Shown: piece by piece, positions 1 through 64,000 of the stretch
Layout of the letters: each line of letters starts with the position of its first letter
Numbering within the stretch: the stretch's first letter is position 1
Source: Odoribacter sp.
Lineage (GTDB): Bacteria > Bacteroidota > Bacteroidia > Bacteroidales > Muribaculaceae
NCBI GenBank assembly: GCA_023663145.1
Contig: JAMPHZ010000007.1
Coordinates: 23,028-87,027, forward strand
Direction of reading: 5' to 3'
DNA: 64,000 nucleotides
Translations under genes and position numbers: made by a program
The notes under the pieces: generated by a model
Seen by the model: only the letters and a program-made list of their open reading frames with translations
What the model was told of the DNA's origin: nothing
The model's database searches: none

Positions 1-95
1 CCTGCGATGATGTCGCTGCGCAGGCGTTCAGATGAATAGTTGCTCAATGCGCTCCATAGCTTCGGGCGCAGATTGAGTGCTCCGGTAATACTCAT
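1..95 (-). CDS. SulP-family anion permease, N-terminal fragment running off the window edge (not in ORF track)
   Basis: Manual translation from ATG at 95: MSITGALNLRPKLWSALSNYSSERLRSDIIAG. This resembles the Bacteroidales SulP N-terminus (PKL..L..Y....F..D..AG). A minus-strand TAACTTTG promoter motif lies at about 160-167. Confidence 0.7.
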   Translation of the reverse strand, partial: MSITGALNLRPKLWSALSNYSSERLRSDIIA

Positions 96-199
96 GATTT
101 TATTTTGTCTTTTTTACTGTACCTTTTAGAAATGCCTCCTCCGGGGCTGTTTGCGGGTGCAAAGTTACGCCTAATTTTTCGATTTAGAAAAATTTTCAA

Positions 200-207
200 T
201 ATATTTG
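200..207 (+). promoter_or_regulatory. Bacteroidetes sigma-70 -7 element (TATATTTG) for dcp
   Basis: Matches TAnnTTTG about 45 nt upstream of the ATG at 251, back-to-back with the sulP promoter. Confidence 0.6.
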
Positions 208-250
208 CAAAAATTTTCACAACTCGTCATGAGTTTACACATTAATATAT

Positions 251-2335
251 ATGCAAAGATTAATTTTATTTTTAACGCTTTTTTTTCCGGTTATGCTAAA
301 TGCCCAGAATGTTTTCTTTGAAGACTTTAAGACAATACATGCGACCCCGCCATTCGCATCAATCGACAATTCGCAGTGGATGCCGGCCATTGAACGTGGC
401 ATTGATCTGGCTAAGGCGGAGGTGGCTGCCATCGTAAATAATGATGATGCCCCTACATTTGAAAATACAATTGAAGCTCTTGAACGCTCGGGTGAGGATC
501 TTAACCGGGTGCTCAACGTATTCTTTCCCCTTCTTTCGGCAGAGGCTGATGACGAGATGATGCAACTGTCGATGGAGGCATCGGCAAAGCTCAGTGAATA
601 TTCGACATCCCTTGTGCTTGATGAAGGATTATGGGAGCGGGTAAAGGCTGTGTGGGATAACCGCTCAAATATCTCTCTGACACCTGAACAAGAGATGCTT
701 CTCACCAATACATATGATTCTTTTGCCCTTGGCGGTGCCGAACTTCAAGGTGAGGCACGTGATGAGTTCCGTCGTCTGTCGGCTGAGTTGTCAGAACTTA
801 CCACCCGTTTTGGTCAGAATGTGCTCAAGGAGATGGGAACATATAAGATATGGCTTACCGAGAGTGATCTTTCCGGATTGCCTGAAAGTTCTATAGCGGC
901 AGCACGCGACGCCGCCGCTGCCGAGGGTCGGCAGGGTGAGTATCTCTTTACCCTTGACCAACCGGTATACATGGCATTCATGAAATATTCATCTCGGCGT
1001 GACCTTCGAGAGCGCATGTGGCGACTTTATTCCGGACGAAACACTTCCGGAGAGTATGATAACACTGCTATTATGGCACGGATAGCCGAAGTGCGCCGTC
1101 AGATAGCTAACCTTTTAGGTGCATCTACTTATGCCGAACATTCGTTGCAGCGCACTATGGCCAAGACCCCTGCCGGTGTTTATGATTTGCTTAACCGCCT
1201 GCGTGATGCTTATACGGAGCCAATGAAAGCTGAGATAACCCAACTTAATGAGTTCGCTTCGGGAGTTGAAGGCACAGCTTTTGAAATAATGCCATGGGAC
1301 TATTCATATTACGCAAATAAGTTCAAGGCAGCTAACTATAACTTCGATGAAGAGTTGTTACGGCCATACTTCGAGCTTGATAATGTGATTGACGGTGTTT
1401 TTGGGCTTGCCACCCGCCTGTATGGAGTGAAGTTTACCCACAATCCTGATATTCAGGTATATCATCCTGATGTAAAGGCCTTTGATGTTACCGATGGTAA
1501 TGGCGATTTTGTGGGTGTGATATATACCGATTTCTTTCCGCGCGCGGGGAAGCGCCCCGGTGCGTGGATGACCGGCTTCAGTGACCAGTTTGTAGATGAG
1601 CAAGGTGTTGATCATCGCCCTGTGGTTTCTATAGTTATGAACTTCACCAAACCAACCGCTGACACTCCGTCACTGCTCACTCCTTATGAGGTTGAGACAT
1701 TCCTGCATGAGTTTGGTCACGCGCTGCATGGTTTGCTCACTCGTGCCAGATATTCTTCGTTGTCAGGTACTTCGGTTTACCGCGACTTCGTTGAGTTACC
1801 CTCGCAGTTTAATGAAAACTATCTGACTGAAAAGGAATTCCTCGATGGATTTGCCCGCCATTATCAGACAGGAGAGCCTATTCCTGCGGAACTTATAGAC
1901 CGTCTTGTGGCATCGCAACAATATGGAGCTGCATATGCTTGCATGCGTCAACTTATGTTCGGATTCCTTGACATGGCATGGCACACAGCAACAGCGCCTG
2001 TGGAAGACGTGGTCGGATTTGAGAATAATGCGGTGGCCCCTGTGCAGATTTTTGCTCCTGTGGAGGGCGCTTTGGTCTCACCACAGTTCAGCCACATATT
2101 TTCGGGAGGTTATGCTGCCGGATATTACAGCTACAAGTGGGCTGAGGTTCTTGATGCTGACGCATTCTCGCTATTTAAGGAGAATGGAATCTTTGACCCG
2201 GCTACTGCTGAAAGCTTCCGCGTCAATATCCTTGAGCGCGGTGGTACGGAAGATCCGGCAGAACTTTACCGCCGTTTCCGCGGCCGGGATCCCGAGATTG
2301 ACGCGTTGTTGCAGCGCGACGGTATCAGAAAATGA
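251..2335 (+). CDS. dcp: M3-family metallopeptidase (peptidyl-dipeptidase Dcp) with signal peptide
   Basis: HEFGHALH zinc motif, DFVELPSQ, FSHIF..GYAAGYYSYKWAEVLDAD, RGGTEDP; 694 aa. Confidence 0.92.
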   Translation: MQRLILFLTLFFPVMLNAQNVFFEDFKTIHATPPFASIDNSQWMPAIERGIDLAKAEVAAIVNNDDAPTFENTIEALERSGEDLNRVLNVFFPLLSAEADDEMMQLSMEASAKLSEYSTSLVLDEGLWERVKAVWDNRSNISLTPEQEMLLTNTYDSFALGGAELQGEARDEFRRLSAELSELTTRFGQNVLKEMGTYKIWLTESDLSGLPESSIAAARDAAAAEGRQGEYLFTLDQPVYMAFMKYSSRRDLRERMWRLYSGRNTSGEYDNTAIMARIAEVRRQIANLLGASTYAEHSLQRTMAKTPAGVYDLLNRLRDAYTEPMKAEITQLNEFASGVEGTAFEIMPWDYSYYANKFKAANYNFDEELLRPYFELDNVIDGVFGLATRLYGVKFTHNPDIQVYHPDVKAFDVTDGNGDFVGVIYTDFFPRAGKRPGAWMTGFSDQFVDEQGVDHRPVVSIVMNFTKPTADTPSLLTPYEVETFLHEFGHALHGLLTRARYSSLSGTSVYRDFVELPSQFNENYLTEKEFLDGFARHYQTGEPIPAELIDRLVASQQYGAAYACMRQLMFGFLDMAWHTATAPVEDVVGFENNAVAPVQIFAPVEGALVSPQFSHIFSGGYAAGYYSYKWAEVLDADAFSLFKENGIFDPATAESFRVNILERGGTEDPAELYRRFRGRDPEIDALLQRDGIRK

Positions 2336-2814
2336 TTGGAGATGACGATAAATCAGCCGGGACGCTTAGCGCCCCGGCTATCATGAACTGTATAGCCCGC
2401 CGCGTAGCTTTGAAGCTGTGGTGGCTCATTGCCATTGCAGTGTGTACTATTGTGGCGGGCGCGGTTTATGACCTTAGGGTGTCGATTGTAGGGTTGATGC
2501 TGTTGCTCATTATATTCCCGATGATCATGACTTTTGCTGTGCTCGGTTATGCAACCATGCCGGCAGTTGTGGCGCTTACGCGTATGGAATCGGTACAAAT
2601 TTCCGATGAGTATCTGATAGCTATGGATTGCGAAGGAAATGTGATTGCGCGTGTGGAGCCGGCTCAGGTGCGGTCGTTGCATGCCGGTTCCGATATTATT
2701 AGAATTGTTTACGGCCGCGGGATTGCAGATATTTTGCCTGTGCCGAGGCGGTTGCTTGCTGCCGGAGATCTTGAAAAAATCTTTTCGACTTTCCAACCTC
2801 ATGTAGAGATGTGA
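2332..2814 (+). CDS. Hypothetical membrane protein (two N-terminal TM helices, YcxB-like layout)
   Basis: ATGA overlap with the dcp stop; hydrophobic N-terminal half followed by a small soluble domain. Confidence 0.55.
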   Translation: MIGDDDKSAGTLSAPAIMNCIARRVALKLWWLIAIAVCTIVAGAVYDLRVSIVGLMLLLIIFPMIMTFAVLGYATMPAVVALTRMESVQISDEYLIAMDCEGNVIARVEPAQVRSLHAGSDIIRIVYGRGIADILPVPRRLLAAGDLEKIFSTFQPHVEM

Positions 2815-2832
2815 CCGGTGTGTACGAAAGTA

Positions 2833-2886
2833 TATGTTTACAAAAAAAGGACGATCTTCTCAGACCATCCTTTTTTTGTAAACATA
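2833..2886. terminator. Bidirectional intrinsic terminator, 19-bp perfect inverted repeat
   Basis: TATGTTTACAAAAAAAGGA (2833-2851) / TCCTTTTTTTGTAAACATA (2868-2886), with A7/T7 tracts on both arms. Confidence 0.75.
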
Positions 2887-2995
2887 CTGTGTACTTAATG
2901 TTAGATTAATATGTCTATTCCAGATCTTTAATAAATTCCACTATGACGTGTGTAGTATTTTCTATGAAAAAGCATAGGTTGTCGTTTCATTTCCG
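2860..2995 (-). ncRNA. Candidate small RNA (or 20-aa sORF MKRQPMLFHRKYYTRHSGIY at 2990-2928)
   Basis: Minus-strand TACCTTTG at 3006-2999, a TTG about 19 nt upstream, and the 2833-2886 terminator downstream; no long ORF in between. Confidence 0.4.
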
Positions 2996-3351
2996 ATACA
3001 AAGGTAAGTATTAATTCTGAATTGGCAATATATGTGTATTATTAGCAAATTGTACGGAAATTGCCATATTTTAGTTTTTTTATAGAAAAATGTAGTTAAA
3101 ACAAAAGAAAAACCATGTTCGGGATGCACTTTTTATATGAAAACAGCTGTTTATTATTAAAAATATTCATACTATTAAAATGTGTTAAATATGCTGTAGG
3201 GGCTTTCTTTATGTTGTAAAACATACTTATTTAGCTGTATTTTATATCATTTGTGTGGCAAATTGATTATTAGGATATAGCGATTGTAATGGTATACTGA
3301 AGTGTTTGCTTACAATTTACAGCTTTTCTTATGAATAATGCACAAAAAGAA

Positions 3352-3383
3352 AGCCATCGACTGCCGGTTGGCTGCCGATGGCT
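3352..3383 (-). terminator. Intrinsic terminator of the amylase gene
   Basis: AGCCATCG/CGATGGCT stem followed on the minus strand by TTCTTTTTG. Confidence 0.65.
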
Positions 3384-3405
3384 CAGAGGTGTATTTATAT
3401 ACCGA

Positions 3406-4827
3406 TTATTTGCTGTAGAGGATATATGATTTTAGCGGTTTTACATTGCCGGTAAGTGTGCCTCCTTTTACTATGAAGTCTGTTGCGTTCACTACATCGC
3501 GGTATGTGCCGTCGGGCAGGGTGGTCTCTATTTTTATATTACGTTCCTTGTCACCCATGTTAATCAGGGCCGCTCCGGCATTCCCACGGCATATTTCCAC
3601 TACAGAGCCGCCGGCATCTGTATAAAGCTGCTCTGCTTCTCCCGACATGGCTGTCCGGAAGTTATTTGCTGCAACTACTTCAGGATGCATGAATTCGTCA
3701 TTGCCGCGGGCGCCGATGCGGTTGTTGCCCCAGTAGTTGTCACGTGTGCTGCCGGCAGGGCGGCTGAAGAACAGCGGGCGACCGTGCTGGCGGGCGGTCA
3801 GGAACACCCATCCGAGACGCATCTGAGTGTCAGTCATATCTGCGCTTTCATGAGCGTTGCAATATGTGTCATGGCTTTCGACCCATGTTACAAGCCGATC
3901 GGGCGAGAGGGTGTGGTGCCAGTTTTTGAGAAGATCGTCGTCAGCTGCACCTTTGCGGAGAGATTCGCGCAAGACATGTCCGTAAGAGCTTGCCGTCATA
4001 TCCATGTATTCGGCATATCCGGCCTCGGGTACGTTGCGATCCTGAAGCACTTCTCCATATATATACAGGCTGTCGGGCATAAGAAGCGATAAGCCTTTGA
4101 CTGCCTTGCGGCCGGTAGCGACATCCCAGAAATCGTTTTCCCGTGCTTTTGCGTCGAGAGGGTCAGACGGCAGTCCGATATGTTTGGCAGTGTCATATCT
4201 GAATCCTCGGGCCCCAAGATTGATCAGGTCATTGACGTATTGTAGGTAATAATATTGGAAATCGGGATTTTCTGTATTCACATCCGGAAGACCTCCCATT
4301 TCGCCGGTGGTGCATTCATACCGGTCGTTATAATCGCGGATGGGAGTGAATCCATTTGCGTGGTACAGGTTCTCGTGTCCACCCACGGCATTATCAAGGC
4401 CGGGTAGTACGGCCGTGTGATCAATTGCAGTGTGATTGGGGAGCACATCCACTATGATTTTAATGCCGTAGACATATGCGCTGTCGCACATGGCTTTGAA
4501 ATCGTCGCGGGTACCGAGCATATAATTGCCGATAGTCCAGTCAGTCGGTTGGTAGTAATAGTACCATTTGCCCATTACGGAGTCACCTTCTTCACTGAAC
4601 AGAGCCATTCCACCGCCATCGCCCACATAGCATGCCTGCACGGGAGAGGTTTGTACATAGTTGTAGCCGGCTGCAGCGATGTCGCGCATGTTGGCGGCTA
4701 TGGTATCGAGGGACCATGACCATGCGTGGAGTATTACTTCGTCTTCAGATGGAGATTGGGTTGGCGCAGCATTCACAGTACACGGAACGGTAATGGCTGC
4801 GGCAAGAAGCAGATGGGTGAGTTTCAT
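3406..4827 (-). CDS. Secreted alpha-amylase, GH13 (AmyE-like, probably subfamily 28)
   Basis: ILHAWSWS, VQTSP, DVLPNH, GFRYDTAKH (nucleophile), YGEVLQD (acid/base), WVESHD, PLFFSRP; these closely parallel B. subtilis AmyE as recalled. Signal peptide present. Confidence 0.88.
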   Translation of the reverse strand: MKLTHLLLAAAITVPCTVNAAPTQSPSEDEVILHAWSWSLDTIAANMRDIAAAGYNYVQTSPVQACYVGDGGGMALFSEEGDSVMGKWYYYYQPTDWTIGNYMLGTRDDFKAMCDSAYVYGIKIIVDVLPNHTAIDHTAVLPGLDNAVGGHENLYHANGFTPIRDYNDRYECTTGEMGGLPDVNTENPDFQYYYLQYVNDLINLGARGFRYDTAKHIGLPSDPLDAKARENDFWDVATGRKAVKGLSLLMPDSLYIYGEVLQDRNVPEAGYAEYMDMTASSYGHVLRESLRKGAADDDLLKNWHHTLSPDRLVTWVESHDTYCNAHESADMTDTQMRLGWVFLTARQHGRPLFFSRPAGSTRDNYWGNNRIGARGNDEFMHPEVVAANNFRTAMSGEAEQLYTDAGGSVVEICRGNAGAALINMGDKERNIKIETTLPDGTYRDVVNATDFIVKGGTLTGNVKPLKSYILYSK

Positions 4828-4982
4828 GTCAGATTATATTGAAGTGTAAGTTGTATGATGTACAAAATTAGTACAAATTCAGTAATTTTTAATCTAAAAC
4901 GAGCTTTCAGTTTGTTCAATTAACTTTTTTTATCTATCTTCGCGCATCTTTTGCTAAAAACCAATCGATATTATTAATTTTT

Positions 4983-6746
4983 ATGATTAAATCTTATTTC
5001 AAAGTCGGCGCGGCACTGTTATGCTTGCCACTGCTCGCCGGATGTGTCAACGACGATTATGATTTGTCGGATATTGACACTACTACCCGCATCACAATCA
5101 ATGACCTTACAATTCCGGTTAATATTGATGTAGTGACATTGGGTGACATTATCACATTTGATGAAGATTCCAAAATTCAGCCTGTTACGATCAATGGTCG
5201 TGAATTCTACGCTCTGCGTGAAAGCGGTAGTTTCGAGTCTGATGCCATTGAGATTGATAAGGTGACGGCTCCGGCTCCCACACTTTCTCCAACCACTGCT
5301 CATCTTGACCGAATGCCCTTGCCTCCGGTTGACATTCCCGGCGAAGTCACCATTAGTTACGAAATCACTCCTATGGGCAATGGTATAGTATATAATGCCG
5401 GCCATGTTGACGATGCTATTGTTGACCTTGAATTTATCAAGGCTTCTATGTCGCTTTCCATTCAGCTTGAGACACTTAATATACCCGGCGGCGTAAAGCG
5501 GGCCGTATTCACCGATGTTGTGATTCAATTACCCAAGGGACTCGACGCCGATCCTGAAGAGGGCTCTTATGATCCCGTTTCAGGCTTATGGAGCATTGCC
5601 CGTCATGAAGCCTCAGGCCAGTCAACACGTCTCATCATCAATGCTTCAGGTGTAGACTTCAAACAGGCCGGCGCCTCTATCCGTCCCGACCATACTTTCT
5701 ATTATGAAGGCGACTTCCGCATACTTCAAGGAGCCGTAACAATTGTGCCGGAGCCTACAACAATATCGCAATTACCTGCTTCGCTTGAGTTCCGTGCAAG
5801 CTATAGCGTGAGCGATATGGTTGCCACAAGCTTCACAGGTATGGTAAATTATAAGCTCGATGGCCTTGATATTGATCCGGTAAGCCTCAGTGATATTCCT
5901 GATTTCTTGTCGGGTGAGGGCACCAACATACGTTTGGCTAACCCGCAGATCTATCTGCAGGTCAACAATCCGGTTGCAGATGACAATCTTGATTGTTCGA
6001 CAGGTATTACACTCACAGCCATGCGCGACGGTGGCCATTCGCTAAGCTTTTCGCCTGATAACGGAGCGTTTACAATCGGACACAATGCTGCTGATAATAA
6101 ATACAACTTTGTACTTGCTCCCGATCTTGACAACCTAACCACTCCGGATGAATACGTTGCCGGTCTTGAATTCGTTGAGTTCTCAACTCTTACAGATCTG
6201 CTTGCCACTCCTGAGAACTATTCTGTATCGGGTCTGCCAACAAGCATAGGCATCCGTCTTGATGATCCGCAGATACCTCTGTCACGCGTGTCTGATTTTG
6301 CTTTAGGTCGCCAACTACCTGCGGTACATGGTTCATATGAACTGATCGCACCTCTGGCTCTTGAAGAAGGCTCACTAATTATATATACCGATACGCAGGA
6401 CGGTTGGAATGACGAAGACGTCGACGCTATCACAGTGTCAAAACTGTCACTTACTTTCACCGCTACCAACAGCACACCAATCAGTGCAGAGCTTTACGCA
6501 TGGCCCATTGATGTCAATGGTAACCGCATCAAGGGGGTTGAAATAAAGAGCTCGACTCTGCCGGCCAACTCGGAAGACGTACCCGTAACCATCGAGCTCA
6601 CAGGTGAAGTGAAGCATCTCGACGGCGTAGTGTTCGAGGCCCGCGTGAGTGGCAGCAAGGACAGCTCATCACTCACACCTGCGCAATCGATCACACTGCG
6701 CAATGTACGTGCCAATGTTTCCGGTTATTACGAAAAAGAATTCTAA
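4983..6746 (+). CDS. Surface lipoprotein (DUF4621-like), beta-rich
   Basis: Lipobox LLAG-C followed by acidic VNDDYDLSD, resembling the Bacteroidetes lipoprotein export signal. The DUF name is from recall only. Confidence 0.65.
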   Translation: MIKSYFKVGAALLCLPLLAGCVNDDYDLSDIDTTTRITINDLTIPVNIDVVTLGDIITFDEDSKIQPVTINGREFYALRESGSFESDAIEIDKVTAPAPTLSPTTAHLDRMPLPPVDIPGEVTISYEITPMGNGIVYNAGHVDDAIVDLEFIKASMSLSIQLETLNIPGGVKRAVFTDVVIQLPKGLDADPEEGSYDPVSGLWSIARHEASGQSTRLIINASGVDFKQAGASIRPDHTFYYEGDFRILQGAVTIVPEPTTISQLPASLEFRASYSVSDMVATSFTGMVNYKLDGLDIDPVSLSDIPDFLSGEGTNIRLANPQIYLQVNNPVADDNLDCSTGITLTAMRDGGHSLSFSPDNGAFTIGHNAADNKYNFVLAPDLDNLTTPDEYVAGLEFVEFSTLTDLLATPENYSVSGLPTSIGIRLDDPQIPLSRVSDFALGRQLPAVHGSYELIAPLALEEGSLIIYTDTQDGWNDEDVDAITVSKLSLTFTATNSTPISAELYAWPIDVNGNRIKGVEIKSSTLPANSEDVPVTIELTGEVKHLDGVVFEARVSGSKDSSSLTPAQSITLRNVRANVSGYYEKEF

Positions 6747-6761
6747 GCAATCTGCATCTAA

Positions 6762-8150
6762 TTGAAAATGAAAACATTCTTTAAATATATGTTGGCTGTG
6801 GCCGCTGCCGGCGCCACAGCTGCCGGGGCAATAGCCCAGACCACCAATTCGGGCTATTTCCTTGAAAATTACAACTACCGTTATCAGATGAATCCTGCGT
6901 TGGGCAACAGTGATAATTTCGTATCAATGCCTGCGCTCGGTGACCTCAATATAGCCATGCGGGGTAACCTTCACCTCTCAAGTGTTCTTTTCAACCGCAA
7001 TGGCCGCACGGTGCTCTTCACGAATCCCAATGTGTCAGTTGAGGAAGCTCTCAAAGGTATTCATGACCGCAACCGTCTTGGTGCTAATATAAAACTCAAT
7101 ATACTGAGCGCAGGTTTCAAGGCGTGGGGCGGCTATAACACTGTGTCTATTAACGCTGCGGCAAATATAAATGCCACATTGCCCGGGGCTTTCTTCTCAT
7201 TGGCTAAAGAAGGAATATCCAACAAGACTTATGATATAACCGACCTGCGTGCCAGCGCCATGGGTTACGGTGAGTTCGCATTGGGTCATTCTCGTGACAT
7301 AACTCAGGTGCCGGGTCTGCGTGTAGGTGCTACAGTTAAGTTCCTGGTGGGTGTTGCCAATGTCGATGCTTACTTCAACAACGCACATCTTGTACTTGGT
7401 GAAGACTCATGGACTGCCACTACCAACGCCGATATCTATGCCAATGTCGGCGGTTTCCAGTTTGATCACGAGATCAATGACAATACAGGTCGTGAATATG
7501 TGTCGGGTGCTAACCTTGACGGCGACGGTTCGATCGGTCCCAATGGTTTCGGTGTCGCTTTTGACCTTGGTGCGACTTACAAGTGGAGTGATTTTACATT
7601 CTCGCTTGCCGCAACTGATCTTGGCTTCATTAACTTCAGTGACACTCACTATGCCACCACTAACGGTGACCAGACGATCAATACCGACTCATATATCTTC
7701 AGTGCAAATGGCGATGCCTCCAATTCATTTGAGAATGAGTGGGATAAACTCAAGGGCGACCTTGACAAACTTTACCAGATGCAGGATCACGGCAACATAG
7801 GATCGCGATCGCGCAATCTTGCTGCCACTCTTAACGTAGGTGTTGAATATGAGTTCCCGCTCTATCGCAAGTTGCACTTCGGTGTGCTGAGCTCAACCCG
7901 GTTTGCTGGTAAATATACATGGACAGAGGCCCGTATCTCAGCCAATGTAAACCCTGTGAAATGTTTCTCGGCTGATGTGAATGTGGCATTCGGCACTTAT
8001 GGCGTCGGATTCGGTTGGTTGCTTAACCTTCACACCAAGGGTTTCAATCTCTTCCTTGGCATGGATCATACTCTTGGCGAGGTGAGCAAGCAGTTTGTGC
8101 CGCTCAACTCGAATGCTTCGGTTAATTTTGGTATAAACTTCCCGTTTTAA
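6762..8150 (+). CDS. Outer-membrane beta-barrel protein, DUF5723 family
   Basis: Signal peptide, N-terminal NYRYQMNPA, alternating beta-strands, C-terminal aromatic (GINFPF). Confidence 0.75.
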   Translation: MKMKTFFKYMLAVAAAGATAAGAIAQTTNSGYFLENYNYRYQMNPALGNSDNFVSMPALGDLNIAMRGNLHLSSVLFNRNGRTVLFTNPNVSVEEALKGIHDRNRLGANIKLNILSAGFKAWGGYNTVSINAAANINATLPGAFFSLAKEGISNKTYDITDLRASAMGYGEFALGHSRDITQVPGLRVGATVKFLVGVANVDAYFNNAHLVLGEDSWTATTNADIYANVGGFQFDHEINDNTGREYVSGANLDGDGSIGPNGFGVAFDLGATYKWSDFTFSLAATDLGFINFSDTHYATTNGDQTINTDSYIFSANGDASNSFENEWDKLKGDLDKLYQMQDHGNIGSRSRNLAATLNVGVEYEFPLYRKLHFGVLSSTRFAGKYTWTEARISANVNPVKCFSADVNVAFGTYGVGFGWLLNLHTKGFNLFLGMDHTLGEVSKQFVPLNSNASVNFGINFPF

Positions 8151-8167
8151 GATATTACTGAAATAAA

Positions 8168-8213
8168 ATTGACAGATAGGGTCCGGCCACCTGGCCGGAC
8201 CCTATCTGTCAAT
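8168..8213. terminator. 22-bp perfect inverted repeat with 2-nt loop downstream of the DUF5723 gene
   Basis: ATTGACAGATAGGGTCCGGCCA-CC-TGGCCGGACCCTATCTGTCAAT. Confidence 0.65.
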
Positions 8214-8298
8214 ACCTATCTTTTTATGATATAAATGTTCAAGAACCGATTTTTTAGTTAAAATGCAGATAACTGTTTGAAAATACATACCTAAATGC

Positions 8299-8623
8299 TA
8301 ACTTTGCATTCAAATTCATCCTGATTACCCTCCGCCGAGGGATGTGAGGGTGGGTTCAATTTATTGGATAAGCGTTTACAGCGCTCATTTTCGACACTCG
8401 GAAACTTCGCAACTTTCATAGAATCAGTCGGAAACGAAGCATGCAGTAGATGTCTTGCGGATATGTACATTATCATGTGTGTACGCTCCCGTTTGTGGGG
8501 CGCTCACATTGTATATACATATCGGCGTGAGGCTCTTCATGTTTGCTCGTTCTACTGATTCGGGCAATGCGAAGGCCTCTGAGTGTGAGAACGGGCAACA
8601 GTAGTGATTCTCACGCTTTTTTT
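8299..8623 (+). promoter_or_regulatory. Promoter plus long structured 5' leader ending in an intrinsic terminator (candidate attenuator/RNA switch) upstream of the LRR gene
   Basis: TAACTTTG at 8299-8306; multiple long-range complementary blocks; GTGTGAGAA/TTCTCACGC stem plus T7 at 8617-8623, 85 nt before the ATG at 8709. Confidence 0.6.
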
Positions 8624-8708
8624 ATGCAGATACATATTCCTTACTGCCTTAGAGAATCGGGTGGTTATCAAAATATTGATATTTTTAACCAATCAATTCT
8701 ATAAGTAA

Positions 8709-11700
8709 ATGAAGAAAATTTTATGTTTATTCCTATCATCGGCCGTAGCTGTCACTGCGAGTGCCCTTGATGTTGGCGAGTGGATAACCTATGACGGCAT
8801 GGGATTTATGATAACATCCATGGCTGACAAGGAAGTGGAGTTTATGCATTACGAAGGGTCGTCGACAACACTCGAGATTCCATCGACATGGACTGTTCCT
8901 GAAGGATATGGCGAAGCAAGTGGCGAAGTTTTTACAGTGACATCGGTCGGCCCATTTGACGGACACAGTGTAAATCCTAAGATCGTAATTGTGCCTGCTA
9001 CAGTTAAAACTATAAAGAGCGGCACGTTCTCATACGGCGGACTTGAAGAAGTGACATTCTTAGGAAATGTAGAGACACTGGATCGCGAGGCATTAGCCTA
9101 TTCCACGGTTTCGAAGATCACATTTAACGGATATGTGGCAAATGTAGGTGCCGGTTGCTTCTCCTATAGTAGGAATCTGCCTTCTACTTTTGAATTCCCT
9201 GCAGGCCTCAAGTCAATTGATTGCACGGCTTTCACACAATCAGGGATTACAAAAATAACCCTGCCTCAGTCACTTGAGACAGTGACTGTGCCGGAAGGAT
9301 ATCCATCTCAGGAAAAAATGGATGTAACATTCCGTGATGTAGAGGAGATCACTTTTAATGTTGACAATCTGGAAGATTGGTGTTCTACTCCGATCAAGGG
9401 TTACATGGTCGGCGATAGGCAGAGGGTCAATATTTTGTATCGTGAGCGCCCGATAACAAGTCTTACAGTGCCGATGGGTGTTGAGAAACTTAAACCTTAT
9501 GCATTTGCCAGTGTAGCTCTCGGAAACGTAAGCTTGCCCGACGGACTGAAGGAAATCGGAGCAGGTGCATTCATGAACACAGGTATCACATCTATTACTT
9601 TACCCGAAGGCACAACTGTAATAGGTGATGAGGCTTTTGCATATAACGGAGATCTGGCATCAATCAACTGGCCTGCGTCACTTACATCAATCGGTGCATC
9701 CGCTTTCCAGTCTGATAAGGCTTTGTCAACATTAATTGCCGGTCCGGCTCTTGAAGAAATCGGAGCAAAGGCCTTCCTTGACTGCACCGACCTTGAAAAT
9801 GTGACTCTTACAGCCGTTAAGAAGATAGGTGATGAGGCATTCTCAAACTGTCCCCGCATCAAAGAACTTACATTCCCTGACTGTCTTGAGGAGATCGGTG
9901 CGGGAGCGTTCGGCTTCACCAATCTTACAGAACTGAAATTCGGCCCATCTCTGCGTAAGATAGGGGATCTGGCGTTTTATAACTTTCCACCGACTCAATG
10001 GGATTGGGATTCGGAAGAATATAGTAACAAGGGCGCTTCGGTAACTTTTTCCGAGGGCCTCGAGGAGATCGGGCGTGAAGCCTTCAGTGGATTTGCGCTG
10101 CGTGAACTGCGTCTTCCGTCAACATTGAAAACTGTAGGGCATAGCGCATTCAACGGTGCTCTTTTCACTTCGGTAGATATTCCGGCGGCAATGACAAGCA
10201 TCGGTTCGGGAATGTTCGTAGGTTGCTACCGTCTCACTACCGTGAATTTCCATGATAATGTTGAGGAAATTGGTGATGAAGCTTTTATGTACGATGCAAA
10301 TATAACAAGTGTGGCACTGCCGGCTTCTCTCAAAAAGATTGGCAGTAAATCATTTATGGGTACTGGCGTAGTAAATGCATATATCCTTGATGCTGTTACA
10401 TCAATTGGCGCGAATGCTTTCGGTTCCACAAATTCCGGCGAACCGGGTCCGCTTCGTTATATGAAACTCGGTAGCGGAATAACCTCACTTCCCAATCCTG
10501 TAGCTGAATCATGTGATGTTGTGGAAATGGCCTCGTCAACAGCTCCAGTCCTTGGAACTGAACGTTTGGGCTTCACTCCCAAGCTTGTTATTGTGCCGGC
10601 AGGTGCGTTGGCTAACTATCAGGCCAACAATCGTTGGAAAGATTACAACATTGCTGAGGTAAATGGTAAAATAGCCTCAGTATATGTTTCCACTCCCGGC
10701 ACACTTGCCACCGAGATCCGTCTGCAATCAAGCCTTATGCCCGCTCAGGTTACCAATCTGATTGTGGAAGGCGAACTTAACAATGATGACTTTGCCATTA
10801 TCCGCAGTAACATGACTTCGTGTTATGATATAGACTTGTCGCGCGTGACTAACACTACCCTTCCCGAAGCTGTATTTGCCGGAAAGACAATCATGCTTAA
10901 CCTTACACTTCCCACAGGTCTCACTTCTATTCCGGCCGGTGCTTTCAAGGATTGCGCTGTGATGCACCTTGCCGGCATTCCTGAAGGTGTCACCTCAATA
11001 GGCAAAGAGGCTTTCAGCGGATGTGTCAGCATGGACAATGATCTTGTAATTCCTGCGGCTGTAACTTCTATAGCTGATGAGGCATTCGCCGGATGTACCA
11101 GTCTCGCGTCGGTTGATATGAGTGCATGTGGCACACTTGAGCTTGGCAATTCAGTTTTCAATGGCTGCAACAGCCTCGCAACAGTGAAGATGCCGGCTAC
11201 CGCTACAATGATTCCTGAGTATATGTTTGCTAACTCAGGTGTCAGCGCTATAGAGTTACCCGTATCTGTCAAGAATATCAGCGAATGTGCTTTCTCCGGC
11301 ACTGCATCGCTTAAGAATATCGTTCTACCCGAAGGTCTTGAGACCATAGGAGCCTGGGCATTCTCAGGTTCAGGCCTCACCTCACTGAGTGTACCCGGGT
11401 CGGTTAAAGAAATTGGCGAGGCCGCTTTTGAACGCAGCGCGATCGTTTATGCTAACTTTGACAATGGACTCGAAAGCCTGCCGGCATCGGTTCTCGGCAA
11501 CTGTCCCGCTCTGTTGGTCGTGAATCTGCCCGCCACACTCAAGAATGTAGGTGAAGCTTCACTTAACAGTGCAGGTCTGAGCGCTATAAACTCACCTTCT
11601 GTTGAACCTGCTGCGACACAAGGTGCACCATTTGCTTCGGTTGACAACATGACATGTGCCCTTTCGATTCCCAAACCCTCATTCTCCAAATATCTGCTTG

Positions 11701-12281
11701 CAGAATTCTGGGGTTCATTTGTCGGTATACGTAACTGCATTGATGTTACAATACCTGAAGGTACTGATGTTACCTATATGGATGAGGAGGACTATCAGGA
11801 ACTTCTTGAAGATATGGAACAGGAAGAGCAAGAACCTGAAGTTGAACCCGCTGTGAATACCCGTGCCCATGCAATGCGTGTAATGCGTAAAGCAGGTTCG
11901 GTTAATATACGCCGTGGTTACGGAAAACTGTTCAATGGCGCATCACTGTTCCGTGACGGTGGCTCAAAAACCCGGTTCTTCCTTGAGATTGACCCGTCGG
12001 TGACTGAATATACAGTTACTTTCAACGGTCGTGATGTAACCAATAGCATTGACAAGAGCAACAACTCACTCCTGATCGATGGTATTACAGCCGATTCACA
12101 ACTTGTAATAACAAGCAAGGGCTTTCATGGTATACATGATATAGAAGCTATAGATCTGGCTGCACCCATGACAGTTTACAATCTGCAAGGCGTGCAGGTG
12201 GCTACTTCTATTGAAAATCTTCCGGCAGGTATGTATATAGTAAACCAAGCCGGTACTACCCGTAAGATTACTGTGAAATAA
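8709..12281 (+). CDS. BspA-type leucine-rich-repeat (LRR_5) surface protein with C-terminal T9SS-type sorting signal
   Basis: Many LxxLxLPxxLxxIGxxAF repeats; signal peptide; C-terminus VYNLQGVQV...LPAGMYIV...RKITVK. Confidence 0.88.
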   Translation: MKKILCLFLSSAVAVTASALDVGEWITYDGMGFMITSMADKEVEFMHYEGSSTTLEIPSTWTVPEGYGEASGEVFTVTSVGPFDGHSVNPKIVIVPATVKTIKSGTFSYGGLEEVTFLGNVETLDREALAYSTVSKITFNGYVANVGAGCFSYSRNLPSTFEFPAGLKSIDCTAFTQSGITKITLPQSLETVTVPEGYPSQEKMDVTFRDVEEITFNVDNLEDWCSTPIKGYMVGDRQRVNILYRERPITSLTVPMGVEKLKPYAFASVALGNVSLPDGLKEIGAGAFMNTGITSITLPEGTTVIGDEAFAYNGDLASINWPASLTSIGASAFQSDKALSTLIAGPALEEIGAKAFLDCTDLENVTLTAVKKIGDEAFSNCPRIKELTFPDCLEEIGAGAFGFTNLTELKFGPSLRKIGDLAFYNFPPTQWDWDSEEYSNKGASVTFSEGLEEIGREAFSGFALRELRLPSTLKTVGHSAFNGALFTSVDIPAAMTSIGSGMFVGCYRLTTVNFHDNVEEIGDEAFMYDANITSVALPASLKKIGSKSFMGTGVVNAYILDAVTSIGANAFGSTNSGEPGPLRYMKLGSGITSLPNPVAESCDVVEMASSTAPVLGTERLGFTPKLVIVPAGALANYQANNRWKDYNIAEVNGKIASVYVSTPGTLATEIRLQSSLMPAQVTNLIVEGELNNDDFAIIRSNMTSCYDIDLSRVTNTTLPEAVFAGKTIMLNLTLPTGLTSIPAGAFKDCAVMHLAGIPEGVTSIGKEAFSGCVSMDNDLVIPAAVTSIADEAFAGCTSLASVDMSACGTLELGNSVFNGCNSLATVKMPATATMIPEYMFANSGVSAIELPVSVKNISECAFSGTASLKNIVLPEGLETIGAWAFSGSGLTSLSVPGSVKEIGEAAFERSAIVYANFDNGLESLPASVLGNCPALLVVNLPATLKNVGEASLNSAGLSAINSPSVEPAATQGAPFASVDNMTCALSIPKPSFSKYLLAEFWGSFVGIRNCIDVTIPEGTDVTYMDEEDYQELLEDMEQEEQEPEVEPAVNTRAHAMRVMRKAGSVNIRRGYGKLFNGASLFRDGGSKTRFFLEIDPSVTEYTVTFNGRDVTNSIDKSNNSLLIDGITADSQLVITSKGFHGIHDIEAIDLAAPMTVYNLQGVQVATSIENLPAGMYIVNQAGTTRKITVK

Positions 12282-12291
12282 CAGGCGGTTT

Positions 12292-12349
12292 CCTATAACA
12301 AAGAAGAAGACCCGGTCAGTCAAGGCCGGGTCTTCTTCTTTGTTATAGG
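12292..12349. terminator. Bidirectional terminator, 24-bp perfect inverted repeat between the convergent LRR gene and comEC
   Basis: CCTATAACAAAGAAGAAGACCCGG / CCGGGTCTTCTTCTTTGTTATAGG with a 10-nt loop. Confidence 0.75.
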
Positions 12350-12370
12350 CATTCTCACTTTGAGAGTCGG

Positions 12371-14359
12371 TTACAGAACGGGGAGACGGTGGCGCAGGTC
12401 AATGGCCGGAACTCCGGCGCGGGTGGCCGCCTGCATTATTGTGGCCGCACGCCCACGTGTGAGCTCACTGCCTATGAGAACCGTGTCGCACGGCTGGATT
12501 CTGAGTAGGTTGTCAGGAGAGCCGCGGAAGCGTTTGCCTATTAGAAGAAATCCGGTATGCGTGCGCTGCACCGTGTCGTTTTTTGTAGCCGATGTGGCAA
12601 TTGTGATAGTGGTGGCCGATGAAGTAACGGAAGGATAATCAGTGATGAATATCAGCGAATCCATGCCATTTATTTCCGCATAGTTGCTGAGGCGTCGTTC
12701 AAGGCGTTTCCTCTCTCCTTCATGCCCGCGTGCTCCGGCTGTGTGCAGCACATATAACGAGGCGTCTTTACGCTGTACAATTGCTGTGGCTGTGGTCCCC
12801 CGCACCAGGAAGGTCCTGTTCTCGGAATCAGTGCCGGCGTTCAGTGGCAGTGATATCAAGAACAGCGCGCATGCTATGCCGGCATAAATAAATGTATGTC
12901 TGGTATTCATGTTTATTGCTACAGCAACGGTGATTATCAGTGCTGTTGCGGCAAGTATAGTGGCCGGGGCAACATGAAGGTTTGTAATTTCGGCCATTGG
13001 CAGTGACGCTATGGCATCGGTACCTTGTGTGACTATATCGGTGAGCGTGTCAAGTGCGGATGCCAGCAATGAGGTGTCAAATCCGGTTGCCGAGATGATT
13101 AGCAGTAATATCCCACCGCACATCCACACCGGCATCACAAGAGCGATTGCAATGTTTGGAATCAGAAACAGCAATGGCAGAGAGTGAAAGTGTGCTATTG
13201 TAAGCGGGAGTGTCCCAAGGACGGCTGCCAATGGAACAACGCATGCAGCCGCGGCCATGTGCAGCCGATGGCGGCGTGGCGGAACAGGATTAAGTGGTCC
13301 GGAGAATGCCAGTATCCCTGCTACAGCAGCTACAGATAATTGTAGTCCGGGGGAAAATATGCTTAAAGGACTGCATGCGGCGATTATCAGCACAGCCATG
13401 CACAGGGAGTTGAATGGATATGCGCTGCGGCCTGCTGCAAATGACAGAAGATAGACTGATGCCATTATCACCGAGCGGGTGACTGACGGCGGGAAGCCTG
13501 TGAGTGCTGCGTAGAACCATATAAGAATGATAGAAAGTAAAAAACGGAATTTCCGCAGACGCCAAAAGGCTCTGAGTGGGTAAAGTGCCATTGATATGAC
13601 AAGCACAATCACACCTACATGAAAACCGCTCAGTGCAAGTGCGTGGGCGACTCCGGCAGTACGGAACCCCGAGCGTATATCCTCCGGGACCTCGTCATCA
13701 TACCCTACCAACAGGGCCGACAGCACCGCGAACGTTGAATCATTGATGCCGCTGTGGGCAAGTAATGAAACTATACGGCTACGGTATCTGTAAAACAGGT
13801 ATTGGACTCCTGCAGGATTACATCTTGTGTCAGGTTCCATCTCCTCTGCAAAAGCAGTGGCCGTGACACCCCGGCACAGATAATATGTAGACATGTCAGT
13901 CTCAAATGGTATGTCAAGCCATGACGCGGTTGGATGCAACGCGGCGATAGCTGTGGCACAATAGCCAGACAGAGGCGTTTTTCCACCGGGCAATTGGTAT
14001 ATCATGGCTGAGAATGTTGGTACCGGCCGATGATCGATTGAGTCAATGGACATCCTGCATGATGTTGAGGAAGTCCCTTGTCGTACATCTGTTATGAGTC
14101 CTGACAATAGGTGCTGTTCTCCGTCAAGTGCAGCACCCGGAGGTGCAGGTGGATCGTTTATATAAGCCAATCCCCATCCAATTCCTGTCGTGATAAAAAA
14201 TAAGGCGGCGTAATGATGTCTCAGTATCATGAAAACGCACCCGGCAATGGCCAAAGCCATGGCAACAGCCCATGGTGTACCATATCGCCACATTACAATG
14301 CCTGCAACAATGCCTATGGCCGGCGCCGCGGCAGGATGTGTGGAGAATGGCGCTTTCAT
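12371..14359 (-). CDS. comEC: ComEC/Rec2 family competence membrane protein
   Basis: GVAHALALSGFHVG, TG..PSVTRSVIM, FSPGLQLS competence-domain motifs; many TM segments. Confidence 0.85.
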   Translation of the reverse strand: MKAPFSTHPAAAPAIGIVAGIVMWRYGTPWAVAMALAIAGCVFMILRHHYAALFFITTGIGWGLAYINDPPAPPGAALDGEQHLLSGLITDVRQGTSSTSCRMSIDSIDHRPVPTFSAMIYQLPGGKTPLSGYCATAIAALHPTASWLDIPFETDMSTYYLCRGVTATAFAEEMEPDTRCNPAGVQYLFYRYRSRIVSLLAHSGINDSTFAVLSALLVGYDDEVPEDIRSGFRTAGVAHALALSGFHVGVIVLVISMALYPLRAFWRLRKFRFLLSIILIWFYAALTGFPPSVTRSVIMASVYLLSFAAGRSAYPFNSLCMAVLIIAACSPLSIFSPGLQLSVAAVAGILAFSGPLNPVPPRRHRLHMAAAACVVPLAAVLGTLPLTIAHFHSLPLLFLIPNIAIALVMPVWMCGGILLLIISATGFDTSLLASALDTLTDIVTQGTDAIASLPMAEITNLHVAPATILAATALIITVAVAINMNTRHTFIYAGIACALFLISLPLNAGTDSENRTFLVRGTTATAIVQRKDASLYVLHTAGARGHEGERKRLERRLSNYAEINGMDSLIFITDYPSVTSSATTITIATSATKNDTVQRTHTGFLLIGKRFRGSPDNLLRIQPCDTVLIGSELTRGRAATIMQAATRAGVPAIDLRHRLPVL

Positions 14360-14377
14360 GTCGCGCTCATGCAGGTA

Positions 14378-15346
14378 TTACTGCACGGTATTGATTACGA
14401 TGAAAAAGCTTGAGATACTTATGATGACCCATAGAGCCACGGCAAGCAGCAGGGGTTTGACTCCTACAGTCTTTATCATTTTCAAGGTGAGTGAGGCTCC
14501 AATCATGAAAAGTGTGACAACCATACCACGGCGGGCAATCCATACCATTGTGTCAACGAACCATGTGGGTAATGCCACATATGTATTTACTATCATGGCA
14601 GCTACAAATATGAATATGAACCAAGGAATTGATACCTTCCCCGTCTTGTCACGGAATATGAACATGGTGGCGAAGGCAAGAGGGATGATCCATAGGGCGC
14701 GTGTGAGTTTTATCAGAGTGGCGGTCTGCAACGCTGTCTCCCCAAATATCTCGCCGGCGCCCACTACTGATGATGTGTCATGGATGGCGATTGCAGCCCA
14801 TGTGCCGAACTGAGTCTGGGTCATATCAAAAAGATGACCTAATGGCGGGAATATGAAAAGGGCTATTGAATTGAGTATAAAGATAACACCAAGGGCTACA
14901 CCCATTTCGTTGCTGTCAGCTTTTACTACAGGTCCTACGGCTGCGATAGCGCTGCCGCCGCATATTGCTGTGCCGGATGAGATGAGATATGCTGTTTTGC
15001 GGTTGATATGGAGCCAGTAGCCAAACATCACTCCGAGCACCATCACTCCGATTACAGATACAATGGTAAACATCATGCCGTCGGCACCGCTTTTGAGCGA
15101 TTCCTGCAGGTTCATGTTGAATCCAAGGCATACGACCGCTACCTGAAGCAGGTATTTCGATGTCTTCTTATTGAATTTCGGGCATGGATTCTCGAAGATA
15201 AAGGCAAAAACAAGCCCTAATGCAAGCGCGATAGGCGCAGAGATGTTAGGCAGTCCAAATGTATCGAATGGGATAAGGATGAGAACTATCAGCGTTATAT
15301 AGATGTATTTCGCTATGCCAGATTTATTTGTGACGGATGTTTCCAT
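14378..15346 (-). CDS. YeiH family putative sulfate exporter (PSE) membrane protein
   Basis: LISSGTAICGGSAIAA, FGTWAAIAIHDTSSVVGAG, IKLTRALWI. Confidence 0.88.
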   Translation of the reverse strand: METSVTNKSGIAKYIYITLIVLILIPFDTFGLPNISAPIALALGLVFAFIFENPCPKFNKKTSKYLLQVAVVCLGFNMNLQESLKSGADGMMFTIVSVIGVMVLGVMFGYWLHINRKTAYLISSGTAICGGSAIAAVGPVVKADSNEMGVALGVIFILNSIALFIFPPLGHLFDMTQTQFGTWAAIAIHDTSSVVGAGEIFGETALQTATLIKLTRALWIIPLAFATMFIFRDKTGKVSIPWFIFIFVAAMIVNTYVALPTWFVDTMVWIARRGMVVTLFMIGASLTLKMIKTVGVKPLLLAVALWVIISISSFFIVINTVQ

Positions 15347-15356
15347 AATATGTTAA

Positions 15357-16124
15357 TTATTTGTTCCATATATTCCATGCCACGAACGCTTGCAACAGCA
15401 GCATTTCAAGCCCATTTTTAACTGTTGCGCCTGCTTCGGCGGCTTTTTTCATAAACAGGGTCCGGTCGGGATTATAAAGAAGATCATAGCAGATGTGCCG
15501 GCTGCCGAGGGCCTCATAGGGAATATCAGGGCATGTGTCAACGTTCGGATACATGCCGAGCGGAGTCGTATTGACGATGATCTGATAATCCTCAATAACC
15601 TCGGGTGTGATGTCACCGTAGGTCAGCACTCCTTCTTTTGGAGTCCGGGATACCTTCATTACCTCGATTCCAAATGAGCCGAGTGCGTGTGCTATAGCCT
15701 TAGATGCTCCACCTGTTCCCAATACGAGCGCGCGGCGATGCACGCCGGCCACAATCATAGGGCGTATTGAGTCGGCGAATCCGGTCGCATCGCTGTTGTA
15801 GCCTTTCAGGCTGATGCTCCCGTCAGGCTGATGGTAAATTTTTATTACGTTTACAGCACCTATTTCGCGTGCCTCGGGGTCAATGGCGTCAAGATAGGGT
15901 ATGATCTGTTCTTTATAGGGGATTGTCACATTAAGTCCTGCAAGGTTGCTTCGTGACGCGAGCACCTCGGCTAAATGGGTGATTGAAGGTAACTCGAAAT
16001 TTACGTAACGTGCATTTATGTGCTCGGACTCAAATTTCTGGTTGAAGAAGCTTTGTGAGAAAGAATGACCGAGCGGTCTACCTATAAGACCGAAAATACG
16101 TTCAAATTGCCCTAAGTTTTCCAT
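15357..16124 (-). CDS. aroE: Shikimate dehydrogenase
   Basis: GRPLGHSFS, GLNVTIPYK, IGAVN, GYNSD, LGTGGA, YDLLYNP, NGLEML. Confidence 0.92.
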   Translation of the reverse strand: MENLGQFERIFGLIGRPLGHSFSQSFFNQKFESEHINARYVNFELPSITHLAEVLASRSNLAGLNVTIPYKEQIIPYLDAIDPEAREIGAVNVIKIYHQPDGSISLKGYNSDATGFADSIRPMIVAGVHRRALVLGTGGASKAIAHALGSFGIEVMKVSRTPKEGVLTYGDITPEVIEDYQIIVNTTPLGMYPNVDTCPDIPYEALGSRHICYDLLYNPDRTLFMKKAAEAGATVKNGLEMLLLQAFVAWNIWNK

Positions 16125-16185
16125 ATCTGCTAATTATTGTTGCAAAGGTACACAAAAACTGTCATATGGAGTGTAAAATGCCTGA

Positions 16186-17355
16186 TTATTCAGGCGCTGT
16201 GAGCGCAAAAAGTGTGATCAAGGGATAGTGGTCACTCGAACGTTGTGATGGGCGGCTCATACGCAAGGGGTGCAGGCATCCTCGGTATAGTGTGTGGTCA
16301 ATGCGGAAGTAGAACCGGTTGGCATTGAATGTGATCATTGGTCCGAAACCTACTTCCGGATATACCTGGTGCAGATCACAGTCGGCCAATCGTCGTAAAG
16401 TATAGCATCCGGGCACGTCATTGAAGTCTCCTGTGACTATCACGTTGGGGCCGCCGAGACGTGTTATATATGATATGAGACGTTCGGCATCAAGTTCCCG
16501 GAATTCAGCTGCAGTCTGTATTTTTGACAGAAGCTGAGATTTGATATCGAATATGCTTTCTTTTATAGACGCTTCATTTTTGTGCAGGTCGGTAAGCTCG
16601 CGGTAAAGTTCTTTGTCATCTTTGCGCAGGTGGTATGCCTCAAGGTGGACATTGAATATCGTAATATCAACTCCATCGACTGTCACGCGGAACACTGCGA
16701 TTTCATTTGGTCTTTTCTTGGCTTTGGTGGCTGCGCTGTAACCGGTAGGTATCACTTCGGCCGGATATTTTGACAGGATCATCTGTGTGAGCCCGTTTGT
16801 GAGAACATATGGGTATCGACGGTGAAGTGAATCAATTTGCGACGGGTGTATTTTTATATATGATTTCGTGGATGACAGGCTTGCCGCTTCCTGTAGACAC
16901 ACAATGTCGGGGTCGGCCCGCAGTATGAGAGACAATGTGGGGTTCATTCCGCCTGGATAGATTGTATCCTGGTCAAGGAAGTTGCACACATTATATGACA
17001 TTAGCGTGAATTTGGGGCAATCCTTGTATTTTTCTAAAGATGGCTTTGTGATATTTAGAGGGAAGAAATCCCATAGGGCTGTGGCGGCAGCAATGAATGT
17101 GACGAGGCTTATCACCAATGCTTTCCGGCACCATAACGCATCAAGGATAGTCATTATGACCAGGAGCGTGGCCCAGGCCGGGAATGTCAGTATCATGAGG
17201 CATAGCCCACGGTAGCGCGAAGGCGAGAAGTCACCTCCATATGCACCGGCAAGTGTGCCGATTGCGGCTATGAGGGTGAGAGATACGAGCAATACAGTGA
17301 GTGCCCCGCGCCAGAAACTGCGTGCTTTTGTCAATTGGCTCTTTGTAGTGGTCAT
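16186..17355 (-). CDS. Endonuclease/exonuclease/phosphatase family protein with N-terminal TM helices
   Basis: SYNV, DIVCLQE, TGDFND, RIDH, SDHYP. Confidence 0.88.
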   Translation of the reverse strand: MTTTKSQLTKARSFWRGALTVLLVSLTLIAAIGTLAGAYGGDFSPSRYRGLCLMILTFPAWATLLVIMTILDALWCRKALVISLVTFIAAATALWDFFPLNITKPSLEKYKDCPKFTLMSYNVCNFLDQDTIYPGGMNPTLSLILRADPDIVCLQEAASLSSTKSYIKIHPSQIDSLHRRYPYVLTNGLTQMILSKYPAEVIPTGYSAATKAKKRPNEIAVFRVTVDGVDITIFNVHLEAYHLRKDDKELYRELTDLHKNEASIKESIFDIKSQLLSKIQTAAEFRELDAERLISYITRLGGPNVIVTGDFNDVPGCYTLRRLADCDLHQVYPEVGFGPMITFNANRFYFRIDHTLYRGCLHPLRMSRPSQRSSDHYPLITLFALTAPE

Positions 17356-18032
17356 GGGTGCGTGATGTTATCGCTGAGCTGTTGCCTTTCAGCCGGGGTC
17401 AATGAAGAGTATCCTGATTGCCGGGCACGTGATAAGATTTGATTGTATCGGTCACTGCCAATGGTCGTGACTTTGTTTGTTCGCCGGTAGATTATGGATG
17501 AGGCCACTCCGGCAAGTATGCCTCCGAAATGAGCTATGGCTCCACCGGGATTTATACCAACAATGCCGTGCATCACAACGAAGGCTGAGAATATCGCAGC
17601 CGCCGTCGTAAACCGGGAGCGCCGCAACCGTCGCAAGGGTTGCTGTGAACAACCCAAGGCGGCTACGCACATGGCCAATGCTGCGGCGGAAGCACCCTCG
17701 AGTGTGGTGTCGTGGGTATTCCATAAGGTGCATGCCGCCAGAAATGCTGTGCCACCCGCTATTCCTCCGGACATGAATGTGGCTGTTGTGATCCATGGTC
17801 CGACACGTCTCTCAAGCCATGCGCCTGCTATCGTAATAATTGCTATGTTGGTAGCGATATGAAGCATATGGCTGTGGGTAAACATATATGTTATTAACTG
17901 TGGCCAGACGGTGTCTTGTGACAGACTGAGCACGGAAGTGTCGGCGCCGAGCACGGCAGCGGCGTAGACTGCAGTGTTGACCGTTGCCAACAACCATACA
18001 GCTGAGAGGGAATATGCCGTGCGCTGCTTCAT
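17352..18032 (-). CDS. Rhomboid intramembrane serine protease
   Basis: TYMFTH..MLHIATN, GASAA catalytic Ser, AHFGG catalytic His. Confidence 0.8.
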   Translation of the reverse strand: MKQRTAYSLSAVWLLATVNTAVYAAAVLGADTSVLSLSQDTVWPQLITYMFTHSHMLHIATNIAIITIAGAWLERRVGPWITTATFMSGGIAGGTAFLAACTLWNTHDTTLEGASAAALAMCVAALGCSQQPLRRLRRSRFTTAAAIFSAFVVMHGIVGINPGGAIAHFGGILAGVASSIIYRRTNKVTTIGSDRYNQILSRARQSGYSSLTPAERQQLSDNITHP

Positions 18033-18035
18033 TAA

Positions 18036-18773
18036 TCAGAAGAACCAGTGGTTGTTGAATACTCCTTTCTTTTTCCAGTAAAGGATGAGAATTATGCCGG
18101 CGATCATGCCGCCGAGGTGTGCGAAATGTGCGACATTATCTACAGTATTTCCAAGTCCCATGGTTAGCTCAAGCACGCCGTAACCTATCACAAGCCACTT
18201 TGCTTTGATGGGCACCGGAATGAAGAAGAGGTATACGGGCTGGTTTGGAAAGAGCATGCCGAAGGCGAGAATGATACCGTATATGGCACCTGATGCGCCT
18301 ACCATAGGCCCGTTGACAAGCGCATTCAGAGTTCCTAATGTAGGGTCGCTGAAGTTCATGCCCTGTTGCATCGCGCGCCAGCCTTCTTCTATTACGTATT
18401 GCACCTCTGAAGCAGGCAATATCGATGTGTAATTATGGATCATTATTGCATAGACACCCATCTGGCAAAGACCTGCAAGTAATCCGCAACTGACGTAATA
18501 GAACAGGAAACGGGCCGGTCCCATGGAGCGTTCGATTATGCCTCCGAACATCACCAACGCAAACATGTTGAAGAAAAGGTGGGTGAAATTGGCGTGGATG
18601 AACATATACGTCATCAACTGAGCCACGTTAAACCCCGGTGAGGTGAAATAGTGTAGGGCACCATAGCGGGTGAGAGAGGCGTCAAGAGATGGAATGAATA
18701 TTGTGACTGCCCATATCAGTATGTTGATTATGAGAAGATTCTTCGTTACGGGTGGTAGGCTGGGGAAGCGCAT
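18036..18773 (-). CDS. Rhomboid intramembrane serine protease
   Basis: TYMFIHANFTHLFFNM, VGASGA, AHFAHLGG. Confidence 0.9.
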   Translation of the reverse strand: MRFPSLPPVTKNLLIINILIWAVTIFIPSLDASLTRYGALHYFTSPGFNVAQLMTYMFIHANFTHLFFNMFALVMFGGIIERSMGPARFLFYYVSCGLLAGLCQMGVYAIMIHNYTSILPASEVQYVIEEGWRAMQQGMNFSDPTLGTLNALVNGPMVGASGAIYGIILAFGMLFPNQPVYLFFIPVPIKAKWLVIGYGVLELTMGLGNTVDNVAHFAHLGGMIAGIILILYWKKKGVFNNHWFF

Positions 18774-18873
18774 GTTTATGACAGTTATTTATATTAACCT
18801 GCAAATTTAGCCAAAAAATCGTGGGTTGCCAATAGGATTGTCATTCAGGCGTATTAAAAAATCAAAATGATGC

Positions 18874-18910
18874 AAAAAAATACCCCTTGTGGCTTTTGGA
18901 CCACAAGGGG
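18874..18910 (-). terminator. Intrinsic terminator downstream of nagA
   Basis: CCCCTTGTGG/CCACAAGGGG stem with an A7 run on the left, read as a U-tract on the minus strand. Confidence 0.65.
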
Positions 18911-18989
18911 AGTCTGTTTTATAGACAAAGGGAAAAATAGTTGCTTCTTAAAAAATCGATAATTTGTAATTAAAAATAGTGTTAGAACA

Positions 18990-20159
18990 TTAATATTGGG
19001 TTTGAGCAACCTCAATCTCGCGACCCATCTGGATCACGTTTGTCAAATTAATATCGTTATCAAATATCATGATGTCGGCATCTTTACCATGGGATAGCGA
19101 ACCTTTGCGGTCGTACACTCCCATGATGCGGGCCGGAGTTTCCGATGCCATGCGGGCAACGTCTTCCATCGGAATCTTGGCCTTGAGTACACAAGTGCGG
19201 ATCAGGCGATCCATTGTGGCAATCGATCCGGCGAGAGCAGATCTGTCGGCGAGTTTGCACACTCCGTCTTCTATTATGACGCGAGGATCGAATGCTGTGG
19301 TGCTGTCGGACGCGGCACATGCGAGTGCGTCAGTTATCAGTGCCACATGGTCTGTGCCTTTCAATTTGTGTATAAGACGCAGGATTACCGGGGGGACATG
19401 AATGCCGTCACATATCATTTCCACATTTATTCCGTCGCGCAGATATACAGCCTCAACAGTGCCGTCGTATCGGTACATGCCTTCTTTGTGTGATGCTGTC
19501 ATAGCGCAGTAGAAGTGTGTTGCAAGATTGAATCCTGCACGGTATCCGCGCTCCACTTCTTCATCGCGGGCGGCGGTGTGTCCTAACGACACCACCACGC
19601 CTTTAGTGCGTAGGTAGCGGGCAAATTGTTCGGAGTTAGGCAGCTCGGGAGCAGCATCCCAACGTTTGATGCATTGGAATTGCTCAATGAGTGGAACGTA
19701 TTCGTTAGGGTCGGGGATGCGTATGTTCTCGCGCAACTGACCACCGGCCATCTTCGGATTGAAATAGGGCCCTTCAAGATGTAACCCTAACACGCCGCTC
19801 ATTGGGTCAAGCATCATTTTCTCGCATGTTACCGCAGCGTCGGCAATCATTTGTGTTGTGGATGACGACAGGGTGGGGAAGATGCTTGTTGTGCCGTGTG
19901 CGCGGTGAGCTTCAATTGCTGTGCGGAATGCATGCTCGGTTGTTTCCATGAAGTCGCATCCGCCACCACCATGTACGTGAATGTCAATACCGCCTGGCAG
20001 CACGTAGCCGCCTTCAGCGTCAATCACTTTGTCGGCTGTTGAGAGCCGGTTGCTGTGATTGAGTACGTCAACGATGACGGTATCTTTTAGCAGCACTGAG
20101 CCGTTTTCGATCCATCCGTTAGGCGTAAGAATTTTGCCGTTTAGGACTTGGGTTCTCAT
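18990..20159 (-). CDS. nagA: N-acetylglucosamine-6-phosphate deacetylase (start 20159 or 20171)
   Basis: PGGIDIHVHGGGG, GLHLEGPY, LGHT, THFY, DGIH, LITDA, LAGS, GKDAD. Confidence 0.88.
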   Translation of the reverse strand: MRTQVLNGKILTPNGWIENGSVLLKDTVIVDVLNHSNRLSTADKVIDAEGGYVLPGGIDIHVHGGGGCDFMETTEHAFRTAIEAHRAHGTTSIFPTLSSSTTQMIADAAVTCEKMMLDPMSGVLGLHLEGPYFNPKMAGGQLRENIRIPDPNEYVPLIEQFQCIKRWDAAPELPNSEQFARYLRTKGVVVSLGHTAARDEEVERGYRAGFNLATHFYCAMTASHKEGMYRYDGTVEAVYLRDGINVEMICDGIHVPPVILRLIHKLKGTDHVALITDALACAASDSTTAFDPRVIIEDGVCKLADRSALAGSIATMDRLIRTCVLKAKIPMEDVARMASETPARIMGVYDRKGSLSHGKDADIMIFDNDINLTNVIQMGREIEVAQTQY

Positions 20160-20282
20160 ATTGAAGGTCATTATTTAAGGTGTTGCAAAGTAAGAAATAA
20201 AAACCCGTTCCGCCAAATTAATTTACATTAAATATGATTCGTTAACATAAGTTTGTAGTTGGTGTGCTCGATATATTAACGA

Positions 20283-20306
20283 CCTGATTACCAGCGGGTA
20301 GTCAGG
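20283..20306 (-). terminator. Hairpin downstream of secA
   Basis: CCTGATTACC/GGTAGTCAGG stem; the U-tract is weak. Confidence 0.45.
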
Positions 20307-20334
20307 CCGTCATGAGGATTATGTGGCTTATCTT

Positions 20335-23300
20335 TTACATTTGGGCGCCATGGCAATTCTTGAACTTTTTACCTGATCCACAGGGACATGGGTCGTTGCG
20401 GCCAACTCGTGGTTGCGCAACGATAGGTGATGTCTTCTGTTGTTCTCCCTGCGGTGCTGAGGCTGCTTGCCGCTGAGCTTCAGCCTGTGATCCGGGTGCT
20501 TCGGCCTTTGACGTGCGGTAATTGTAATTGCGCGGCATCTCGGGGGCAGCCTGTTTGAGTTCAGGCTGGGCCTTGGGCTTGGGCTGTTCGGAAGCTTGTG
20601 ACTGATCGTTGGCGGGAGCGGTGGACTCAGGAGCGGGTTCGCGCACGGGGATGGCAGCTCGCATCAGAGTAGATACCATCTTGGTATTCAAGCGGGAAAG
20701 CATGTCCTGGAATAAGTGGAACGCTTCTACTTTGTAGATTACCAGAGGGTCTTTCTGCTCGTATGATGCATTCTGCACTGATTGTCGCAGTTGGTCAAGT
20801 TCACGCAGGTGTGACATCCACAGTTCGTCAATTGTGACGAGTGATAGGGCTTGCTGCCACTCCTTTATAATTGAGCGCCCTTCGGTGCGGGATGCTGTCT
20901 CAAGGTCAACACGCAGATTGAACACGCGTTTGCCATCGGCTATCGGAACGATTATCTTGCCCCGGTAGTCGCTTGTGGCGAGCAGATTGTTGATTACCGG
21001 TATCGCGATCTCGCGTATCTTGTCATTCTTGCGGTCAAGAGCCGAGAGAGCGGCTTCGTGGAGCTGTTCAACCCGCTCGTTACGGTCAAGTTTTGCGTAT
21101 TCCTCTTCTTTGAACGGTGGCTCTATTGAGTAGGTACGGAAAATCTCGAGTGAAAGGGATGCGTAATCGTTCTCGTATTGGTCAATCATGACTTCTACGG
21201 TGTCATATAGCATGTTGGCGATGTCTATGCCGATTCGTTCGCCTTTTAGCGCGTGTTGGCGACGGGTGTAGATGTAGTTGCGTTGCTTGTTCATCACATC
21301 GTCATATTCCACGAGGCGCTTACGGATGCCGAAGTTGTTTTCTTCAACACGACGCTGAGCTTTTTCAATGGCGTTGTTTACCATTTTGTGCTCGATCATC
21401 TCATCTTCTTTAAGACCGAAGGTGTCAAGCATTTTCATGACGCGGTCAGTGGCAAATAGTCGCATGAGCTGATCTTCGAATGATACGAAGAACACCGATG
21501 AGCCCGGGTCTCCCTGACGGCCTGCGCGGCCGCGGAGCTGACGGTCGACACGGCGTGATTCATGGCGTTCAGTGCCTATGATGGCAAGGCCACCTACAGG
21601 ATTTTTGGATATTTCCATATCCTGTAGTTCTTTCACTTCTTTTGGGAGCTTGATGTCGGTGCCTCGGCCGGCCATGTTTGTGGCGATTGTCACAGCACCG
21701 GGGAGGCCGGCGAGGGCTACGATTTCAGCCTCGCGTTGGTGTAGCTTGGCGTTAAGTACATTGTGCTTGATCTTTCGCATGTTGAGCATTTTGCTCAACA
21801 GTTCCGAGATTTCTACTGAAGTTGTACCCACAAGCACCGGGCGTCCGATTTTGTTGAGTCGTTCGATTTCGGCGATTACGGCCTTGTATTTCTCTTTCTT
21901 TGTCTTGTATACACGGTCGTTCATATCAACGCGAACTACCGGGCGGTTGGTGGGGATCTCTACGATTTCGAGCTTGTACACGTCCCAGAACTCGCCTGCT
22001 TCAGTCACAGCCGTACCGGTCATGCCGGCGAGCTTGTGATACATTCGGAAGTAATTCTGGAGTGTGATGGTAGCGAATGTCTGAGTGGCTGCCTCTACTT
22101 TCACACCTTCCTTGGCCTCTATTGCCTGATGCAGGCCGTCGCTATAACGTCGACCTTCCATTATACGGCCGGTCTGCTCGTCTACGATCTTTATCTTATT
22201 GTCGTCGATTACATATTCTATGTCTTTGTCGAAGAGGGTATAGGCTTTCAGAAGTTGTGTGACGGTGTGCACGCGTTCGGCTTTGACGGCGTAGTCCTGC
22301 ATGGCTTCGTCTTTGCGGGCCTGTCTTTCTTCTTTGTCAGCTACGTGTTCAAGCTCGCTTAAGCGGCTGGCGATGTCGGGGAGCACGAAGAATGTGGGAT
22401 CAGCTATCTTACCGGTGAGCTCGTCAAGGCCTTTATCTGTGAGTTCGACACTGCGGTTTTTCTCGTCGATCACGAAGTAGAGCGGATCGGTTACAATGGG
22501 CATTTCGCGGGCATTGTCCTGCAGATAGTGGGCTTCGGTCTCGAGCAGAATGTTCTTCATGCCGTCTTGGCTCAGAAACTTGATGAGCGGCGGATATTTG
22601 GGGAGTCCCTTGTATGCACGGAACAGGAGCAAGGCGCCTTCTTTTTTTGTGTCCTTGTCTTCAGACGCCAGTTTCTCTTTGGCCTGCACAAGTATTTCGT
22701 TGACCAACTGGCGTTGCGCTTTGACTACTTTTTCTACATTAGATTTGTATTCGTCAAAATATTGTTCCTCTCCCTTGGGAACAGGGCCTGATATAATGAG
22801 CGGGGTACGTGCGTCATCGATGAGCACGGAGTCAACTTCGTCGACTATCGCGTAATAATGTCCGCGTTGCACCATGTCTTCAGGTGCCATGGCCATGTTG
22901 TCGCGCAGATAGTCGAAGCCGAATTCGTTGTTTGTTCCATAAGTGATGTCGCAGTTGTAGGCGTTGCGGCGTGCAGCTGTGTTGGGTTGATGTTTGTCGA
23001 TGCAGTCTATTGTTGAGCCCAGGAACTGATATAGCGGTCCCATCCATTCCGAGTCACGTTTCGCCAGATAGTCATTGACGGTTACCACATGCACGCCGCG
23101 GCCCGTGAGTGAGCGCAGGAATACCGGGAGGGTCGCCACAAGTGTTTTGCCTTCACCGGTAGCCATTTCTGCGATTTTACCTTCGTTGAGCACTTTGCCG
23201 CCTACCATCTGAACATCATAGTGGATCATGTCCCATGTGACTTCGTTGCCGCCGGCGATCCAATGGTTCTTGTATATCGCCTTATCGCCGTCGATGGTCA

Positions 23301-23739
23301 GGAAGTCTTTGCCACGGCCGGCGAGATCGCGGTCAAGATCGGTGGCCGTGACTTCCACTGTCTCGTTTTTCGCAAAACGTCTGGCTGCATCGCGCAGGGC
23401 TGCGAATGTCATGGGCAGGTGTTCGTCAAGTTTGGCTTCGAGGGTATCTTTAATATTTTTCTCAAGATGGTCGATTTCGTCCCATAGCGGTTGGCGTTCG
23501 TCGAGTGGCAGGGTCTCGATTTTTTCTTTAAGCTCGGCTATTTTATCTTCGTCGGGTTTGATTGCTCCACGGATGTCAGCACGGATGCCGGCCACTATGT
23601 CTCGCAGTTCGTCATTTGATTTCTGTTCAAGCTCTGCAGCGAGAGGATTTATGTTTTTTTCGACAAATTCGAGGTAGTGCTTGCGGTCGCGCTGTGCCTT
23701 CGAGCCGAAAATACTTTTAAGGAATGATTCAAGTGACAT
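20335..23739 (-). CDS. secA: Preprotein translocase subunit SecA (likely start 23739, MSLESFLK)
   Basis: [36 protein letters not shown]-terminal [18 protein letters not shown]; TATCTTTG promoter upstream. Confidence 0.97.
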
Positions 23740-23861
23740 ATATATTGTTTTTTTATTTTTTGATGAATGATATCTGCCTGTATATGGCAATGTGCAAAGA
23801 TAGTGAATTTTTTTGAAATTCACTAATTTAACTTAAGGCCGGAAAAAGTGCTGATGTATGG

Positions 23862-25475
23862 TTATCGTAGCACCATTGACGGCAGCGCTGCGCCGTTGGG
23901 CGAGCGTATGCGCAGTAACCTGGCAACGGTCGGAGCCACCGTGCGCACGTCAATAGGTGTGTCAATCAACCGGGCTTCTACGTCCGGGGCAAGTATAATT
24001 ACAGGCGCAGTGGCTGTAGCGACACGTTTCACATAGTGCACGCGGTCCTCGCGTGCGGGGGTTACGATGTCATCAACCACTTCCCATCCGGGGTCCACCT
24101 CAACATAAATGTCACCTGTCGACGATGGATGTGAATTACGGCGCAGGGCATCAAGACGTTCATCGCCACGGCCTGCCAGTATCTCATCAAGTGTATATAC
24201 GCGGTCAACACCGCTCATTTTGGCCAGGAACTGAGCCGCATGGCGCCTTACAGTCTCGGGTTCGAGATTGAACTGGCTAATGAGTTTGTGGTTGAGGAAG
24301 AATTGGCCGTCATAATAGGACGATACCCATTCTCCGTTGCCAAACGACGCCATAAGGTACATGTTGAGTAGCGATTTGGCTTTCTTTGTCGAGAATTCAC
24401 CATAAGGGATGCCCCATGCCGGATCATCGCGTCTTGAGCGGCCGGAAGGAGGCGTGGCGGCTACAAAAAACAATGCATTGCCTGCTCCGACAGTTGATTC
24501 CACTTTTGAGAAGAGATGCTCCAGATCGCGGTCAAGCCGAAGATAGGAATCGATAAGCTCGTAGCGGTTGTCATCACTTATGGTATAGTCATAAGGAAGG
24601 AGTGTGAATGCTATGTTCAGCATGTCAAGGCCTCCCGATCGACCTAATTCTTGTTCGTCTATTATACGGCCTGCAAAGTCGGTGACCTCTGAGTTTACCA
24701 TAGCAGAGGCCTTGAATTTATCAAAGCGACCCTCGGCACCGCGTGCGAATATGTAGCGGAATGGGTAGCGGGTCACATGCTCGGGAATACCGGTATAGGC
24801 TTCAGCTCCTTTGAGTGGAGTCCATTGCACGGTGTCGAGCCGCAGATTCAGAGGAGCCAGACGATTGCGCTGTGCCACAAAGGGCGGGACGTCTTTGTAG
24901 AAAGATGAAGACGCCCAATTGCCGTTCTTGGAATTTATCCAGAGAGCTGCATTTGCGCTGTGACCTGCAAGCAGAATGGCCTGCTGTGCATCAGGGGCTA
25001 TTCCATATACTCGTGTGACACCTCCGCCGGCAATGCGTACCTCATCAGCCAACGTACCGACAACCAGTGCGCGGGGTGAAAGTGTCTCATCAGTGTAGGT
25101 GCCTTTGATCTCGGGATCGAATAGCGCGGGCGTGCTGCGCATGGCATCGCGGTTGTAGGTGGCTGATCCGGTTATGGATGTTACCGATGGCGAGGCACCT
25201 GTCATGAGCATGGCGGTGGCAGCGGTGGCGTCAACATTCGTGCCGTAGTCAACGTTGGCAAATACCACTCCGTCGCGCATTAGCCGGTTAAAGCCTCCGT
25301 TGCCGAAATGGTTACGCAGAAGATCAATATATTGATCGTCGAGTCCGTCAATGACAATGCCTACCACGAGCTGTGGCCGCGACGCTGCTTCCTGTGCCTG
25401 AACGGCCATCACCGTCATTGAGGTGATGAGGGCAACGAGAAGACGTGGCATTGTAAGACGTATCTCTTTTGTCAT
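23862..25475 (-). CDS. Alkaline-phosphatase (PafA/NPP)-fold protein, apparently lacking catalytic residues
   Basis: RPQLVVGIVIDGL, GTLADEVR and YLRLDRDL scaffold motifs; signal peptide; TGATG overlap with the lnb stop at 25473-25477. Confidence 0.75.
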   Translation of the reverse strand: MTKEIRLTMPRLLVALITSMTVMAVQAQEAASRPQLVVGIVIDGLDDQYIDLLRNHFGNGGFNRLMRDGVVFANVDYGTNVDATAATAMLMTGASPSVTSITGSATYNRDAMRSTPALFDPEIKGTYTDETLSPRALVVGTLADEVRIAGGGVTRVYGIAPDAQQAILLAGHSANAALWINSKNGNWASSSFYKDVPPFVAQRNRLAPLNLRLDTVQWTPLKGAEAYTGIPEHVTRYPFRYIFARGAEGRFDKFKASAMVNSEVTDFAGRIIDEQELGRSGGLDMLNIAFTLLPYDYTISDDNRYELIDSYLRLDRDLEHLFSKVESTVGAGNALFFVAATPPSGRSRRDDPAWGIPYGEFSTKKAKSLLNMYLMASFGNGEWVSSYYDGQFFLNHKLISQFNLEPETVRRHAAQFLAKMSGVDRVYTLDEILAGRGDERLDALRRNSHPSSTGDIYVEVDPGWEVVDDIVTPAREDRVHYVKRVATATAPVIILAPDVEARLIDTPIDVRTVAPTVARLLRIRSPNGAALPSMVLR

Positions 25476-26641
25476 CAGTTGGTTGAGTTTAATTTTATAT
25501 AAGTTGCCGCCATAAGCATATCGGCTAACACAAGCGGTAGAAACGCCGGATTGGTTGACTGTGGTACAAAAGGCCACAGGATGCATAACAGCAAAAGTAC
25601 CGCAAAGTTAGCAAATTGATATGAATAAACCAGCTTCTTGAACTTTTTTAACCAAATAAAAGCTGGTACCGTCAGACACAAGGGATTGAGCCATACATAT
25701 AGCCAGTTGGGTGATGTTGCCTCATGCACTGATACGAAAATCAGGAATGTCAGCACAAGACCGGTGATACCTGCCAATGCAAAGTAAAATGCATGGAACC
25801 AACGTGTGACGCGATTATGTCTGATGTCATATATGCATACAATCAGAGTGATGGCAAAGAACAACCAACACACAAAAATCGGTGATAATATAACCGGCGT
25901 TGAATCGCATATTGCATTGTCGGCCGGATAGTCGATCAAAACATGGCTTGATCTAACTATTTTATGACCGCCTGCAATGGCTCCGGCTAATTGTGTGTCA
26001 AGCACAACCGGTGCGAATGATTCCTCCCGGGGTGTAAGCTGATAGTCGATTCCGCTTCCGAGCGCAAGATCTATGCCAAACTGATACCATGGATAATTCT
26101 GGTGATAATGACGCATTATGTTGCGGAATGTGACCGGGTGACAGCTGTCTGCATCGAATTGCGACGGGGGGAGGAGTACAGAGTCTCCAAGGGCAAGCTC
26201 AATGGCTCGTAATGGCCGGGTGGCACAATTGTCCTTAACGTAATTATAGCGGTAGACACGGTTCTGTGGCAACAGGTTTGTATCGAGTATCTCAATCAGA
26301 CGTTCGGTCTGGGTGCTGTCCATGTCTATATCATGGGCTACCATGCGGCGGCCGCTCAGGCGATAGGCGTCTTCAAATACCGGCCATGGAATGGCAGCCA
26401 CCATGTAATCTGTTTCTCCCTTGACGAATCTGTATATGAAATTTGGTGAATTGAAGTCAAATTGGCCGTAGCTGACCGCTATGTCGCGCCCGTCACCGTA
26501 ATTGATGCGTATGGCGGAATGTCCCTCGAGCTCGTAAATGTCCGATCCGGGATAGATATTGATTAACGAGACCTGAGGCATGGCATTGACTGTGACCGCC
26601 ATGGCAATTGTCATGAGAAGCTGAATAAGAACCCTTTTCAT
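25475..26641 (-). CDS. lnb: DUF4105 protein, Bacteroidota lipoprotein N-acyltransferase Lnb
   Basis: GHSAIR, YGQFDF, YRYNYVKDNCAT (His/Cys NlpC/P60-like site) plus C-terminal TM helices. Confidence 0.75.
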   Translation of the reverse strand: MKRVLIQLLMTIAMAVTVNAMPQVSLINIYPGSDIYELEGHSAIRINYGDGRDIAVSYGQFDFNSPNFIYRFVKGETDYMVAAIPWPVFEDAYRLSGRRMVAHDIDMDSTQTERLIEILDTNLLPQNRVYRYNYVKDNCATRPLRAIELALGDSVLLPPSQFDADSCHPVTFRNIMRHYHQNYPWYQFGIDLALGSGIDYQLTPREESFAPVVLDTQLAGAIAGGHKIVRSSHVLIDYPADNAICDSTPVILSPIFVCWLFFAITLIVCIYDIRHNRVTRWFHAFYFALAGITGLVLTFLIFVSVHEATSPNWLYVWLNPLCLTVPAFIWLKKFKKLVYSYQFANFAVLLLLCILWPFVPQSTNPAFLPLVLADMLMAATYIKLNSTN

Positions 26642-27192
26642 TGAATATCAATGAGTTTATGGGTTTGTAATGATAGCCGCCATCTCGGGTGGTCAAGTAT
26701 GTATTCAATAACGTCAGCGGTGTTGAGTCCTGAACATGGTTGCAGAAACATATGTCTCGCCGGCAGCAGCCTGGCAGTCTCTTCCACGTCTTGTCCCTGA
26801 TATACTATTTTAAGCTCATCAATCCGGTCAATGCGCCATGGGGCGTCTTTGGGTGAGCATGTAACCCAATCAACCTCTACCGGAACCGGAAGAGAGCCGT
26901 TTGTCTCAATCTGTACATAAAAGTGTTCGGCCTTGATTGCGCGTAGCAGGTCACTGTCGAGCTGTAGTGTAGGCTCACCTCCGGTAATCACGAGATGTCT
27001 TGCCGGAAATGAGGTTATGGCATTCACGATCTCGTCGGATGTCATTTCACAGCCGTTATTGTGTTGTGTGTCGCAGAAGTCGCAAGAACGGTTGCATCCG
27101 CTGAACCGTAGAAAGACGGCAGGGGTGCCTGTATAATATCCTTCGCCTTGCAGAGAATAGAATATTTCGTTTATTTTATACGTCTTTTTCAT
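26638..27192 (-). CDS. queE: 7-carboxy-7-deazaguanine synthase (radical SAM)
   Basis: EIFYSLQGEG, CNRSCDFCDT, ITGGEP, IETNG, SLQTHK. Confidence 0.92.
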   Translation of the reverse strand: MKKTYKINEIFYSLQGEGYYTGTPAVFLRFSGCNRSCDFCDTQHNNGCEMTSDEIVNAITSFPARHLVITGGEPTLQLDSDLLRAIKAEHFYVQIETNGSLPVPVEVDWVTCSPKDAPWRIDRIDELKIVYQGQDVEETARLLPARHMFLQPCSGLNTADVIEYILDHPRWRLSLQTHKLIDIQ

Positions 27193-27511
27193 ATGAGGCT
27201 ATATTACCTTCACTCTCCTGAACGTCAACCCTATAGCAGTTCTCGACAATGTCGCATATCCAACGTGCTATATTTTCAGCGGTGGGATTGAATGGTAGCA
27301 CGTCGTTTAGGCAGGCATGGTCAAGACGGTCGGTCACAGCTTGTTTTATATGGGTGAAATCGGTGACCATACCATTCCGGTTAAGTTGCGCTGCGCGGCA
27401 ATGCACGGTAACTATCCAATTGTGTCCGTGCAGGTTGGTGCATTTGCTGGAATAATCAAGCTCAAGCCTGTGTGAGGCTGAAATCTCAAGGCGTTTCGTT
27501 ACATAATACAT
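27176..27511 (-). CDS. queD: 6-carboxy-5,6,7,8-tetrahydropterin synthase
   Basis: ASHRL...CTNLHGHNW, DF..IK, LDH, NPTAENIA. Confidence 0.92.
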   Translation of the reverse strand: MYYVTKRLEISASHRLELDYSSKCTNLHGHNWIVTVHCRAAQLNRNGMVTDFTHIKQAVTDRLDHACLNDVLPFNPTAENIARWICDIVENCYRVDVQESEGNIASYEKDV

Positions 27512-27531
27512 GGCGCAAAGGTAACAAAAAA

Positions 27532-28986
27532 TTATGTATTTGTAATAATTTCCGTGTCATCGGAGACAGGCTTGTTTACCACCGGTACTCCTGCCCTGGC
27601 TGCGAGAGTGTAAAGATATTCAAGAGATGCTTCTCGGGTGTCCTCGATCTCACAATCTTTTATAGCCTGCTTGAGGTTTTTGGTGAAGTAACCTACGATT
27701 GGGCTTTGATGTAACCCGAATATATGCATGATTTCGTTTCCGTCGACCGGATTCTTGCGGTTCCGCTCAGCATCTTTGACGCGTATATCGGCAAATTTTT
27801 GCTCCACAAGATCGAAATTCTCAAGGAAGCGTTGTTTTTTAGCCTCGTTTTTGCTTGTTATGTCGGCGCGTGCAAGGATCATCAGGTCGTCAAGATCTTC
27901 CTCGGCATAATTCATAAGCCGACGCACGGCACTGTCGGTGACTTCATCTTCTACGAGTGCTATGGGCCGCATGTGCAACTCCACGAGTTTCTTTACATAG
28001 CGCATCTCCGCACCAAGAGGCAGCTTGAGACGGGCGAAGATACCGGGAATCATTTTTGCCCCTATGAAATTGTGATTGTGGAATGTCCAACCTGAGGCCG
28101 CGTCATACTTTTTGGTTACAGGTTTAGCTATGTCATGGAATAGTGCCCCCCATCTGAGCCATTCCTTATCAGAATGGGCGGCTACTCCGTCAAGTACCTG
28201 CAGGGTGTGGTAGAAATTATCCTTATGGCCTCGGCCGTTAACAACCTCTACTCCGCATAGGGCTTCAAGTTCTGGTAATATAAGCTTCAGCAATCCTGTG
28301 CGGTGCATCAGATCCCAACCAATCGAAGGGCGTGGAGAACGCATGATCTTGCATAACTCGTCTTTTATGCGTTCTGAGGTAATTATTGAGATGCGCGGGG
28401 CATTGCGTGTGATGGCTTCAAGAGTGGCAGGCGCTATAACAAAATCAAGTTGTGTCGCGAAGCGGATGGCACGCATCATTCGCAGAGGATCATCGCTGAA
28501 TGTAATGTCAGGGTCAAGAGGTGTGCGGATACACCGGCGGCTGATGTCGTCAATTCCTCCGAAGAGATCGATAACATCGCCGTATCCCTGTTTGTTTACA
28601 GTTACGGCAAGGGCGTTGATTGTGAAGTCGCGGCGTGCAAGATCTTCGTCAAGGGTGCCGTCTTCAACTATGGGGTTCCGTGAATTGCGGTTATATGATT
28701 CTTTACGGGCGCCCACGAATTCAAGTTCCATGCCTCGGGCACTGACTTGAGCTGTGCCATAGTTCCGGTAGACGGCAAGATGGCTATGCGGGCCGAGTCG
28801 GTTTGCAACAGCTTGCGCGAGGTCTATACCGGAACCTACTGTCACGAAGTCAATGTCTTTGGAGTGACGGCCGATTATTATATCGCGTACGTATCCGCCT
28901 ACGACATAGCATGGTCGTGAGATGGAATCGGCCACGTCGCCGACTATTGCCAAAGCCTTATCGGTAAATTTTTCCTTTAGGTTCAT
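27532..28986 (-). CDS. cca: CCA-adding tRNA nucleotidyltransferase with HD domain (likely start 28986)
   Basis: VGGYVRD, DIDF, DLARRDFTINA, DDPLRMMRAIRF, FHDIAKP; TGATG overlap with the upstream stop. Confidence 0.9.
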   Translation of the reverse strand: MNLKEKFTDKALAIVGDVADSISRPCYVVGGYVRDIIIGRHSKDIDFVTVGSGIDLAQAVANRLGPHSHLAVYRNYGTAQVSARGMELEFVGARKESYNRNSRNPIVEDGTLDEDLARRDFTINALAVTVNKQGYGDVIDLFGGIDDISRRCIRTPLDPDITFSDDPLRMMRAIRFATQLDFVIAPATLEAITRNAPRISIITSERIKDELCKIMRSPRPSIGWDLMHRTGLLKLILPELEALCGVEVVNGRGHKDNFYHTLQVLDGVAAHSDKEWLRWGALFHDIAKPVTKKYDAASGWTFHNHNFIGAKMIPGIFARLKLPLGAEMRYVKKLVELHMRPIALVEDEVTDSAVRRLMNYAEEDLDDLMILARADITSKNEAKKQRFLENFDLVEQKFADIRVKDAERNRKNPVDGNEIMHIFGLHQSPIVGYFTKNLKQAIKDCEIEDTREASLEYLYTLAARAGVPVVNKPVSDDTEIITNT

Positions 28987-30170
28987 CAGTTGAGTGAAAC
29001 AAAGTTTTCCGGAGCAAGAGTGAGACATCGGGCCGGGCCTTCCTCATTGATAATATATGTGTTCTCAATACCGACAGCCCCGATCCCGGGTATCACAAAT
29101 TTAGGTTCGACGGCAATGGCATTGTAAGCCTGAAGTATATCACGTGAGCGGGGGGCGAGTACAGGAGACTCGTTTATTGAAATGCCCAGTCCATGGCCTA
29201 CAAATCCGGCATGATAGCGGTGTCCCATGAAGTAGGATGCCATCCCGGCTTCGGTCGCTATCTCCAAAGCTTTTTTGTATAGATCGCATGCGGATGTGCC
29301 CGGTATTGCCATATCGGCTATGGTTCGGCAAATCTTTTGTGACAGCTTGAGAGCTTCCTCTGCCTTGGCGGGTGCTTTGCCAAGAATGAAGCAACGGGTC
29401 ATATCTGTCATATAACCTGTGAAATTGCCGTTGATGTCAACCATGACGGGCTTACCGGGCTTTATTATTGACCCGTCGGCTCCAACGGGCAGCGAGGGGT
29501 TCATGCCTGCCCCACCCATGGCAAAATCATAGGGCGACGGTCGGTCGGCATTATCACCGGTGAGGATGTTGCCCATGTAGAGCTCAAGATCGGGGCCGGT
29601 GACGCGGAATTGTCCGAGACAACCTTCGAGACGCAGTGCTCTCTCAATCTCTATCTGAAATTCAATATCAGACATGCCTTCCTGATAAAATTGTGGAATG
29701 CGCTCATATACCCGTGTCTGTTTTACTCCGGATTCTTCCATCAGTTTGATTTCAAGCGGAGTCTTGACTGCGCGGGCATATCGCATTACATCAGATGCGC
29801 TGCCTATTGCGGCATATGGGAACAATGATTTAAGACGCTCTACACGGCTGAACGGCATTGTGTCGATCTCGAGTCCTATGCTTGCGGGAACTGTGACATG
29901 ACTTTTAATTTCTTCCGGTTTGGAGATTTTTACGATATTGTCACCGGTAAGTGTTGAAGGACGTTTTACGAAGTATTTGATTTCGCCGTTGATGTCAATA
30001 TATATAAAACCGCAGTATACTCTGCCTGTTATATACAGTATGTCAGCGTTGTCACACAACAGCACAGCGTCAAGATTTAGTTGTGACATTCTGTCGACAA
30101 TGCGGCTTATGCGGAGCTTGAGTTCATCGCTGCTGAGAAGCTGCAACTGCTCTTCAAATCTTATTTCCAT
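28986..30170 (-). CDS. Xaa-Pro aminopeptidase, M24 family (likely start 30170)
   Basis: VDING, TDMTR, GHGLG, EPK, GIENT metal ligands. Confidence 0.88.
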   Translation of the reverse strand: MEIRFEEQLQLLSSDELKLRISRIVDRMSQLNLDAVLLCDNADILYITGRVYCGFIYIDINGEIKYFVKRPSTLTGDNIVKISKPEEIKSHVTVPASIGLEIDTMPFSRVERLKSLFPYAAIGSASDVMRYARAVKTPLEIKLMEESGVKQTRVYERIPQFYQEGMSDIEFQIEIERALRLEGCLGQFRVTGPDLELYMGNILTGDNADRPSPYDFAMGGAGMNPSLPVGADGSIIKPGKPVMVDINGNFTGYMTDMTRCFILGKAPAKAEEALKLSQKICRTIADMAIPGTSACDLYKKALEIATEAGMASYFMGHRYHAGFVGHGLGISINESPVLAPRSRDILQAYNAIAVEPKFVIPGIGAVGIENTYIINEEGPARCLTLAPENFVSLN

Positions 30171-30816
30171 ATTCCAACACTCTTTTTTCCAATTCATTAA
30201 AAGCATCAATACGGTAGTCGGCACCGATGACATTACCGAATCCGTAGGCAGCCCATGCAAATTCCGCGCCGGCGGCATGAGCGCTGTCGCAGTCGCGTTG
30301 TATATCGCCTACATATACCGGGCGTTTCAGATTATAACAATCAACAAGCCGTTTAATGTTCACATCTTTGTCAACCCCTGTGTCGCCAAAACTGAGCCAA
30401 TCTGTAAAATATGGTTTCAGACTGTTGATTGTTAGGAAATTGTCAAGTCCGCGGCCCGTGCAATTGCTTATCATGAATAGTTTAACCTTAGGCTGCAGTG
30501 ATTCAAGTGTTTTTGTTACGTCAGGATATAACCGGCCACCTAAGATAGGCATGAGACGGTTCTCAACTTCTGTGAGATGCTCCATGAAAATCTCTTTGTC
30601 GTCAGAGTATGAACCCATGAGAGATATGTATATTTCGCCCAAAGGCTTGCCCATGAGCGATACGAGTTCATTGTATTGGACCGGTGGGCGGTTTATGCCC
30701 AACTCGGCTGCCGTTGTGTCCCATACGCGGCAATAAGATGGTACGGCATCCCATAAAGTGCCGTCCATATCGAATATAATGGAATCAATAGGGTGCATGG
30801 TGGTGAATCGTAGCAA
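30154..30816 (-). CDS. HAD-family hydrolase (phosphoglycolate-phosphatase-like)
   Basis: FDMDGTLWD, ISN, YVGD...D. Confidence 0.88.
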   Translation of the reverse strand: MLRFTTMHPIDSIIFDMDGTLWDAVPSYCRVWDTTAAELGINRPPVQYNELVSLMGKPLGEIYISLMGSYSDDKEIFMEHLTEVENRLMPILGGRLYPDVTKTLESLQPKVKLFMISNCTGRGLDNFLTINSLKPYFTDWLSFGDTGVDKDVNIKRLVDCYNLKRPVYVGDIQRDCDSAHAAGAEFAWAAYGFGNVIGADYRIDAFNELEKRVLEYGNKI

Positions 30817-30819
30817 ACG

Positions 30820-31290
30820 TTATTTCAGAAATATCACACCTATCTGCTCAAGTCCCTCGACAGTGTCAACGCGCATTATATGTCGCAGAGTGACGGGGCT
30901 GCCGTGTTTTATAATGTGAAGGCCGCTGATGGTGTCTACCTTTACATAGCTTACACCTGAGCCGCGCCCGAGCCACTTGCCGTAATCATTGGCAAGTATT
31001 ACGTTGATGGTGTCAACTTCAGGCACAGAATCTCCTGGAGCCGGTGGAACAGAGAGTTCAAGCCATAGATTGCCGAAAACGTAAGATGAAGAGTGGCGTA
31101 CCATGACCGCAATGTGTCCCTCTGCGATTGATTCGGATAGCTCAGGTTCGAAGCTGAGTGTATCGCCATAAGCCCATCCTTGGGCCGGGATGGAACAGAA
31201 CGCGCTGTCTTCATCAATTTCAGAGCGGCAGGAGGTAATTGCCACTGAGGTGATTATTATCGCTGATATTACGTTTATGATAGTTCTCAT
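30820..31290 (-). CDS. gldH: GldH-family lipoprotein
   Basis: Lipobox ITS-C, GWAYGDTLSF, VRHSSSY.FGNLWL, GKWLGRG, LRHIMR. Confidence 0.8.
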   Translation of the reverse strand: MRTIINVISAIIITSVAITSCRSEIDEDSAFCSIPAQGWAYGDTLSFEPELSESIAEGHIAVMVRHSSSYVFGNLWLELSVPPAPGDSVPEVDTINVILANDYGKWLGRGSGVSYVKVDTISGLHIIKHGSPVTLRHIMRVDTVEGLEQIGVIFLK

Positions 31291-32609
31291 TTGTCGGATG
31301 TGGAGGTTGGTGCCTGTTTAGGGTTATCTCCCCCTTCCTTCGGTTTCTTTTTCCTACGCTTGTTGTTTTGTTGACGAGGATCACCGTCTGCTGAAGTTTG
31401 TTTAGGCTGTTTTTCATCAGCAGTCTTAGGTAGATGAACTTGTCCTTGTGCGCCGGCAGGTTTCTTCTTTTTCTTCTTTTTCTTGCGGTCGAAGCGTGTG
31501 AGATCATCGTCGCCGAGAATGTCACCGAACGCTGCCTTCTCTTTCGGTTTGGCATTAGCCTCGCTTTCAAGGGTTAGCGGTTTCTCGCCTTCTTTGTTCA
31601 GTTTTATGACTTCAAAGGCCCGGGCAGCGCTGATTGTTACCAGGTTGGCGGCCATGGATTTATCGGTGGAATAGGTGATCTCGCGTTTGAATATGTCTGT
31701 TTTGAAATGGTAATATGTGTTGTCAGCAGTTTCGAGACGTATCTCTTTCGGTGGCATACGCTTTACACTTTCCACATATGTATCAACCTCAAAATTCAGG
31801 CAGCATTTCAGTTTGGCGCATTGTCCGGCAAGTTTCTGCGGATTAAGGGAAATGTCTTGGAAACGGGCAGCGCTCGTGGCAACTGAGACGAAGTTGGTCA
31901 TCCATTGCGAGCAGCAAAGCGGCCTGCCGCAGGGACCTATTCCGCCTATGCGGCCTGCTTCCTGACGGGCACCGATCTGCTTCATCTCGATGCGCACTTT
32001 GAATGTCTCGGCAAGCACTTTTATAAGTTGCCTGAAGTCAACACGCTCGTCGGCAATGTAGTAGAATATGGCTTTGTTGCCATCTCCCTGATATTCAACA
32101 TCTCCAATCTTCATGTTGAGTCCGAGGTCTGCAGCTATGCGCCGTGCCTTTATCATGGTGTCGTTTTCGCGGGCCTTGGCTTCTTCATAGCGCTCTATAT
32201 CACCCGGGCGAGCTTTGCGGAATACACGTTTTACCTCATTGTCATCTTTTGACCGGCCTTGACGGCCACCGCCGCCGGCACGCTTCATGCGTCGGTCAAC
32301 GAGTATGCCAAGCAGAGTCACCCGGCCGATGTCATGGCCCGGAGAGGCTTCCACGGCTACCATATCGCCTATTTCAAGAGGTATGTGTGTGCTGTTCTTG
32401 TAGTAACCTTTGCGAGTGTTCTTGAAGGTTACTTCCACCATGTCGCTGTCTGCATGGCCTCCGGGTATGTCATCAAGCCAATTGTAGCTGTGGAGTTTGC
32501 AGCGTGGGCCGTCGTCGTTATGGCATATTCCGCATTTTTTTGACTGAGACAGGGTGTCGGCAGCAGATGTGTCGCCGGCGTCATGCGTCAATGGTTTGTC
32601 GCTTTCCAT
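31287..32609 (-). CDS. ricT: PSP1-domain protein (RicT/YaaT homolog)
   Basis: VEVTFKNTRKGYY, DVEYQGDGNKAIFYY, RVDFRQL, GGIGPCGRPLCC, GQCAKLKCCL. Confidence 0.85.
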   Translation of the reverse strand: MESDKPLTHDAGDTSAADTLSQSKKCGICHNDDGPRCKLHSYNWLDDIPGGHADSDMVEVTFKNTRKGYYKNSTHIPLEIGDMVAVEASPGHDIGRVTLLGILVDRRMKRAGGGGRQGRSKDDNEVKRVFRKARPGDIERYEEAKARENDTMIKARRIAADLGLNMKIGDVEYQGDGNKAIFYYIADERVDFRQLIKVLAETFKVRIEMKQIGARQEAGRIGGIGPCGRPLCCSQWMTNFVSVATSAARFQDISLNPQKLAGQCAKLKCCLNFEVDTYVESVKRMPPKEIRLETADNTYYHFKTDIFKREITYSTDKSMAANLVTISAARAFEVIKLNKEGEKPLTLESEANAKPKEKAAFGDILGDDDLTRFDRKKKKKKKKPAGAQGQVHLPKTADEKQPKQTSADGDPRQQNNKRRKKKPKEGGDNPKQAPTSTSDK

Positions 32610-32611
32610 TA

Positions 32612-34153
32612 TTATTTTGCAAAGGCAACCGAGCGTGTTTCGCGAATTACGGTGATCTTCACCTGTCCGGGATATGTCATCTCGTCCTGGATACGCTTGG
32701 CTATCTCGCTCGAAAGTTTTTCTGTTTCAACATCATCAATCTTGTCGGCACCCACAATTACGCGTAGTTCACGACCCGCTTGTATAGCGTAGGTCTTGAT
32801 TACACCCGGGTATGAAAGTGCCAGCTGCTCAAGGTCGTTGAGACGCTTGATATAAGCTTCTACAATTTCGCGGCGTGCGCCTGGGCGTGCACCTGAGATT
32901 GCATCGCACACCTGCACTATGGGGGCTAAGAGAGACGTCTGTTCTATTTCATCGTGGTGCGCGCCGATTGCATTACAGATATCGGGTTTTTCTTTGTATT
33001 TCTCGGCAAGTTTCATGCCAAGCAGTGCGTGCGGCAACTCGGGTTCCTCGTCAGGCACTTTCCCGATGTCATGCAGCAGACCTGCGCGGCGAGCTTTCTT
33101 TGGATTGAGACCTAACTCCGAAGCCATGATGGCACATAGGTTGGCAGTCTCGCGTGAATGTTGAAGCAGGTTTTGTCCGTAGCTTGAACGGTACTTCATT
33201 TTGCCTACAAGGCGTATCAGGTCAGGATGTAAGCCGTGTATGCCAAGATCGATTGCTGTGCGTTTGCCGGTTTCAACTATTTCTTCTTCTACTTGTTTGC
33301 GCACTTTTGTTACGACTTCCTCGATGCGTGCGGGGTGAATACGGCCATCGGCCACAAGTTGGTGCAGGGCAAGGCGTGCGATTTCGCGGCGTACCGGGTC
33401 AAAACCTGAGAGAACGATCGCTTCCGGAGTGTCGTCAACGATGATCTCAATACCGGTGGCTGCCTCAAGCGCACGGATATTGCGGCCTTCGCGGCCGATT
33501 ATCCGGCCTTTTATCTCGTCGGAGTCAATGTGGAATACGGTGACGCTGTTTTCAATGGCGGTTTCAGTGGCTACGCGCTGAATGGTTTGTACTACAATAC
33601 GCTTTGCTTCTTTGTTGGCCGTCATTTTGGCTTCATCCATTATGTCGTTTATGTAGGATGCAGCGGCTGTCTTGGCTTCGTCTTTAAGTGATTCCACCAG
33701 TTTTTCTTTGGCTTCTTGTGATGAAAGCCCTGAAATGTGCTCGAGCTGCTCAATTGCCTGATTGTGCAGCCGTTCAACTTCTACTTGCTTTTTCTCAAGC
33801 ACTGCTGCTTGATTTTCAATGTTCTGACGTGCTACTTCCACTTCGTTACGGGCCCGGGCATTCTCGCTTTGCAGTTGGTTAAGTTGAAGTTCGCGCTGTT
33901 TTTGCCGGGCCTCGGCCTGCTGCACTTTGCCCATGCGCTGATTGGCTTGCTTGTCGGCTTCGGCTGTAATCTTCAGGGCCTCTTCGCGCCCTTCGAGGAG
34001 TTTGTTGCGTTTGAGGTCATCGGCTTCGCGTTCAGCATCGGCCAGGATTGTCTTAGCACGGGTCTGGGCCATGCGCCGCTGAGCCACCAAGGTTATGGCG
34101 ATGGCGATTGCGGCTGCTATGACGCCTATAGCTATGTTAATGAATATCTCCAT
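32612..34153 (-). CDS. rny: Ribonuclease Y
   Basis: N-terminal TM and coiled coil, KH motif [15 protein letters not shown] motif [17 protein letters not shown]. Confidence 0.97.
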
Positions 34154-34324
34154 TTGTAGATATTTAGTTTTAAGGGGTTTATATTAATTCGGTTAATTTA
34201 ATCCATGGTTAAAGACAACGGCGCCTCTGCGCCGGCCGGTTGTGCGGTGCGCGGAAGCCATCACAATGGATAATGAAGTGAAATCTTTATGTGTATACAG
34301 CTATGGTGATGCTCTGATCCGTGC

Positions 34325-34621
34325 TTACTCGTTGATCATAAGCATGTTGTCAAGAGTCTTCTCGAAGTTGTCAAGCATGCGGCTTTGAGCTGCGAGCTGT
34401 TCTGATTTGCGGTAATACAATTCAGCGAAAGCCAATGCGACCTTTGCCAACACGTAATCTGGAGACTTGTCGGGTTGAATGGCCTGAAATTTGCCATAAA
34501 CCTCATTGACGTGATGGGCGGCCTTGCGGAAGATTTCTTCTTCTTCAAGCTTTACGTTGAAGACAAAAGGTTCAACGGAGGCTATCTTAGCTGTAAATTT
34601 ATGTTTCTTTTCTTCGTTCAT
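34325..34621 (-). CDS. zapA: Cell division protein ZapA
   Basis: EEEIFRKAA..VN motif; conserved position upstream of rny. Confidence 0.75.
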   Translation of the reverse strand: MNEEKKHKFTAKIASVEPFVFNVKLEEEEIFRKAAHHVNEVYGKFQAIQPDKSPDYVLAKVALAFAELYYRKSEQLAAQSRMLDNFEKTLDNMLMINE

Positions 34622-34654
34622 TGTCCAATGGGATAATCACTGCATGCCGTGTGA

Positions 34655-34948
34655 CTATTCGAGCAGGTCGGTGATGCAGCGGTCAATTTCCCGCACCAAA
34701 TCAGCGATGATGGCTCTTGATGAGTCAAGGTCTCCTGCCGAGGCATTGACATATGTTGCGACTGTCAGATTCTCAATCTTCACGTGCAGTTGCCGCACTT
34801 CGTTGTCGCGGGCGAGCAGGCGGGCCTTAAGGTCGCTTATTTCTGAACGTGCCGAGTCATAATTGGCTTTCAATGCCATGTATTTCTCGCCAAGCACACG
34901 TGTTTTAGCCTGTACGCGGTCTATTTGTTGCTGTAGGTCAGAGGCCAT
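34655..34948 (-). CDS. Coiled-coil protein upstream of zapA (ZapB-like)
   Basis: Heptad-rich 97 aa ending LVREIDRCI..L, typical of the Bacteroidetes gene preceding zapA. Confidence 0.65.
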   Translation of the reverse strand: MASDLQQQIDRVQAKTRVLGEKYMALKANYDSARSEISDLKARLLARDNEVRQLHVKIENLTVATYVNASAGDLDSSRAIIADLVREIDRCITDLLE

Positions 34949-35053
34949 TCTTCGCAAATTTTGACAAAATTACGCATTATTTTTCAAAAAACATATATTT
35001 GCAGGCATTTTTTTGTACATATGTTTGTTTTTATCGTAGTATATAAGATGAAA

Positions 35054-35098
35054 ATCCCCCGCTCACCGGTGTCGGGATGACCGTGAGCGGGGGGGGAT
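35054..35098 (-). terminator. GC-rich hairpin downstream of hpf
   Basis: ATCCCCCGCTCAC...GTGAGCGGGGGGGGAT, followed on the minus strand by TTTCATCTT. Confidence 0.55.
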
Positions 35099-35117
35099 GT
35101 TAGTAGTGGCCGGATTT

Positions 35118-35411
35118 TCAGATTTTCTCTTTTTTCTTTGCCAACTGTCGTTCGAGGGCTTCGAGGCACAGGTCTACTGCTTCTTCGAATGAGTCGGCAG
35201 TCTTGTCGGCTACAAGATCTTCGTGCTGGGGAGCTGTCACTTTGATTATGGCTTGTTTATTCATGGCTGTCTCGGGTTTCACTACTTTGAGTGTGGCGTC
35301 GACGGAGGAAATTGACGGATAATGGCGGCCGAGGCGTTCGGCTTTCTTGTTGATGAAGCTGACGAGTTTTTCGGTGGCTTCAAAGTGAATGGCTTGAGTG
35401 CGTACTTCCAT
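35118..35411 (-). CDS. hpf: Ribosome hibernation promoting factor / RaiA
   Basis: QAIHFEATEKL..FI..K, SFEEAVD...L.RQL.K.KEK. Confidence 0.85.
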   Translation of the reverse strand: MEVRTQAIHFEATEKLVSFINKKAERLGRHYPSISSVDATLKVVKPETAMNKQAIIKVTAPQHEDLVADKTADSFEEAVDLCLEALERQLAKKKEKI

Positions 35412-35413
35412 AG

Positions 35414-36334
35414 TTAGCGTTTCTTTTGTGCGCGGGGATGCGCGAGTTCATAATTATGTTTTAGTTCGCTATAGGAGAGATGGGTATAAATCTGAGTTGT
35501 AGCGAGTGAGGCATGCCCTAAAAGTTCTTTTACGGCAGTTAGATCGGCTCCGTTGTTAAGAAGATCTGTTGCGCATGAGTGGCGTAGGCAATGTGGGGTG
35601 GGCAGTGAGGTGCTGCCTGCGAACTCTTTCTTGACAATGGCATTGACATGGCGGTAGGCCAAAGGTCGACCGTCGTCAAGGCGGAAGAATGATTTATTGT
35701 CGCCTGTGGGGCGCAGTGTGCGGTATAGGTCGATCATTTCGCGTAATTCGTCACCAAAAGGGATGACTCTTTCTTTATTACGCTTTCCCAATACTTTTAG
35801 TTCGCCTGAAATTGAATTTACATTGTTGTCGAGCAGAGTGGCAAGCTCAGACGCTCTCATGCCGGTGGAGTAAAGCATGTCCACTATGAGGCGGTCGCGT
35901 ACTGCCGATGGGTCGGCTGGGTCGGCAGGAGTATCTATTACACGCGCAGTGTCAGCAGGAGGAATTGTACGGGGCAGAGGTTTTGGAAGTCTTGCGGGTT
36001 GGAGCTCGGCGGCCGGATTAGATAAATATCCATGCCTTTTCATGAGATAGTCAAAAAATGACCGCAGGGTTTGTATCTTGCGTCGTATCGTGCGCTGTGT
36101 CACTCCGTTTCGGGCCAGGTTGGCAATCCATATGCGAAGGTCGTTGGTTGTTGCTTCTGCGGGATCATATTGCTCTCCGAATTGAGATCTGCAGAACTTT
36201 TCCCATTGCTTCAGATCACCGCTATAAGCCAAAACGGTGTGGGCCGAAAGATTCAGCTCACACCGTATATAATTTATAAAAGACAGATATCGGCTAATCA
36301 TCGTGTCGGTCATCCGATGCAGCGAGGTTTGCAA
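35414..36334 (-). CDS. xerC: Tyrosine recombinase XerC (start uncertain, 36301-36334)
   Basis: Complete R-K-H-R-H-Y set: TGMRASE, GKRNKER, PHCLRHS, LLGHASL, TQIYTH; conserved rpsU-xerC-hpf context. Confidence 0.85.
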   Translation of the reverse strand: MQTSLHRMTDTMISRYLSFINYIRCELNLSAHTVLAYSGDLKQWEKFCRSQFGEQYDPAEATTNDLRIWIANLARNGVTQRTIRRKIQTLRSFFDYLMKRHGYLSNPAAELQPARLPKPLPRTIPPADTARVIDTPADPADPSAVRDRLIVDMLYSTGMRASELATLLDNNVNSISGELKVLGKRNKERVIPFGDELREMIDLYRTLRPTGDNKSFFRLDDGRPLAYRHVNAIVKKEFAGSTSLPTPHCLRHSCATDLLNNGADLTAVKELLGHASLATTQIYTHLSYSELKHNYELAHPRAQKKR

Positions 36335-36413
36335 GCACGGGTTGATGCCACGAATTTAGCGATTCATTTTTATATTGGCAAATAAAATTGGATAAAAATC
36401 CGTGAAAATGTAT

Positions 36414-36605
36414 TTATTCCTCAACTGAGCGCAGTTTCTGCACGTATACAGCCTTCATCATCTTCTTTCGGTTGGTGACTGAGGGCTTCTGGAAAGCCTG
36501 ACGGCTGCGGAGTTCTTTTACGATGCCGGTTTTTTCAAATTTACGTTTGAATTTCTTAAGTGCGCGTTCGATGTTTTCGCCTTCTTTTACTTGTACGATG
36601 ATCAT
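36414..36605 (-). CDS. rpsU: 30S ribosomal protein bS21
   Basis: VKEGENIERALKKFKRK...ELRSRQAFQKPSV. Confidence 0.96.
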   Translation of the reverse strand: MIIVQVKEGENIERALKKFKRKFEKTGIVKELRSRQAFQKPSVTNRKKMMKAVYVQKLRSVEE

Positions 36606-36834
36606 ATTTTGAGGTTAATTGTTAATTTCTTTTGCTTTTAGCGGGGCAAAATTACGCATATTTTTTTGATTGACAAAATTATTGGCGTATTTTTATTCCC
36701 TACAGTTAAAAAAGGAACTGCCGGCCGTTTAAAAAGCGGCCGAGGGTGTGGTTTGTGGTGATAATCTCAATGAATTTCGTTATACCGGTTTTGACACCTC
36801 CTTTTGAATTTAACAATTATGATAGTTTGTGATA

Positions 36835-38850
36835 TCAGTCTCCCATGGTGCGGAGTAATTCGTCGTTGTCGCGGGTGCGCTCCATGCGGTCTTTGATGAA
36901 TTCCATAGCCTCGATTGAGTTGCGGTCGCTGAGGAAACGTCGCAGGATCCACATACGGTTGAGCGTTTCGTCGCGTAGTAGCAGGTCGTCGCGACGGGTG
37001 CTTGAGGCTGTGATATCGACCGCCGGGAAAATGCGCTTGTTTGATAGCTTGCGGTCAAGCTGAAGCTCCATGTTGCCGGTGCCTTTGAATTCTTCGAATA
37101 TCACTTCGTCCATTTTCGATGATGTTTCGGTGAGGGCAGTGGCTATTATGGTGAGTGAACCACCGCCTTCTATGTTGCGGGCGGCACCGAAGAAGCGCTT
37201 GGGTTTTTGCAGGGCGTTGGCGTCCACACCGCCTGACAAAATTTTACCGGACGCGGGTGAAACAGTGTTGTATGCGCGGGCAAGACGGGTTATTGAGTCA
37301 AGCAGGATCACTACATCATGGCCGCATTCAACCATTCGTTTGGCTTTCTCGAGCACTATGCCGGCGATTTTCACGTGGCGGTCGGCCGGTTCATCAAAGG
37401 TGGATGCTATGACTTCGGCGTTCACGTTGCGACTCATGTCGGTGACCTCCTCGGGACGTTCATCAATCAGCAGAATCATGATGTATGTCTCTGGGTGGTT
37501 TTCGGCTATCGCGTTAGCTATGTCTTTAAGCAGGAGAGTCTTGCCTGTTTTCGGGGGCGCAACGATAAGTGCTCGCTGACCTTTTCCTATAGGGGCAAAC
37601 ATGTCTACCACTCGTGTCGAAAGGTTGCATGTGGAGCCTCCACATAGGTCGAATTTCTCGTCGGGGAACAATGGTGTGAGGTGCTCGAAGGGCACGCGGT
37701 CGCGTATGAAATCTATCGACCGGCCATTTACACGCAGTACGCGGGATAGCGGATAATGCTTTTCCCCTTCTCGTGGGGCTCTGATGGTCGCTTCGACAAC
37801 ATCTCCTGTTTTCAGGTTGTTGGCTTTTATCTGTTGCTGCGATACGAGTACATCATCGGGCGATGGCAGATAATTGAAGTCGCTTGAGCGTAGGAATCCA
37901 TGTCCTTGAGGTTCTACTTCAAGCACGCCCTGTACTTCAAGTACATCCTCGAAATCGTATCGTTGCGAGAAGTGTAGCCGTTGGTCGGCGATCTGTGATT
38001 GCTGTCCGTTGTTCTTGTTTTTCTTTTTCTTGCCTTGCCCCTGATTTTGTTGAGGTTGAGGTTGTCCGGGTTCAGATAAAACGATGGGCTGCTGTGGCTG
38101 GAATGACGGTTGCTGCAGTTGTTGTTTTGGTTGGCGTTGTTGGGGCGGGTTTTGATTTGGTTGGTTTTGTCCGCGAGGAACGAACTTGCGGCCTTCACCC
38201 CGTGGGAAGAACATGCTGAAATCGCGGTCCGGGCGGCTTGTAGGAGCTTGTTGCGGGCCGGCGAATTCGTCGGTTACAGGTTCCTGTGGTGTAACTTCTT
38301 GCTCTTTAGTCTGTCCGGGCTGGTCTGCTGTCGCAGCGGTAGGCTGTTCTTCATCTACGGAGGCTGTGCTGCCCGAAGGTTCCTCTACGGGAGTCTCAGC
38401 TTTTGTTTCCGCAGCCTCACTTGCAGGTTCGGCAGAAATAGCTTGTTCCTTCCGGGGGCGTCCACGCCGTTTTTTTTCTACAGGCTCGGCCTTTGGTTCG
38501 CTTTCCGTAGCAACGGTTGTCTGCGCGGTAGCCTCCTTGGTCGGTTCTTCAGTTTTTGATGGTTTGTTTCCTTTGGTCTTGGCGGGCTTGCTTTCTTTGG
38601 CAGCATCGGCTTCTTTTGTGCTGTCATCTTTTTTCTTGCGGCCGCGCTTCTTAGGTTCGGCTGAGGCGCTGTCGGCCCGCCGTTTTTGCTCGGCAGCTTT
38701 AGTGGCGGCGCCCATTATGGCTTGCTCGTCAAGTATTTTGTATATCAATTCTTGTTTTTGAGACAGGTCGATTTTTTTTATACCAAGAGATTCGGCAACT
38801 TGCTGAAGCTCGGTATCGGCCATCATATTTAAATCGGATAAGTTATGCAT
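36835..38850 (-). CDS. rho: Transcription termination factor Rho with large N-terminal disordered insertion (likely start 38850)
   Basis: [56 protein letters not shown]. Confidence 0.96.
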
Positions 38851-39258
38851 AATTATTATAGCATTCCCTGCAGATGCCATTCAATGGTGCTACAGCGGTG
38901 TGTTCGTTTCTTTTGGGTGATCCTTCCGTTGATGGAAGTTACATATAATATAATAATATAATGAATATAAATTCTCGAAAGTTTGGCGGTGGCATAAGAG
39001 CCAAACGAAAAATCTGTTTTGGGAGAGAAAAAAGATGAGAATTGTAATTTTTAATGCCGGATGGTGATTGTCTCGGCCTTAAAATGCAGCGCAAAGTTAC
39101 AAATAACTTTTAAATAAACAAAGAATCACGGCTAAAAGTTGAAATCGCGTATTTTGATCGCTTGAAAAAAAGTGGTAACTTTGTGTCGAAGCAGATTCAG
39201 GGCTTTTGATATTCCTATAATCTATGTTGATTTTATAAACTTATATACATTATATAAT

Positions 39259-39873
39259 ATGCGAAACGGCATTTCGTATCTTTCTATTCCTGCAATCATT
39301 GCAGGTGTTATACTTATATTGACATTCCGTACAATGAGTTCGGGCGGTGTGGTGGTCGCAGGAGGTGTATTGTTCATATTGGCAGGTCTTGTCAACCTGC
39401 TTTTATTGAGGAAGCAGTCAGGCTCCATGGCATCGGGAAGCAGGTCTTTCGGTCGTTTTTTTGGACTGATATCTACTGCGGCCTCAGTCTTGTTGGGTTT
39501 GTCAATGCTGATCTTCATAGATACATTCTCTTCGTTGGTTCCATATGTATTTGGAACTGTGGTAGCCTTGGGCGCATTGATTCAGATATTGACTGTTGTC
39601 ACCGGTATGCGTCGTGGAATATTGTCGGCCTGGTGGCTGATTTGCGTGGTAGCTCTTGCCGGGGCATCGGTGTATCTTTTTATTCAGACTCCGGAGGCCG
39701 GGTCAGATCCACCTGTAATGATCACAACCGGAATATCTCTCGTTTTCTTTGGAGTGGTGATGTGTGTGGAGAAAATTATTATGATGTCTGCTGCGCGTGG
39801 AGAATCATCAATTCAGGCGTCTGTCCCTGTAGATGCCCGGCAACCGCGTGCTCTTGACGATGAGGATTTATGA
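39259..39873 (+). CDS. HdeD/DUF308-like multi-pass membrane protein (likely start 39259)
   Basis: Six hydrophobic segments in G-rich repeats; TAACTTTG promoter at 39176. Confidence 0.65.
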   Translation: MRNGISYLSIPAIIAGVILILTFRTMSSGGVVVAGGVLFILAGLVNLLLLRKQSGSMASGSRSFGRFFGLISTAASVLLGLSMLIFIDTFSSLVPYVFGTVVALGALIQILTVVTGMRRGILSAWWLICVVALAGASVYLFIQTPEAGSDPPVMITTGISLVFFGVVMCVEKIIMMSAARGESSIQASVPVDARQPRALDDEDL

Positions 39874-40106
39874 ATTGAAAGGAAAAGCGGGCTGAGAAAT
39901 TTGGTTAAAAGGACGGATAATAGATGATCTGATTGCTGAAGCAGCCGCGAAAATGGAAAAAATATCACAAATTCAATGATTTATTATTGTCAATCCAAAA
40001 AAAAGTGCGATATTTGCAGCTGCAAAGCGAAAGCCCTTCAGGGCATAATGAAAAAACAGCATATATTTGTATAATATACCTTATAATTCGCATAATATAA
40101 ACGAAA

Positions 40107-40379
40107 ATGACAAAAGCAGACATTGTAAACGAGATTTCAAAGTCGACCGGCATCGAAAAGGCCGTCGTGCTCGAAACCATCGAGAAATTCATGCAGGTAG
40201 TGAAGGAATCGCTCTCTGAAGGTAACAACGTTTACTTGCGCGGTTTTGGCAGCTTTATCATCAAGACACGTTCAGAAAAAACTGCCCGCAATATCTCTAA
40301 AAACACTACCATCATCATCCCCGAGCACAAGATCCCGGCATTCAAGCCCGCAAAGGTGTTCATGGAAGATGTTAAATAA
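40107..40379 (+). CDS. hup: HU/IHF-family histone-like DNA-binding protein
   Basis: MTKADIV, VYLRGFGSF, KTARNISKN, PAFKP. Confidence 0.92.
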   Translation: MTKADIVNEISKSTGIEKAVVLETIEKFMQVVKESLSEGNNVYLRGFGSFIIKTRSEKTARNISKNTTIIIPEHKIPAFKPAKVFMEDVK

Positions 40380-40454
40380 GTTGGTGCCCAACTTTACAAA
40401 TCACAGACTTCTCTCTAACATACAATATTTTTATTAATTAATAAATTACGTAAA

Positions 40455-40547
40455 ATGCCCAGCGGAAAAAAACGTAAAGGCCACAAGATGGCTACTCACA
40501 AGCGTAAAAAACGCCTTCGCATGAACCGTCATAAGAAAAAGAAGTAA
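40455..40547 (+). CDS. 30S ribosomal protein bS22 (AURKAIP1/COX24-like, 30 aa; not in ORF track)
   Basis: Manual translation MPSGKKRKGHKMATHKRKKRLRMNRHKKKK, matching the Bacteroidetes bS22 pattern MP.GKKRK.HK..THKRKKR.R..RHKKK. Confidence 0.85.
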   Translation: MPSGKKRKGHKMATHKRKKRLRMNRHKKKK

Positions 40548-40869
40548 TATACGGCTTTTTTAACCTCCCCCGGAAATGCAGCAAAAGCGCCGGGCGCGAT
40601 GTTTGGCATTGTGCTTGCATTTCCTGATGACAGTTTATGATCAATACAAAGGACAAACTCTACACCCGGGTCTGTTTACCATAAACCGGTGATCTATTCC
40701 CGGAGCACCTGTTGCTCGGCATTGCTTATAAAGTATTGTTGGCGGGTGTGTTTAGGGTTATGTCCCTTTGTATTATTATCAGGCAGGTTCAAATGCCTGT
40801 CAGGCGCCTTAGAGGTGCAGTTTAATCATCCCTTATTAGCATTCTTTTAGTCACCTTCTGCACAATAAC

Positions 40870-42894
40870 ATGAAAAGTGAACTTATCGTAGACGTGCAGC
40901 CTTCTGAAGTTTCGATAGCCTTGCTCGAAGACTCGCGCCTGGTGTCGTTGCAAAAAGAAGCCCGCAACATTTCCTACGCCGTGGGCGACATATATCTGGC
41001 AAAAGTGAAGAAACTGATGCCGGGCCTTAATGCCGCCTTTGTTAACGTGGGGTACGAAAAGGATGCATTCCTCCATTACTTAGATCTTGGTCCTCACTAT
41101 GCCTCATATAAGGCATATCTGAACCAGTTGCTCGATGGCGACCGCAAGAAAGTGCCGTCACTCGAGAAAATGAATCTCTTGGCCGATATTGACAAGAACG
41201 GTACCGTATCTGACACGCTCACCCAAGGACAGGAGCTTCTGGTGCAGATAGTCAAGGAACCGATTTCTTCAAAAGGTCCCCGCCTCACCACTGAAATCTC
41301 TTTCACGGGACGTTTCATGGTGCTTATTCCATTCAGCGACAAAATTTCCATTTCTCAGAAAATAAAATCTACTGAAGAAAAAATGCGCCTGCGCCAGCTT
41401 ATCGAGAGCATAAAGCCTCGTAACTTTGGTGTAATAGTGCGCACTTCGGCTGAGGGAAAACGCGTGGCTGAGTTAATCAACGAACTTAAAACCTTGGTTG
41501 ACTGTTGGAATACAACAGTAGCCAAGGCACAGAAAGCCACTGCCCCGGCTCTTATTTTTGAGGAGGAGAGCCGTATTGTGGGCATGTTGCGCGATGTCTT
41601 CAGTCCTTCGTTCGAGTCAATACACGTAAATGACCCTGACATCCACAAGCAGATTCAGAACTATGTACAACTTATTGCCCCCGAGCGATCCGACATAGTA
41701 AAACTTTACTCCAAGCCAGAGCCTATATTTGACAGCTTCGCTATCACACGGCAGATAAAGTCGTCGTTTGGAAAGACCGTGTCGTTCCGTTCCGGTGCCT
41801 ATATTATCATAGAGAGCACAGAGGCTCTGCATGTTGTTGATGTTAATTCAGGTAACCGCTCGCGTGCGGCAAATGATCAGGAGTCAAACGCCCTGGAAGT
41901 GAACCTGCGGGCCGCCGAGGAGATTGCCCGCCAGTTGCGCTTGCGCGATATGGGCGGAATCATTGTGGTCGATTTCATCGATATGAATAAAGGTGAGCAT
42001 CGTCAACAACTCTACGAGCACATGCGCGAGGTCATGAATAATGATCGTGCGCGGCACAATATCCTGCCGCTCAGCAAATTCGGACTGATGCAAATCACCC
42101 GCCAACGTGTTCGGCCGGCATTGAACATCACTACTGCCGAGAAATGTCCGTGCTGTTTTGGAAAAGGTGAGATACAACCATCGTTGCTTTTTACTGACAC
42201 TCTGTTTGAAAAGCTTGATTATCTTGTAAATACATTGAAGATTGCAGCATTTACGATGTATATACATCCGTTTGTTGATGCGTATATCAAACGAGGTTGG
42301 CTATCCTCAATCTATCGTAAATGGCGAAGACAGCTTGGCCGTACGTTCAAGATTTTACCAGATGAATCACTGGCATATCTGCAATACCGCGTGATTGACA
42401 GTGAAGGTCATGAAATTGACCTTAAAGAAGAAAAAGACATGGACGCTTCATCAGCCGAGAAAGTCAAGAACAAGGCGAGCAAGAGAGGAAGCGATGCAGC
42501 CGCGGTTGCAGATTGTGCCGAGACCAAGGAAGAAAAACCTATACCGGCTCCGGGTATGGGAACAAGTAAGTCAGCCAAATCACGTCGTCGTAAACGCGCC
42601 CGTAAGGAGGCGGAGGCAGCAGCCGCAGCCGCAGCTATGACAGAAGATAACCATGCCGTGGTTACCGACATTGCCCATGTAGCTGAAAATTTGTCTCCGG
42701 ATCTGGGACATGAAACCGAACCGGCTGTTACCGACGGGATAGAGGTGACTAAGTCAAAACCTAAGACACACCGTAAACCAAAGTCAGTTCCGGCAGAGCA
42801 AGTTGAATCGCCGTTATTGACTGACCAATATCTTCATGCTTTGCCTCCACACATGGAGAACAATCAACCAGGATCTACAACTGACGAGGAATGA
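40870..42894 (+). CDS. rng: Ribonuclease E/G family protein with disordered C-terminal tail
   Basis: GDIYLAKV, AAFVNVG..KDAFLH, QIVKEPI..KGPRL, VDVNSG, RLRDMGGIIVVDFIDM, CPCC.GKG. Confidence 0.92.
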   Translation: MKSELIVDVQPSEVSIALLEDSRLVSLQKEARNISYAVGDIYLAKVKKLMPGLNAAFVNVGYEKDAFLHYLDLGPHYASYKAYLNQLLDGDRKKVPSLEKMNLLADIDKNGTVSDTLTQGQELLVQIVKEPISSKGPRLTTEISFTGRFMVLIPFSDKISISQKIKSTEEKMRLRQLIESIKPRNFGVIVRTSAEGKRVAELINELKTLVDCWNTTVAKAQKATAPALIFEEESRIVGMLRDVFSPSFESIHVNDPDIHKQIQNYVQLIAPERSDIVKLYSKPEPIFDSFAITRQIKSSFGKTVSFRSGAYIIIESTEALHVVDVNSGNRSRAANDQESNALEVNLRAAEEIARQLRLRDMGGIIVVDFIDMNKGEHRQQLYEHMREVMNNDRARHNILPLSKFGLMQITRQRVRPALNITTAEKCPCCFGKGEIQPSLLFTDTLFEKLDYLVNTLKIAAFTMYIHPFVDAYIKRGWLSSIYRKWRRQLGRTFKILPDESLAYLQYRVIDSEGHEIDLKEEKDMDASSAEKVKNKASKRGSDAAAVADCAETKEEKPIPAPGMGTSKSAKSRRRKRARKEAEAAAAAAAMTEDNHAVVTDIAHVAENLSPDLGHETEPAVTDGIEVTKSKPKTHRKPKSVPAEQVESPLLTDQYLHALPPHMENNQPGSTTDEE

Positions 42895-42940
42895 TATCCG
42901 GCTCATGAGCCACAGGCAATAGCCTTATTTCTTAAAATAT

Positions 42941-42976
42941 AGCGCCCCGCCGATCTGAAAACGGCAGGGCGCTTTT
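42941..42976 (+). terminator. Intrinsic terminator after rne/rng
   Basis: AGCGCCC-CGCCG...CGGCA-GGGCGCT followed by TTT. Confidence 0.65.
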
Positions 42977-43085
42977 GTATGGGTATCTGTATCTGAGGCC
43001 AGTAGGATAACACTCATTCATGCATTTATGAAATTGGATTAAAATACGCCGATTTCTCTTGACCTCTTAAATGCATGACTTTGTT

Positions 43086-43496
43086 TCAGAGGAGATTGGT
43101 GAGTTCAGTGATTTCGGCGTCGGTCATTGTATAGCCGTCAAGTGAGTCTTCCTTTGCCTGAATGCAGATATAAGTCACTGGCTCGTCGGAAGTACATTTT
43201 AGATTACGGTCGCAATTTGTAGCAACTCTGATTATTGAGCCCTCGGCAACATCGAATACATCGTCGTTTATCTGGAACTTACCTGTGCCGGTTAAGATGA
43301 TGTAATTTTCCTCGTTATACTTGTGGCTATGAAAGAAGGGTACAGATGCACCTGCTGTGAGCGAACCGAAAGATATTTCGCAAGATGTGGCGCCTGTAGA
43401 GTCCTTTATAAATTGCTTGCCCTCGAAGCACCGGAGTTTTCCGACTGTGGCATGGGTGAATTTTTCACCTTGATTGATTGTTTTGATATCACTCAT
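43086..43496 (-). CDS. Cupin-domain protein
   Basis: PFFHSHKYNEENYIILTGTG cupin motif 1. Confidence 0.85.
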   Translation of the reverse strand: MSDIKTINQGEKFTHATVGKLRCFEGKQFIKDSTGATSCEISFGSLTAGASVPFFHSHKYNEENYIILTGTGKFQINDDVFDVAEGSIIRVATNCDRNLKCTSDEPVTYICIQAKEDSLDGYTMTDAEITELTNLL

Positions 43497-43593
43497 ATTG
43501 AATCTATAAAAATAGTTTATTAACTTTGCGGCAGTAAGCCATTTGCATTTTGATAGCGCAAAGTTAAGTCATATTGTCTGGATATGTAATAAG

Positions 43594-43626
43594 TTACATT
43601 AATGTAAGTCGCTTACTTTCAAGTAA
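43594..43626. promoter_or_regulatory. Tandem TTAC-N6-GTAA operator-like boxes between cupin and HxlR
   Basis: TTACATTAATGTAA (43594-43607, perfect palindrome) and TTACTTTCAAGTAA (43613-43626). Confidence 0.55.
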
Positions 43627-43638
43627 CTGTTTTTGAAA

Positions 43639-44001
43639 ATGAATTTGTTGCAGCCTGATAATAATTTAGAAAAATATAGAGGAATCGCCAAATGTCCGGT
43701 GAGAAATGTAATTTCACGTTTCTCTGGCAAGTGGTCAATGTTGATCCTGTGTATGTTCGCTGATAATGGTCCGACCCGTTTCAGCGTTATAGGCAAGACT
43801 ATTCCGGATATATCGCCAAAAGTCCTTGCCGAGACACTCAAAAGCCTTGAGGCTGACGGTTTGATTTCCCGTAAACTCTATGCGGAGGTTCCTCCACGCG
43901 TAGAATATTCACTTACGGAACTTGGCCAAAGCCTGATACCTGTTCTGAATCGGCTTATCGGATGGGCGATATCGAATTTTGAGAAGTTCGGTTGTAAATG
44001 A
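43639..44001 (+). CDS. HxlR/DUF24 winged-helix regulator with N-terminal CP motif
   Basis: KCPVRNVISRFSGKW, ISPKVL..TLK.LE.DGLI.RK.YAEVPPRVEYSLTELG. Confidence 0.9.
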   Translation: MNLLQPDNNLEKYRGIAKCPVRNVISRFSGKWSMLILCMFADNGPTRFSVIGKTIPDISPKVLAETLKSLEADGLISRKLYAEVPPRVEYSLTELGQSLIPVLNRLIGWAISNFEKFGCK

Positions 44002-44867
44002 TTATCTGGAATCCTTGGCATGGTTGCCGTAAAGTCAGTGAGGGTTGCGACCATTGCTATATGTATTTTCTTGATGGGAAGCGCGGGATAGATACTTCGA
44101 GAGTTGTACGCACCGGCAATTTCACTCTTCCGCTGCGGCGTGACCGGACCGGTAATTTCAAGTTGCAATCAGGCATGCAGGTCTACGTGGGGCTGTCTAC
44201 TGACTTCTTTATAGAGCAGGCTGACAGTTGGCGTGATGAAGTGTGGCGCATGATGCGCATTCGCTCTGATATTGCATTCAGGCTGTTGACAAAAAGAGTG
44301 CACAGGATAAGCCGGTCTTTACCCGATGACTGGGGTGACGGTTATGATAATGTGATGTTGTCAGTTACCTGTGAGAATCAGTGCAGAGCTGATGAGAGAC
44401 TACCTGTGTTGTTGGACATTCCAGCAAAGCATAAGGGATTCATGGCGGCTCCGTTTATCGGTGCGATAGATGCCCGGAAATACCTTGCTGAAGGCTGTAT
44501 AGAGGAGGTGTTGTGTGGTGGAGAGAATTATGATGGCGCACGCCCATGTCATTATGAATGGGTCAGAGACCTTTCGGAGCAATGTGCCTTATATGATGTT
44601 ACATTTAATTTTATAGAAACCGGCACTGTATTTGTTAAGAATCAGAAAGAATATCATATCCCGTCAAAGCAGGTCCAGAGCCGTCAGGCCTATAAATCAG
44701 GGCTGAGCCATTATAACAATAAACCGCTCTTTGATCTCCGCCCGGTGCAAGGTGTCTTGTTTGACAGCGGTACTTACATACCATTTTTCAGGAAAGAGTG
44801 TGACGAATGTGGGTCGAGAATGACTTGTAACGGTTGCTCAAGATGTGGTAACTGTGGTTCCCGCTGA
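43998..44867 (+). CDS. DUF5131 (phage Gp37/Gp68-like, radical-SAM-like) protein with Cys-rich C-terminus
   Basis: WNPWHGCRKVSEGCDHCY, STDFF, LLTKR, GGEN; ATGA overlap with hxlR. Confidence 0.8.
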   Translation: MIIWNPWHGCRKVSEGCDHCYMYFLDGKRGIDTSRVVRTGNFTLPLRRDRTGNFKLQSGMQVYVGLSTDFFIEQADSWRDEVWRMMRIRSDIAFRLLTKRVHRISRSLPDDWGDGYDNVMLSVTCENQCRADERLPVLLDIPAKHKGFMAAPFIGAIDARKYLAEGCIEEVLCGGENYDGARPCHYEWVRDLSEQCALYDVTFNFIETGTVFVKNQKEYHIPSKQVQSRQAYKSGLSHYNNKPLFDLRPVQGVLFDSGTYIPFFRKECDECGSRMTCNGCSRCGNCGSR

Positions 44868-44879
44868 AGGGGAACCGTA

Positions 44880-45500
44880 TTATTTTATCTTAACGCCGGC
44901 CTGTCGCAACAATTCCATATCGGGAATGATAATGAACTCAACGCGGCGGTTGGCCTCGCGGTTTTTTATTGAATTGTTGGGAGCCAAAGGCTCATCGCGG
45001 CCAATGCCATAAGGAATGACATTGGTGTCCTTTTCACCGGCAAGTTGCCAAAGGTAATCGTCAATGGCATTAGCTCGGGTTGCGGTTATGGAATCTGCGT
45101 ACATGAGGTCTCCGGTGTCATCAGTATGGACTGTTATGAGTAATTTATATTTCAGGGGTTCGCGGACTACCATTCCCAAAGGCTTCAATACAGAAGCTGC
45201 TGATTCCTTCAGATCCGTCGCACCAGGTGCAAAAAGCCGTGAACATGGTACAGAAAGCTGAATGACTTCGCCATCACGCATTGATTCTACATGAAAGCCA
45301 TCCTTCACAAAATACCGTCGCAGCTGATCCATCGCACCTTTCACATAGGCCTTGGCTTTTGCAGGTACGGCCGGCACCGCTAAATTCTCCTCAACACTCA
45401 GGTCAAGATTATCGGGTGGGGTAGCTGGATTATTGTCGGCCGCGGTGGCGCCTATTGCCGCGGCAGTGGCCAAAAGTATTGAGGAAAGAATTTTTTTCAT
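44880..45500 (-). CDS. OmpA-family peptidoglycan-binding domain protein with signal peptide
   Basis: LF.PGAT.L, VHTDDTG, RANAI..YL, NRRVEF. Confidence 0.82.
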   Translation of the reverse strand: MKKILSSILLATAAAIGATAADNNPATPPDNLDLSVEENLAVPAVPAKAKAYVKGAMDQLRRYFVKDGFHVESMRDGEVIQLSVPCSRLFAPGATDLKESAASVLKPLGMVVREPLKYKLLITVHTDDTGDLMYADSITATRANAIDDYLWQLAGEKDTNVIPYGIGRDEPLAPNNSIKNREANRRVEFIIIPDMELLRQAGVKIK

Positions 45501-45796
45501 GCTTGATCAAGAGAGTTTTCGTATTCAATATATGCTTTTACGAGTGGTTCGACATGTTGATGCTGCACATGTGCCCCCTTGTCACGGGTGAGCATCCTGC
45601 TTACATATGCGGTGATGTCATCTATGTCTATTTCTTCATCATCATCACTGTCGGCATCAATATCAAGCAGGCCGTTGGCCTCGTAGAAGTCATATATCAT
45701 GTCAATGATGTTGAGTAGTTCGTCATCATCGTATGTGGCTGTTTCTGCGAGAGCAGCATGCATGTGCTCAAGTGCTTTTGATTCGTCAAAATCCAT
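45497..45796 (-). CDS. Conserved acidic hypothetical protein
   Basis: Overlaps neighbours in the rimM operon; DELLNIIDMIYDFYEANG pattern. Confidence 0.65.
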   Translation of the reverse strand: MDFDESKALEHMHAALAETATYDDDELLNIIDMIYDFYEANGLLDIDADSDDDEEIDIDDITAYVSRMLTRDKGAHVQHQHVEPLVKAYIEYENSLDQA

Positions 45797-45799
45797 AAG

Positions 45800-46336
45800 T
45801 TATAAATCTTTTATGCCTTCAGGCAGATTCATTGTCAATCGTTTTCCGGGAATGTCAAGGCCGTGGATCAGGTCAATGGCAAAAGGTACGAATATGACGT
45901 GCCCTTCATTGTCTTTCACGTGAAGCAGGATATTGGCTGTAGAGTCGTCAATATCATCTATAATGCCGAACACATAGCCATCGGTGTCGGCTAATGTGTA
46001 ACCGGAGAGGTCATATAAGTTTATACCGTCGGTCTCGTCAGAATCATCTTTGAACTGCTGTGGGAGTTCATCGCTTACGGCGTAGATGAGATGACGGGAA
46101 AGGTCAGCGGCCTGAATCTCATTGTCTATTCCGTCAAATTTGACGAGCCATGAATTTTCACCTCTACGGCGGGCGGTCTCCACGAAAAATGGCACGAATA
46201 TGCCGTCGGCTTCGAGTATGAAGCATCGCAAGGCGTCGGGTGTCAGGTCAGCGTCTAACTGCAATGACAGCTCTCCTTTGATACCATGCGGTTTGAAAAT
46301 CTCGCCTACTTCGGTTATGGCATCACGGGTTATCAT
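45800..46336 (-). CDS. rimM: 16S rRNA processing protein RimM
   Basis: GEIFKPHGIKGEL, FVPFF, LLVKFDGID, C-terminal PRC-barrel ending LPEGI. Confidence 0.85.
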   Translation of the reverse strand: MITRDAITEVGEIFKPHGIKGELSLQLDADLTPDALRCFILEADGIFVPFFVETARRRGENSWLVKFDGIDNEIQAADLSRHLIYAVSDELPQQFKDDSDETDGINLYDLSGYTLADTDGYVFGIIDDIDDSTANILLHVKDNEGHVIFVPFAIDLIHGLDIPGKRLTMNLPEGIKDL

Positions 46337-46917
46337 TTCTTTCGTTTCTTCTTTGACGGGGTTGGGGCTAATTTATATTCCTGCAAGGTCACGTCTTCAG
46401 GGTAAATCTCTATCTCGCCGTCGCTCATTTCATATAGATCCTTGAATACTTTGATGTCCTCAACTCCTTCCGGATTCACGGCCAACAATAACTTTTTCAT
46501 ATGATTGGCTATCAGTATGGTAAGCTGTAGCCGTTCCTCCCCTGGCTCCATGGAGCGGGCTTTGGCAATCAGCGATTCAGTGACATGGCCATATTGCCGT
46601 CGCACTATATGACTCGTGCCTACCGGAACAGGTGCGGGGCTTTCATCCAGAGCCTGGGGTTTGGCTAATTCAAATGGCAGGTCAACGTCAAGCTCAAATC
46701 CTGTCATCATAGCCAGATGTTCCCACAACTTGCGTCGGTGGGCCTGTTGGTCGCCCTGAGCGGGGAAAAGTATCGACATTGTGTCAACGATAGACCGGGC
46801 GCATCGTGTGCGTTCTTCGCGATCGGCTATTGTGAGACAATGGTCAGCCATATTTTGGATGTTCCGTCCGTATTCAGGTAGAATGAGTGGGCGCATGTGA
46901 TTCTTATAAGTCAACAT
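46333..46917 (-). CDS. DUF4290 domain protein
   Basis: LILPEYGRNIQNM, KLWEHLA, IANHMK motifs typical of the Bacteroidetes family. Confidence 0.8.
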   Translation of the reverse strand: MLTYKNHMRPLILPEYGRNIQNMADHCLTIADREERTRCARSIVDTMSILFPAQGDQQAHRRKLWEHLAMMTGFELDVDLPFELAKPQALDESPAPVPVGTSHIVRRQYGHVTESLIAKARSMEPGEERLQLTILIANHMKKLLLAVNPEGVEDIKVFKDLYEMSDGEIEIYPEDVTLQEYKLAPTPSKKKRKK

Positions 46918-47122
46918 CAGTTATGGTGTTTTAATTGGCAAAATTAGCCAAATTTTATGGAACGATGGCTATATACGGGTATAAAAAAACATAAAAATCA
47001 GCCGGAGATGCTTTTTGTGCATTCCGGCTTAATTCTCCAACGTTTAGACAGTCATGGAAAAGTAATCCATATCAATTCTTAAATGCCGGCTAATACCGGA
47101 TAGCCTGACAGCTATGGCGAGC

Positions 47123-47749
47123 CTATTTTGTCACTTTAAGATATTGAGGTTCTACCTGTACCGGGAACTTGGAGAACAGTGTGGTAACAGCTTCCGATAT
47201 GCCTGTGAGGTTACGGAACTGCGCGTTGCCGTTTTCGAGAATAGTGGCTACGGATGCTGAATATAATGGAATTTTGGTGTCTATATTCACCATGTCCATT
47301 GTAAGTACACCTTCCTTGTATATGCCGGTGATTACCCGGGCATTGGCATAATAATTGTTCCAGTAATAGCTGCGGGGATACATGAAATATGGATAATAAC
47401 CGTTGAAATACGGTCCGGCCGGGGGAGCGAAATATCCCGGGGGAAGAGCCGGCTCAGTTTCGATCTCATGATGGACTGTAAGACCTATGTTTATAAGCAG
47501 GGGCGACGAGCTATCCTCTGTATATCCGCGTATTATCATCTGTTCCCTGATGGCGGAGGCTATGTTGTAGTAGGTCACAAGCTGCATCCCCGGAGGTAGT
47601 TCGCCATCGGCAGGAGAGACAATACGGAATGTACGGTATGATGCCAGATCTGCGTTATTGTATGTCTCGCTGTTAACCAGAGTGAACGGGCTGCAAGCGC
47701 TCAGAAGCAGTCCTGTCACGAATGTCGCTATAAATAAGAGCTTTTTCAT
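47123..47749 (-). CDS. DUF4136 lipoprotein
   Basis: Lipobox LSA-C; YKEGVLTMDMV..T....Y motif. Confidence 0.75.
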   Translation of the reverse strand: MKKLLFIATFVTGLLLSACSPFTLVNSETYNNADLASYRTFRIVSPADGELPPGMQLVTYYNIASAIREQMIIRGYTEDSSSPLLINIGLTVHHEIETEPALPPGYFAPPAGPYFNGYYPYFMYPRSYYWNNYYANARVITGIYKEGVLTMDMVNIDTKIPLYSASVATILENGNAQFRNLTGISEAVTTLFSKFPVQVEPQYLKVTK

Positions 47750-47974
47750 ATTTTTAGAGAATATATTAAAGAGTGCGGAAGTCTGTCAATATCTGTTAGT
47801 TTGGTTATGCCACGTCGTTATAAACGGTCTTTTTATCTTATAACGCGAGGTGTATTGTTAATGTTCACATTGTTCTTTTAACTAAAAATAACGGCGGTTC
47901 AAGCATCTATCTTAATATTATTGCATATATTTGCGCGTGAAGACTCCCCCGTCTTAAATTAAAAACTTTACACA

Positions 47975-48208
47975 ATGGAAGACATTACTGATTATTTTAT
48001 CTCTCTGCTTCAGGAGCATCATAGTGTCGACATCGCCGAGGCTGAATTCAAGCGGGTGATTGCCGATGATGACGAATTGCATGCTCTGTACCGCCAGTGG
48101 TGCCACCAGGAAGGAGATTCTGAGAAAAACGGATTTATAAATTTTTGCCGGGAATATCTCGATGACCGTAATGAAGTGTGGGAATCTCTAAATGATTATG
48201 ACGAATAA
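47975..48208 (+). CDS. Small acidic hypothetical protein (77 aa)
   Basis: TATATTTG promoter at about 47926, A-rich start context, overlap with aguA. Confidence 0.65.
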   Translation: MEDITDYFISLLQEHHSVDIAEAEFKRVIADDDELHALYRQWCHQEGDSEKNGFINFCREYLDDRNEVWESLNDYDE

Positions 48209-49247
48209 AACATTAGGACAATTGCGCCTGCCGGCTGAGTGGGAGCCATGCGGCGGTGTACTTCTCGCGTGGCCGCATGAAGCTACTGATTGGAATTACA
48301 TGCTGCCTCAGGTGCAGGATTGTTATGCTGAACTTATAAGGGCTGTCAGCCGCCACGCCGTGGCTGTTGTAATAGCCCCTGACACCCGAAGGCTTTCAGG
48401 GCTTTTCAGAGATATAGATCCTGGGCGTATAATATTCTGTGACGTGCCTACGGATGATACATGGACCCGTGACTACGGTGTGATTACTTTGCGCGATGTC
48501 GAGGGGAATCCGGTTATGAAAGACTTCGGTTTCAATGCATGGGGTGGGAAATTCCCACATGATCTCGACAATCAAGTCAACCGACGACTGCATGAAGCGG
48601 GTCTGCTTGTCGGCAGACTTGATAACAACAATGATTTCATACTCGAAGGCGGCTCGATTGAGAGTGATGGCCACGGCACTATACTCACCACAACGTCGTG
48701 CCTGTTGACTGAAACACGTAACGGAACAGACCGTGATATCATAGGGAAAGAGCTGTGTGAACGTCTCAATGCCAATCATCTGCTGTGGTTGGATCATGGA
48801 GCGCTCACAGGCGATGATACTGACGGACACATTGACACTATTGCACGTCTTGCACCTGATAACACCATATTGTATTGTGCAGCTACTGCTGACGGTGATA
48901 CTGATGAGCAGTCGCCTTCCCTTGAGGCCATGCTTGACACATTGAAGTCTTTCAGAACTCCCGAGGGAGATGCATATAATCTCATCGAGCTGCCTCTGCC
49001 TGATCCTATTCATGATGATGAAGGTAACCGCCTGCCGGCTACATACGCTAATTTCCTGATTGTGAATGATGCAATACTTATGCCAGTGTATGGTCAGCCA
49101 CGTAAAGACATGCTTGCCGAGATGACTCTTAAAGTCGCATTCCCGGGGCATGTGATAGAAAAGGTTGACTGTCGCGCACTTATTTGTCAGCATGGTTCAC
49201 TACATTGTGCTACCATGCAATTGCCACAAGATGTCTTACCAATATGA
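48198..49247 (+). CDS. aguA: Agmatine deiminase family protein
   Basis: LPAEWEP, DTWTRD, EGGSIESDG, DTDGHID, ATYANF, GSLHCAT. Confidence 0.9.
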   Translation: MTNKTLGQLRLPAEWEPCGGVLLAWPHEATDWNYMLPQVQDCYAELIRAVSRHAVAVVIAPDTRRLSGLFRDIDPGRIIFCDVPTDDTWTRDYGVITLRDVEGNPVMKDFGFNAWGGKFPHDLDNQVNRRLHEAGLLVGRLDNNNDFILEGGSIESDGHGTILTTTSCLLTETRNGTDRDIIGKELCERLNANHLLWLDHGALTGDDTDGHIDTIARLAPDNTILYCAATADGDTDEQSPSLEAMLDTLKSFRTPEGDAYNLIELPLPDPIHDDEGNRLPATYANFLIVNDAILMPVYGQPRKDMLAEMTLKVAFPGHVIEKVDCRALICQHGSLHCATMQLPQDVLPI

Positions 49248-50131
49248 ACAAAATCCTAAAGGTTGGAATTATCCAACAGCATAACACGGCTGACCGTTCC
49301 GAAAACCGTTCCCGCATAGCCGCTAAAGTCATGGAATTGGCCTCGGCAGGGGCCTCACTTATCGTAAACCGTGAACTGCATGACGGATTGTATTTCTGCC
49401 AGACAGAGAGCGTCGATAATTTTGATCAGGCCATATCTCTGAATGACAGTAACCTGCAATTCTACAGTGAGCTTGCTGCCCGCGCCGGTGTAGTGCTCGT
49501 GACATCACTGTTCGAGCGTCGCGCCCCGGGCCTGTATCATAACACTGCAGTGGTTTTTGATGCAGATGGCTCAGAAGCCGGTCGTTATCGCAAGATGCAT
49601 ATACCCGATGATCCGGCTTATTACGAGAAGTTCTATTTCACGCCGGGTGATCTCGGCTTTATACCTGTCGATACCTCGGTAGGGCGTTTGGGGGTTCTGG
49701 TATGTTGGGATCAATGGTATCCTGAAGCAGCACGACTAATGGCTTTGGCCGGTGCAGAGATTCTAATATATCCAACGGCCATAGGTTGGGAAAGCAGTGA
49801 TACACCTGAAGAGCAGCAGCGCCAGCTTGAAGCATGGACCACTGTGCAACGCGGTCATGCCGTGGCCAACGGAGTGCCCGTCGTTACTGTAAACCGTGTG
49901 GGGTATGAACCCGATCCTTCAGGTGCCACAGGCGGTATAACTTTCTGGGGCGGAAGTTTTGTGGCCGGTCCTCAGGGCGAATTCCTTTATCGCGCACCTT
50001 TTGACAAGGAGGATTCCGCAATCGTTGATATTGATATGGCACGCTGCGAGAACGTGCGACGTTGGTGGCCATTCCTGCGCGACCGCCGTATCGATGCATA
50101 TGGCGACCTCTCATGTCGTTTCCGTGATTGA
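49244..50131 (+). CDS. aguB: N-carbamoylputrescine amidohydrolase, CN hydrolase (likely start 49244)
   Basis: E-K-C triad (ELH, YRKMHIPDDP, VCWDQWYPE); ATGA overlap with aguA. Confidence 0.9.
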   Translation: MNKILKVGIIQQHNTADRSENRSRIAAKVMELASAGASLIVNRELHDGLYFCQTESVDNFDQAISLNDSNLQFYSELAARAGVVLVTSLFERRAPGLYHNTAVVFDADGSEAGRYRKMHIPDDPAYYEKFYFTPGDLGFIPVDTSVGRLGVLVCWDQWYPEAARLMALAGAEILIYPTAIGWESSDTPEEQQRQLEAWTTVQRGHAVANGVPVVTVNRVGYEPDPSGATGGITFWGGSFVAGPQGEFLYRAPFDKEDSAIVDIDMARCENVRRWWPFLRDRRIDAYGDLSCRFRD

Positions 50132-50148
50132 TATACGTCAGCTGTCAT

Positions 50149-51444
50149 ATGTCGCGATTGGCTGTTATCTCACTCATGATTGCTGTAGCTGTATTCAAGG
50201 CAGCAGCACAATGTCATGGTGTGGTGGTGGCTGATTCGCTTACGGGAAGTCCTTTACCAGGCGCATCGGTATTTGATTCCAAGGGAAATGCCATAGGTGT
50301 AGGTAATTCAGCCGGTCGCACGCCTGTAATTCCCGGCACGGCCTATCCCATAACAGTGCGCTATCTGGGGTATGAGGAGTGCACAGTGGCTGATTGCACT
50401 ACTGATACAGTCTTTATGCGCGAGAGTTTCACGGAGTTGCCGGAGGTGATTGTAGAGTCGCGCCAACACAAGGTCCTGCATATGCTTGCGTATGTACGCG
50501 AATACTCAACGTTGTCAACCTACACCGACACTGTTTTTCTTTTTCGCGAGAAGATGGTTGATTTTATGCTGACATCTGACGCGAAAGCTAAATTCAAGGG
50601 TTGGACTACCCCTCGTGTCATAAAGACGAAATCGTATTACCGGTTTACCAATAATATCGGCCTTGACAGCGTGAGTGATGTATGTAGCCATCACTTTTCA
50701 TGGTCGGATTGGCTGGGTCTGAGTCATGCTACCGTGATCCCGGCGATGCTGCTTTCCGCCGATTGTGTCACTGACACAGTGCGCGGAAAGTATAGCCCTG
50801 CTGAGATATGGATTAAAAATCATGACCGTATATCGGTTGATGTGAATGTGCTTGCTGATACGGTTGGCCGACGATGGGTCCCCGGGATGCAAGGCTTTTT
50901 CAGAAACGACGTTGATTTCGAGACATTCCGTATAAAACTTAATTATGATGACGTTACCGGTGATATCCTGTCTCCGCTTGACCTTTCCGGTTATTCTTTC
51001 AACATAGAGTCAAACGGGCGAGGTCATGATATATTCATGTTCAATCATATTGATGAGCCATGTTTTGTGAGTACATATGGAGAAGTTTATATAATTGATA
51101 AGGAATACATCACTGTAAAAGAAGCACGGAAGTGGCAGCGTCATAAATTCGATACCGATAATATTGCCATGATTGAGCCACCTGGGGCCCCTGACCTGCA
51201 ACCTGCTGTAATGGCCTTGGTAGAACGGGTGAACAGCTATGATCGCGAGGGTGTGAGATCTACGATTCCTCCTGACCAGAATATAGGATATCGCCCGGCT
51301 CACAACCACAATTTTAATTTTGGTTACAGGGCACTCTCGATGCTTAAACAGCTTACAGGAATAACACTTATACGATCACATAAGAAATTCAATAACAATT
51401 GGAAGGATTTCAGGGATAGAAATCGGCAGAACAAGAAGAGATAG
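50149..51444 (+). CDS. Secreted protein with N-terminal carboxypeptidase-regulatory-like domain
   Basis: VVADS.TG.PLPGASV...ITVRYLGYE...L.EV.V motif. Confidence 0.7.
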   Translation: MSRLAVISLMIAVAVFKAAAQCHGVVVADSLTGSPLPGASVFDSKGNAIGVGNSAGRTPVIPGTAYPITVRYLGYEECTVADCTTDTVFMRESFTELPEVIVESRQHKVLHMLAYVREYSTLSTYTDTVFLFREKMVDFMLTSDAKAKFKGWTTPRVIKTKSYYRFTNNIGLDSVSDVCSHHFSWSDWLGLSHATVIPAMLLSADCVTDTVRGKYSPAEIWIKNHDRISVDVNVLADTVGRRWVPGMQGFFRNDVDFETFRIKLNYDDVTGDILSPLDLSGYSFNIESNGRGHDIFMFNHIDEPCFVSTYGEVYIIDKEYITVKEARKWQRHKFDTDNIAMIEPPGAPDLQPAVMALVERVNSYDREGVRSTIPPDQNIGYRPAHNHNFNFGYRALSMLKQLTGITLIRSHKKFNNNWKDFRDRNRQNKKR

Positions 51445-51626
51445 CTGCGTTCAGCGGTTGCTGTGGCAGTTATGGGGCTACTTCTGTTCAGATGCTGACA
51501 TGCGGGCATATCCGGTGTGTCAAAAATGGCTGTGCCATTATTTCAAGAGTCCTATGGTGGTAACGTCAGATTGGTTGAGAACTTATGGTGTGTTCCTGTC
51601 GTTTTATCTACAAAAATAATAAAAAG

Positions 51627-52403
51627 ATGGATTTGAATTCATTGTATGATCTGACAGGAAAGGTCGCCGTTGTGACCGGTGGTGGCGACGGTATAGGTCG
51701 CGCCATATGTCTTGTCCTTGCTGCTGCAGGTGCCAAGGTAGTGGTAAGTGACCTGTCAATGTCGAAGGCGATATCTACTGCCAATGATATAAAGGCCACA
51801 GGAGGGGATGCAGTTGCAGTGGAATGTGACGTGTTGAACCAAGATGATCTGCAAAGGCTTGTCCGGGTCGCCATAGATACATGTGGCACTGTGAATATAT
51901 TGGTAAACAATGCCGGTATGGGAGGAGGTGGCCGCGAAAATCCATTCAAGATTGATCGCGCTTATGTAGAGCGTATCTATGCCATAAATGTATTTGCTCC
52001 TTGGCAATTAAGCCGTCTTGTAGCACCGTTTATGCAACAGTCGGGGTATGGCAGTATTGTGAATATAACTTCGATGAGCAGTATCAATAATGATCCGGAT
52101 ATGGCCATTTACGGCTCGTCAAAAGCAGCGCTTAACCACATGATGTCTAATCTCGCCTGTGACTACGGGCCTATGGGTATAAGAGTTAACTGCGTGGGTC
52201 CGGGTGCTACGCGCACCGGAGCGCTTGCTGCGGTGATCACACCTGATATAGAGGCCCGTATGCTGGCTCATACACCGATTAAGAGGCTCGGTGAACCTTG
52301 CGATATAGCCCATGCAGTGCTTTTCTTTGCGGCGCCGGTGTCATCGTGGGTAAGCGGCCAGACCCTTATGGTAAACGGAGGCGGTGTGCAGTCTCTAAAA
52401 TGA
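51627..52403 (+). CDS. hdhA: 7-alpha-hydroxysteroid dehydrogenase, SDR (likely start 51627)
   Basis: TGGGDGIG, NNAG, YGSSK catalytic motif. The C-terminal half closely tracks recalled E. coli HdhA (ITPDIEARMLAHTPIKRLGEP, SWVSGQ.L.V.GGGVQ). Confidence 0.8.
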   Translation: MDLNSLYDLTGKVAVVTGGGDGIGRAICLVLAAAGAKVVVSDLSMSKAISTANDIKATGGDAVAVECDVLNQDDLQRLVRVAIDTCGTVNILVNNAGMGGGGRENPFKIDRAYVERIYAINVFAPWQLSRLVAPFMQQSGYGSIVNITSMSSINNDPDMAIYGSSKAALNHMMSNLACDYGPMGIRVNCVGPGATRTGALAAVITPDIEARMLAHTPIKRLGEPCDIAHAVLFFAAPVSSWVSGQTLMVNGGGVQSLK

Positions 52404-52419
52404 TGGAGTGCCTGGTTTG

Positions 52420-52541
52420 TTAATTGTCTTTATTAGCCCGGCAGAATTTCCTGCAACAACAGTATCAGCCATTACGTCTTTTATCACCACACTCGCAGCA
52501 CCGACAACGGCGTTGTCACCTATGGTTATGTTGGCTTTTAA
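52420..52541 (-). pseudogene. 3' remnant of a hexapeptide-repeat (maltose/galactoside) O-acetyltransferase
   Basis: Manual translation LKANITIGDNAVVGAASVVIKDVMADTVVAGNSAGLIKDN*, preceded by an in-frame TGA; no start codon. Confidence 0.7.
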
Positions 52542-52691
52542 TCAGCGTTAAAATGATGTTTAAGCGGTCGAAAGAGCAAGAGAAAAAAGAAAGCGAAAAA
52601 AGAGATGATGTGCTCGTTTCCGTTTTCGCGATTATAGATTTAATCATTATTGTATGGTGAACCTTTATGTAACGGGTCATGTTCTATTCAC

Positions 52692-52937
52692 ATGACTGAT
52701 ATATTTATATATTGTGGTCTCCTGATTCTGCTTGCCGGAGTCGTATTCGGTTTCTTTTTAGCAATCAAGGGATTCAAGGAGACAGATTGGAATGCTGTAC
52801 GTAGCATATCAGTGTGGAGCAATTTCCAGCGCGGTGCGATGTCACCGCAGATGAAGCGACTTTCAAGGTTGTGGGTTAATATAATGATAATCGGTCTCAT
52901 ATTAGTAGGCATCGGTCTTACATTGAGTCCGAACTAA
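52692..52937 (+). CDS. Small two-TM hypothetical protein
   Basis: MTDIFIYCGLLILLAGVVFGFF...IIGLILVGIGLTL hydrophobic ends. Confidence 0.55.
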   Translation: MTDIFIYCGLLILLAGVVFGFFLAIKGFKETDWNAVRSISVWSNFQRGAMSPQMKRLSRLWVNIMIIGLILVGIGLTLSPN

Positions 52938-53127
52938 TAAAACTTGGACAACAAGAGCTTGTTGATGCAGGGGGGTAAGGTGTTGATTAGTAGCAGTGTG
53001 TAAATCCAAGCCGAACAAGTGACTCCGGTATGAACGTTTCTGTGGTCGGTTTGCGGACTTGAAAACATGCGCGGTCCCTATGCCGGACACGCGGTCGTTG
53101 ACCTAATGCGAGGTTAGTAAAATTTTA

Positions 53128-53835
53128 TCAGATAGCTAACTGAGTTTGATTTGCAATCTCCGCTTCATGCTTGGTAGGCATCGCACCGTGCCATGTGGTA
53201 AGTCCCATGAAATACTTATCGGCATCGGCCCGTTGGAATATGACCTCAGCGGCGGTATGACTGTGAGCAGAAAAGAGTATCTTGTTCTGCACCGTTTTGA
53301 AGAACCATTGCGTGGCCTAAGTCCGAGGGGTCATAGTCTATGCTTAGGGCATAAATCTCCAAAACCTTGCGGTAGAATACCTTTTCAGAAATACGTATGT
53401 TGCGAATTCTTGACAATAGCTCATCGAAATAATTGCCTTGTACAGCATTCTTCAGCAACTTGTCATTCAGTACGAATCCCTTTATCATATACTCCTTCAG
53501 CACCTGTGTGGCCCACTGCCGGAACTGCACGCCACGGTGCGAATTGACCCTGTACCCGGCACTGATAATCATGTCGAGATTATAGTATGCGATGTCGCGC
53601 TCAACCTTACGGGCACCTTCATCTTGCATTGTTGCAAAAATGCAACAGTTCGATTTTGCTCTAACTCACCGCTTTCAAAAACATTTTTGATATGTCTTGA
53701 AATAGTTGACTTATTGCGTTGGTAAAGCTCCGCCATCTGGTCAGCCGTGAGCCAAACAGTCTCATTAGCGAGGCGAACCTCAATTTTTGTATCGCCTCCC
53801 TGTGTCTGAAATAATATGATTTGTCCGGTATTCAT
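53128..53835 (-). pseudogene. rhuM: RhuM-family DNA-binding protein pseudogene (two frameshifts, one nonsense codon, 3' truncation)
   Basis: ETVWLT..QMAELY, YYNLDMIIS.GYRV.S.RG.QFRQWAT, DELL.RIR.IR.SEK.FYRK, then FF.TVQNK..F..H..TAAE in a third frame. Confidence 0.85.
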
Positions 53836-53842
53836 TATTGTT

Positions 53843-54880
53843 TCAATTAGAGGTTATCGCCACTTTTATAACGTTGTCGCGGCGGTTTTCAAATAGGTCG
53901 TAAGCCTCCTCAATCTGTGAGAATTGGAAGGTATGGGTAATCAGCGGAGTAGTGTCAATCTTACCTTCAGAGATAAGCCGAAGTATCTCGTCGCAGTCGC
54001 AACCATCAACGCCACCGATCTTGAACGTCAGATTTTTGCCATACATATCCGGCAATGGCAACACCTGTGGCTTGCCGTAAAGAGCTACGATAGAAACAAT
54101 CGCATTCGGTCGCGCCGTTTGCCAAGCCAACTGGAAAGTGTCATCCGCTCCCGCAACTTCAATCACACGGTCAGCACCGCCATGCTCCGAAAGCCGTAAG
54201 GTTTCCTCCAGACAATTCTCTGGGGATACGACAACTACATCCGGATAATGACTTTTTACAAACTCCTGACGTGCAGCATCCTTCTCACAGATAATAATCC
54301 GCTTCGGATTATATAGCCGAACGCACTGCAAAGTGCAAAGTCCGGTCGGCCCGGCACCGATAATCAGCACTGTATCCTCCTCACCAATCTCCGAAATCTT
54401 AGCCGCCCAATAACCGGTGGCAAGAATATCACCGACAAACAGAGCCTGCTCATTGCTCACATTATCTGGAATACGAGTCAGCCCATTGTCCGCAAACGGC
54501 ACACGCACAAACTCCGTCTGCCCACCATCAATCCGACAACCAAGTGCCCAACCGCCATTCGGGTCAGTGCAATTATTGACCCACCCATGACGGCAGAAGA
54601 AACACTCACCGCAGAACGTCTCCACATTCACCGCCACACGGTCGCCCGGCTTCACTTTAGTGACAGCCTCGCCAACACTCTCAACCACGCCGACCATCTC
54701 ATGCCCGACAGTAATTCCCGGCACAGCCTTCGGCACGCTCCCATGCTTGATATGCAGATCCGACGTGCAGATACTGCTCAGAGTCACTCTCACCACAGCA
54801 TCTGTCGCCTCCACAACCACCGGCTTCACCTTCTCCGTCACCTCAAACCGCCCTCTGGATATATACGTCAATGCTTTCAT
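53843..54880 (-). CDS. Zinc-dependent alcohol/aldehyde dehydrogenase (MDR, FDH-like subgroup)
   Basis: ICTSDLH, GHEMVG, CGECFFC....NNC structural Zn site, GDILATG, GAGPTG. Confidence 0.9.
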   Translation of the reverse strand: MKALTYISRGRFEVTEKVKPVVVEATDAVVRVTLSSICTSDLHIKHGSVPKAVPGITVGHEMVGVVESVGEAVTKVKPGDRVAVNVETFCGECFFCRHGWVNNCTDPNGGWALGCRIDGGQTEFVRVPFADNGLTRIPDNVSNEQALFVGDILATGYWAAKISEIGEEDTVLIIGAGPTGLCTLQCVRLYNPKRIIICEKDAARQEFVKSHYPDVVVVSPENCLEETLRLSEHGGADRVIEVAGADDTFQLAWQTARPNAIVSIVALYGKPQVLPLPDMYGKNLTFKIGGVDGCDCDEILRLISEGKIDTTPLITHTFQFSQIEEAYDLFENRRDNVIKVAITSN

Positions 54881-54936
54881 AATATAATTTTGTATCAGAT
54901 ATGAAAGTGGTGTGGGCTATACGTTATTGCATTGAC

Positions 54937-55974
54937 TTATGATTCCTCCACTGGGAGTTCTCTGCCAAAGTATGTACCATAAGATTTGCCAGAGACTTCT
55001 CCAACCTTATAATAATCGCCAATAAGTTTAAGAAGAATTTCGATATCTGATTCTTGAGATATAACAAGACGTCCGTTGGACGTTATATCTTTTTCTTTAT
55101 GACGTTTTGCAATTCGTTTCATGTTTTTGATAGCCTTATCATCAATCTGACGAATGCTTCCGACTTTTGCAATTCTTGCAAGTTTACGGTGAAGAGATGT
55201 ACCTGATTGTACTTTCTGAGATAGGATCTCTAAGCCGTCAATGCGTCCACAGGCTTCAAGATCTTTAACAACATTTTCTGCAGCTTCTTTGAATTCTTCT
55301 TGAATGCCAACTATTTGTTCAAAATTCAATTTGCGAAGCACAAAGAATGTTTCATCAAAGTATACACAGTCAACCGCACGGTCAAGTGCAACGACTTCAC
55401 CTTGTAGTAAGGTAAGTTTCTGACTTTTAGCGTTGAACAGCGTTTGAAAGAAAGACCGTTTCCCGCTTGCCTTCTCATCTATGGCTATCTTACTTCCAAG
55501 TATTCGTCTGAAAGTGTAAATAAAATTTCCATCATCTTCTTCGAATCCTACACAATATGCCCATAGCTCCTCATCTTTGCTTATAATCCCCTCAATGCTT
55601 TGCACTTTGGGGCACGGTTTTACTAGTTGGTTGATTACGACATCAGAGAATGCTAATTCTTTTTCTTTACCTTTTATCTTATAGGTAAAAAGAGATTCTG
55701 TGTCATCTGAAATTGGAGAATATTCTGATAGGGCGAGACCTTTCTTTATTACTCTATCCATCTCAGATATGGTGGCAGAGTAGAGATGGCCACGAATCTC
55801 ATCGTCTACATCAATTTGGTATACTTTGTAAATAAACTTTCCCATAACGGACTTTCTGCGCAATGCACTATCACGCAAAATCCTAGTCACAAAGTATAAC
55901 TTCGTATCGTCTGGTTTAGTCTGGGATATCCGTTCTCTCAGAGCCTCAATTTCAGTTGGAGAGCCTTTTCCCAT
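54937..55974 (-). CDS. kwaB: Kiwa anti-phage protein KwaB (DUF4868)
   Basis: FIYTFRR, D..VDCVY, NFEQIVG, KLA.I, G.YY C-terminal pattern; overlaps a KwaA-like TM gene. Confidence 0.8.
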   Translation of the reverse strand: MGKGSPTEIEALRERISQTKPDDTKLYFVTRILRDSALRRKSVMGKFIYKVYQIDVDDEIRGHLYSATISEMDRVIKKGLALSEYSPISDDTESLFTYKIKGKEKELAFSDVVINQLVKPCPKVQSIEGIISKDEELWAYCVGFEEDDGNFIYTFRRILGSKIAIDEKASGKRSFFQTLFNAKSQKLTLLQGEVVALDRAVDCVYFDETFFVLRKLNFEQIVGIQEEFKEAAENVVKDLEACGRIDGLEILSQKVQSGTSLHRKLARIAKVGSIRQIDDKAIKNMKRIAKRHKEKDITSNGRLVISQESDIEILLKLIGDYYKVGEVSGKSYGTYFGRELPVEES

Positions 55975-56572
55975 AAAATATTTTGAATCCTATTTGATAT
56001 AGTTTTATTTTCTCGTCCTCGGACATGCTATTCCCTTTCACGATTACTAACCCATCTCGTTGTTTATCCTTTCCACAGGTGTATTCTATATTGTAAATAG
56101 AATAACGAAGGTTAACTACAGGATTGATTAGTATCATATTGGAGCGGATATATACTCCATATATTATTGCCATTAAGAAGAAAAACGTAGTGACCTCTAC
56201 TACATCTTCACCATTGGTCGATATAAAGGGTATAATGTATGTTGCAATATATCCTAAAGACTCACTATTGCGGTTTTCTATTTTCTCGACAGTTGCTGTA
56301 TTACCATTTTTTGCATCTATGTCTAATTTTGACAAAAATATTCGACAACATAAGAGTGATAAAATAGAAATGAAGAGCAATATCAACGGTAACCAAAACA
56401 ATTTCAGACACAAAAATATACTGTCAAATGAAAATCCTCCAAATACAAGATAATCGCGTTTTATGAGCGTATATCTAATTGCTATTAAAAGAAATAATGG
56501 GATATATGACGTCAGGAAGAGCAGCAAAAGCGTCTTCCTATTCATCTCATTATTTCTAGTTATTGCTTCCAT
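55952..56572 (-). CDS. kwaA: Kiwa anti-phage transmembrane protein KwaA (start 56572 or 56545)
   Basis: FLTSYIPLF, N.ESLGYIATYIIPFI, IY.RSN.I.INP...L.YSIY; four TM segments. Confidence 0.82.
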   Translation of the reverse strand: MEAITRNNEMNRKTLLLLFLTSYIPLFLLIAIRYTLIKRDYLVFGGFSFDSIFLCLKLFWLPLILLFISILSLLCCRIFLSKLDIDAKNGNTATVEKIENRNSESLGYIATYIIPFISTNGEDVVEVTTFFFLMAIIYGVYIRSNMILINPVVNLRYSIYNIEYTCGKDKQRDGLVIVKGNSMSEDEKIKLYQIGFKIFYGKRLSN

Positions 56573-56575
56573 TAT

Positions 56576-58852
56576 TTAATTGTCTATTGAAAGCTTTTTC
56601 AATGTTGTATATATGGCATCATATCTTGATGGATCGCCACTGGGCAGTTTGCACCGTTGGCAGTCAAGGCTGGATGAGTCAAGCTCATCTGACATTTCGA
56701 TGTTGAGCAGGAGATAAAGATAATCTATCTCGTCGGGAATATCGTCCGGTTTCTTACGGTTACGGATATTCATGTACTCCACCGGAATATTCGGTTTCGG
56801 CACGACTTTCGGTTTCTCGCGCAACTTAAATAGATGTTGCGATGCTTGATTCCACTTATTAAAGAGGATGAAACCGATAGAGTCGATATTTTCGAGTAAT
56901 CGCATCCCCTCATCGTTATACAAGATAGGAACAGCAACTTTGCCGGTTTCTCTGAATTTAACAGCATTGTTGTCGTATTGCATATAGGCTAACATTACGA
57001 CACCATCTTTACCGGGAGTGGCTGCAATAGCAGTAGACGGAGGAGGCAAAAACGGGCGCGGGTCCACTCCAAGATTATTTAGTTTGACCCGAGAAAAAGC
57101 TGAATCAACAAGTTTGAGGATTCGAGCATTTTCAGCTGCCACTTCTGTGGCTACATTGGGGTCTCGCTCATATTCAGGATTGGCGAGAGCTAAAGCTACG
57201 ATACCTTTGTCCTCGTCGTATGGAGCAAAGACTTTTCCGATGATGTCTTTGAAGTTGAGTTTCAACCACTCCGAAAGATCTATGTTCGGAAAAGCACGAA
57301 GGGCGTGGAACTGGTATCGGTTGCTCAGTTCCTCGCGTATTTTGTCGCGGAATATGTTGCGGACTTTCTCGCGCCACTGCCGCTTTTGCATTGCATTGTC
57401 GCGAGCATAAAGCGACAGTACGAAAAGGAAGTTTACATCGTAGTGAGTAACAAGCAGAGTATCGCGGTCAAAGAGCCGATTAACATATTGTCGGGAAATG
57501 TGGGTCTTTGCCACTTTACCGGTTTCATCGATATGGTCGCGATAATTGAAGTCGGAAGGAACTTTGCCCGAAAGAAAAAAGTTTGGGATAACATTGTAGC
57601 CCTCTGTTACTTCGTCGCGGAGGCAAAAGTCGGTTTCCCTGCGGTCGCCTTGTTGCGCCTTTTCACCGAAAAACAGGTTGAGATTCCACTGAATTACATT
57701 GCGGGCGTAGGTGAACTGCTTAGCAACAGATTCACGTCCGATGCGATTCTTTTGCTTATAATACTTCGAGTCGCCGATGTAATAAGTGAGATGGTTGCTC
57801 TCTCGCTGTTCGTCTTCCTGGCTGGCACGGGTCAAAGAATCCCAGAGGAACAAATGGTCAACTTCCTTGCCGTCCTCCTGATGTTTGTTGATGCGGTCTG
57901 GGAAGGTGAAATCTCCGATAAGTTCGTCAATCATCGTTTCAAAAACAATGTTGAAGTTCTTTGCCAACAGGAACTCGTTCATTTGCGAAGCAATACGAAT
58001 TTGCTTTGATTGTTCAAAGAACGCAAAGCAAAGTTCCCAAAGTTCGAGAGCCTTGTCGGAGAAATACTTGTATTTAATCTGCCTGAGACGACGTATGCCG
58101 ATACCTTTTTCGAAGTACTGCCTGAAGCGTTTGCCGATGATGAGATCGTAATTGACGTTCACATCAACCGGGAAACCATACTCGCTTTTGATGTAATGTA
58201 AAATCGAGTAGAAGATAACAAGTAATTCCTCGTCGAAATTGACCTGCCGCTTTTTGGTTACAGGGTCGATATAGACAGGCTCGTTGTTCTGCACCACGAC
58301 TTGCGACTTGGCGATTGTTCGGTTCCAGTTTATCTTGTTATATCCTGAGTGGATATTCTTCAAGATGAACATAAACCAATCCTTGTTTCGCTTATTGAAG
58401 TCAATGAGCGAAAGCAGAATATCCAAGTAAGTATTGGCAGTGCGCTTTTTGCCGCGACCTTGTCTGACGATGTTTTGATGCCGGATTATGGTATGGTCGC
58501 GGTTTGAGGTCTTGCAGTCTTCTCGATAGACGGCAATAGCGCGGTATATCCAAACAGCCAAGCCGTAAATGAACTCCCGTTCCGTTTTTGTCAGAGGCGA
58601 GCCGTCGGCTTCAAGGTCTATGATGTCTTCGGGGCGGTGTCGCCCGAACACTTTCTCTTGACCTCCTGCCTCGTTGGCTTCGAGCACTACCTTAGGAAGA
58701 ATGAATACACTCTCCTGCTCGGCGGCATGATAATAGTAGCCAACGTAGTTGACTCTAACTTTGCCGTCGACAGGGTCGAGCTCGTCAATATTGGGAAACA
58801 ACTTGGTAACGGCTTCGACAGGGTAGTCATATTCCTCTGTAAGTAGTTTCAT
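56576..58852 (-). CDS. LlaJI-family (McrC-like) restriction endonuclease with C-terminal extension
   Basis: YVGYY, FILPKV, INWNRTI, FNIVFETMIDELI, VD...YIGDSKYY PD-(D/E)xK motif. Confidence 0.82.
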   Translation of the reverse strand: MKLLTEEYDYPVEAVTKLFPNIDELDPVDGKVRVNYVGYYYHAAEQESVFILPKVVLEANEAGGQEKVFGRHRPEDIIDLEADGSPLTKTEREFIYGLAVWIYRAIAVYREDCKTSNRDHTIIRHQNIVRQGRGKKRTANTYLDILLSLIDFNKRNKDWFMFILKNIHSGYNKINWNRTIAKSQVVVQNNEPVYIDPVTKKRQVNFDEELLVIFYSILHYIKSEYGFPVDVNVNYDLIIGKRFRQYFEKGIGIRRLRQIKYKYFSDKALELWELCFAFFEQSKQIRIASQMNEFLLAKNFNIVFETMIDELIGDFTFPDRINKHQEDGKEVDHLFLWDSLTRASQEDEQRESNHLTYYIGDSKYYKQKNRIGRESVAKQFTYARNVIQWNLNLFFGEKAQQGDRRETDFCLRDEVTEGYNVIPNFFLSGKVPSDFNYRDHIDETGKVAKTHISRQYVNRLFDRDTLLVTHYDVNFLFVLSLYARDNAMQKRQWREKVRNIFRDKIREELSNRYQFHALRAFPNIDLSEWLKLNFKDIIGKVFAPYDEDKGIVALALANPEYERDPNVATEVAAENARILKLVDSAFSRVKLNNLGVDPRPFLPPPSTAIAATPGKDGVVMLAYMQYDNNAVKFRETGKVAVPILYNDEGMRLLENIDSIGFILFNKWNQASQHLFKLREKPKVVPKPNIPVEYMNIRNRKKPDDIPDEIDYLYLLLNIEMSDELDSSSLDCQRCKLPSGDPSRYDAIYTTLKKLSIDN

Positions 58853-60789
58853 TAAGAGACGCGTATTATTTCAATCCCCCAAGATTTAGCCTTCTCTATT
58901 AGACGCTGCATATGCTGTTTCCTTAGCTGGGCCGAAACATAGAACTTTCGCCCGTCTGAAGTTTCAAATAGTTTTGAAGCTCTACTTTTAGAAATATCTG
59001 GGCGAGCATTAAACGTCTCTTCTGTTTCTAATGCGTGTTTAGGCAGTCCAAAGCTATTCCATTCTGATATAGCAGCTTCAGTGGAAATATCCGGATTTTT
59101 ATCAAAATATATTTTCAATGCAGCCAGGACGGTGTCAATCATATATGATTGTTTTTCGCCGTTGACTGTAAATGTTGGTTGAACCCAATCTCCGTCGCTA
59201 TTCTGGAGCAAACCTTCATGTCCCAAATCTGAATCGCCATCAACACCGTCTTCTTCATTACCTGTGGTAATAATGGGCCTCATTCCAAGATTATTGAGGA
59301 AGCGTTCAATCTGCGCTTCGTTTGCTTCGCCCGTTTCGTCGAAGTAAGAAGCAAAGGTCATGGGTTGCCCGTCGGTACCTTTGAAGTAATCCTCGTCAAA
59401 GCCAAAGTCTTTGAACACATCATTATAGAGAAAGAAGATTACTTTTGACAAGAAACGGTCGGCAGTGATAATACCGTCCTTTGACTTGGCAAAGAAGTAG
59501 CCGAGTTTCTTATCCTCCTGCTGTATTTCTCCTCCCTCGATGCGATTGTTGATTTCGGTAACGAAACTCCACCAATCGTAGACGTTCCCATTAGAAAATA
59601 CAATCTTGTAATCTTTCTTCGCGTCTTTGATTTTGATGTACTTCCAATCCCAACGACGTTTGAAAGCGGAGTCAATCGGGAACAACGATTGGTCAGAGGT
59701 GTTCATCGTTGCCCATATATAGAGGTTGTTCGGCAGAAGAAGCTGCTTGCCGCTTTTGACGCTGTCGACAACATCTTTACCTCCCTTATAAAGCGAGTTA
59801 ATGGCTTCGGGATTGGCGACACTCAATTTCTCGAATTCGCGTTTAAGTTCCTGAGCGAGGTCGTCGTCAGCAACAATCGGATAATCTGAGTAGCCGGACT
59901 CGTTGCGGTCAAGCAATTGGAATATGTCACCAAAAATCTGAGCGCAGTTGCCTCGGTTGATTTCCTCCACAACGAGGAACACCGGCTTAGGGTTTTCGTT
60001 TTGTTGCTCTCTCCACGCTGCGATGTATGCTTTCAGGAAGGCTTGGAAAACGTAAGTGTAAACAATACGTTTTTCAAGGTATGCATTACCTTGTTGGTCG
60101 TATTTTGTTACGACCTCCGTAATTGGTTTGTATGAACCTACGAAAGAGGCGTAATCGGTGTCAGGGTGGAAAGTTGTTCGGTAATTCTCATATTGAGCGC
60201 AGGCTTCGTTAATCTTAAATGACTTGCCTGTGCCCGGAGCGCCAAAGAATATCTGCTGTAACGGTTCGCTGAGTTTGGCCGGGGTATCCGTTATCTCTTC
60301 AACATCAATTGGAGCATCCAATTCTTCCTGGGATGTTATGACACGAATAGATAATTGTCCATCTTGGCTCTTGCAGAAGTCCAATTGAGTATGTTTTTCT
60401 ATTAAGAATGACCGCAAATTAAACCCATTAGAGAGTTTCAATCCATTCAAGTAGTTTCTTCCGTCATCTCTTTTGAGGTGACCAACAGTATAAAGTACAG
60501 AATCATTATCACCAAATGCTGATTGAATTTGAGATAAGAGTTTTGGATATATGCTGAGTAGGTTTGCTGGAGATGTTTCTTTTTTATAGTATAGAGGCAG
60601 AAGTACGCATACATAACTTAATGCAAGTATCAAATCTTGCTTGTATATTCTAAATGCGACTTCACCACTCTCATCAGAAATGAAATTGGAAATTTCCGTA
60701 GAAAGGTTGATGCTTGTTTCGTTGGAGCTGCTTGGTGTCAACTTGAAATCAACATCTTGTCGTGAAACGATTTTTGAAAGTTTATTCAT
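58852..60789 (-). CDS. McrB-like AAA+ GTPase (LlaJI R1-like) with N- and C-terminal accessory domains
   Basis: GAPGTGKS Walker A, VEEINRGN Walker B, TMNTSDQ NxxD signature, FKRRW; TAATG overlap with the nuclease gene. Confidence 0.88.
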   Translation of the reverse strand: MNKLSKIVSRQDVDFKLTPSSSNETSINLSTEISNFISDESGEVAFRIYKQDLILALSYVCVLLPLYYKKETSPANLLSIYPKLLSQIQSAFGDNDSVLYTVGHLKRDDGRNYLNGLKLSNGFNLRSFLIEKHTQLDFCKSQDGQLSIRVITSQEELDAPIDVEEITDTPAKLSEPLQQIFFGAPGTGKSFKINEACAQYENYRTTFHPDTDYASFVGSYKPITEVVTKYDQQGNAYLEKRIVYTYVFQAFLKAYIAAWREQQNENPKPVFLVVEEINRGNCAQIFGDIFQLLDRNESGYSDYPIVADDDLAQELKREFEKLSVANPEAINSLYKGGKDVVDSVKSGKQLLLPNNLYIWATMNTSDQSLFPIDSAFKRRWDWKYIKIKDAKKDYKIVFSNGNVYDWWSFVTEINNRIEGGEIQQEDKKLGYFFAKSKDGIITADRFLSKVIFFLYNDVFKDFGFDEDYFKGTDGQPMTFASYFDETGEANEAQIERFLNNLGMRPIITTGNEEDGVDGDSDLGHEGLLQNSDGDWVQPTFTVNGEKQSYMIDTVLAALKIYFDKNPDISTEAAISEWNSFGLPKHALETEETFNARPDISKSRASKLFETSDGRKFYVSAQLRKQHMQRLIEKAKSWGIEIIRVS

Positions 60790-61859
60790 TTGTGTGAGAG
60801 ATTTAAGTGAATGAACAAGTAGTAGAGAACTGCGTATATTACATTAACGCTGACGGCGTTTCCCGCTTGTTTGTATAATGCTCCATCGCAAACTTTAGCG
60901 TGTTGAGCATTATTGACAAACTGAGCAGTAAAACCTTGAAGGGCAAACGCCTCATGAGGCGTTAACTTACGAATAGGCTGCTTTGCGAGTTCCTCTTTAG
61001 AGAAAACCCGTGAGAGGTACTCAATAGGGTTTTCAGAATGGATAAAACCATCACTGTAATAATTATCTTGACAGGCGCGGTGCATTTTATGCATGGTTGC
61101 AGTCAAGGGACGAGCAATAATTTGATTGATTTCAGATTTAGATACAAAGTTTTTCGAGCCATCAGCCAACAGTGTCGGTTTAATCTTTTCAGATAGATAA
61201 TATTTAGAGGGCACCTCCTTAGCAAGAACATCCAATACGGAATTTTGAAGGATTAGCGATGAAAATTCAGACAGGTGTTCATGAAAAAGATTTGCTATTT
61301 CTTCTGCCTTGAATGAGAAATTCTTTCCAAGGTTATCAGTTGTAGCAAAAATAATGACACGGCTGCGTTTTTGGGCAAGTTGGAAATCTATTGAATTAAA
61401 TACATCGAAATAAACATTGTAACCAAGTTTCTTGAGTCTACGATGTATCTCCTTAAATGTATTACCCTTGTCGTGAGAAAGCAAATTCTTAACATTTTCG
61501 AGGATTACGAAGCGGGGACGTTTCAGATTGAGAATTGTCTCAATCTGAAAAAACATAGTTCCTCTGCTATCCTCAAATCCTTTCTGTTTGCCCATCATGC
61601 TAAAAGCTTGACAAGGGAAACCTCCTGTAAGCAAATCGAAATCTATATTGTTGTATCGAGATAGATTTGAATTAAACTCTACTATGTCTCCCATCTCAAT
61701 TTCATTTGAGGTGTCAAAGTTTGCCTTATAAGTTTTGGTGGCATTAGCATCTATTTCAGAAAAGGCTTGACAATCAAATGTAAAGTCGAAGTCTTTCTGT
61801 ATATTCTCCATGGCCGTCCTAAAACCGCCTACACCAGCAAATAATTCAATATGTTTCAT
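60786..61859 (-). CDS. DNA (cytosine-5) methyltransferase M2
   Basis: ELFAGVGG, GDI, GGFPCQAFS, LENVKNL, QKRSRV, LYKQAGNAV. Confidence 0.93.
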   Translation of the reverse strand: MKHIELFAGVGGFRTAMENIQKDFDFTFDCQAFSEIDANATKTYKANFDTSNEIEMGDIVEFNSNLSRYNNIDFDLLTGGFPCQAFSMMGKQKGFEDSRGTMFFQIETILNLKRPRFVILENVKNLLSHDKGNTFKEIHRRLKKLGYNVYFDVFNSIDFQLAQKRSRVIIFATTDNLGKNFSFKAEEIANLFHEHLSEFSSLILQNSVLDVLAKEVPSKYYLSEKIKPTLLADGSKNFVSKSEINQIIARPLTATMHKMHRACQDNYYSDGFIHSENPIEYLSRVFSKEELAKQPIRKLTPHEAFALQGFTAQFVNNAQHAKVCDGALYKQAGNAVSVNVIYAVLYYLFIHLNLSHK

Positions 61860-62992
61860 AGGAATGATGCTATTGCTGTTCCAATTACATATGCAAGTTT
61901 GACAGGTACAGCATTACCTATCTGAGCATACCACATATTTTGAGCACCATAAAAAATGAAATCATCAGGGAATGTTTGTATTCGGGCTGCTTCTCTCGGA
62001 GAGAGACCACGAGAATACCAAGGATGGATATACATATTGCAATCATATCTCATATGAGAAGTGATTGTCTTACAAATTCGGTCGTCTTGTAACTTAAAAT
62101 ATTTATCTTTGAATATATCATTTCGACGGGAGTAAGGCATTATATCTGCAATGGATGGATGTAACGAATTACCACCTTGTGGTAGTCTTGTGTATATTTC
62201 AACATCGCGCGGATTATTATACCTGTTCTTATGATTGTATAGAATGTCTATTTGACGGTCTCCGTTAATGAACTGGTAAAATTTTGTATTAGGATACTGA
62301 AAAGGTATTTGGGTGTACCCCGAAATATCATTTTCAATATCATTTTTTCCTTTTTCAGCCTTAACACCCAAAGATGGGAGTCCGAAAAGCGCATCACCTA
62401 AAACAAATGAAGGATGTTTCATTGAGAAGATTTTATCAAAAATTTTCTCGGGATCAATCCCTAAGCGGTTTCCGATTACAATGAATCGCTCCCTGTGCTG
62501 AGGGACACCATAATCTTCTGCAAGAAGCAACTTACCTGTAAACTGGTATTGATGGCTATCGGAATTAAGAAAAGTATTAAAGTCGGTTTCAATTTCGTTC
62601 CACCGTGATTGCATCCCTCGAACATTTTCCATTATAAAAAATTGAGGTCTAACTTTGCAAAGAAATTTAAGATACTCCTTGTAAAGCATATTTCGGGGAT
62701 CATCAATAATACGTTGGCGATTGGCCATAGAGAATCCTTGGCACGGTGGACCTCCGCAAACAAGACTTATACCATTAAATTTTTCAGAGGAGGCAGGGAG
62801 ATGTGAATTTAATTCGCATATATCTCCAATAAAACAATCATCCGAAGAAAGATTGCGATTGTGCCGATATGTTTCGCAGAACTGAGGAACGATTTCATTT
62901 ACAAGTACAGGTGTGAAGCCGGCTTGTTCGAGGCCCAAAGAGAGACCTCCACATCCGGCAAACAAATCTATAAAATCTAATCGTTTCCTCAT
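61856..62992 (-). CDS. DNA (cytosine-5) methyltransferase M1 (likely start 62992)
   Basis: DLFAGCGG, GGPPCQGFS, MENVRG, YGVPQHRER, REAARIQTFPD, QIGNAVP. Confidence 0.93.
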   Translation of the reverse strand: MRKRLDFIDLFAGCGGLSLGLEQAGFTPVLVNEIVPQFCETYRHNRNLSSDDCFIGDICELNSHLPASSEKFNGISLVCGGPPCQGFSMANRQRIIDDPRNMLYKEYLKFLCKVRPQFFIMENVRGMQSRWNEIETDFNTFLNSDSHQYQFTGKLLLAEDYGVPQHRERFIVIGNRLGIDPEKIFDKIFSMKHPSFVLGDALFGLPSLGVKAEKGKNDIENDISGYTQIPFQYPNTKFYQFINGDRQIDILYNHKNRYNNPRDVEIYTRLPQGGNSLHPSIADIMPYSRRNDIFKDKYFKLQDDRICKTITSHMRYDCNMYIHPWYSRGLSPREAARIQTFPDDFIFYGAQNMWYAQIGNAVPVKLAYVIGTAIASFL

Positions 62993-63268
62993 AAATGAAA
63001 ACAAGAAAACTTCCAAGTAGGCAGACAGGCGACCAAACCTTTTGCGACTACAAGGAAGTTCCTTTATATGTTTTTATATAAGTTATTACTTACATATGTA
63101 CGGTCATTTGTCTGCGCGAGCGCGTTTTAGATTGCAAAATTACAAAAAATTTTCGAGATTTCCTAATCATGGAACACAGTTAACATACCGGTTAACACTC
63201 TGACCGTCTGAGCCTCACAAATTACGCAGCCTCCTACATTAGTGTCTTTATCTATAGAGGAGAATCAT

Positions 63269-63769
63269 TTAGCCACCATATGGCATGTTTGGTTCTGCTG
63301 CTATTGTTCTATTGTCAATTTCATTGGATTGATAGTGTGTAATATTGGATGATTGTGTTATGCTGGCATAAAGCTGTTGGAGAGTTTCCTCGCGTCTGGC
63401 TTTTGTCCGAATCTCACATTCCCATATTCGTATCACTCTCCATCCTGCAAGTTTGAGGTCAACATTGTTGGCGTAGTCTCGTGCAATGTTCATCGCAATC
63501 TTATGCCTCCAGAAGTCAATGTTTGATTTTGGCAACCGAAAGTATTTGCAGTTTTTATGACCATGCCAGAAACATCCGTCAATGAATACGACAGTCTTAT
63601 ATTTCTTCAAGACAATATCGGGTGACCCCGGCAGTTTACGATTGTAGACACGATAACGCAGACCGCGAGAGAAAAGATACTTCCGCACAATCATCTCCGG
63701 CGTCGTATCCTTCCCCTTGATAGCTGCCATATTCTGGCTTCGTTGTTCAGGAGTCTTTATATCTGTCAT
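63269..63769 (-). CDS. vsr: Very short patch repair endonuclease
   Basis: D..TPEQRS.NM.AIK.KDT.PE, LPGSPDI, FIDGCFWHGH, GWRVIRIWECE. Confidence 0.93.
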   Translation of the reverse strand: MTDIKTPEQRSQNMAAIKGKDTTPEMIVRKYLFSRGLRYRVYNRKLPGSPDIVLKKYKTVVFIDGCFWHGHKNCKYFRLPKSNIDFWRHKIAMNIARDYANNVDLKLAGWRVIRIWECEIRTKARREETLQQLYASITQSSNITHYQSNEIDNRTIAAEPNMPYGG

Positions 63770-64000
63770 TTACTCAATAGTAAGCAAACCTTGCCTATTG
63801 ATGTGGCGTGACAACTTTGAGAGAACTTCAGCTAAAACAACTTGTTTCAATCGAAGGTTACTATTCCCTTTGTCTTCTTTTTCTGATGTGAGATAGCGAA
63901 AGTCTAGTATAAAGAAATAGTCATCTTCTTTTTTGCGATAATAGAAATTGGGGGATATAAATAATGCATCGCTATTATTATTAAACCATTTACGGTATTC
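63770..64000 (-). CDS. C-terminal 76 aa of a gene running off the window (not in ORF track), possibly a receiver-domain-like partner of an R-M-associated HATPase
   Basis: Open frame EYRKWFNN...FILDFRYLTS...RLKQVVLAEVLSKLSRHINRQGLLTIE*, with TAA directly abutting the vsr ATG (TAAATG). The family call is a tentative recall. Confidence 0.5.
   Translation of the reverse strand, partial: EYRKWFNNNSDALFISPNFYYRKKEDDYFFILDFRYLTSEKEDKGNSNLRLKQVVLAEVLSKLSRHINRQGLLTIE

Follow-up and report, generated by a model that had tools for sequence, protein, structure and literature searches.

The HIV-1 5' leader exists either as a rod held by a long-distance interaction or as branched hairpins, and its DIS kissing loop converts to an extended duplex. 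The hok mRNA and the MS2 leader adopt metastable folds, and in all three systems folding governs dimerisation, packaging or translation, not intrinsic termination. Gut and rumen Bacteroidales are among the best-studied commensals, but the map of their RNA-based regulation is still sparse. Bacteroidales are described as lacking Hfq, ProQ and CsrA (Segatella copri preprint), and UpxY proteins, according to one study, are NusG paralogs that act on the long 5' UTRs of Bacteroidales surface-polysaccharide operons (PMC11685472).

The locus described here lies in a 64-kb window (the whole stretch of DNA that was analysed, 64,000 nucleotides), and positions 8276-8623 are fairly probably a self-contained promoter-leader module belonging to a family of two-state terminator/antiterminator elements. 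The parts of the locus, in window positions, are as follows.

8168-8213, + strand: perfect 22-bp hairpin, arms 8168-8189 and 8192-8213, 100% complementary
8276-8306, + strand: Bacteroidetes-type promoter, with -33 TTTG at 8276-8279, a 19-nt spacer and -7 TAACTTTG at 8299-8306
8313-8356, + strand: variable 5' hairpin domain, not conserved in the family and missing from the short variants
8366-8395, + strand: segment m1, with an A-run and GCGT (8370-8375), the P0 hairpin (8372-8384) and m1b TTTTCGAC (8388-8395)
8394-8428, + strand: segment B, the 5' strands of P1 (8394-8402), P2 (8405-8411) and P3 (8421-8428)
8427-8459, + strand: segment X, predicted partner of m1 in nascent RNA (8388-8395 pairing with 8427-8434) or of Y once the rod forms
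8460-8523, + strand: apical hairpin domain, with the stem GATATGTA (8460-8467)/TACATATC (8516-8523) and the tip CGCTCCC (8484-8490)/GGGGCG (8497-8502), predicted in both states
8525-8553, + strand: segment Y, the shared switch strand, made up of b GCGTGAG (8525-8531) and Y2 TGTTTGCTCGTTCT (8540-8553)
8554-8586, + strand: segment B', the 3' strands of P3 (8554-8561), P2 (8568-8574) and P1 (8578-8586)
8587-8616, + strand: segment Z, the 3' arm of the terminator, made up of Z2 AGAACGGGCAACA (8588-8600) and c CTCACGC (8610-8616)
8617-8623, + strand: U-tract (T7) of the intrinsic terminator, conserved in the family alignments
8624-8708, + strand: spacer to the start codon, without a TAnnTTTG promoter box
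8709-12281, + strand: downstream gene for a 1190-aa BspA-type leucine-rich-repeat surface protein with 6 LRR_5 stretches

All of the sequences that an earlier note had read in this leader are present where it placed them, as a direct check of the window confirmed. The hairpin at 8168-8213 reads as the terminator of the preceding 462-aa gene, insulating the transcription unit of the leader from upstream. Transcription is predicted from the promoter boxes to start at about 8312-8314, and the -7 box aligns in all three copies of the leader in its own genome. The segments run m1-B-X-(apical hairpin)-Y-B'-Z-U7 from 5' to 3'; m1 is similar to Y and X to Z, and B and B' complement each other through P1 (ACACTCGGA/TCTGAGTGT), P2 (CTTCGCA/TGCGAAG) and P3 (GAATCAGT/ACTGATTC). 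Segment m1 has two possible partners, X (as an early 5' hairpin) or Z (at the base of the rod), and Y likewise can join X in the rod, as antiterminator, or Z in the terminator, through the helices b:c and Y2:Z2. The G+C-rich stem GCGTGAG/CTCACGC directly precedes the U-tract. Small hairpins lie inside B (hB, 8401-8404/8414-8417, with the P2 strand as its loop) and inside B' (hB', 8562-8565/8575-8578). CAGTAG occurs at 8444 and 8599 with its complement CTACTG at 8552, and a local alternative 5' arm within the P1/Z junction, GTGTGAGAA at 8583-8591, gives a short alternative stem with TTCTCACGC. The C-terminal Por_Secre_tail signal of the 1190-aa protein is weak and below threshold (E 0.11), and it is the match on which the T9SS label once given to this protein depends.

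Paralogous leaders, which had been proposed as something to look for, were found both in the same genome and in other Bacteroidales. The genome of the window holds 3 copies, the window leader included, and 19 of 24 same-genus genomes hold 1-8 copies; paralogs are about 70% identical, with pairing preserved by compensation. A pattern search of named genomes returned 120 loci, 111 of them true family members, in Prevotella, Bacteroides, Phocaeicola, Muribaculaceae, Barnesiella, Parabacteroides, Alistipes, Paludibacteraceae and others; the cultured strains Hallella faecis CLA-AA-H145 and Bacteroides vicugnae A2-P53 are among those with pattern matches. A covariance model matches 59 of 301 Bacteroidales genomes and 46 of 209 genera, and gives a single weak match elsewhere in the phylum. 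The family RNAs fall into two size classes spanning about 170-310 nt, of which the short variants (about 170 nt) lack the apical hairpin domain. Rfam 15 has no match at gathering score anywhere in the 64-kb window, a permissive search of 8100-8760 up to E = 10 returned nothing relevant, the six loci with short variants that were searched gave no Rfam match, and 8360-8625 drew only mir-297 (18.8 of 90 bits) and snR43 (18.1 of 60 bits) up to E = 10, both chance matches. The initial impression that no known riboswitch consensus is present agrees with these searches, and an analogy to C4-type repeats found no support. Full-text literature searches found no description of the family, which is apparently undescribed and is widespread in gut Bacteroidales.

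As + strand RNA, 8310-8625 folds at -119.5 kcal/mol compared with -87.7 +/- 5.9 kcal/mol in dinucleotide shuffles (z -5.4), and 0 of 100 shuffles were as stable. Covariation was evaluated in 46 same-genus copies of the long class and in a second set of 24 short variants. In the 46 copies, P1, P2 and P3 are paired in 94-99.7%, and compensatory double changes affect 8 of 9, 6 of 7 and 6 of 8 pairs, respectively. The terminator helix b:c (8525-8531/8610-8616) is 96.5% paired in the same copies with double changes at 2 pairs, and the helix 8540-8553/8588-8600 is 88% paired with double changes at 7 pairs. The pairing and compensation values of the rod and terminator helices were higher than in any shuffle or slid register. 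The short variants (n=24) repeat the pattern: pairing of b:c reaches 94% and 4 of its pairs covary, changes occur three ways across a/b/c, and the rod pairings a:b and X:Y covary. In five copies from the genus Y2 is GCTCTTTC instead of GCTCGTTC, and there compensation is seen in the Z partner but not in the rod partner. The terminator arm thus has alternative pairings (Y:X and Y:Z) that exclude each other and both covary, so that by the evidence of compensatory change the rod and the long-range terminator are two conserved, mutually exclusive folds, as had been proposed with one of the two read as an intrinsic terminator. That proposal had both folds right and missed a third conserved element, the early 5' hairpin m1b:X1 (8388-8395/8427-8434), along with the two small hairpins that may kiss. 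The m1b:X1 hairpin is 94.8% paired with 4 covarying pairs; its pairing is only 66% in a MAFFT alignment of the short variants, where this region is badly aligned. The hB pair at columns 40/54 is AU in 33 copies and GC in 11, and in those 11 the competing rod pair is G-U only. An hB' pair in the short variants is UA in 11 and CG in 8, with GGGC/GCCT changing to GGGT/ACCT. Covariation of these stems suggests that the 7-nt loops of hB and hB' may kiss through P2, and some helices may coexist as pseudoknots. A simultaneous pseudoknot of the rod with the Y:Z helix was judged sterically implausible, as about 24 bp would have to pass through a 33-nt hairpin loop.

Stepwise folding was carried out on the 46 long and 24 short copies. 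In transcripts ending before Y, the minimum free energy (MFE) structure holds the m1b:X1 hairpin in 46/46 long and 23/24 short copies, and at full length it is the rod, with c mostly unpaired, again in 46/46 and 23/24, respectively. When the early hairpin is retained, the b:c terminator forms in 38/46 long and 20/24 short copies. The median energy gap is 11.9 kcal/mol (long) and 14 kcal/mol (short), in energies computed without loop kissing and without tertiary or protein contacts, and findpath puts the direct-path barrier of the window copy at 13-27 kcal/mol, as an upper bound only.

From these calculations an ON state and a kinetic order can be suggested. In the OFF state, the early 5' hairpin m1:X and the long hairpin Y:Z would form, and GCGTGAG/CTCACGC abutting the U-tract would act as an intrinsic terminator. 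B and B', folded as hB and hB', would occupy the loops of these two hairpins, and kissing could occur from there. In the ON state, B:B' (P1-P2-P3) together with X:Y would build a rod of about 190-250 nt, leaving the terminator 3' arm without a strong partner, and RNA polymerase would read through into the gene. Because X is synthesized before Y, the OFF path would be the kinetic default, and the rod, about 12-14 kcal/mol more stable, would be the thermodynamic ground state, so that expression would depend on refolding before the polymerase gets to the U-tract. The input might be a polymerase that elongates slowly or pauses; other candidates are temperature, a helicase or RNA chaperone, and a protein or ligand with affinity for either the kissing or the rod form. 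The assignment of the rod to ON is insecure because of two structures near the terminator: a local hairpin between the P1/Z-junction 5' arm and c (median -8 kcal/mol, 33/46 copies), which could cause termination even in the rod state, and a weak 5'-3' closing helix, AAGCGU/ACGCUU, that adjoins the U-tract in the full-length MFE structure.

The genes behind the element are diverse and enriched for envelope proteins, with BspA-type LRR proteins at 22 of 127 loci, and they share no pathway. The reading of the leader as a switch for a BspA-like gene is correct in that such a gene stands behind it in the window, and too narrow in that the leader is portable, multi-copy and placed before very varied genes. 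Such a setting also recalls c-di-GMP riboswitches elsewhere, which are multi-copy and precede surface or adhesin-type genes, and it would suit a small-molecule or second-messenger riboswitch in which the internal loops of P1-P3 form the aptamer and a ligand stabilising the rod or the kissing form sets termination. The asymmetric internal loops GAAA/GCC and ACUUUC/GGGCAA are conserved and a transcriptional expression platform is present, but hB, hB', m1b:X1 and Y:Z account for nearly all conserved nucleotides, which leaves little for a pocket, and the lack of a pathway common to the downstream genes also speaks against a ligand; we regard this reading as unlikely. The candidate c-di-GMP itself was rejected, because most RNA-carrying genomes are without a GGDEF cyclase: the domain (PF00990) is found in 20/301 genomes of the order and 6/59 RNA-positive genomes, and is absent from G000 (the genome of the window), G044, G185 and G302, as it is from the family relatives of G000.

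A co-oriented ATG ORF lies 3' of the element in 131 of about 150 loci, at a median of 55 nt past the U-tract (85 nt from U-tract to ATG in the window). The TAnnTTTG box stands at the 5' edge of the element in 95/126 loci and in the spacer in 2/126, and since spacers almost never contain this promoter box the element is a 5' leader. A separate promoter downstream of 8625, named beforehand as the observation that would speak against gating by the leader, has no TAnnTTTG counterpart in the window spacer; in the window, as in most family loci, the promoter box lies upstream of the element with none in the spacer, the layout expected of an attenuator. Both the ORF position and this family-wide layout support the idea that the leader gates the gene behind it, and the element probably decides the transcription of the varied surface-protein and accessory genes that follow. 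Gene-specific base pairing between a leader and the start region of the gene behind it was rejected, as RNAduplex, run on 55 x 55 leader/start-region combinations, showed no advantage for cognate pairs (p = 0.39).

The same arrangement bears on a stand-alone, trans-acting ncRNA of about 310 nt, with its 5' A-run and 3' U-tail paired in a stable closed rod and the downstream gene expressed independently or incidentally. Such an RNA would have the element's own promoter and conserved terminator, and the full-length MFE structure does join the 5' and 3' ends in one rod. An orphan copy on contig C32 of the same genome as the window, which comes after tRNA-Asn genes and meets a convergent gene instead of a downstream one, has nothing to regulate. 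This option had been raised at the outset, and it fits orphan copies such as that one and only those, given the co-oriented ORFs and the 124 of 126 spacers without a promoter box. The sequence of P1-P3 is free to vary as long as it stays complementary, so that no fixed sequence is offered to a target in trans, and the covarying terminator and early-hairpin pairings would be purposeless in a static rod; the ncRNA reading is accordingly held to be improbable. 6S RNA, which is a single-copy housekeeping RNA of ~180-200 nt with a large central bubble and does not serve as a leader, was rejected on its own account: the element has 3-8 copies per genome, no central bubble in its consensus, positions directly before ORFs and no Rfam 6S match.

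Protein-dependent control is likewise held to be improbable. It would call for a dedicated RNA-binding terminator or antiterminator protein, a NusG paralog, or processive antitermination of the Nus-factor boxA type, and it draws on the UpxY precedent on long 5' UTRs of Bacteroidales (PMC11685472) and on the motif GCTCTTTCTTGAC, which in the long variants stands directly 3' of a small hairpin in a boxB-boxA-like order with a boxA core GCTCTTT. Against this, the motif covaries as one arm of m1b:X1 and is not preserved in the short variants (GCTTATACTTG, GCTATTATTCTTG). The rrn leader of a family-carrying Bacteroidales genome (G228, used as the assembly of the window is without a 16S gene) has GTTCTTTGAAGA in place of GCTCTTTCTTGAC. 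An rrn-type boxA/Nus site was rejected for want of a match to this rrn boxA-like element and of family-wide conservation. The modules lie between unrelated genes, with no regulator gene seen as a conserved neighbour.

An explanation at the level of DNA, with the hairpins as a by-product of a MITE, of an invertible promoter segment or of an attC-like recombination site, is very improbable: the element is a multi-copy, long inverted repeat that folds well on both strands (z -5.4 and -5.7) and behaves as a portable unit, since 16 same-genus genomes lack it at the orthologous site, but its paralogs are divergent (about 70% identity) with compensatory changes, conserved G-U pairs occur on the + strand only, which folds better by 20 kcal/mol, the orientation to promoter, terminator and ORF is fixed, the alternative pairings covary, and blastn against plasmid and phage collections gave no match to the module, on which ground carriage by plasmids or phages was rejected too. 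Retron msr-msd, bridge and omega RNAs were rejected by copy number, position before ORFs and the lack of a reverse transcriptase or transposase nearby.

Returning to the two-state terminator/antiterminator leader, a more specific form of it is offered tentatively. The leader might be a ligand-free, portable "kinetic timer" that is shuffled horizontally and places acquired surface, adhesin and accessory genes under one global input. The input would be how long the polymerase takes between Y and the U-tract, as set by NTP or (p)ppGpp status or by pausing factors, or else how active an RNA helicase or chaperone is, and the mechanism would be strand exchange between the early hairpin plus terminator and the rod, begun by the loop-loop kiss. 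A large, strongly covarying, multi-copy leader in about a fifth of the sampled Bacteroidales genomes would represent a new riboregulator class. Its presence would also suggest that BspA-type adhesins, lipoproteins, outer-membrane proteins and accessory genes that shape interactions with host and phage are controlled in concert. With kinetically and thermodynamically favoured folds both conserved, in two size classes, it would also provide a natural system for the study of co-transcriptional RNA folding.

Among known systems, processive antitermination (rrn boxA/Nus, put, EAR, UpxY/LoaP) likewise uses long structured leaders before surface-related or horizontally acquired genes, and the long variants carry a boxA-like core, GCTCTTT; in this family, however, the terminator lies inside the element instead of downstream, and the motif is explained by base pairing. 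The c-di-GMP-I and -II riboswitches show a similar genomic pattern, with many copies ahead of surface and adhesin genes of various kinds and frequently a terminator platform, but the family has no Rfam match and most of its carrier genomes have no GGDEF cyclase. The HIV-1 leader, hok and MS2 share with it a rod-like ground state set against first-formed branched hairpins, and, as at the HIV-1 DIS, two hairpin loops of the family RNA are complementary and might convert from a kissing complex to an extended duplex; these RNAs have no sequence or ancestry in common with the family. The trp/his/pyrBI, PyrR and T-box attenuators and riboswitch platforms are, like the family, promoter-proximal, with a shared strand that pairs upstream or downstream, a decision made during transcription and several copies per genome. 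The family differs from these classical attenuators in having no leader peptide, T-box/specifier, known aptamer or Rfam match, in downstream genes that are functionally unrelated, in an antiterminator that would be a 190-250-nt rod formed by long-range B:B' pairing, and in an additional early hairpin, m1:X, that would sequester the antiterminator strand first.

Reading of window positions 7900-8900 located each element that the earlier note had described, in its reported place. The features are as follows, with the rod helices (Fold A) named P1 to P3:

8276-8279, + strand: promoter -33 box TTTG, 19 nt upstream of the -7 box
8299-8306, + strand: promoter -7 box TAACTTTG
8394-8402/8578-8586, + strand: rod helix P1
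8405-8411/8568-8574, + strand: rod helix P2
8421-8428/8554-8561, + strand: rod helix P3, listed with a fourth rod helix and the apical hairpin CGCTCCC/GGGGCG
8525-8531/8610-8616 and 8540-8553/8588-8600, + strand: the two long-range helices of Fold B
Short stem, + strand: GTGTGAGAA/TTCTCACGC
8444 and 8599, + strand: CAGTAG, with its partner CTACTG
8617-8623, + strand: T7 run
8709, + strand: ATG of the downstream gene
6762-8150: preceding gene (462 aa), ending in a perfect 22-bp hairpin at 8168-8213

The hairpin after the preceding gene indicates that the leader is a separate transcription unit. This inverted repeat (perfect, 22 bp, 2-nt loop, A/T runs on either side) looks like a bidirectional terminator of the 462-aa gene, and it gave spurious miRNA-like Rfam matches at a permissive threshold. 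The proposed fold is far more stable than that of shuffled sequence: positions 8310-8625 of the + strand fold at -119.5 kcal/mol vs -87.7 +/- 5.9 kcal/mol in shuffles (z -5.4). The - strand fold is 20 kcal/mol poorer, consistent with conserved G-U pairs on the + strand.

From 5' to 3' the leader consists of segments m1, B, X, an apical hairpin, Y, B', Z and the U-tract; P1-P3 pair B with B', and Fold B is the Y:Z terminator, whose stem b:c is 8525-8531/8610-8616. Pairing was scored in an alignment (A2) of 46 distinct same-genus copies. Pairing is kept at 97% for P1 (double changes at 8 of its 9 pairs), 99.7% for P2 (6 of 7) and 94% for P3 (6 of 8); in Fold B it stands at 96.5% for b:c (2 pairs doubly changed) and 88% for 8540-8553/8588-8600 (7 pairs). 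No shuffled or slid-register control came near these values. X (8430-8459) and Y (8525-8553), which make up the inner rod, are approximately 85% paired. In five copies GCTCTTTC replaces GCTCGTTC and the Fold-B partner becomes GAAGAGC with the rod partner unchanged; changes such as GCAAAC to GGCAGC, matched by GTTTGC to GCTGCC, favour the rod.

In short variants of the leader, a local arm a (CGCTCACGC) competing for b, the shared arm b (GCGTGGGC) and the terminator arm c (CCCACGC followed by Us) co-vary, with a:b 99% paired (5 covarying pairs) and b:c 94% paired (4 covarying pairs). Arms a/b/c read GCTCACGA/TCGTGAGC/TTCACGA at locus L177 and TTGCGG/CCGTGAGC/TTCACGG at L179. The compensated substitutions show selection on both folds where they compete for one strand. 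P1-P3 and the Y:Z hairpin cross one another, and a 33-nt loop is unlikely on steric grounds to admit about 24 bp; we therefore judge them to be alternative, not coexisting, states. The earlier claim of two mutually exclusive folds is thus borne out by compensatory changes in the 46 copies for the folds themselves, and by steric judgement for their exclusivity.

The two-state switch first proposed stands for both folds and is incomplete, because a third conserved element, an early 5' hairpin, is also present. A block just 5' of P1, TTCTTGAC (in the window TTTTCGAC, 8388-8395), complements GTCAAGAA immediately 3' of the P3 5' strand (in the window GTCGGAAA, 8427-8434); this pairing is preserved at 94.8%, and 4 of its pairs covary. 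Most short variants compensate by eye (ATTATTCTTG/CAAGAATAAT, TTATTCG/CGAATAA, GTTCTC/GAGAAC); the 66% pairing scored in their MAFFT alignment is attributed to the gappiness of this region. Inside the early hairpin lies a small stem in B, hB (GAAA/UUUC, 8401-8404/8414-8417), in which an A-U pair becomes G-C in 11 sequences where the competing rod pair is merely G-U. Its counterpart in B', hB' (GGGC/GCCU, 8562-8565/8575-8578), alternates with GGGU/ACCU in short variants (UA 11, CG 8). The P2 strands, 99.7-100% paired, are the loops of hB and hB', so P2 is predicted to be able to form a loop-loop kiss when the RNA is branched and a helix when it is a rod. Segment m1 also mimics Y, and X mimics Z; the repeated CAGTAG seen at the outset (8444 and 8599) falls within this mimicry.

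Growing transcripts were folded stepwise and the minimum free energy (MFE) structures compared at each length. For the window copy, the MFE through the apical domain has an m1:X hairpin and the hB stem, changes to X:Y with P3, P2 and P1 once Y and then B' are added, and at the U-tract leaves arm c without a strong partner. If the early hairpin is retained, the rest forms the Y:Z terminator (-103.3 vs -117.1 kcal/mol). Direct-path barriers between the two folds, with polymerase between Y and c, are 13-27 kcal/mol as an upper bound. Among the long copies the early hairpin forms in 46/46 prefixes, the rod in 46/46 full-length folds and the b:c terminator in 38/46 trapped folds (median gap 11.9 kcal/mol); the short copies give 23/24, 23/24 and 20/24, respectively (gap 14 kcal/mol). 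The simplest reading of these models is that the kinetic default would be termination (early hairpin, then Y:Z) and the thermodynamic ground state read-through (the rod), with expression set by whatever permits the RNA to refold in time. A local hairpin of the P1/Z junction with c occurs in 33/46 copies (median -8 kcal/mol) and a weak 5'-3' closing helix adjoins the U-tract in the window copy's final MFE, so even the rod state may terminate in part. A leader released in this way may also be a stable rod.

The window's genome (G000) contains exactly three copies, counting the one in the window. Common to all are the blocks AACTTCGCAACTT and GGGCAATGCGAAGGCCT, the promoter box, a small GCGT..ACGC hairpin and a terminator that carries a U-run. 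One, on contig C4, precedes a 108-aa lipoprotein-like ORF; another, on C32 (L005 3380-3531), is an orphan: two tandem tRNA genes (GTT anticodon loop, Asn) lie directly upstream of it, and it faces a convergent gene. Copies were likewise found by blastn in 19 of 24 same-genus genomes (1-8 copies, ~70-80% identity). A conserved-pattern scan of one genome per species gave at least 120 loci, and nhmmer recovered 111 of the 120 listed as full-length members; members among the matches listed include Prevotella, Hallella, Bacteroides, Phocaeicola, Paraprevotella, Muribaculaceae, Barnesiella, Parabacteroides, Alistipes, Odoribacter and Paludibacteraceae. Full-length members on contigs labelled Oribacterium, Firmicutes, Staphylococcus and Lachnospira (L070, L076, L094, L103, L169) most likely reflect mis-binning of Bacteroidales contigs into the MAGs concerned. 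Within the order, a covariance model made for this analysis (R1) has matches in 59 of 301 genomes and in 46 of 209 genera; an evenly drawn sample of the phylum gave a single weak match outside the order. Members fall into two size classes: a long form, as in the window, with a core of ~250 nt, and a short form of ~165-175 nt that lacks the apical domain and keeps all else. In the C4 paralog (L004 3040-3095, minus strand) and many genus copies, the variable 5' hairpin domain contains CGGGCAATGCGGG, a near-repeat of the conserved B' block GGGCAATGCGAAGG that is missing from the window copy; this near-repeat may have arisen by partial internal duplication, or may act as a decoy for the P2 strand.

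Downstream of the element, 131 of about 150 loci have an ATG ORF (70 codons or longer) in the same orientation, starting a median of 46 nt past the HMM end (55 nt past the U-tract). A TAnnTTTG box marks the 5' edge of the element in 95/126 loci and occurs in the spacer in only 2/126. This spacing and box placement identify the element as a leader. As for the refuting case named earlier, a separate promoter 3' of 8625, the 85-nt window spacer has no TAnnTTTG box, so on sequence evidence the leader reading survives it. At the orthologous site beside a conserved 587-aa/462-aa gene pair, 16 same-genus genomes have no leader module, so the leader behaves as a portable cassette; blastn found no relative in plasmid and phage collections. 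The pair itself (window 4983-8150; L203-L218) is syntenic in these genomes, neither gene has an NCBIfam match, and in G022 (L206) the 462-aa homologue extends into an open frame of 919 aa that shows BspA-like LRR similarity and is not accompanied by a leader. Tandem leader-gene modules at L196 (G109:C66 401-570, 1526-1695; ~1.1 kb apart) and L110 (41-307, 4086-4439; ~4 kb apart), with paralogous downstream lipoproteins, suggest duplication of whole modules.

The window's downstream gene, first described as a 1190-aa BspA-like T9SS surface protein, is indeed a 1190-aa LRR_5 protein; its T9SS sorting domain is sub-threshold only (E 0.11, extreme C-terminus). A Pfam survey of 127 downstream proteins was diverse: 22 are BspA-type LRR_5, others are outer-membrane beta-barrels, BACON, Big_2, many lipoproteins, kinases, DNA methylases, LytTR and HTH proteins, and most have no match. 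Signal-like N-termini occur in 88/131 by a crude test. Leaders from different genomes (L046, L049, L164, L077) precede near-identical proteins of ~89-101 aa with a twin-arginine-type signal (MKQNKNEELQSRRxFFKKAAK...) and a Cys-rich C-terminus, which may be secreted peptide or bacteriocin-like precursors.

Cyclic di-GMP is excluded as ligand, GGDEF being absent from the window's genome and 53/59 RNA-positive genomes. A boxA-like GCTCTTTCTTGAC differs from the element GTTCTTTGAAGA in the rrn leader of a genome that carries the family, is not kept in short variants and is accounted for by base pairing. The G000 assembly (41 contigs, 99% complete) has no 16S rRNA gene recognisable by two universal-primer motifs, indicating that its rRNA operons are unassembled. 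Pairing of leaders with their own translation start regions shows no cognate preference (p = 0.39). P1, P2 and P3 vary freely provided complementarity holds, which argues against a fixed trans-RNA partner, and a classical aptamer pocket is not evident from the sequences, since nearly all conserved nucleotides are engaged by one helix or another, though one may be present.

Of the switch proposed to gate an adhesin-like antigen, the attenuator core is supported by sequence comparison and the adhesin specificity is lost to the diversity of downstream genes. The evidence supports a putative family-wide, portable, three-element switch that is not adhesin-specific. As anticipated, it matches no known RNA family: a search of Rfam 15 found none at gathering score, with no pertinent hit up to E = 10, and full-text literature searches yielded no account of the leader family. 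Its mechanism class is that of a predicted transcription attenuator of new architecture.

Follow-up and report, generated by a model that had tools for sequence, protein, structure and literature searches.

The window analysed here, a stretch of 64,000 nucleotides in total, contains on its minus strand a four-gene LlaJI-type restriction-modification (R-M) operon, M1-M2-R1-R2, with a complete Kiwa pair as its terminal cassette. This anatomy had been recognized correctly in a preliminary description of the DNA. The features of the locus are, in the direction of transcription:

63269..63769, minus strand: vsr, very-short-patch repair endonuclease (PF03852 3.8e-33; TIGR00632 2.3e-44)
63008..63162, minus strand: promoter and leader of the LlaJI-type operon (exact TAnnTTTG match)
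61856..62992, minus strand: M1, m5C DNA methyltransferase, 378 aa from the ATG at 62992 (PF00145 3.4e-66; PADLOC MTase_II 1e-87)
60786..61859, minus strand: M2, second m5C DNA methyltransferase (PF00145 3e-76; TIGR00675 1.4e-78)
58852..60789, minus strand: R1, McrB-like GTPase subunit (AAA_5 1.3e-6; PADLOC REase_II 1e-40)
56576..58852, minus strand: R2, putative LlaJI-family (McrC-like) nuclease subunit, 758 aa (names of homologues; PF09563 in homologues; invariant motif residues)
56573..56700, minus strand: cassette junction (blastn end points, alignment, identity profile)
55952..56572, minus strand: kwaA, Kiwa membrane subunit, 206 aa (PADLOC PDLC00212 2.2e-57)
54937..55974, minus strand: kwaB, Kiwa DUF4868 effector, 345 aa (PF16162 72.9 bits; PADLOC PDLC00223 1.4e-95)
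53843..54880, minus strand: adh, Zn-dependent alcohol dehydrogenase (ADH_N and ADH_zinc_N)

The tight chaining of the six genes from M1 to kwaB, as reported previously, was reproduced at every junction from the ORF coordinates and the sequence. The stop codon of M1 and the start codon of M2 overlap in an ATGA (61859-61856, minus strand), M2 and R1 in a second ATGA (60789-60786, minus strand), and R1 and R2 in a TAATG (58854-58850, minus strand), so that the overlaps within the LlaJI-type chain amount to 4, 4 and 1 nt. The R2 stop codon (56578-56576) is followed by a spacer of 3 nt (56575-56573) and the ATG of kwaA at position 56572 (minus strand), and kwaA overlaps kwaB by 23 nt (55952-55974). 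One correction concerns M1, for which the ATG at 62992 is a likelier start than the TTG at 63016; the resulting 378 aa agree with the length of the M1 orthologues in the two LlaJI operons nearest to this one, L083 and L084. Furthermore, vsr does lie just upstream of the operon and is supported by TIGR00632, but it is the tail gene of a separate module. Its ATG directly abuts the stop codon of the upstream ORF (TAA, then ATG), and the genes further upstream, taken from the contig sequence, show that vsr closes a second m5C module, which is partly decayed and extends beyond the window.

LlaJI has been defined, together with its GTP-driven McrBC-like mechanism, on plasmid pNP40 of Lactococcus lactis (PMC1459862). 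The locus described here resembles this system in its four co-oriented genes in the order M1-M2-R1-R2 (ORF chain), in its two 5mC methyltransferases (both with PF00145), in the layout of R1, where a unique N-terminus (approximately residues 1-170) precedes an McrB-like GTPase with an AAA+ core (approximately residues 180-460), and in a putative PD-(D/E)xK-type motif of R2. The GTPase assignment of R1 is based on AAA_5, on PADLOC REase_II and on McrB chains in the PDB, which were matched with E-values from 2.3e-10 to 8.7e-7 (2e-10 for 6ut3, 2e-7 for 6hz4).

There are also differences to LlaJI of pNP40. R1 possesses an additional, swappable C-terminal domain of 140 aa (residues 506-645, nt 58852-59285), which is exchanged relative to near-identical operons: R1 of L083 is 94% identical through residue 505 and cannot be aligned beyond that point. 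R2 has, with its 758 aa, approximately 250 additional C-terminal residues, and it misses PF09563. No Pfam family at all, PF09563 included, matched the R2 protein even at E=10. However, its homologues of 70-84% identity score just over the PF09563 cut-off (24.7-27.7 bits vs. 23.6 bits). R2 homologues carry the name "LlaJI family restriction endonuclease". Residue D332 and the motif D361-S-K363 are invariant. Neither phmmer nor a profile search revealed a PDB sequence related to R2, and a tblastn search of the plasmid collection returned a Pedobacter plasmid only and no lactococcal (pNP40) record. The AlphaFold2 model of R2, based on an alignment of 15 sequences, was poor (mean pLDDT 54, core <50), and a Foldseek comparison of this model to the PDB yielded nothing at E≤0.001; the top matches were weak and YTH/EVE-like (E 0.25-0.7) and were not relied on.

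Kiwa, consisting of the membrane sensor KwaA and the DNA binder KwaB, is an anti-phage system that was reportedly described by Doron and colleagues in 2018. Its identification at this locus could be confirmed with PADLOC, as had been proposed (KwaA 2e-57, KwaB 1e-95), the matches covering positions 3-202 of 205 for kwaA and 12-335 of 339 for kwaB. The DUF4868 domain expected for KwaB is present (PF16162, 72.9 bits vs. a cut-off of 26.3), and KwaA is encoded directly upstream on the same strand as a small multi-pass membrane protein with three to four hydrophobic segments in the hydropathy profile. Kiwa senses the membrane disturbance that accompanies phage attachment, and replication and late transcription of the phage are blocked by KwaB (PMC11785009). 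The pair in the window shares with this system the arrangement of kwaA and kwaB on one strand with full-length PADLOC matches, a small KwaA with several membrane helices and a KwaB with DUF4868. It differs from the E. coli Kiwa systems, which were cloned with their native promoters, in that kwaA is not preceded by a spacer and in that the pair is joined to the final gene of another operon. The pair is a member of a divergent clade in the Bacteroidales, distant from the E. coli systems that have been studied, and it does not reach the cut-offs of the NCBIfam equivalog models (KwaA: 91.8 vs. 100 bits, NF041622; KwaB: 38.3 vs. 200 bits, NF041623).

With regard to transcription, the preliminary description had placed a single promoter upstream of M1. 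The motif, TAATTTTG, is indeed found there and represents the only intergenic Bacteroidetes-type promoter motif (-7-like, exact TAnnTTTG), but its coordinates are 63135-63142 (minus strand), one base away from those given before. The promoter and leader region is 82% identical to that of the LlaJI variants L004, L006 and L092, whose methyltransferase gene is unrelated. That neither a promoter motif nor a terminator precedes kwaA was borne out by a coding-strand scan of R2 and a shuffle-controlled terminator scan. With TAnnTTTG as the single consensus, the coding strand of R2, i.e. the 2.3 kb upstream of kwaA, contains neither an exact match nor a match with one mismatch combined with a -33 TTTG, and the terminator-like hits stay at shuffle level (10 vs. 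8.2 expected) and do not fall at any gene junction. A scan for sigma-70-type promoters gave hits at shuffle level and is uninformative for Bacteroidetes. Since the 3-nt spacer is too short to hold an intergenic promoter and the scans detected neither a promoter nor a terminator motif, we infer co-expression of kwaAB from the M1 promoter as the simplest reading.

It is unlikely that Kiwa is instead transcribed alone from a cryptic promoter in the 3' end of R2, or kwaB from inside kwaA, so that the adjacency would be without regulatory meaning. The long upstream spacers at other Kiwa loci, which presumably contain promoters of their own, would fit such an autonomous transcription, as would the fact that a tract 96-99% identical to L092 starts approximately 125 nt upstream of kwaA, within R2. 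However, these 125 nt are ordinary R2 coding sequence that can be aligned with SIR2-bearing operons too, and the coding strand of R2 is devoid of the -7 motif even if one mismatch plus the -33 element is allowed. A candidate for an internal promoter is the motif TATTTTTG with a -33 TTTG inside kwaA (56411-56418), but this motif is located in T-rich sequence coding for membrane helices and may be due to chance.

The nearest relatives are from Sangeribacter and Muribaculaceae MAGs, and the comparison to related LlaJI operons reveals what else can follow R2. The operons L083 and L084 share 94% nucleotide identity with the window from vsr to R2 (R2: 95-96% on the amino acid level) and carry a 644-aa SIR2/ThsA-like gene in place of Kiwa; according to blastn, the homology to these sister operons stops at position 56598, 22 nt short of the R2 stop codon. 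In further homologues, the position after R2 is occupied by SIR2-HerA with SoFic, an M78 peptidase with RhuM, PD-Lambda-5, PDC-M37, pAgo, a GajA-like (Gabija-like) gene and others. Of 67 related LlaJI loci, 58 have a co-oriented gene after R2, and in 24 of the 67 this gene follows with a gap of at most 24 nt. Other defence cassettes are joined to R2 just as closely; examples are L017, where the overlap is 4 nt, and L023, where the gap is 5 nt. Tight chaining behind R2 is not special to Kiwa.

The enrichment of the LlaJI-Kiwa gene order, for which a count across Bacteroidota had been suggested, was not observed: kwaAB was present within 10 kb in none of 80 species-level LlaJI loci, and a whole-genome search with PF16162, which detected the positive controls, found no KwaB in any of the 78 LlaJI genomes, the base rate in the phylum Bacteroidota being 12 of 401. 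Nor did this whole-genome search reveal distant Kiwa variants that could have escaped tblastn in the LlaJI loci. The preliminary description had proposed that both systems form a composite unit, which would be selected and functionally coupled, with Kiwa backing up or guarding this restriction enzyme. The 3-nt junction of the translational-coupling type without an internal promoter motif is consistent with this idea, the same junction recurs in a second genome (L092) behind a different LlaJI variant, and the pair is neither described nor excluded in the literature found; in fact, the search retrieved no paper linking the two systems, in agreement with the preliminary description. However, given the absence of Kiwa from all these LlaJI loci and genomes, the SIR2/ThsA-like gene in sister operons of 94% nucleotide identity, the equally tight joins of other cassettes and the presence of Kiwa relatives (80% and 62% identity) behind BREX or Type IIG+GmrSD, such a coupled unit is very unlikely. 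The consistent co-occurrence across genomes that marks an obligate composite unit like PrrC-EcoprrI was not found. Relatives hold other defence cassettes at the same position, which points to the usual reshuffling of island content rather than to a machine dedicated to the LlaJI-Kiwa combination.

The identity profile to L092 is a mosaic, in which the R2 body is 66-84% identical and a near-identical tract (96-99%) begins at approximately position 56700 and extends to 55650. Beyond kwaB, adh is a conserved chromosomal flank and borders the island in six further loci as well (L016, L017, L022, L023, L093, L099). The GC content is 0.46 in R2, 0.33 in kwaA and 0.39 in kwaB, compared to 0.52 in adh, and ranges from 0.33 to 0.46 in the island. 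Exchangeable defence cargo between conserved flanks is known from the core hotspots of P. aeruginosa, and Hochhauser and colleagues reportedly described defence-island hotspots of the same kind for E. coli in 2023. The locus resembles these hotspots in its conserved core flank (adh), in cargo that varies by strain and in the mosaic identity pointing to recombination. In contrast to the hotspots, one of the recombination anchors is located in a defence gene, at the 3' end of R2, rather than in a housekeeping gene, and swaps therefore keep the operon-like fusion.

The Kiwa clade of the window is not bound to LlaJI. It is also located behind BREX (L093, L094), behind Type IIG+GmrSD (L086, L098) and, via the mosaic recombination tract, behind the second LlaJI variant (L092); altogether Kiwa occurs in at least five other contexts. 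An integron-like mechanism was rejected, as neither a conserved recombination site nor an attC-like element marks the right cassette end: the stretches that follow the kwaB stop codon vary from context to context and have no element in common. Among 13 independent Kiwa contexts in Bacteroidota, seven are situated directly behind a methylation-based restriction system (LlaJI, BREX, Type IIG+GmrSD, Type IIG and three times Type I), six of them with a gap of at most 31 nt, although this is a small sample that comes with no baseline for other defence systems. In G859, kwaAB is truly nested, between hsdS and hsdR.

Defence genes embedded in the operons of Type I R-M, BREX, DISARM and Hma systems have been described as 'guilt by embedding', with co-regulation and complementary targeting as proposed benefits (Payne et al., bioRxiv 10.1101/2024.01.29.577857); examples are PrrC in EcoprrI, BrxU in BREX and TgvAB in a Type I R-M system of V. 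cholerae (PMC11411939). Like the embedded systems of Payne et al., Kiwa is a second defence system that is co-oriented and probably transcribed as one unit with a restriction system (3-nt gap), and the occupancy varies among homologous host operons, with SIR2, SIR2-HerA, PD-Lambda-5 or PDC-M37 elsewhere. Unlike those systems, it is not nested between host genes but appended after the last LlaJI gene and before the core gene adh, and its host operon, a Type II/IV hybrid of the LlaJI type, lies outside that survey. Kiwa is absent from the text and the examined supplements of Payne et al. The location of a co-oriented Kiwa directly behind some restriction system is recurrent and belongs to the embedding pattern described by Payne et al.

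This recurrence raises the possibility of a general partnership, in which Kiwa preferentially rides without a promoter 3' of R-M or BREX systems of any type because joint expression with methylation-based restriction pays off. The payoff may lie in shared regulation and in a splitting of anti-restriction DNA mimics, which would have to bind both KwaB and the restriction enzyme, by analogy to the DNA-mimic inhibitor Gam, which is partitioned between Kiwa and RecBCD (PMC11785009); alternatively, KwaB may act on DNA that is already engaged by restriction. In addition to the seven contexts, six of them with short gaps and one of them with the pair nested between hsdS and hsdR, it would be in line with such a partnership that the homology between the contexts of the window's clade begins at the kwaA start codon, and that 96.7% of embedded systems share the orientation of their host system (bioRxiv 10.1101/2024.01.29.577857). 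Nevertheless, we regard it as rather unlikely. Seven of 13 is a small number without a baseline, R-M systems are the commonest neighbours in islands anyway, four of the contexts have an upstream spacer of 288-725 nt and non-R-M neighbours, and LlaJI genomes are not enriched in Kiwa. Moreover, the sole Kiwa pairing tested in the literature found, with ietAS, resulted in little synergy. If the association of Kiwa with restriction exceeds the baseline, a cooperation of a membrane-triggered system with DNA-based self/non-self discrimination becomes testable, and if the partnership is true, the LlaJI-Kiwa fusion is one product of that rule.

Overall, we consider it likely that Kiwa is an independent, exchangeable module behind an intact LlaJI-type operon, located where a chromosomal defence island of a gut Muribaculaceae genome borders on the conserved adh gene. 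Homologous recombination would have put it where related strains hold other defence cassettes, with one crossover in the last 25-125 nt (approximately) of R2 and the other one in or beyond kwaB and the adh flank. Since the cassette begins at the start codon with no promoter or terminator motif ahead, it would most likely be read through from the LlaJI promoter near 63135-63142, and the exchangeable cassette is thus probably co-transcribed with the LlaJI operon. Both systems might then act in parallel. By analogy to pNP40, LlaJI would cut DNA without its methylation mark in a GTP-driven manner (PMC1459862), and by analogy to the characterized Kiwa, KwaA would sense the membrane disturbance at attachment and KwaB would block replication and late transcription (PMC11785009). 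This would amount to a layered, co-regulated defence, in which neither system depends on the other.

The locus does not reveal a new mechanism. It is, however, a clear case of how defence islands of gut Bacteroidales are rebuilt, with cassettes probably being swapped whole by recombination in the 3' end of R2 and in the core flank. With these anchors, a new cassette would inherit the transcription of the restriction operon. For annotation, this means that any gene which these genomes carry fused to the 3' side of a LlaJI-type R2 is a good defence candidate, and natural operons of this sort lend themselves to tests of co-regulated layered immunity. One observation speaks against the reading as an independent module: the R2-kwaA junction is identical behind the two different LlaJI variants of the window and L092, which could mean that the pair was retained by selection rather than copied by recombination.

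The genes considered here form an ordered run from 63769 down to 53843, in a source genome of 2.25 Mb that is 99% complete (the window is C39:23028-87027):

63269-63769, minus strand, vsr, first gene of the run
61856-62992, minus strand, methyltransferase M1, with an alternative TTG start at 63016
60786-61859, minus strand, methyltransferase M2, in the ORF chain
58852-60789, minus strand, R1, in the ORF chain
56576-58852, minus strand, R2, in the ORF chain
55952-56572, minus strand, kwaA, in the ORF chain
54937-55974, minus strand, kwaB, in the ORF chain
53843-54880, minus strand, adh, a Zn-dependent alcohol dehydrogenase gene, last of the run

All junctions listed in the preliminary description were reproduced, namely two ATGA overlaps, one TAATG overlap, the 3 nt separating R2 from kwaA and the 23-nt overlap of kwaA and kwaB. 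The GC content changes stepwise through the island, from 0.38 in M1/M2, through 0.42 in R1, 0.46 in R2, 0.33 in kwaA and 0.39 in kwaB, to 0.52 in adh, with 0.47 for the whole window.

M1 and M2 are m5C methyltransferases (PF00145, 3e-66 and 3e-76), and the core of R1 is a McrB-type AAA+ GTPase (AAA_5; solved McrB chains match at 2e-10 to 9e-7). R2 itself has no Pfam match. It has thousands of homologs, some of them named "LlaJI family restriction endonuclease"; those of 70-84% identity narrowly pass the PF09563 cut-off, and a D...D-S-K motif is invariant. The four-gene layout M1-M2-R1-R2 is the same as in the published definition of LlaJI (PMC1459862). Both Kiwa proteins give full-length PADLOC matches (kwaA 2e-57, kwaB 1e-95); kwaB also passes the Pfam KwaB cut-off, and KwaA has three to four hydrophobic segments.

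Some additional observations concern the C-terminus of R2, where about 250 residues (about 500-758, window 56576-57350) follow the PF09563-like core. Only this part of the predicted model reaches good confidence (pLDDT 70-89), and a fold search with the whole model gave YTH/EVE-like proteins as best matches, which are weak and not significant (E 0.25-0.7). The last approximately 11% of R2 cannot be aligned in many homologs.

The promoter proposed ahead of M1 was found as the Bacteroidetes -7 motif TAATTTTG at 63135-63142, 143 nt 5' of the M1 ATG. The entire coding strand of R2 contains neither an exact TAnnTTTG nor a one-mismatch version with a -33 TTTG, and terminator-like matches are no more numerous than in shuffles. 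The closest promoter candidates upstream of R2 sit within R1, and another one within kwaA. Second only to the M1 promoter among the promoter-like matches of the operon is the motif TATTTTTG inside kwaA (56411-56418, minus strand), with a TTTG some 19 nt ahead of it. It falls in T-rich coding sequence for a membrane helix and probably arose by chance; as a real promoter, it would produce a transcript of kwaB alone. Since R2 lacks a promoter motif and terminators are at shuffle level, the simplest reading of the sequence is that Kiwa and the LlaJI genes are transcribed together. The spacer between kwaB and the core gene adh (54881-54936) comprises merely 56 nt with neither a promoter motif nor a hairpin on its coding strand, so adh may be expressed by read-through from the island or from a promoter within kwaB. 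In relatives, the gene before adh is RhuM or Fic.

The arrangement had been proposed to be a composite defense unit, in which Kiwa backs up or guards restriction, and an enrichment of kwaAB behind LlaJI-type genes was to be expected in this case. Alignment of R2 homologs yielded 80 loci from species-representative genomes, mostly of Muribaculaceae, Bacteroides and Prevotella. In tblastn searches with the window proteins, R1 and R2 were matched throughout, and kwaA or kwaB in none of the 80 loci. When whole genomes were searched with the KwaB model of Pfam, which detected all three positive controls (G000, G029, G194), KwaB was found in 0 of 78 LlaJI-locus genomes. With a base rate of 12/401 in the phylum sample, about two matches would be expected by chance, so the gene order is not enriched, which speaks against a composite unit.

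The closest operons, on the metagenomic contigs L083 and L084, encode R2 proteins with 96% and 95% amino acid identity to that of the window and share the layout M1(378)-M2(357)-R1-R2; L083 also possesses a methyltransferase-GHKL-Vsr module upstream. Two stretches, vsr to 59285 and 58851 to 56598, match the window with 94% nucleotide identity, and the homology ends 22 nt short of the R2 stop codon. In place of Kiwa, both contigs encode a SIR2 protein of 644 aa, for which PADLOC gives a ThsA-like match. The C-terminal approximately 140 residues of R1 (506-645; 58852-59285) cannot be aligned with R1 of L083/L084, although the remainder of R1 and the flanking DNA are 94% identical, and R1 therefore has a swappable C-terminal domain.

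Among the 67 loci with enough sequence downstream of R2, the next gene is co-oriented in 58, and the gap is at most 24 nt in 24, with an overlap in 13 of these. The genes following R2 are diverse defense genes: SIR2-HerA with SoFic (L004-L006), an M78 peptidase with RhuM/PDC-S05 (L016, L022), PD-Lambda-5 overlapping the R2 stop (L017), PDC-M37 after a 5-nt gap (L023), and, in the tally of loci, Vsr, pAgo/SIR2, GajA and CapP-like families. The adh flank is common to the window and several LlaJI loci with other cassettes. Given this diversity and the common flank, the interval between R2 and adh is a slot for variable cassettes, whose occupants are as a rule tightly fused to R2.

A closely related Kiwa (kwaA 97.6%, kwaB 95.7% identical) lies on the JGI contig L092 directly behind another LlaJI variant, which has one methyltransferase that is unrelated, while its R1 and R2 are 76% and 88% identical. 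The window and L092 have exactly the same R2-kwaA junction. Most of R2 is 66-84% identical, the tract between about 56700 and 55650 reaches 96-99%, and the 3' half of kwaB has 84-91%; this mosaic has the signature of a recombination that carried the cassette along with the R2 tail. Kiwa relatives of 80% identity (L093, L094, L088) are located after BrxC-PglZ-BrxL of BREX and before RhuM and adh, and those of 62% identity (L086, L098) after a PLD-SNF2 helicase, a Type IIG methyltransferase, a GmrSD-like protein and a small DprA-like protein. Across these contexts, similarity starts at the kwaA start codon and no common element was found 3' of kwaB.

After addition of two order-level and ten phylum-level genomes, 13 independent Kiwa contexts were available, and the following counts cover Kiwa alone. 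A co-oriented methylation-based restriction system directly precedes Kiwa in seven of them (LlaJI, BREX, Type IIG with GmrSD, Type IIG, and three times Type I), with a gap of at most 31 nt in six of the seven. One Kiwa lies behind a Schlafen-like ATPase in a mobilizable element, and five have a spacer of 119-725 nt. At three Type I R-M loci Kiwa is embedded or appended, hsdS and kwaA overlapping by 4 nt at one extreme and lying 26 nt apart at the other:

L120 (G859:C1), 3819-11349, hsdM-hsdS-kwaA-kwaB-hsdR, kwaAB nested between hsdS and hsdR
L122 (G481:C1), 922-13414, hsdM, an OLD/GajA-like ATPase gene, hsdS, kwaA, kwaB and, further on, hsdR
L118 (G672:C7), 2508-7703, hsdM-hsdS-kwaA-kwaB

It is common for defense systems to lie embedded, in the same orientation, within operons of Type I R-M, BREX, DISARM and Hma (bioRxiv 10.1101/2024.01.29.577857), TgvAB being an example (PMC11411939). 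The restriction-linked contexts of Kiwa match this pattern; Kiwa is not mentioned in the former study or in those of its supplements that were searched. We regard the association of Kiwa with restriction as a lead only. Our literature search found no paper linking LlaJI with Kiwa.

Overall, the best reading of the LlaJI-Kiwa pair is that it represents one of the outcomes of exchanging cassettes at a defense-island hotspot, which would have placed Kiwa behind R2. Kiwa and the restriction operon are probably expressed together and, with both mechanisms taken from the literature, are best read as mechanistically independent of each other. In the published systems, LlaJI restricts unmethylated DNA via a McrBC-like motor (PMC1459862), and Kiwa senses membrane disturbance and blocks phage replication through KwaB (PMC11785009).

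The island extends past the end of the window. On the window's own contig, a second m5C module lies 5' of vsr (L002 10798-15517, equivalent to window 63770-68489). It is joined to vsr and comprises two small ORFs, the gene of a GHKL ATPase (712 aa) and that of an m5C methyltransferase, split into two ORFs (235 and 164 aa). In a single frame, the split methyltransferase aligns at 94% identity with its intact counterpart in L083 (409 aa), which suggests that this methyltransferase is broken by an in-frame stop. The GHKL ATPases of the two contigs share only 31% identity, and the place of a 435-aa gene of L083 is taken by two ORFs of 192 and 213 aa that are unrelated to it. The module has the appearance of a further system that is mosaic and in part decayed.

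The intergenic region between vsr and M1 (63008-63162), which includes the promoter motif, is 82% identical in the LlaJI variants L004, L006 and L092, whose methyltransferase gene is unrelated to M1 (27-28% at the amino acid level). It may represent a conserved region with a regulatory function and, possibly, an anchor for recombination.
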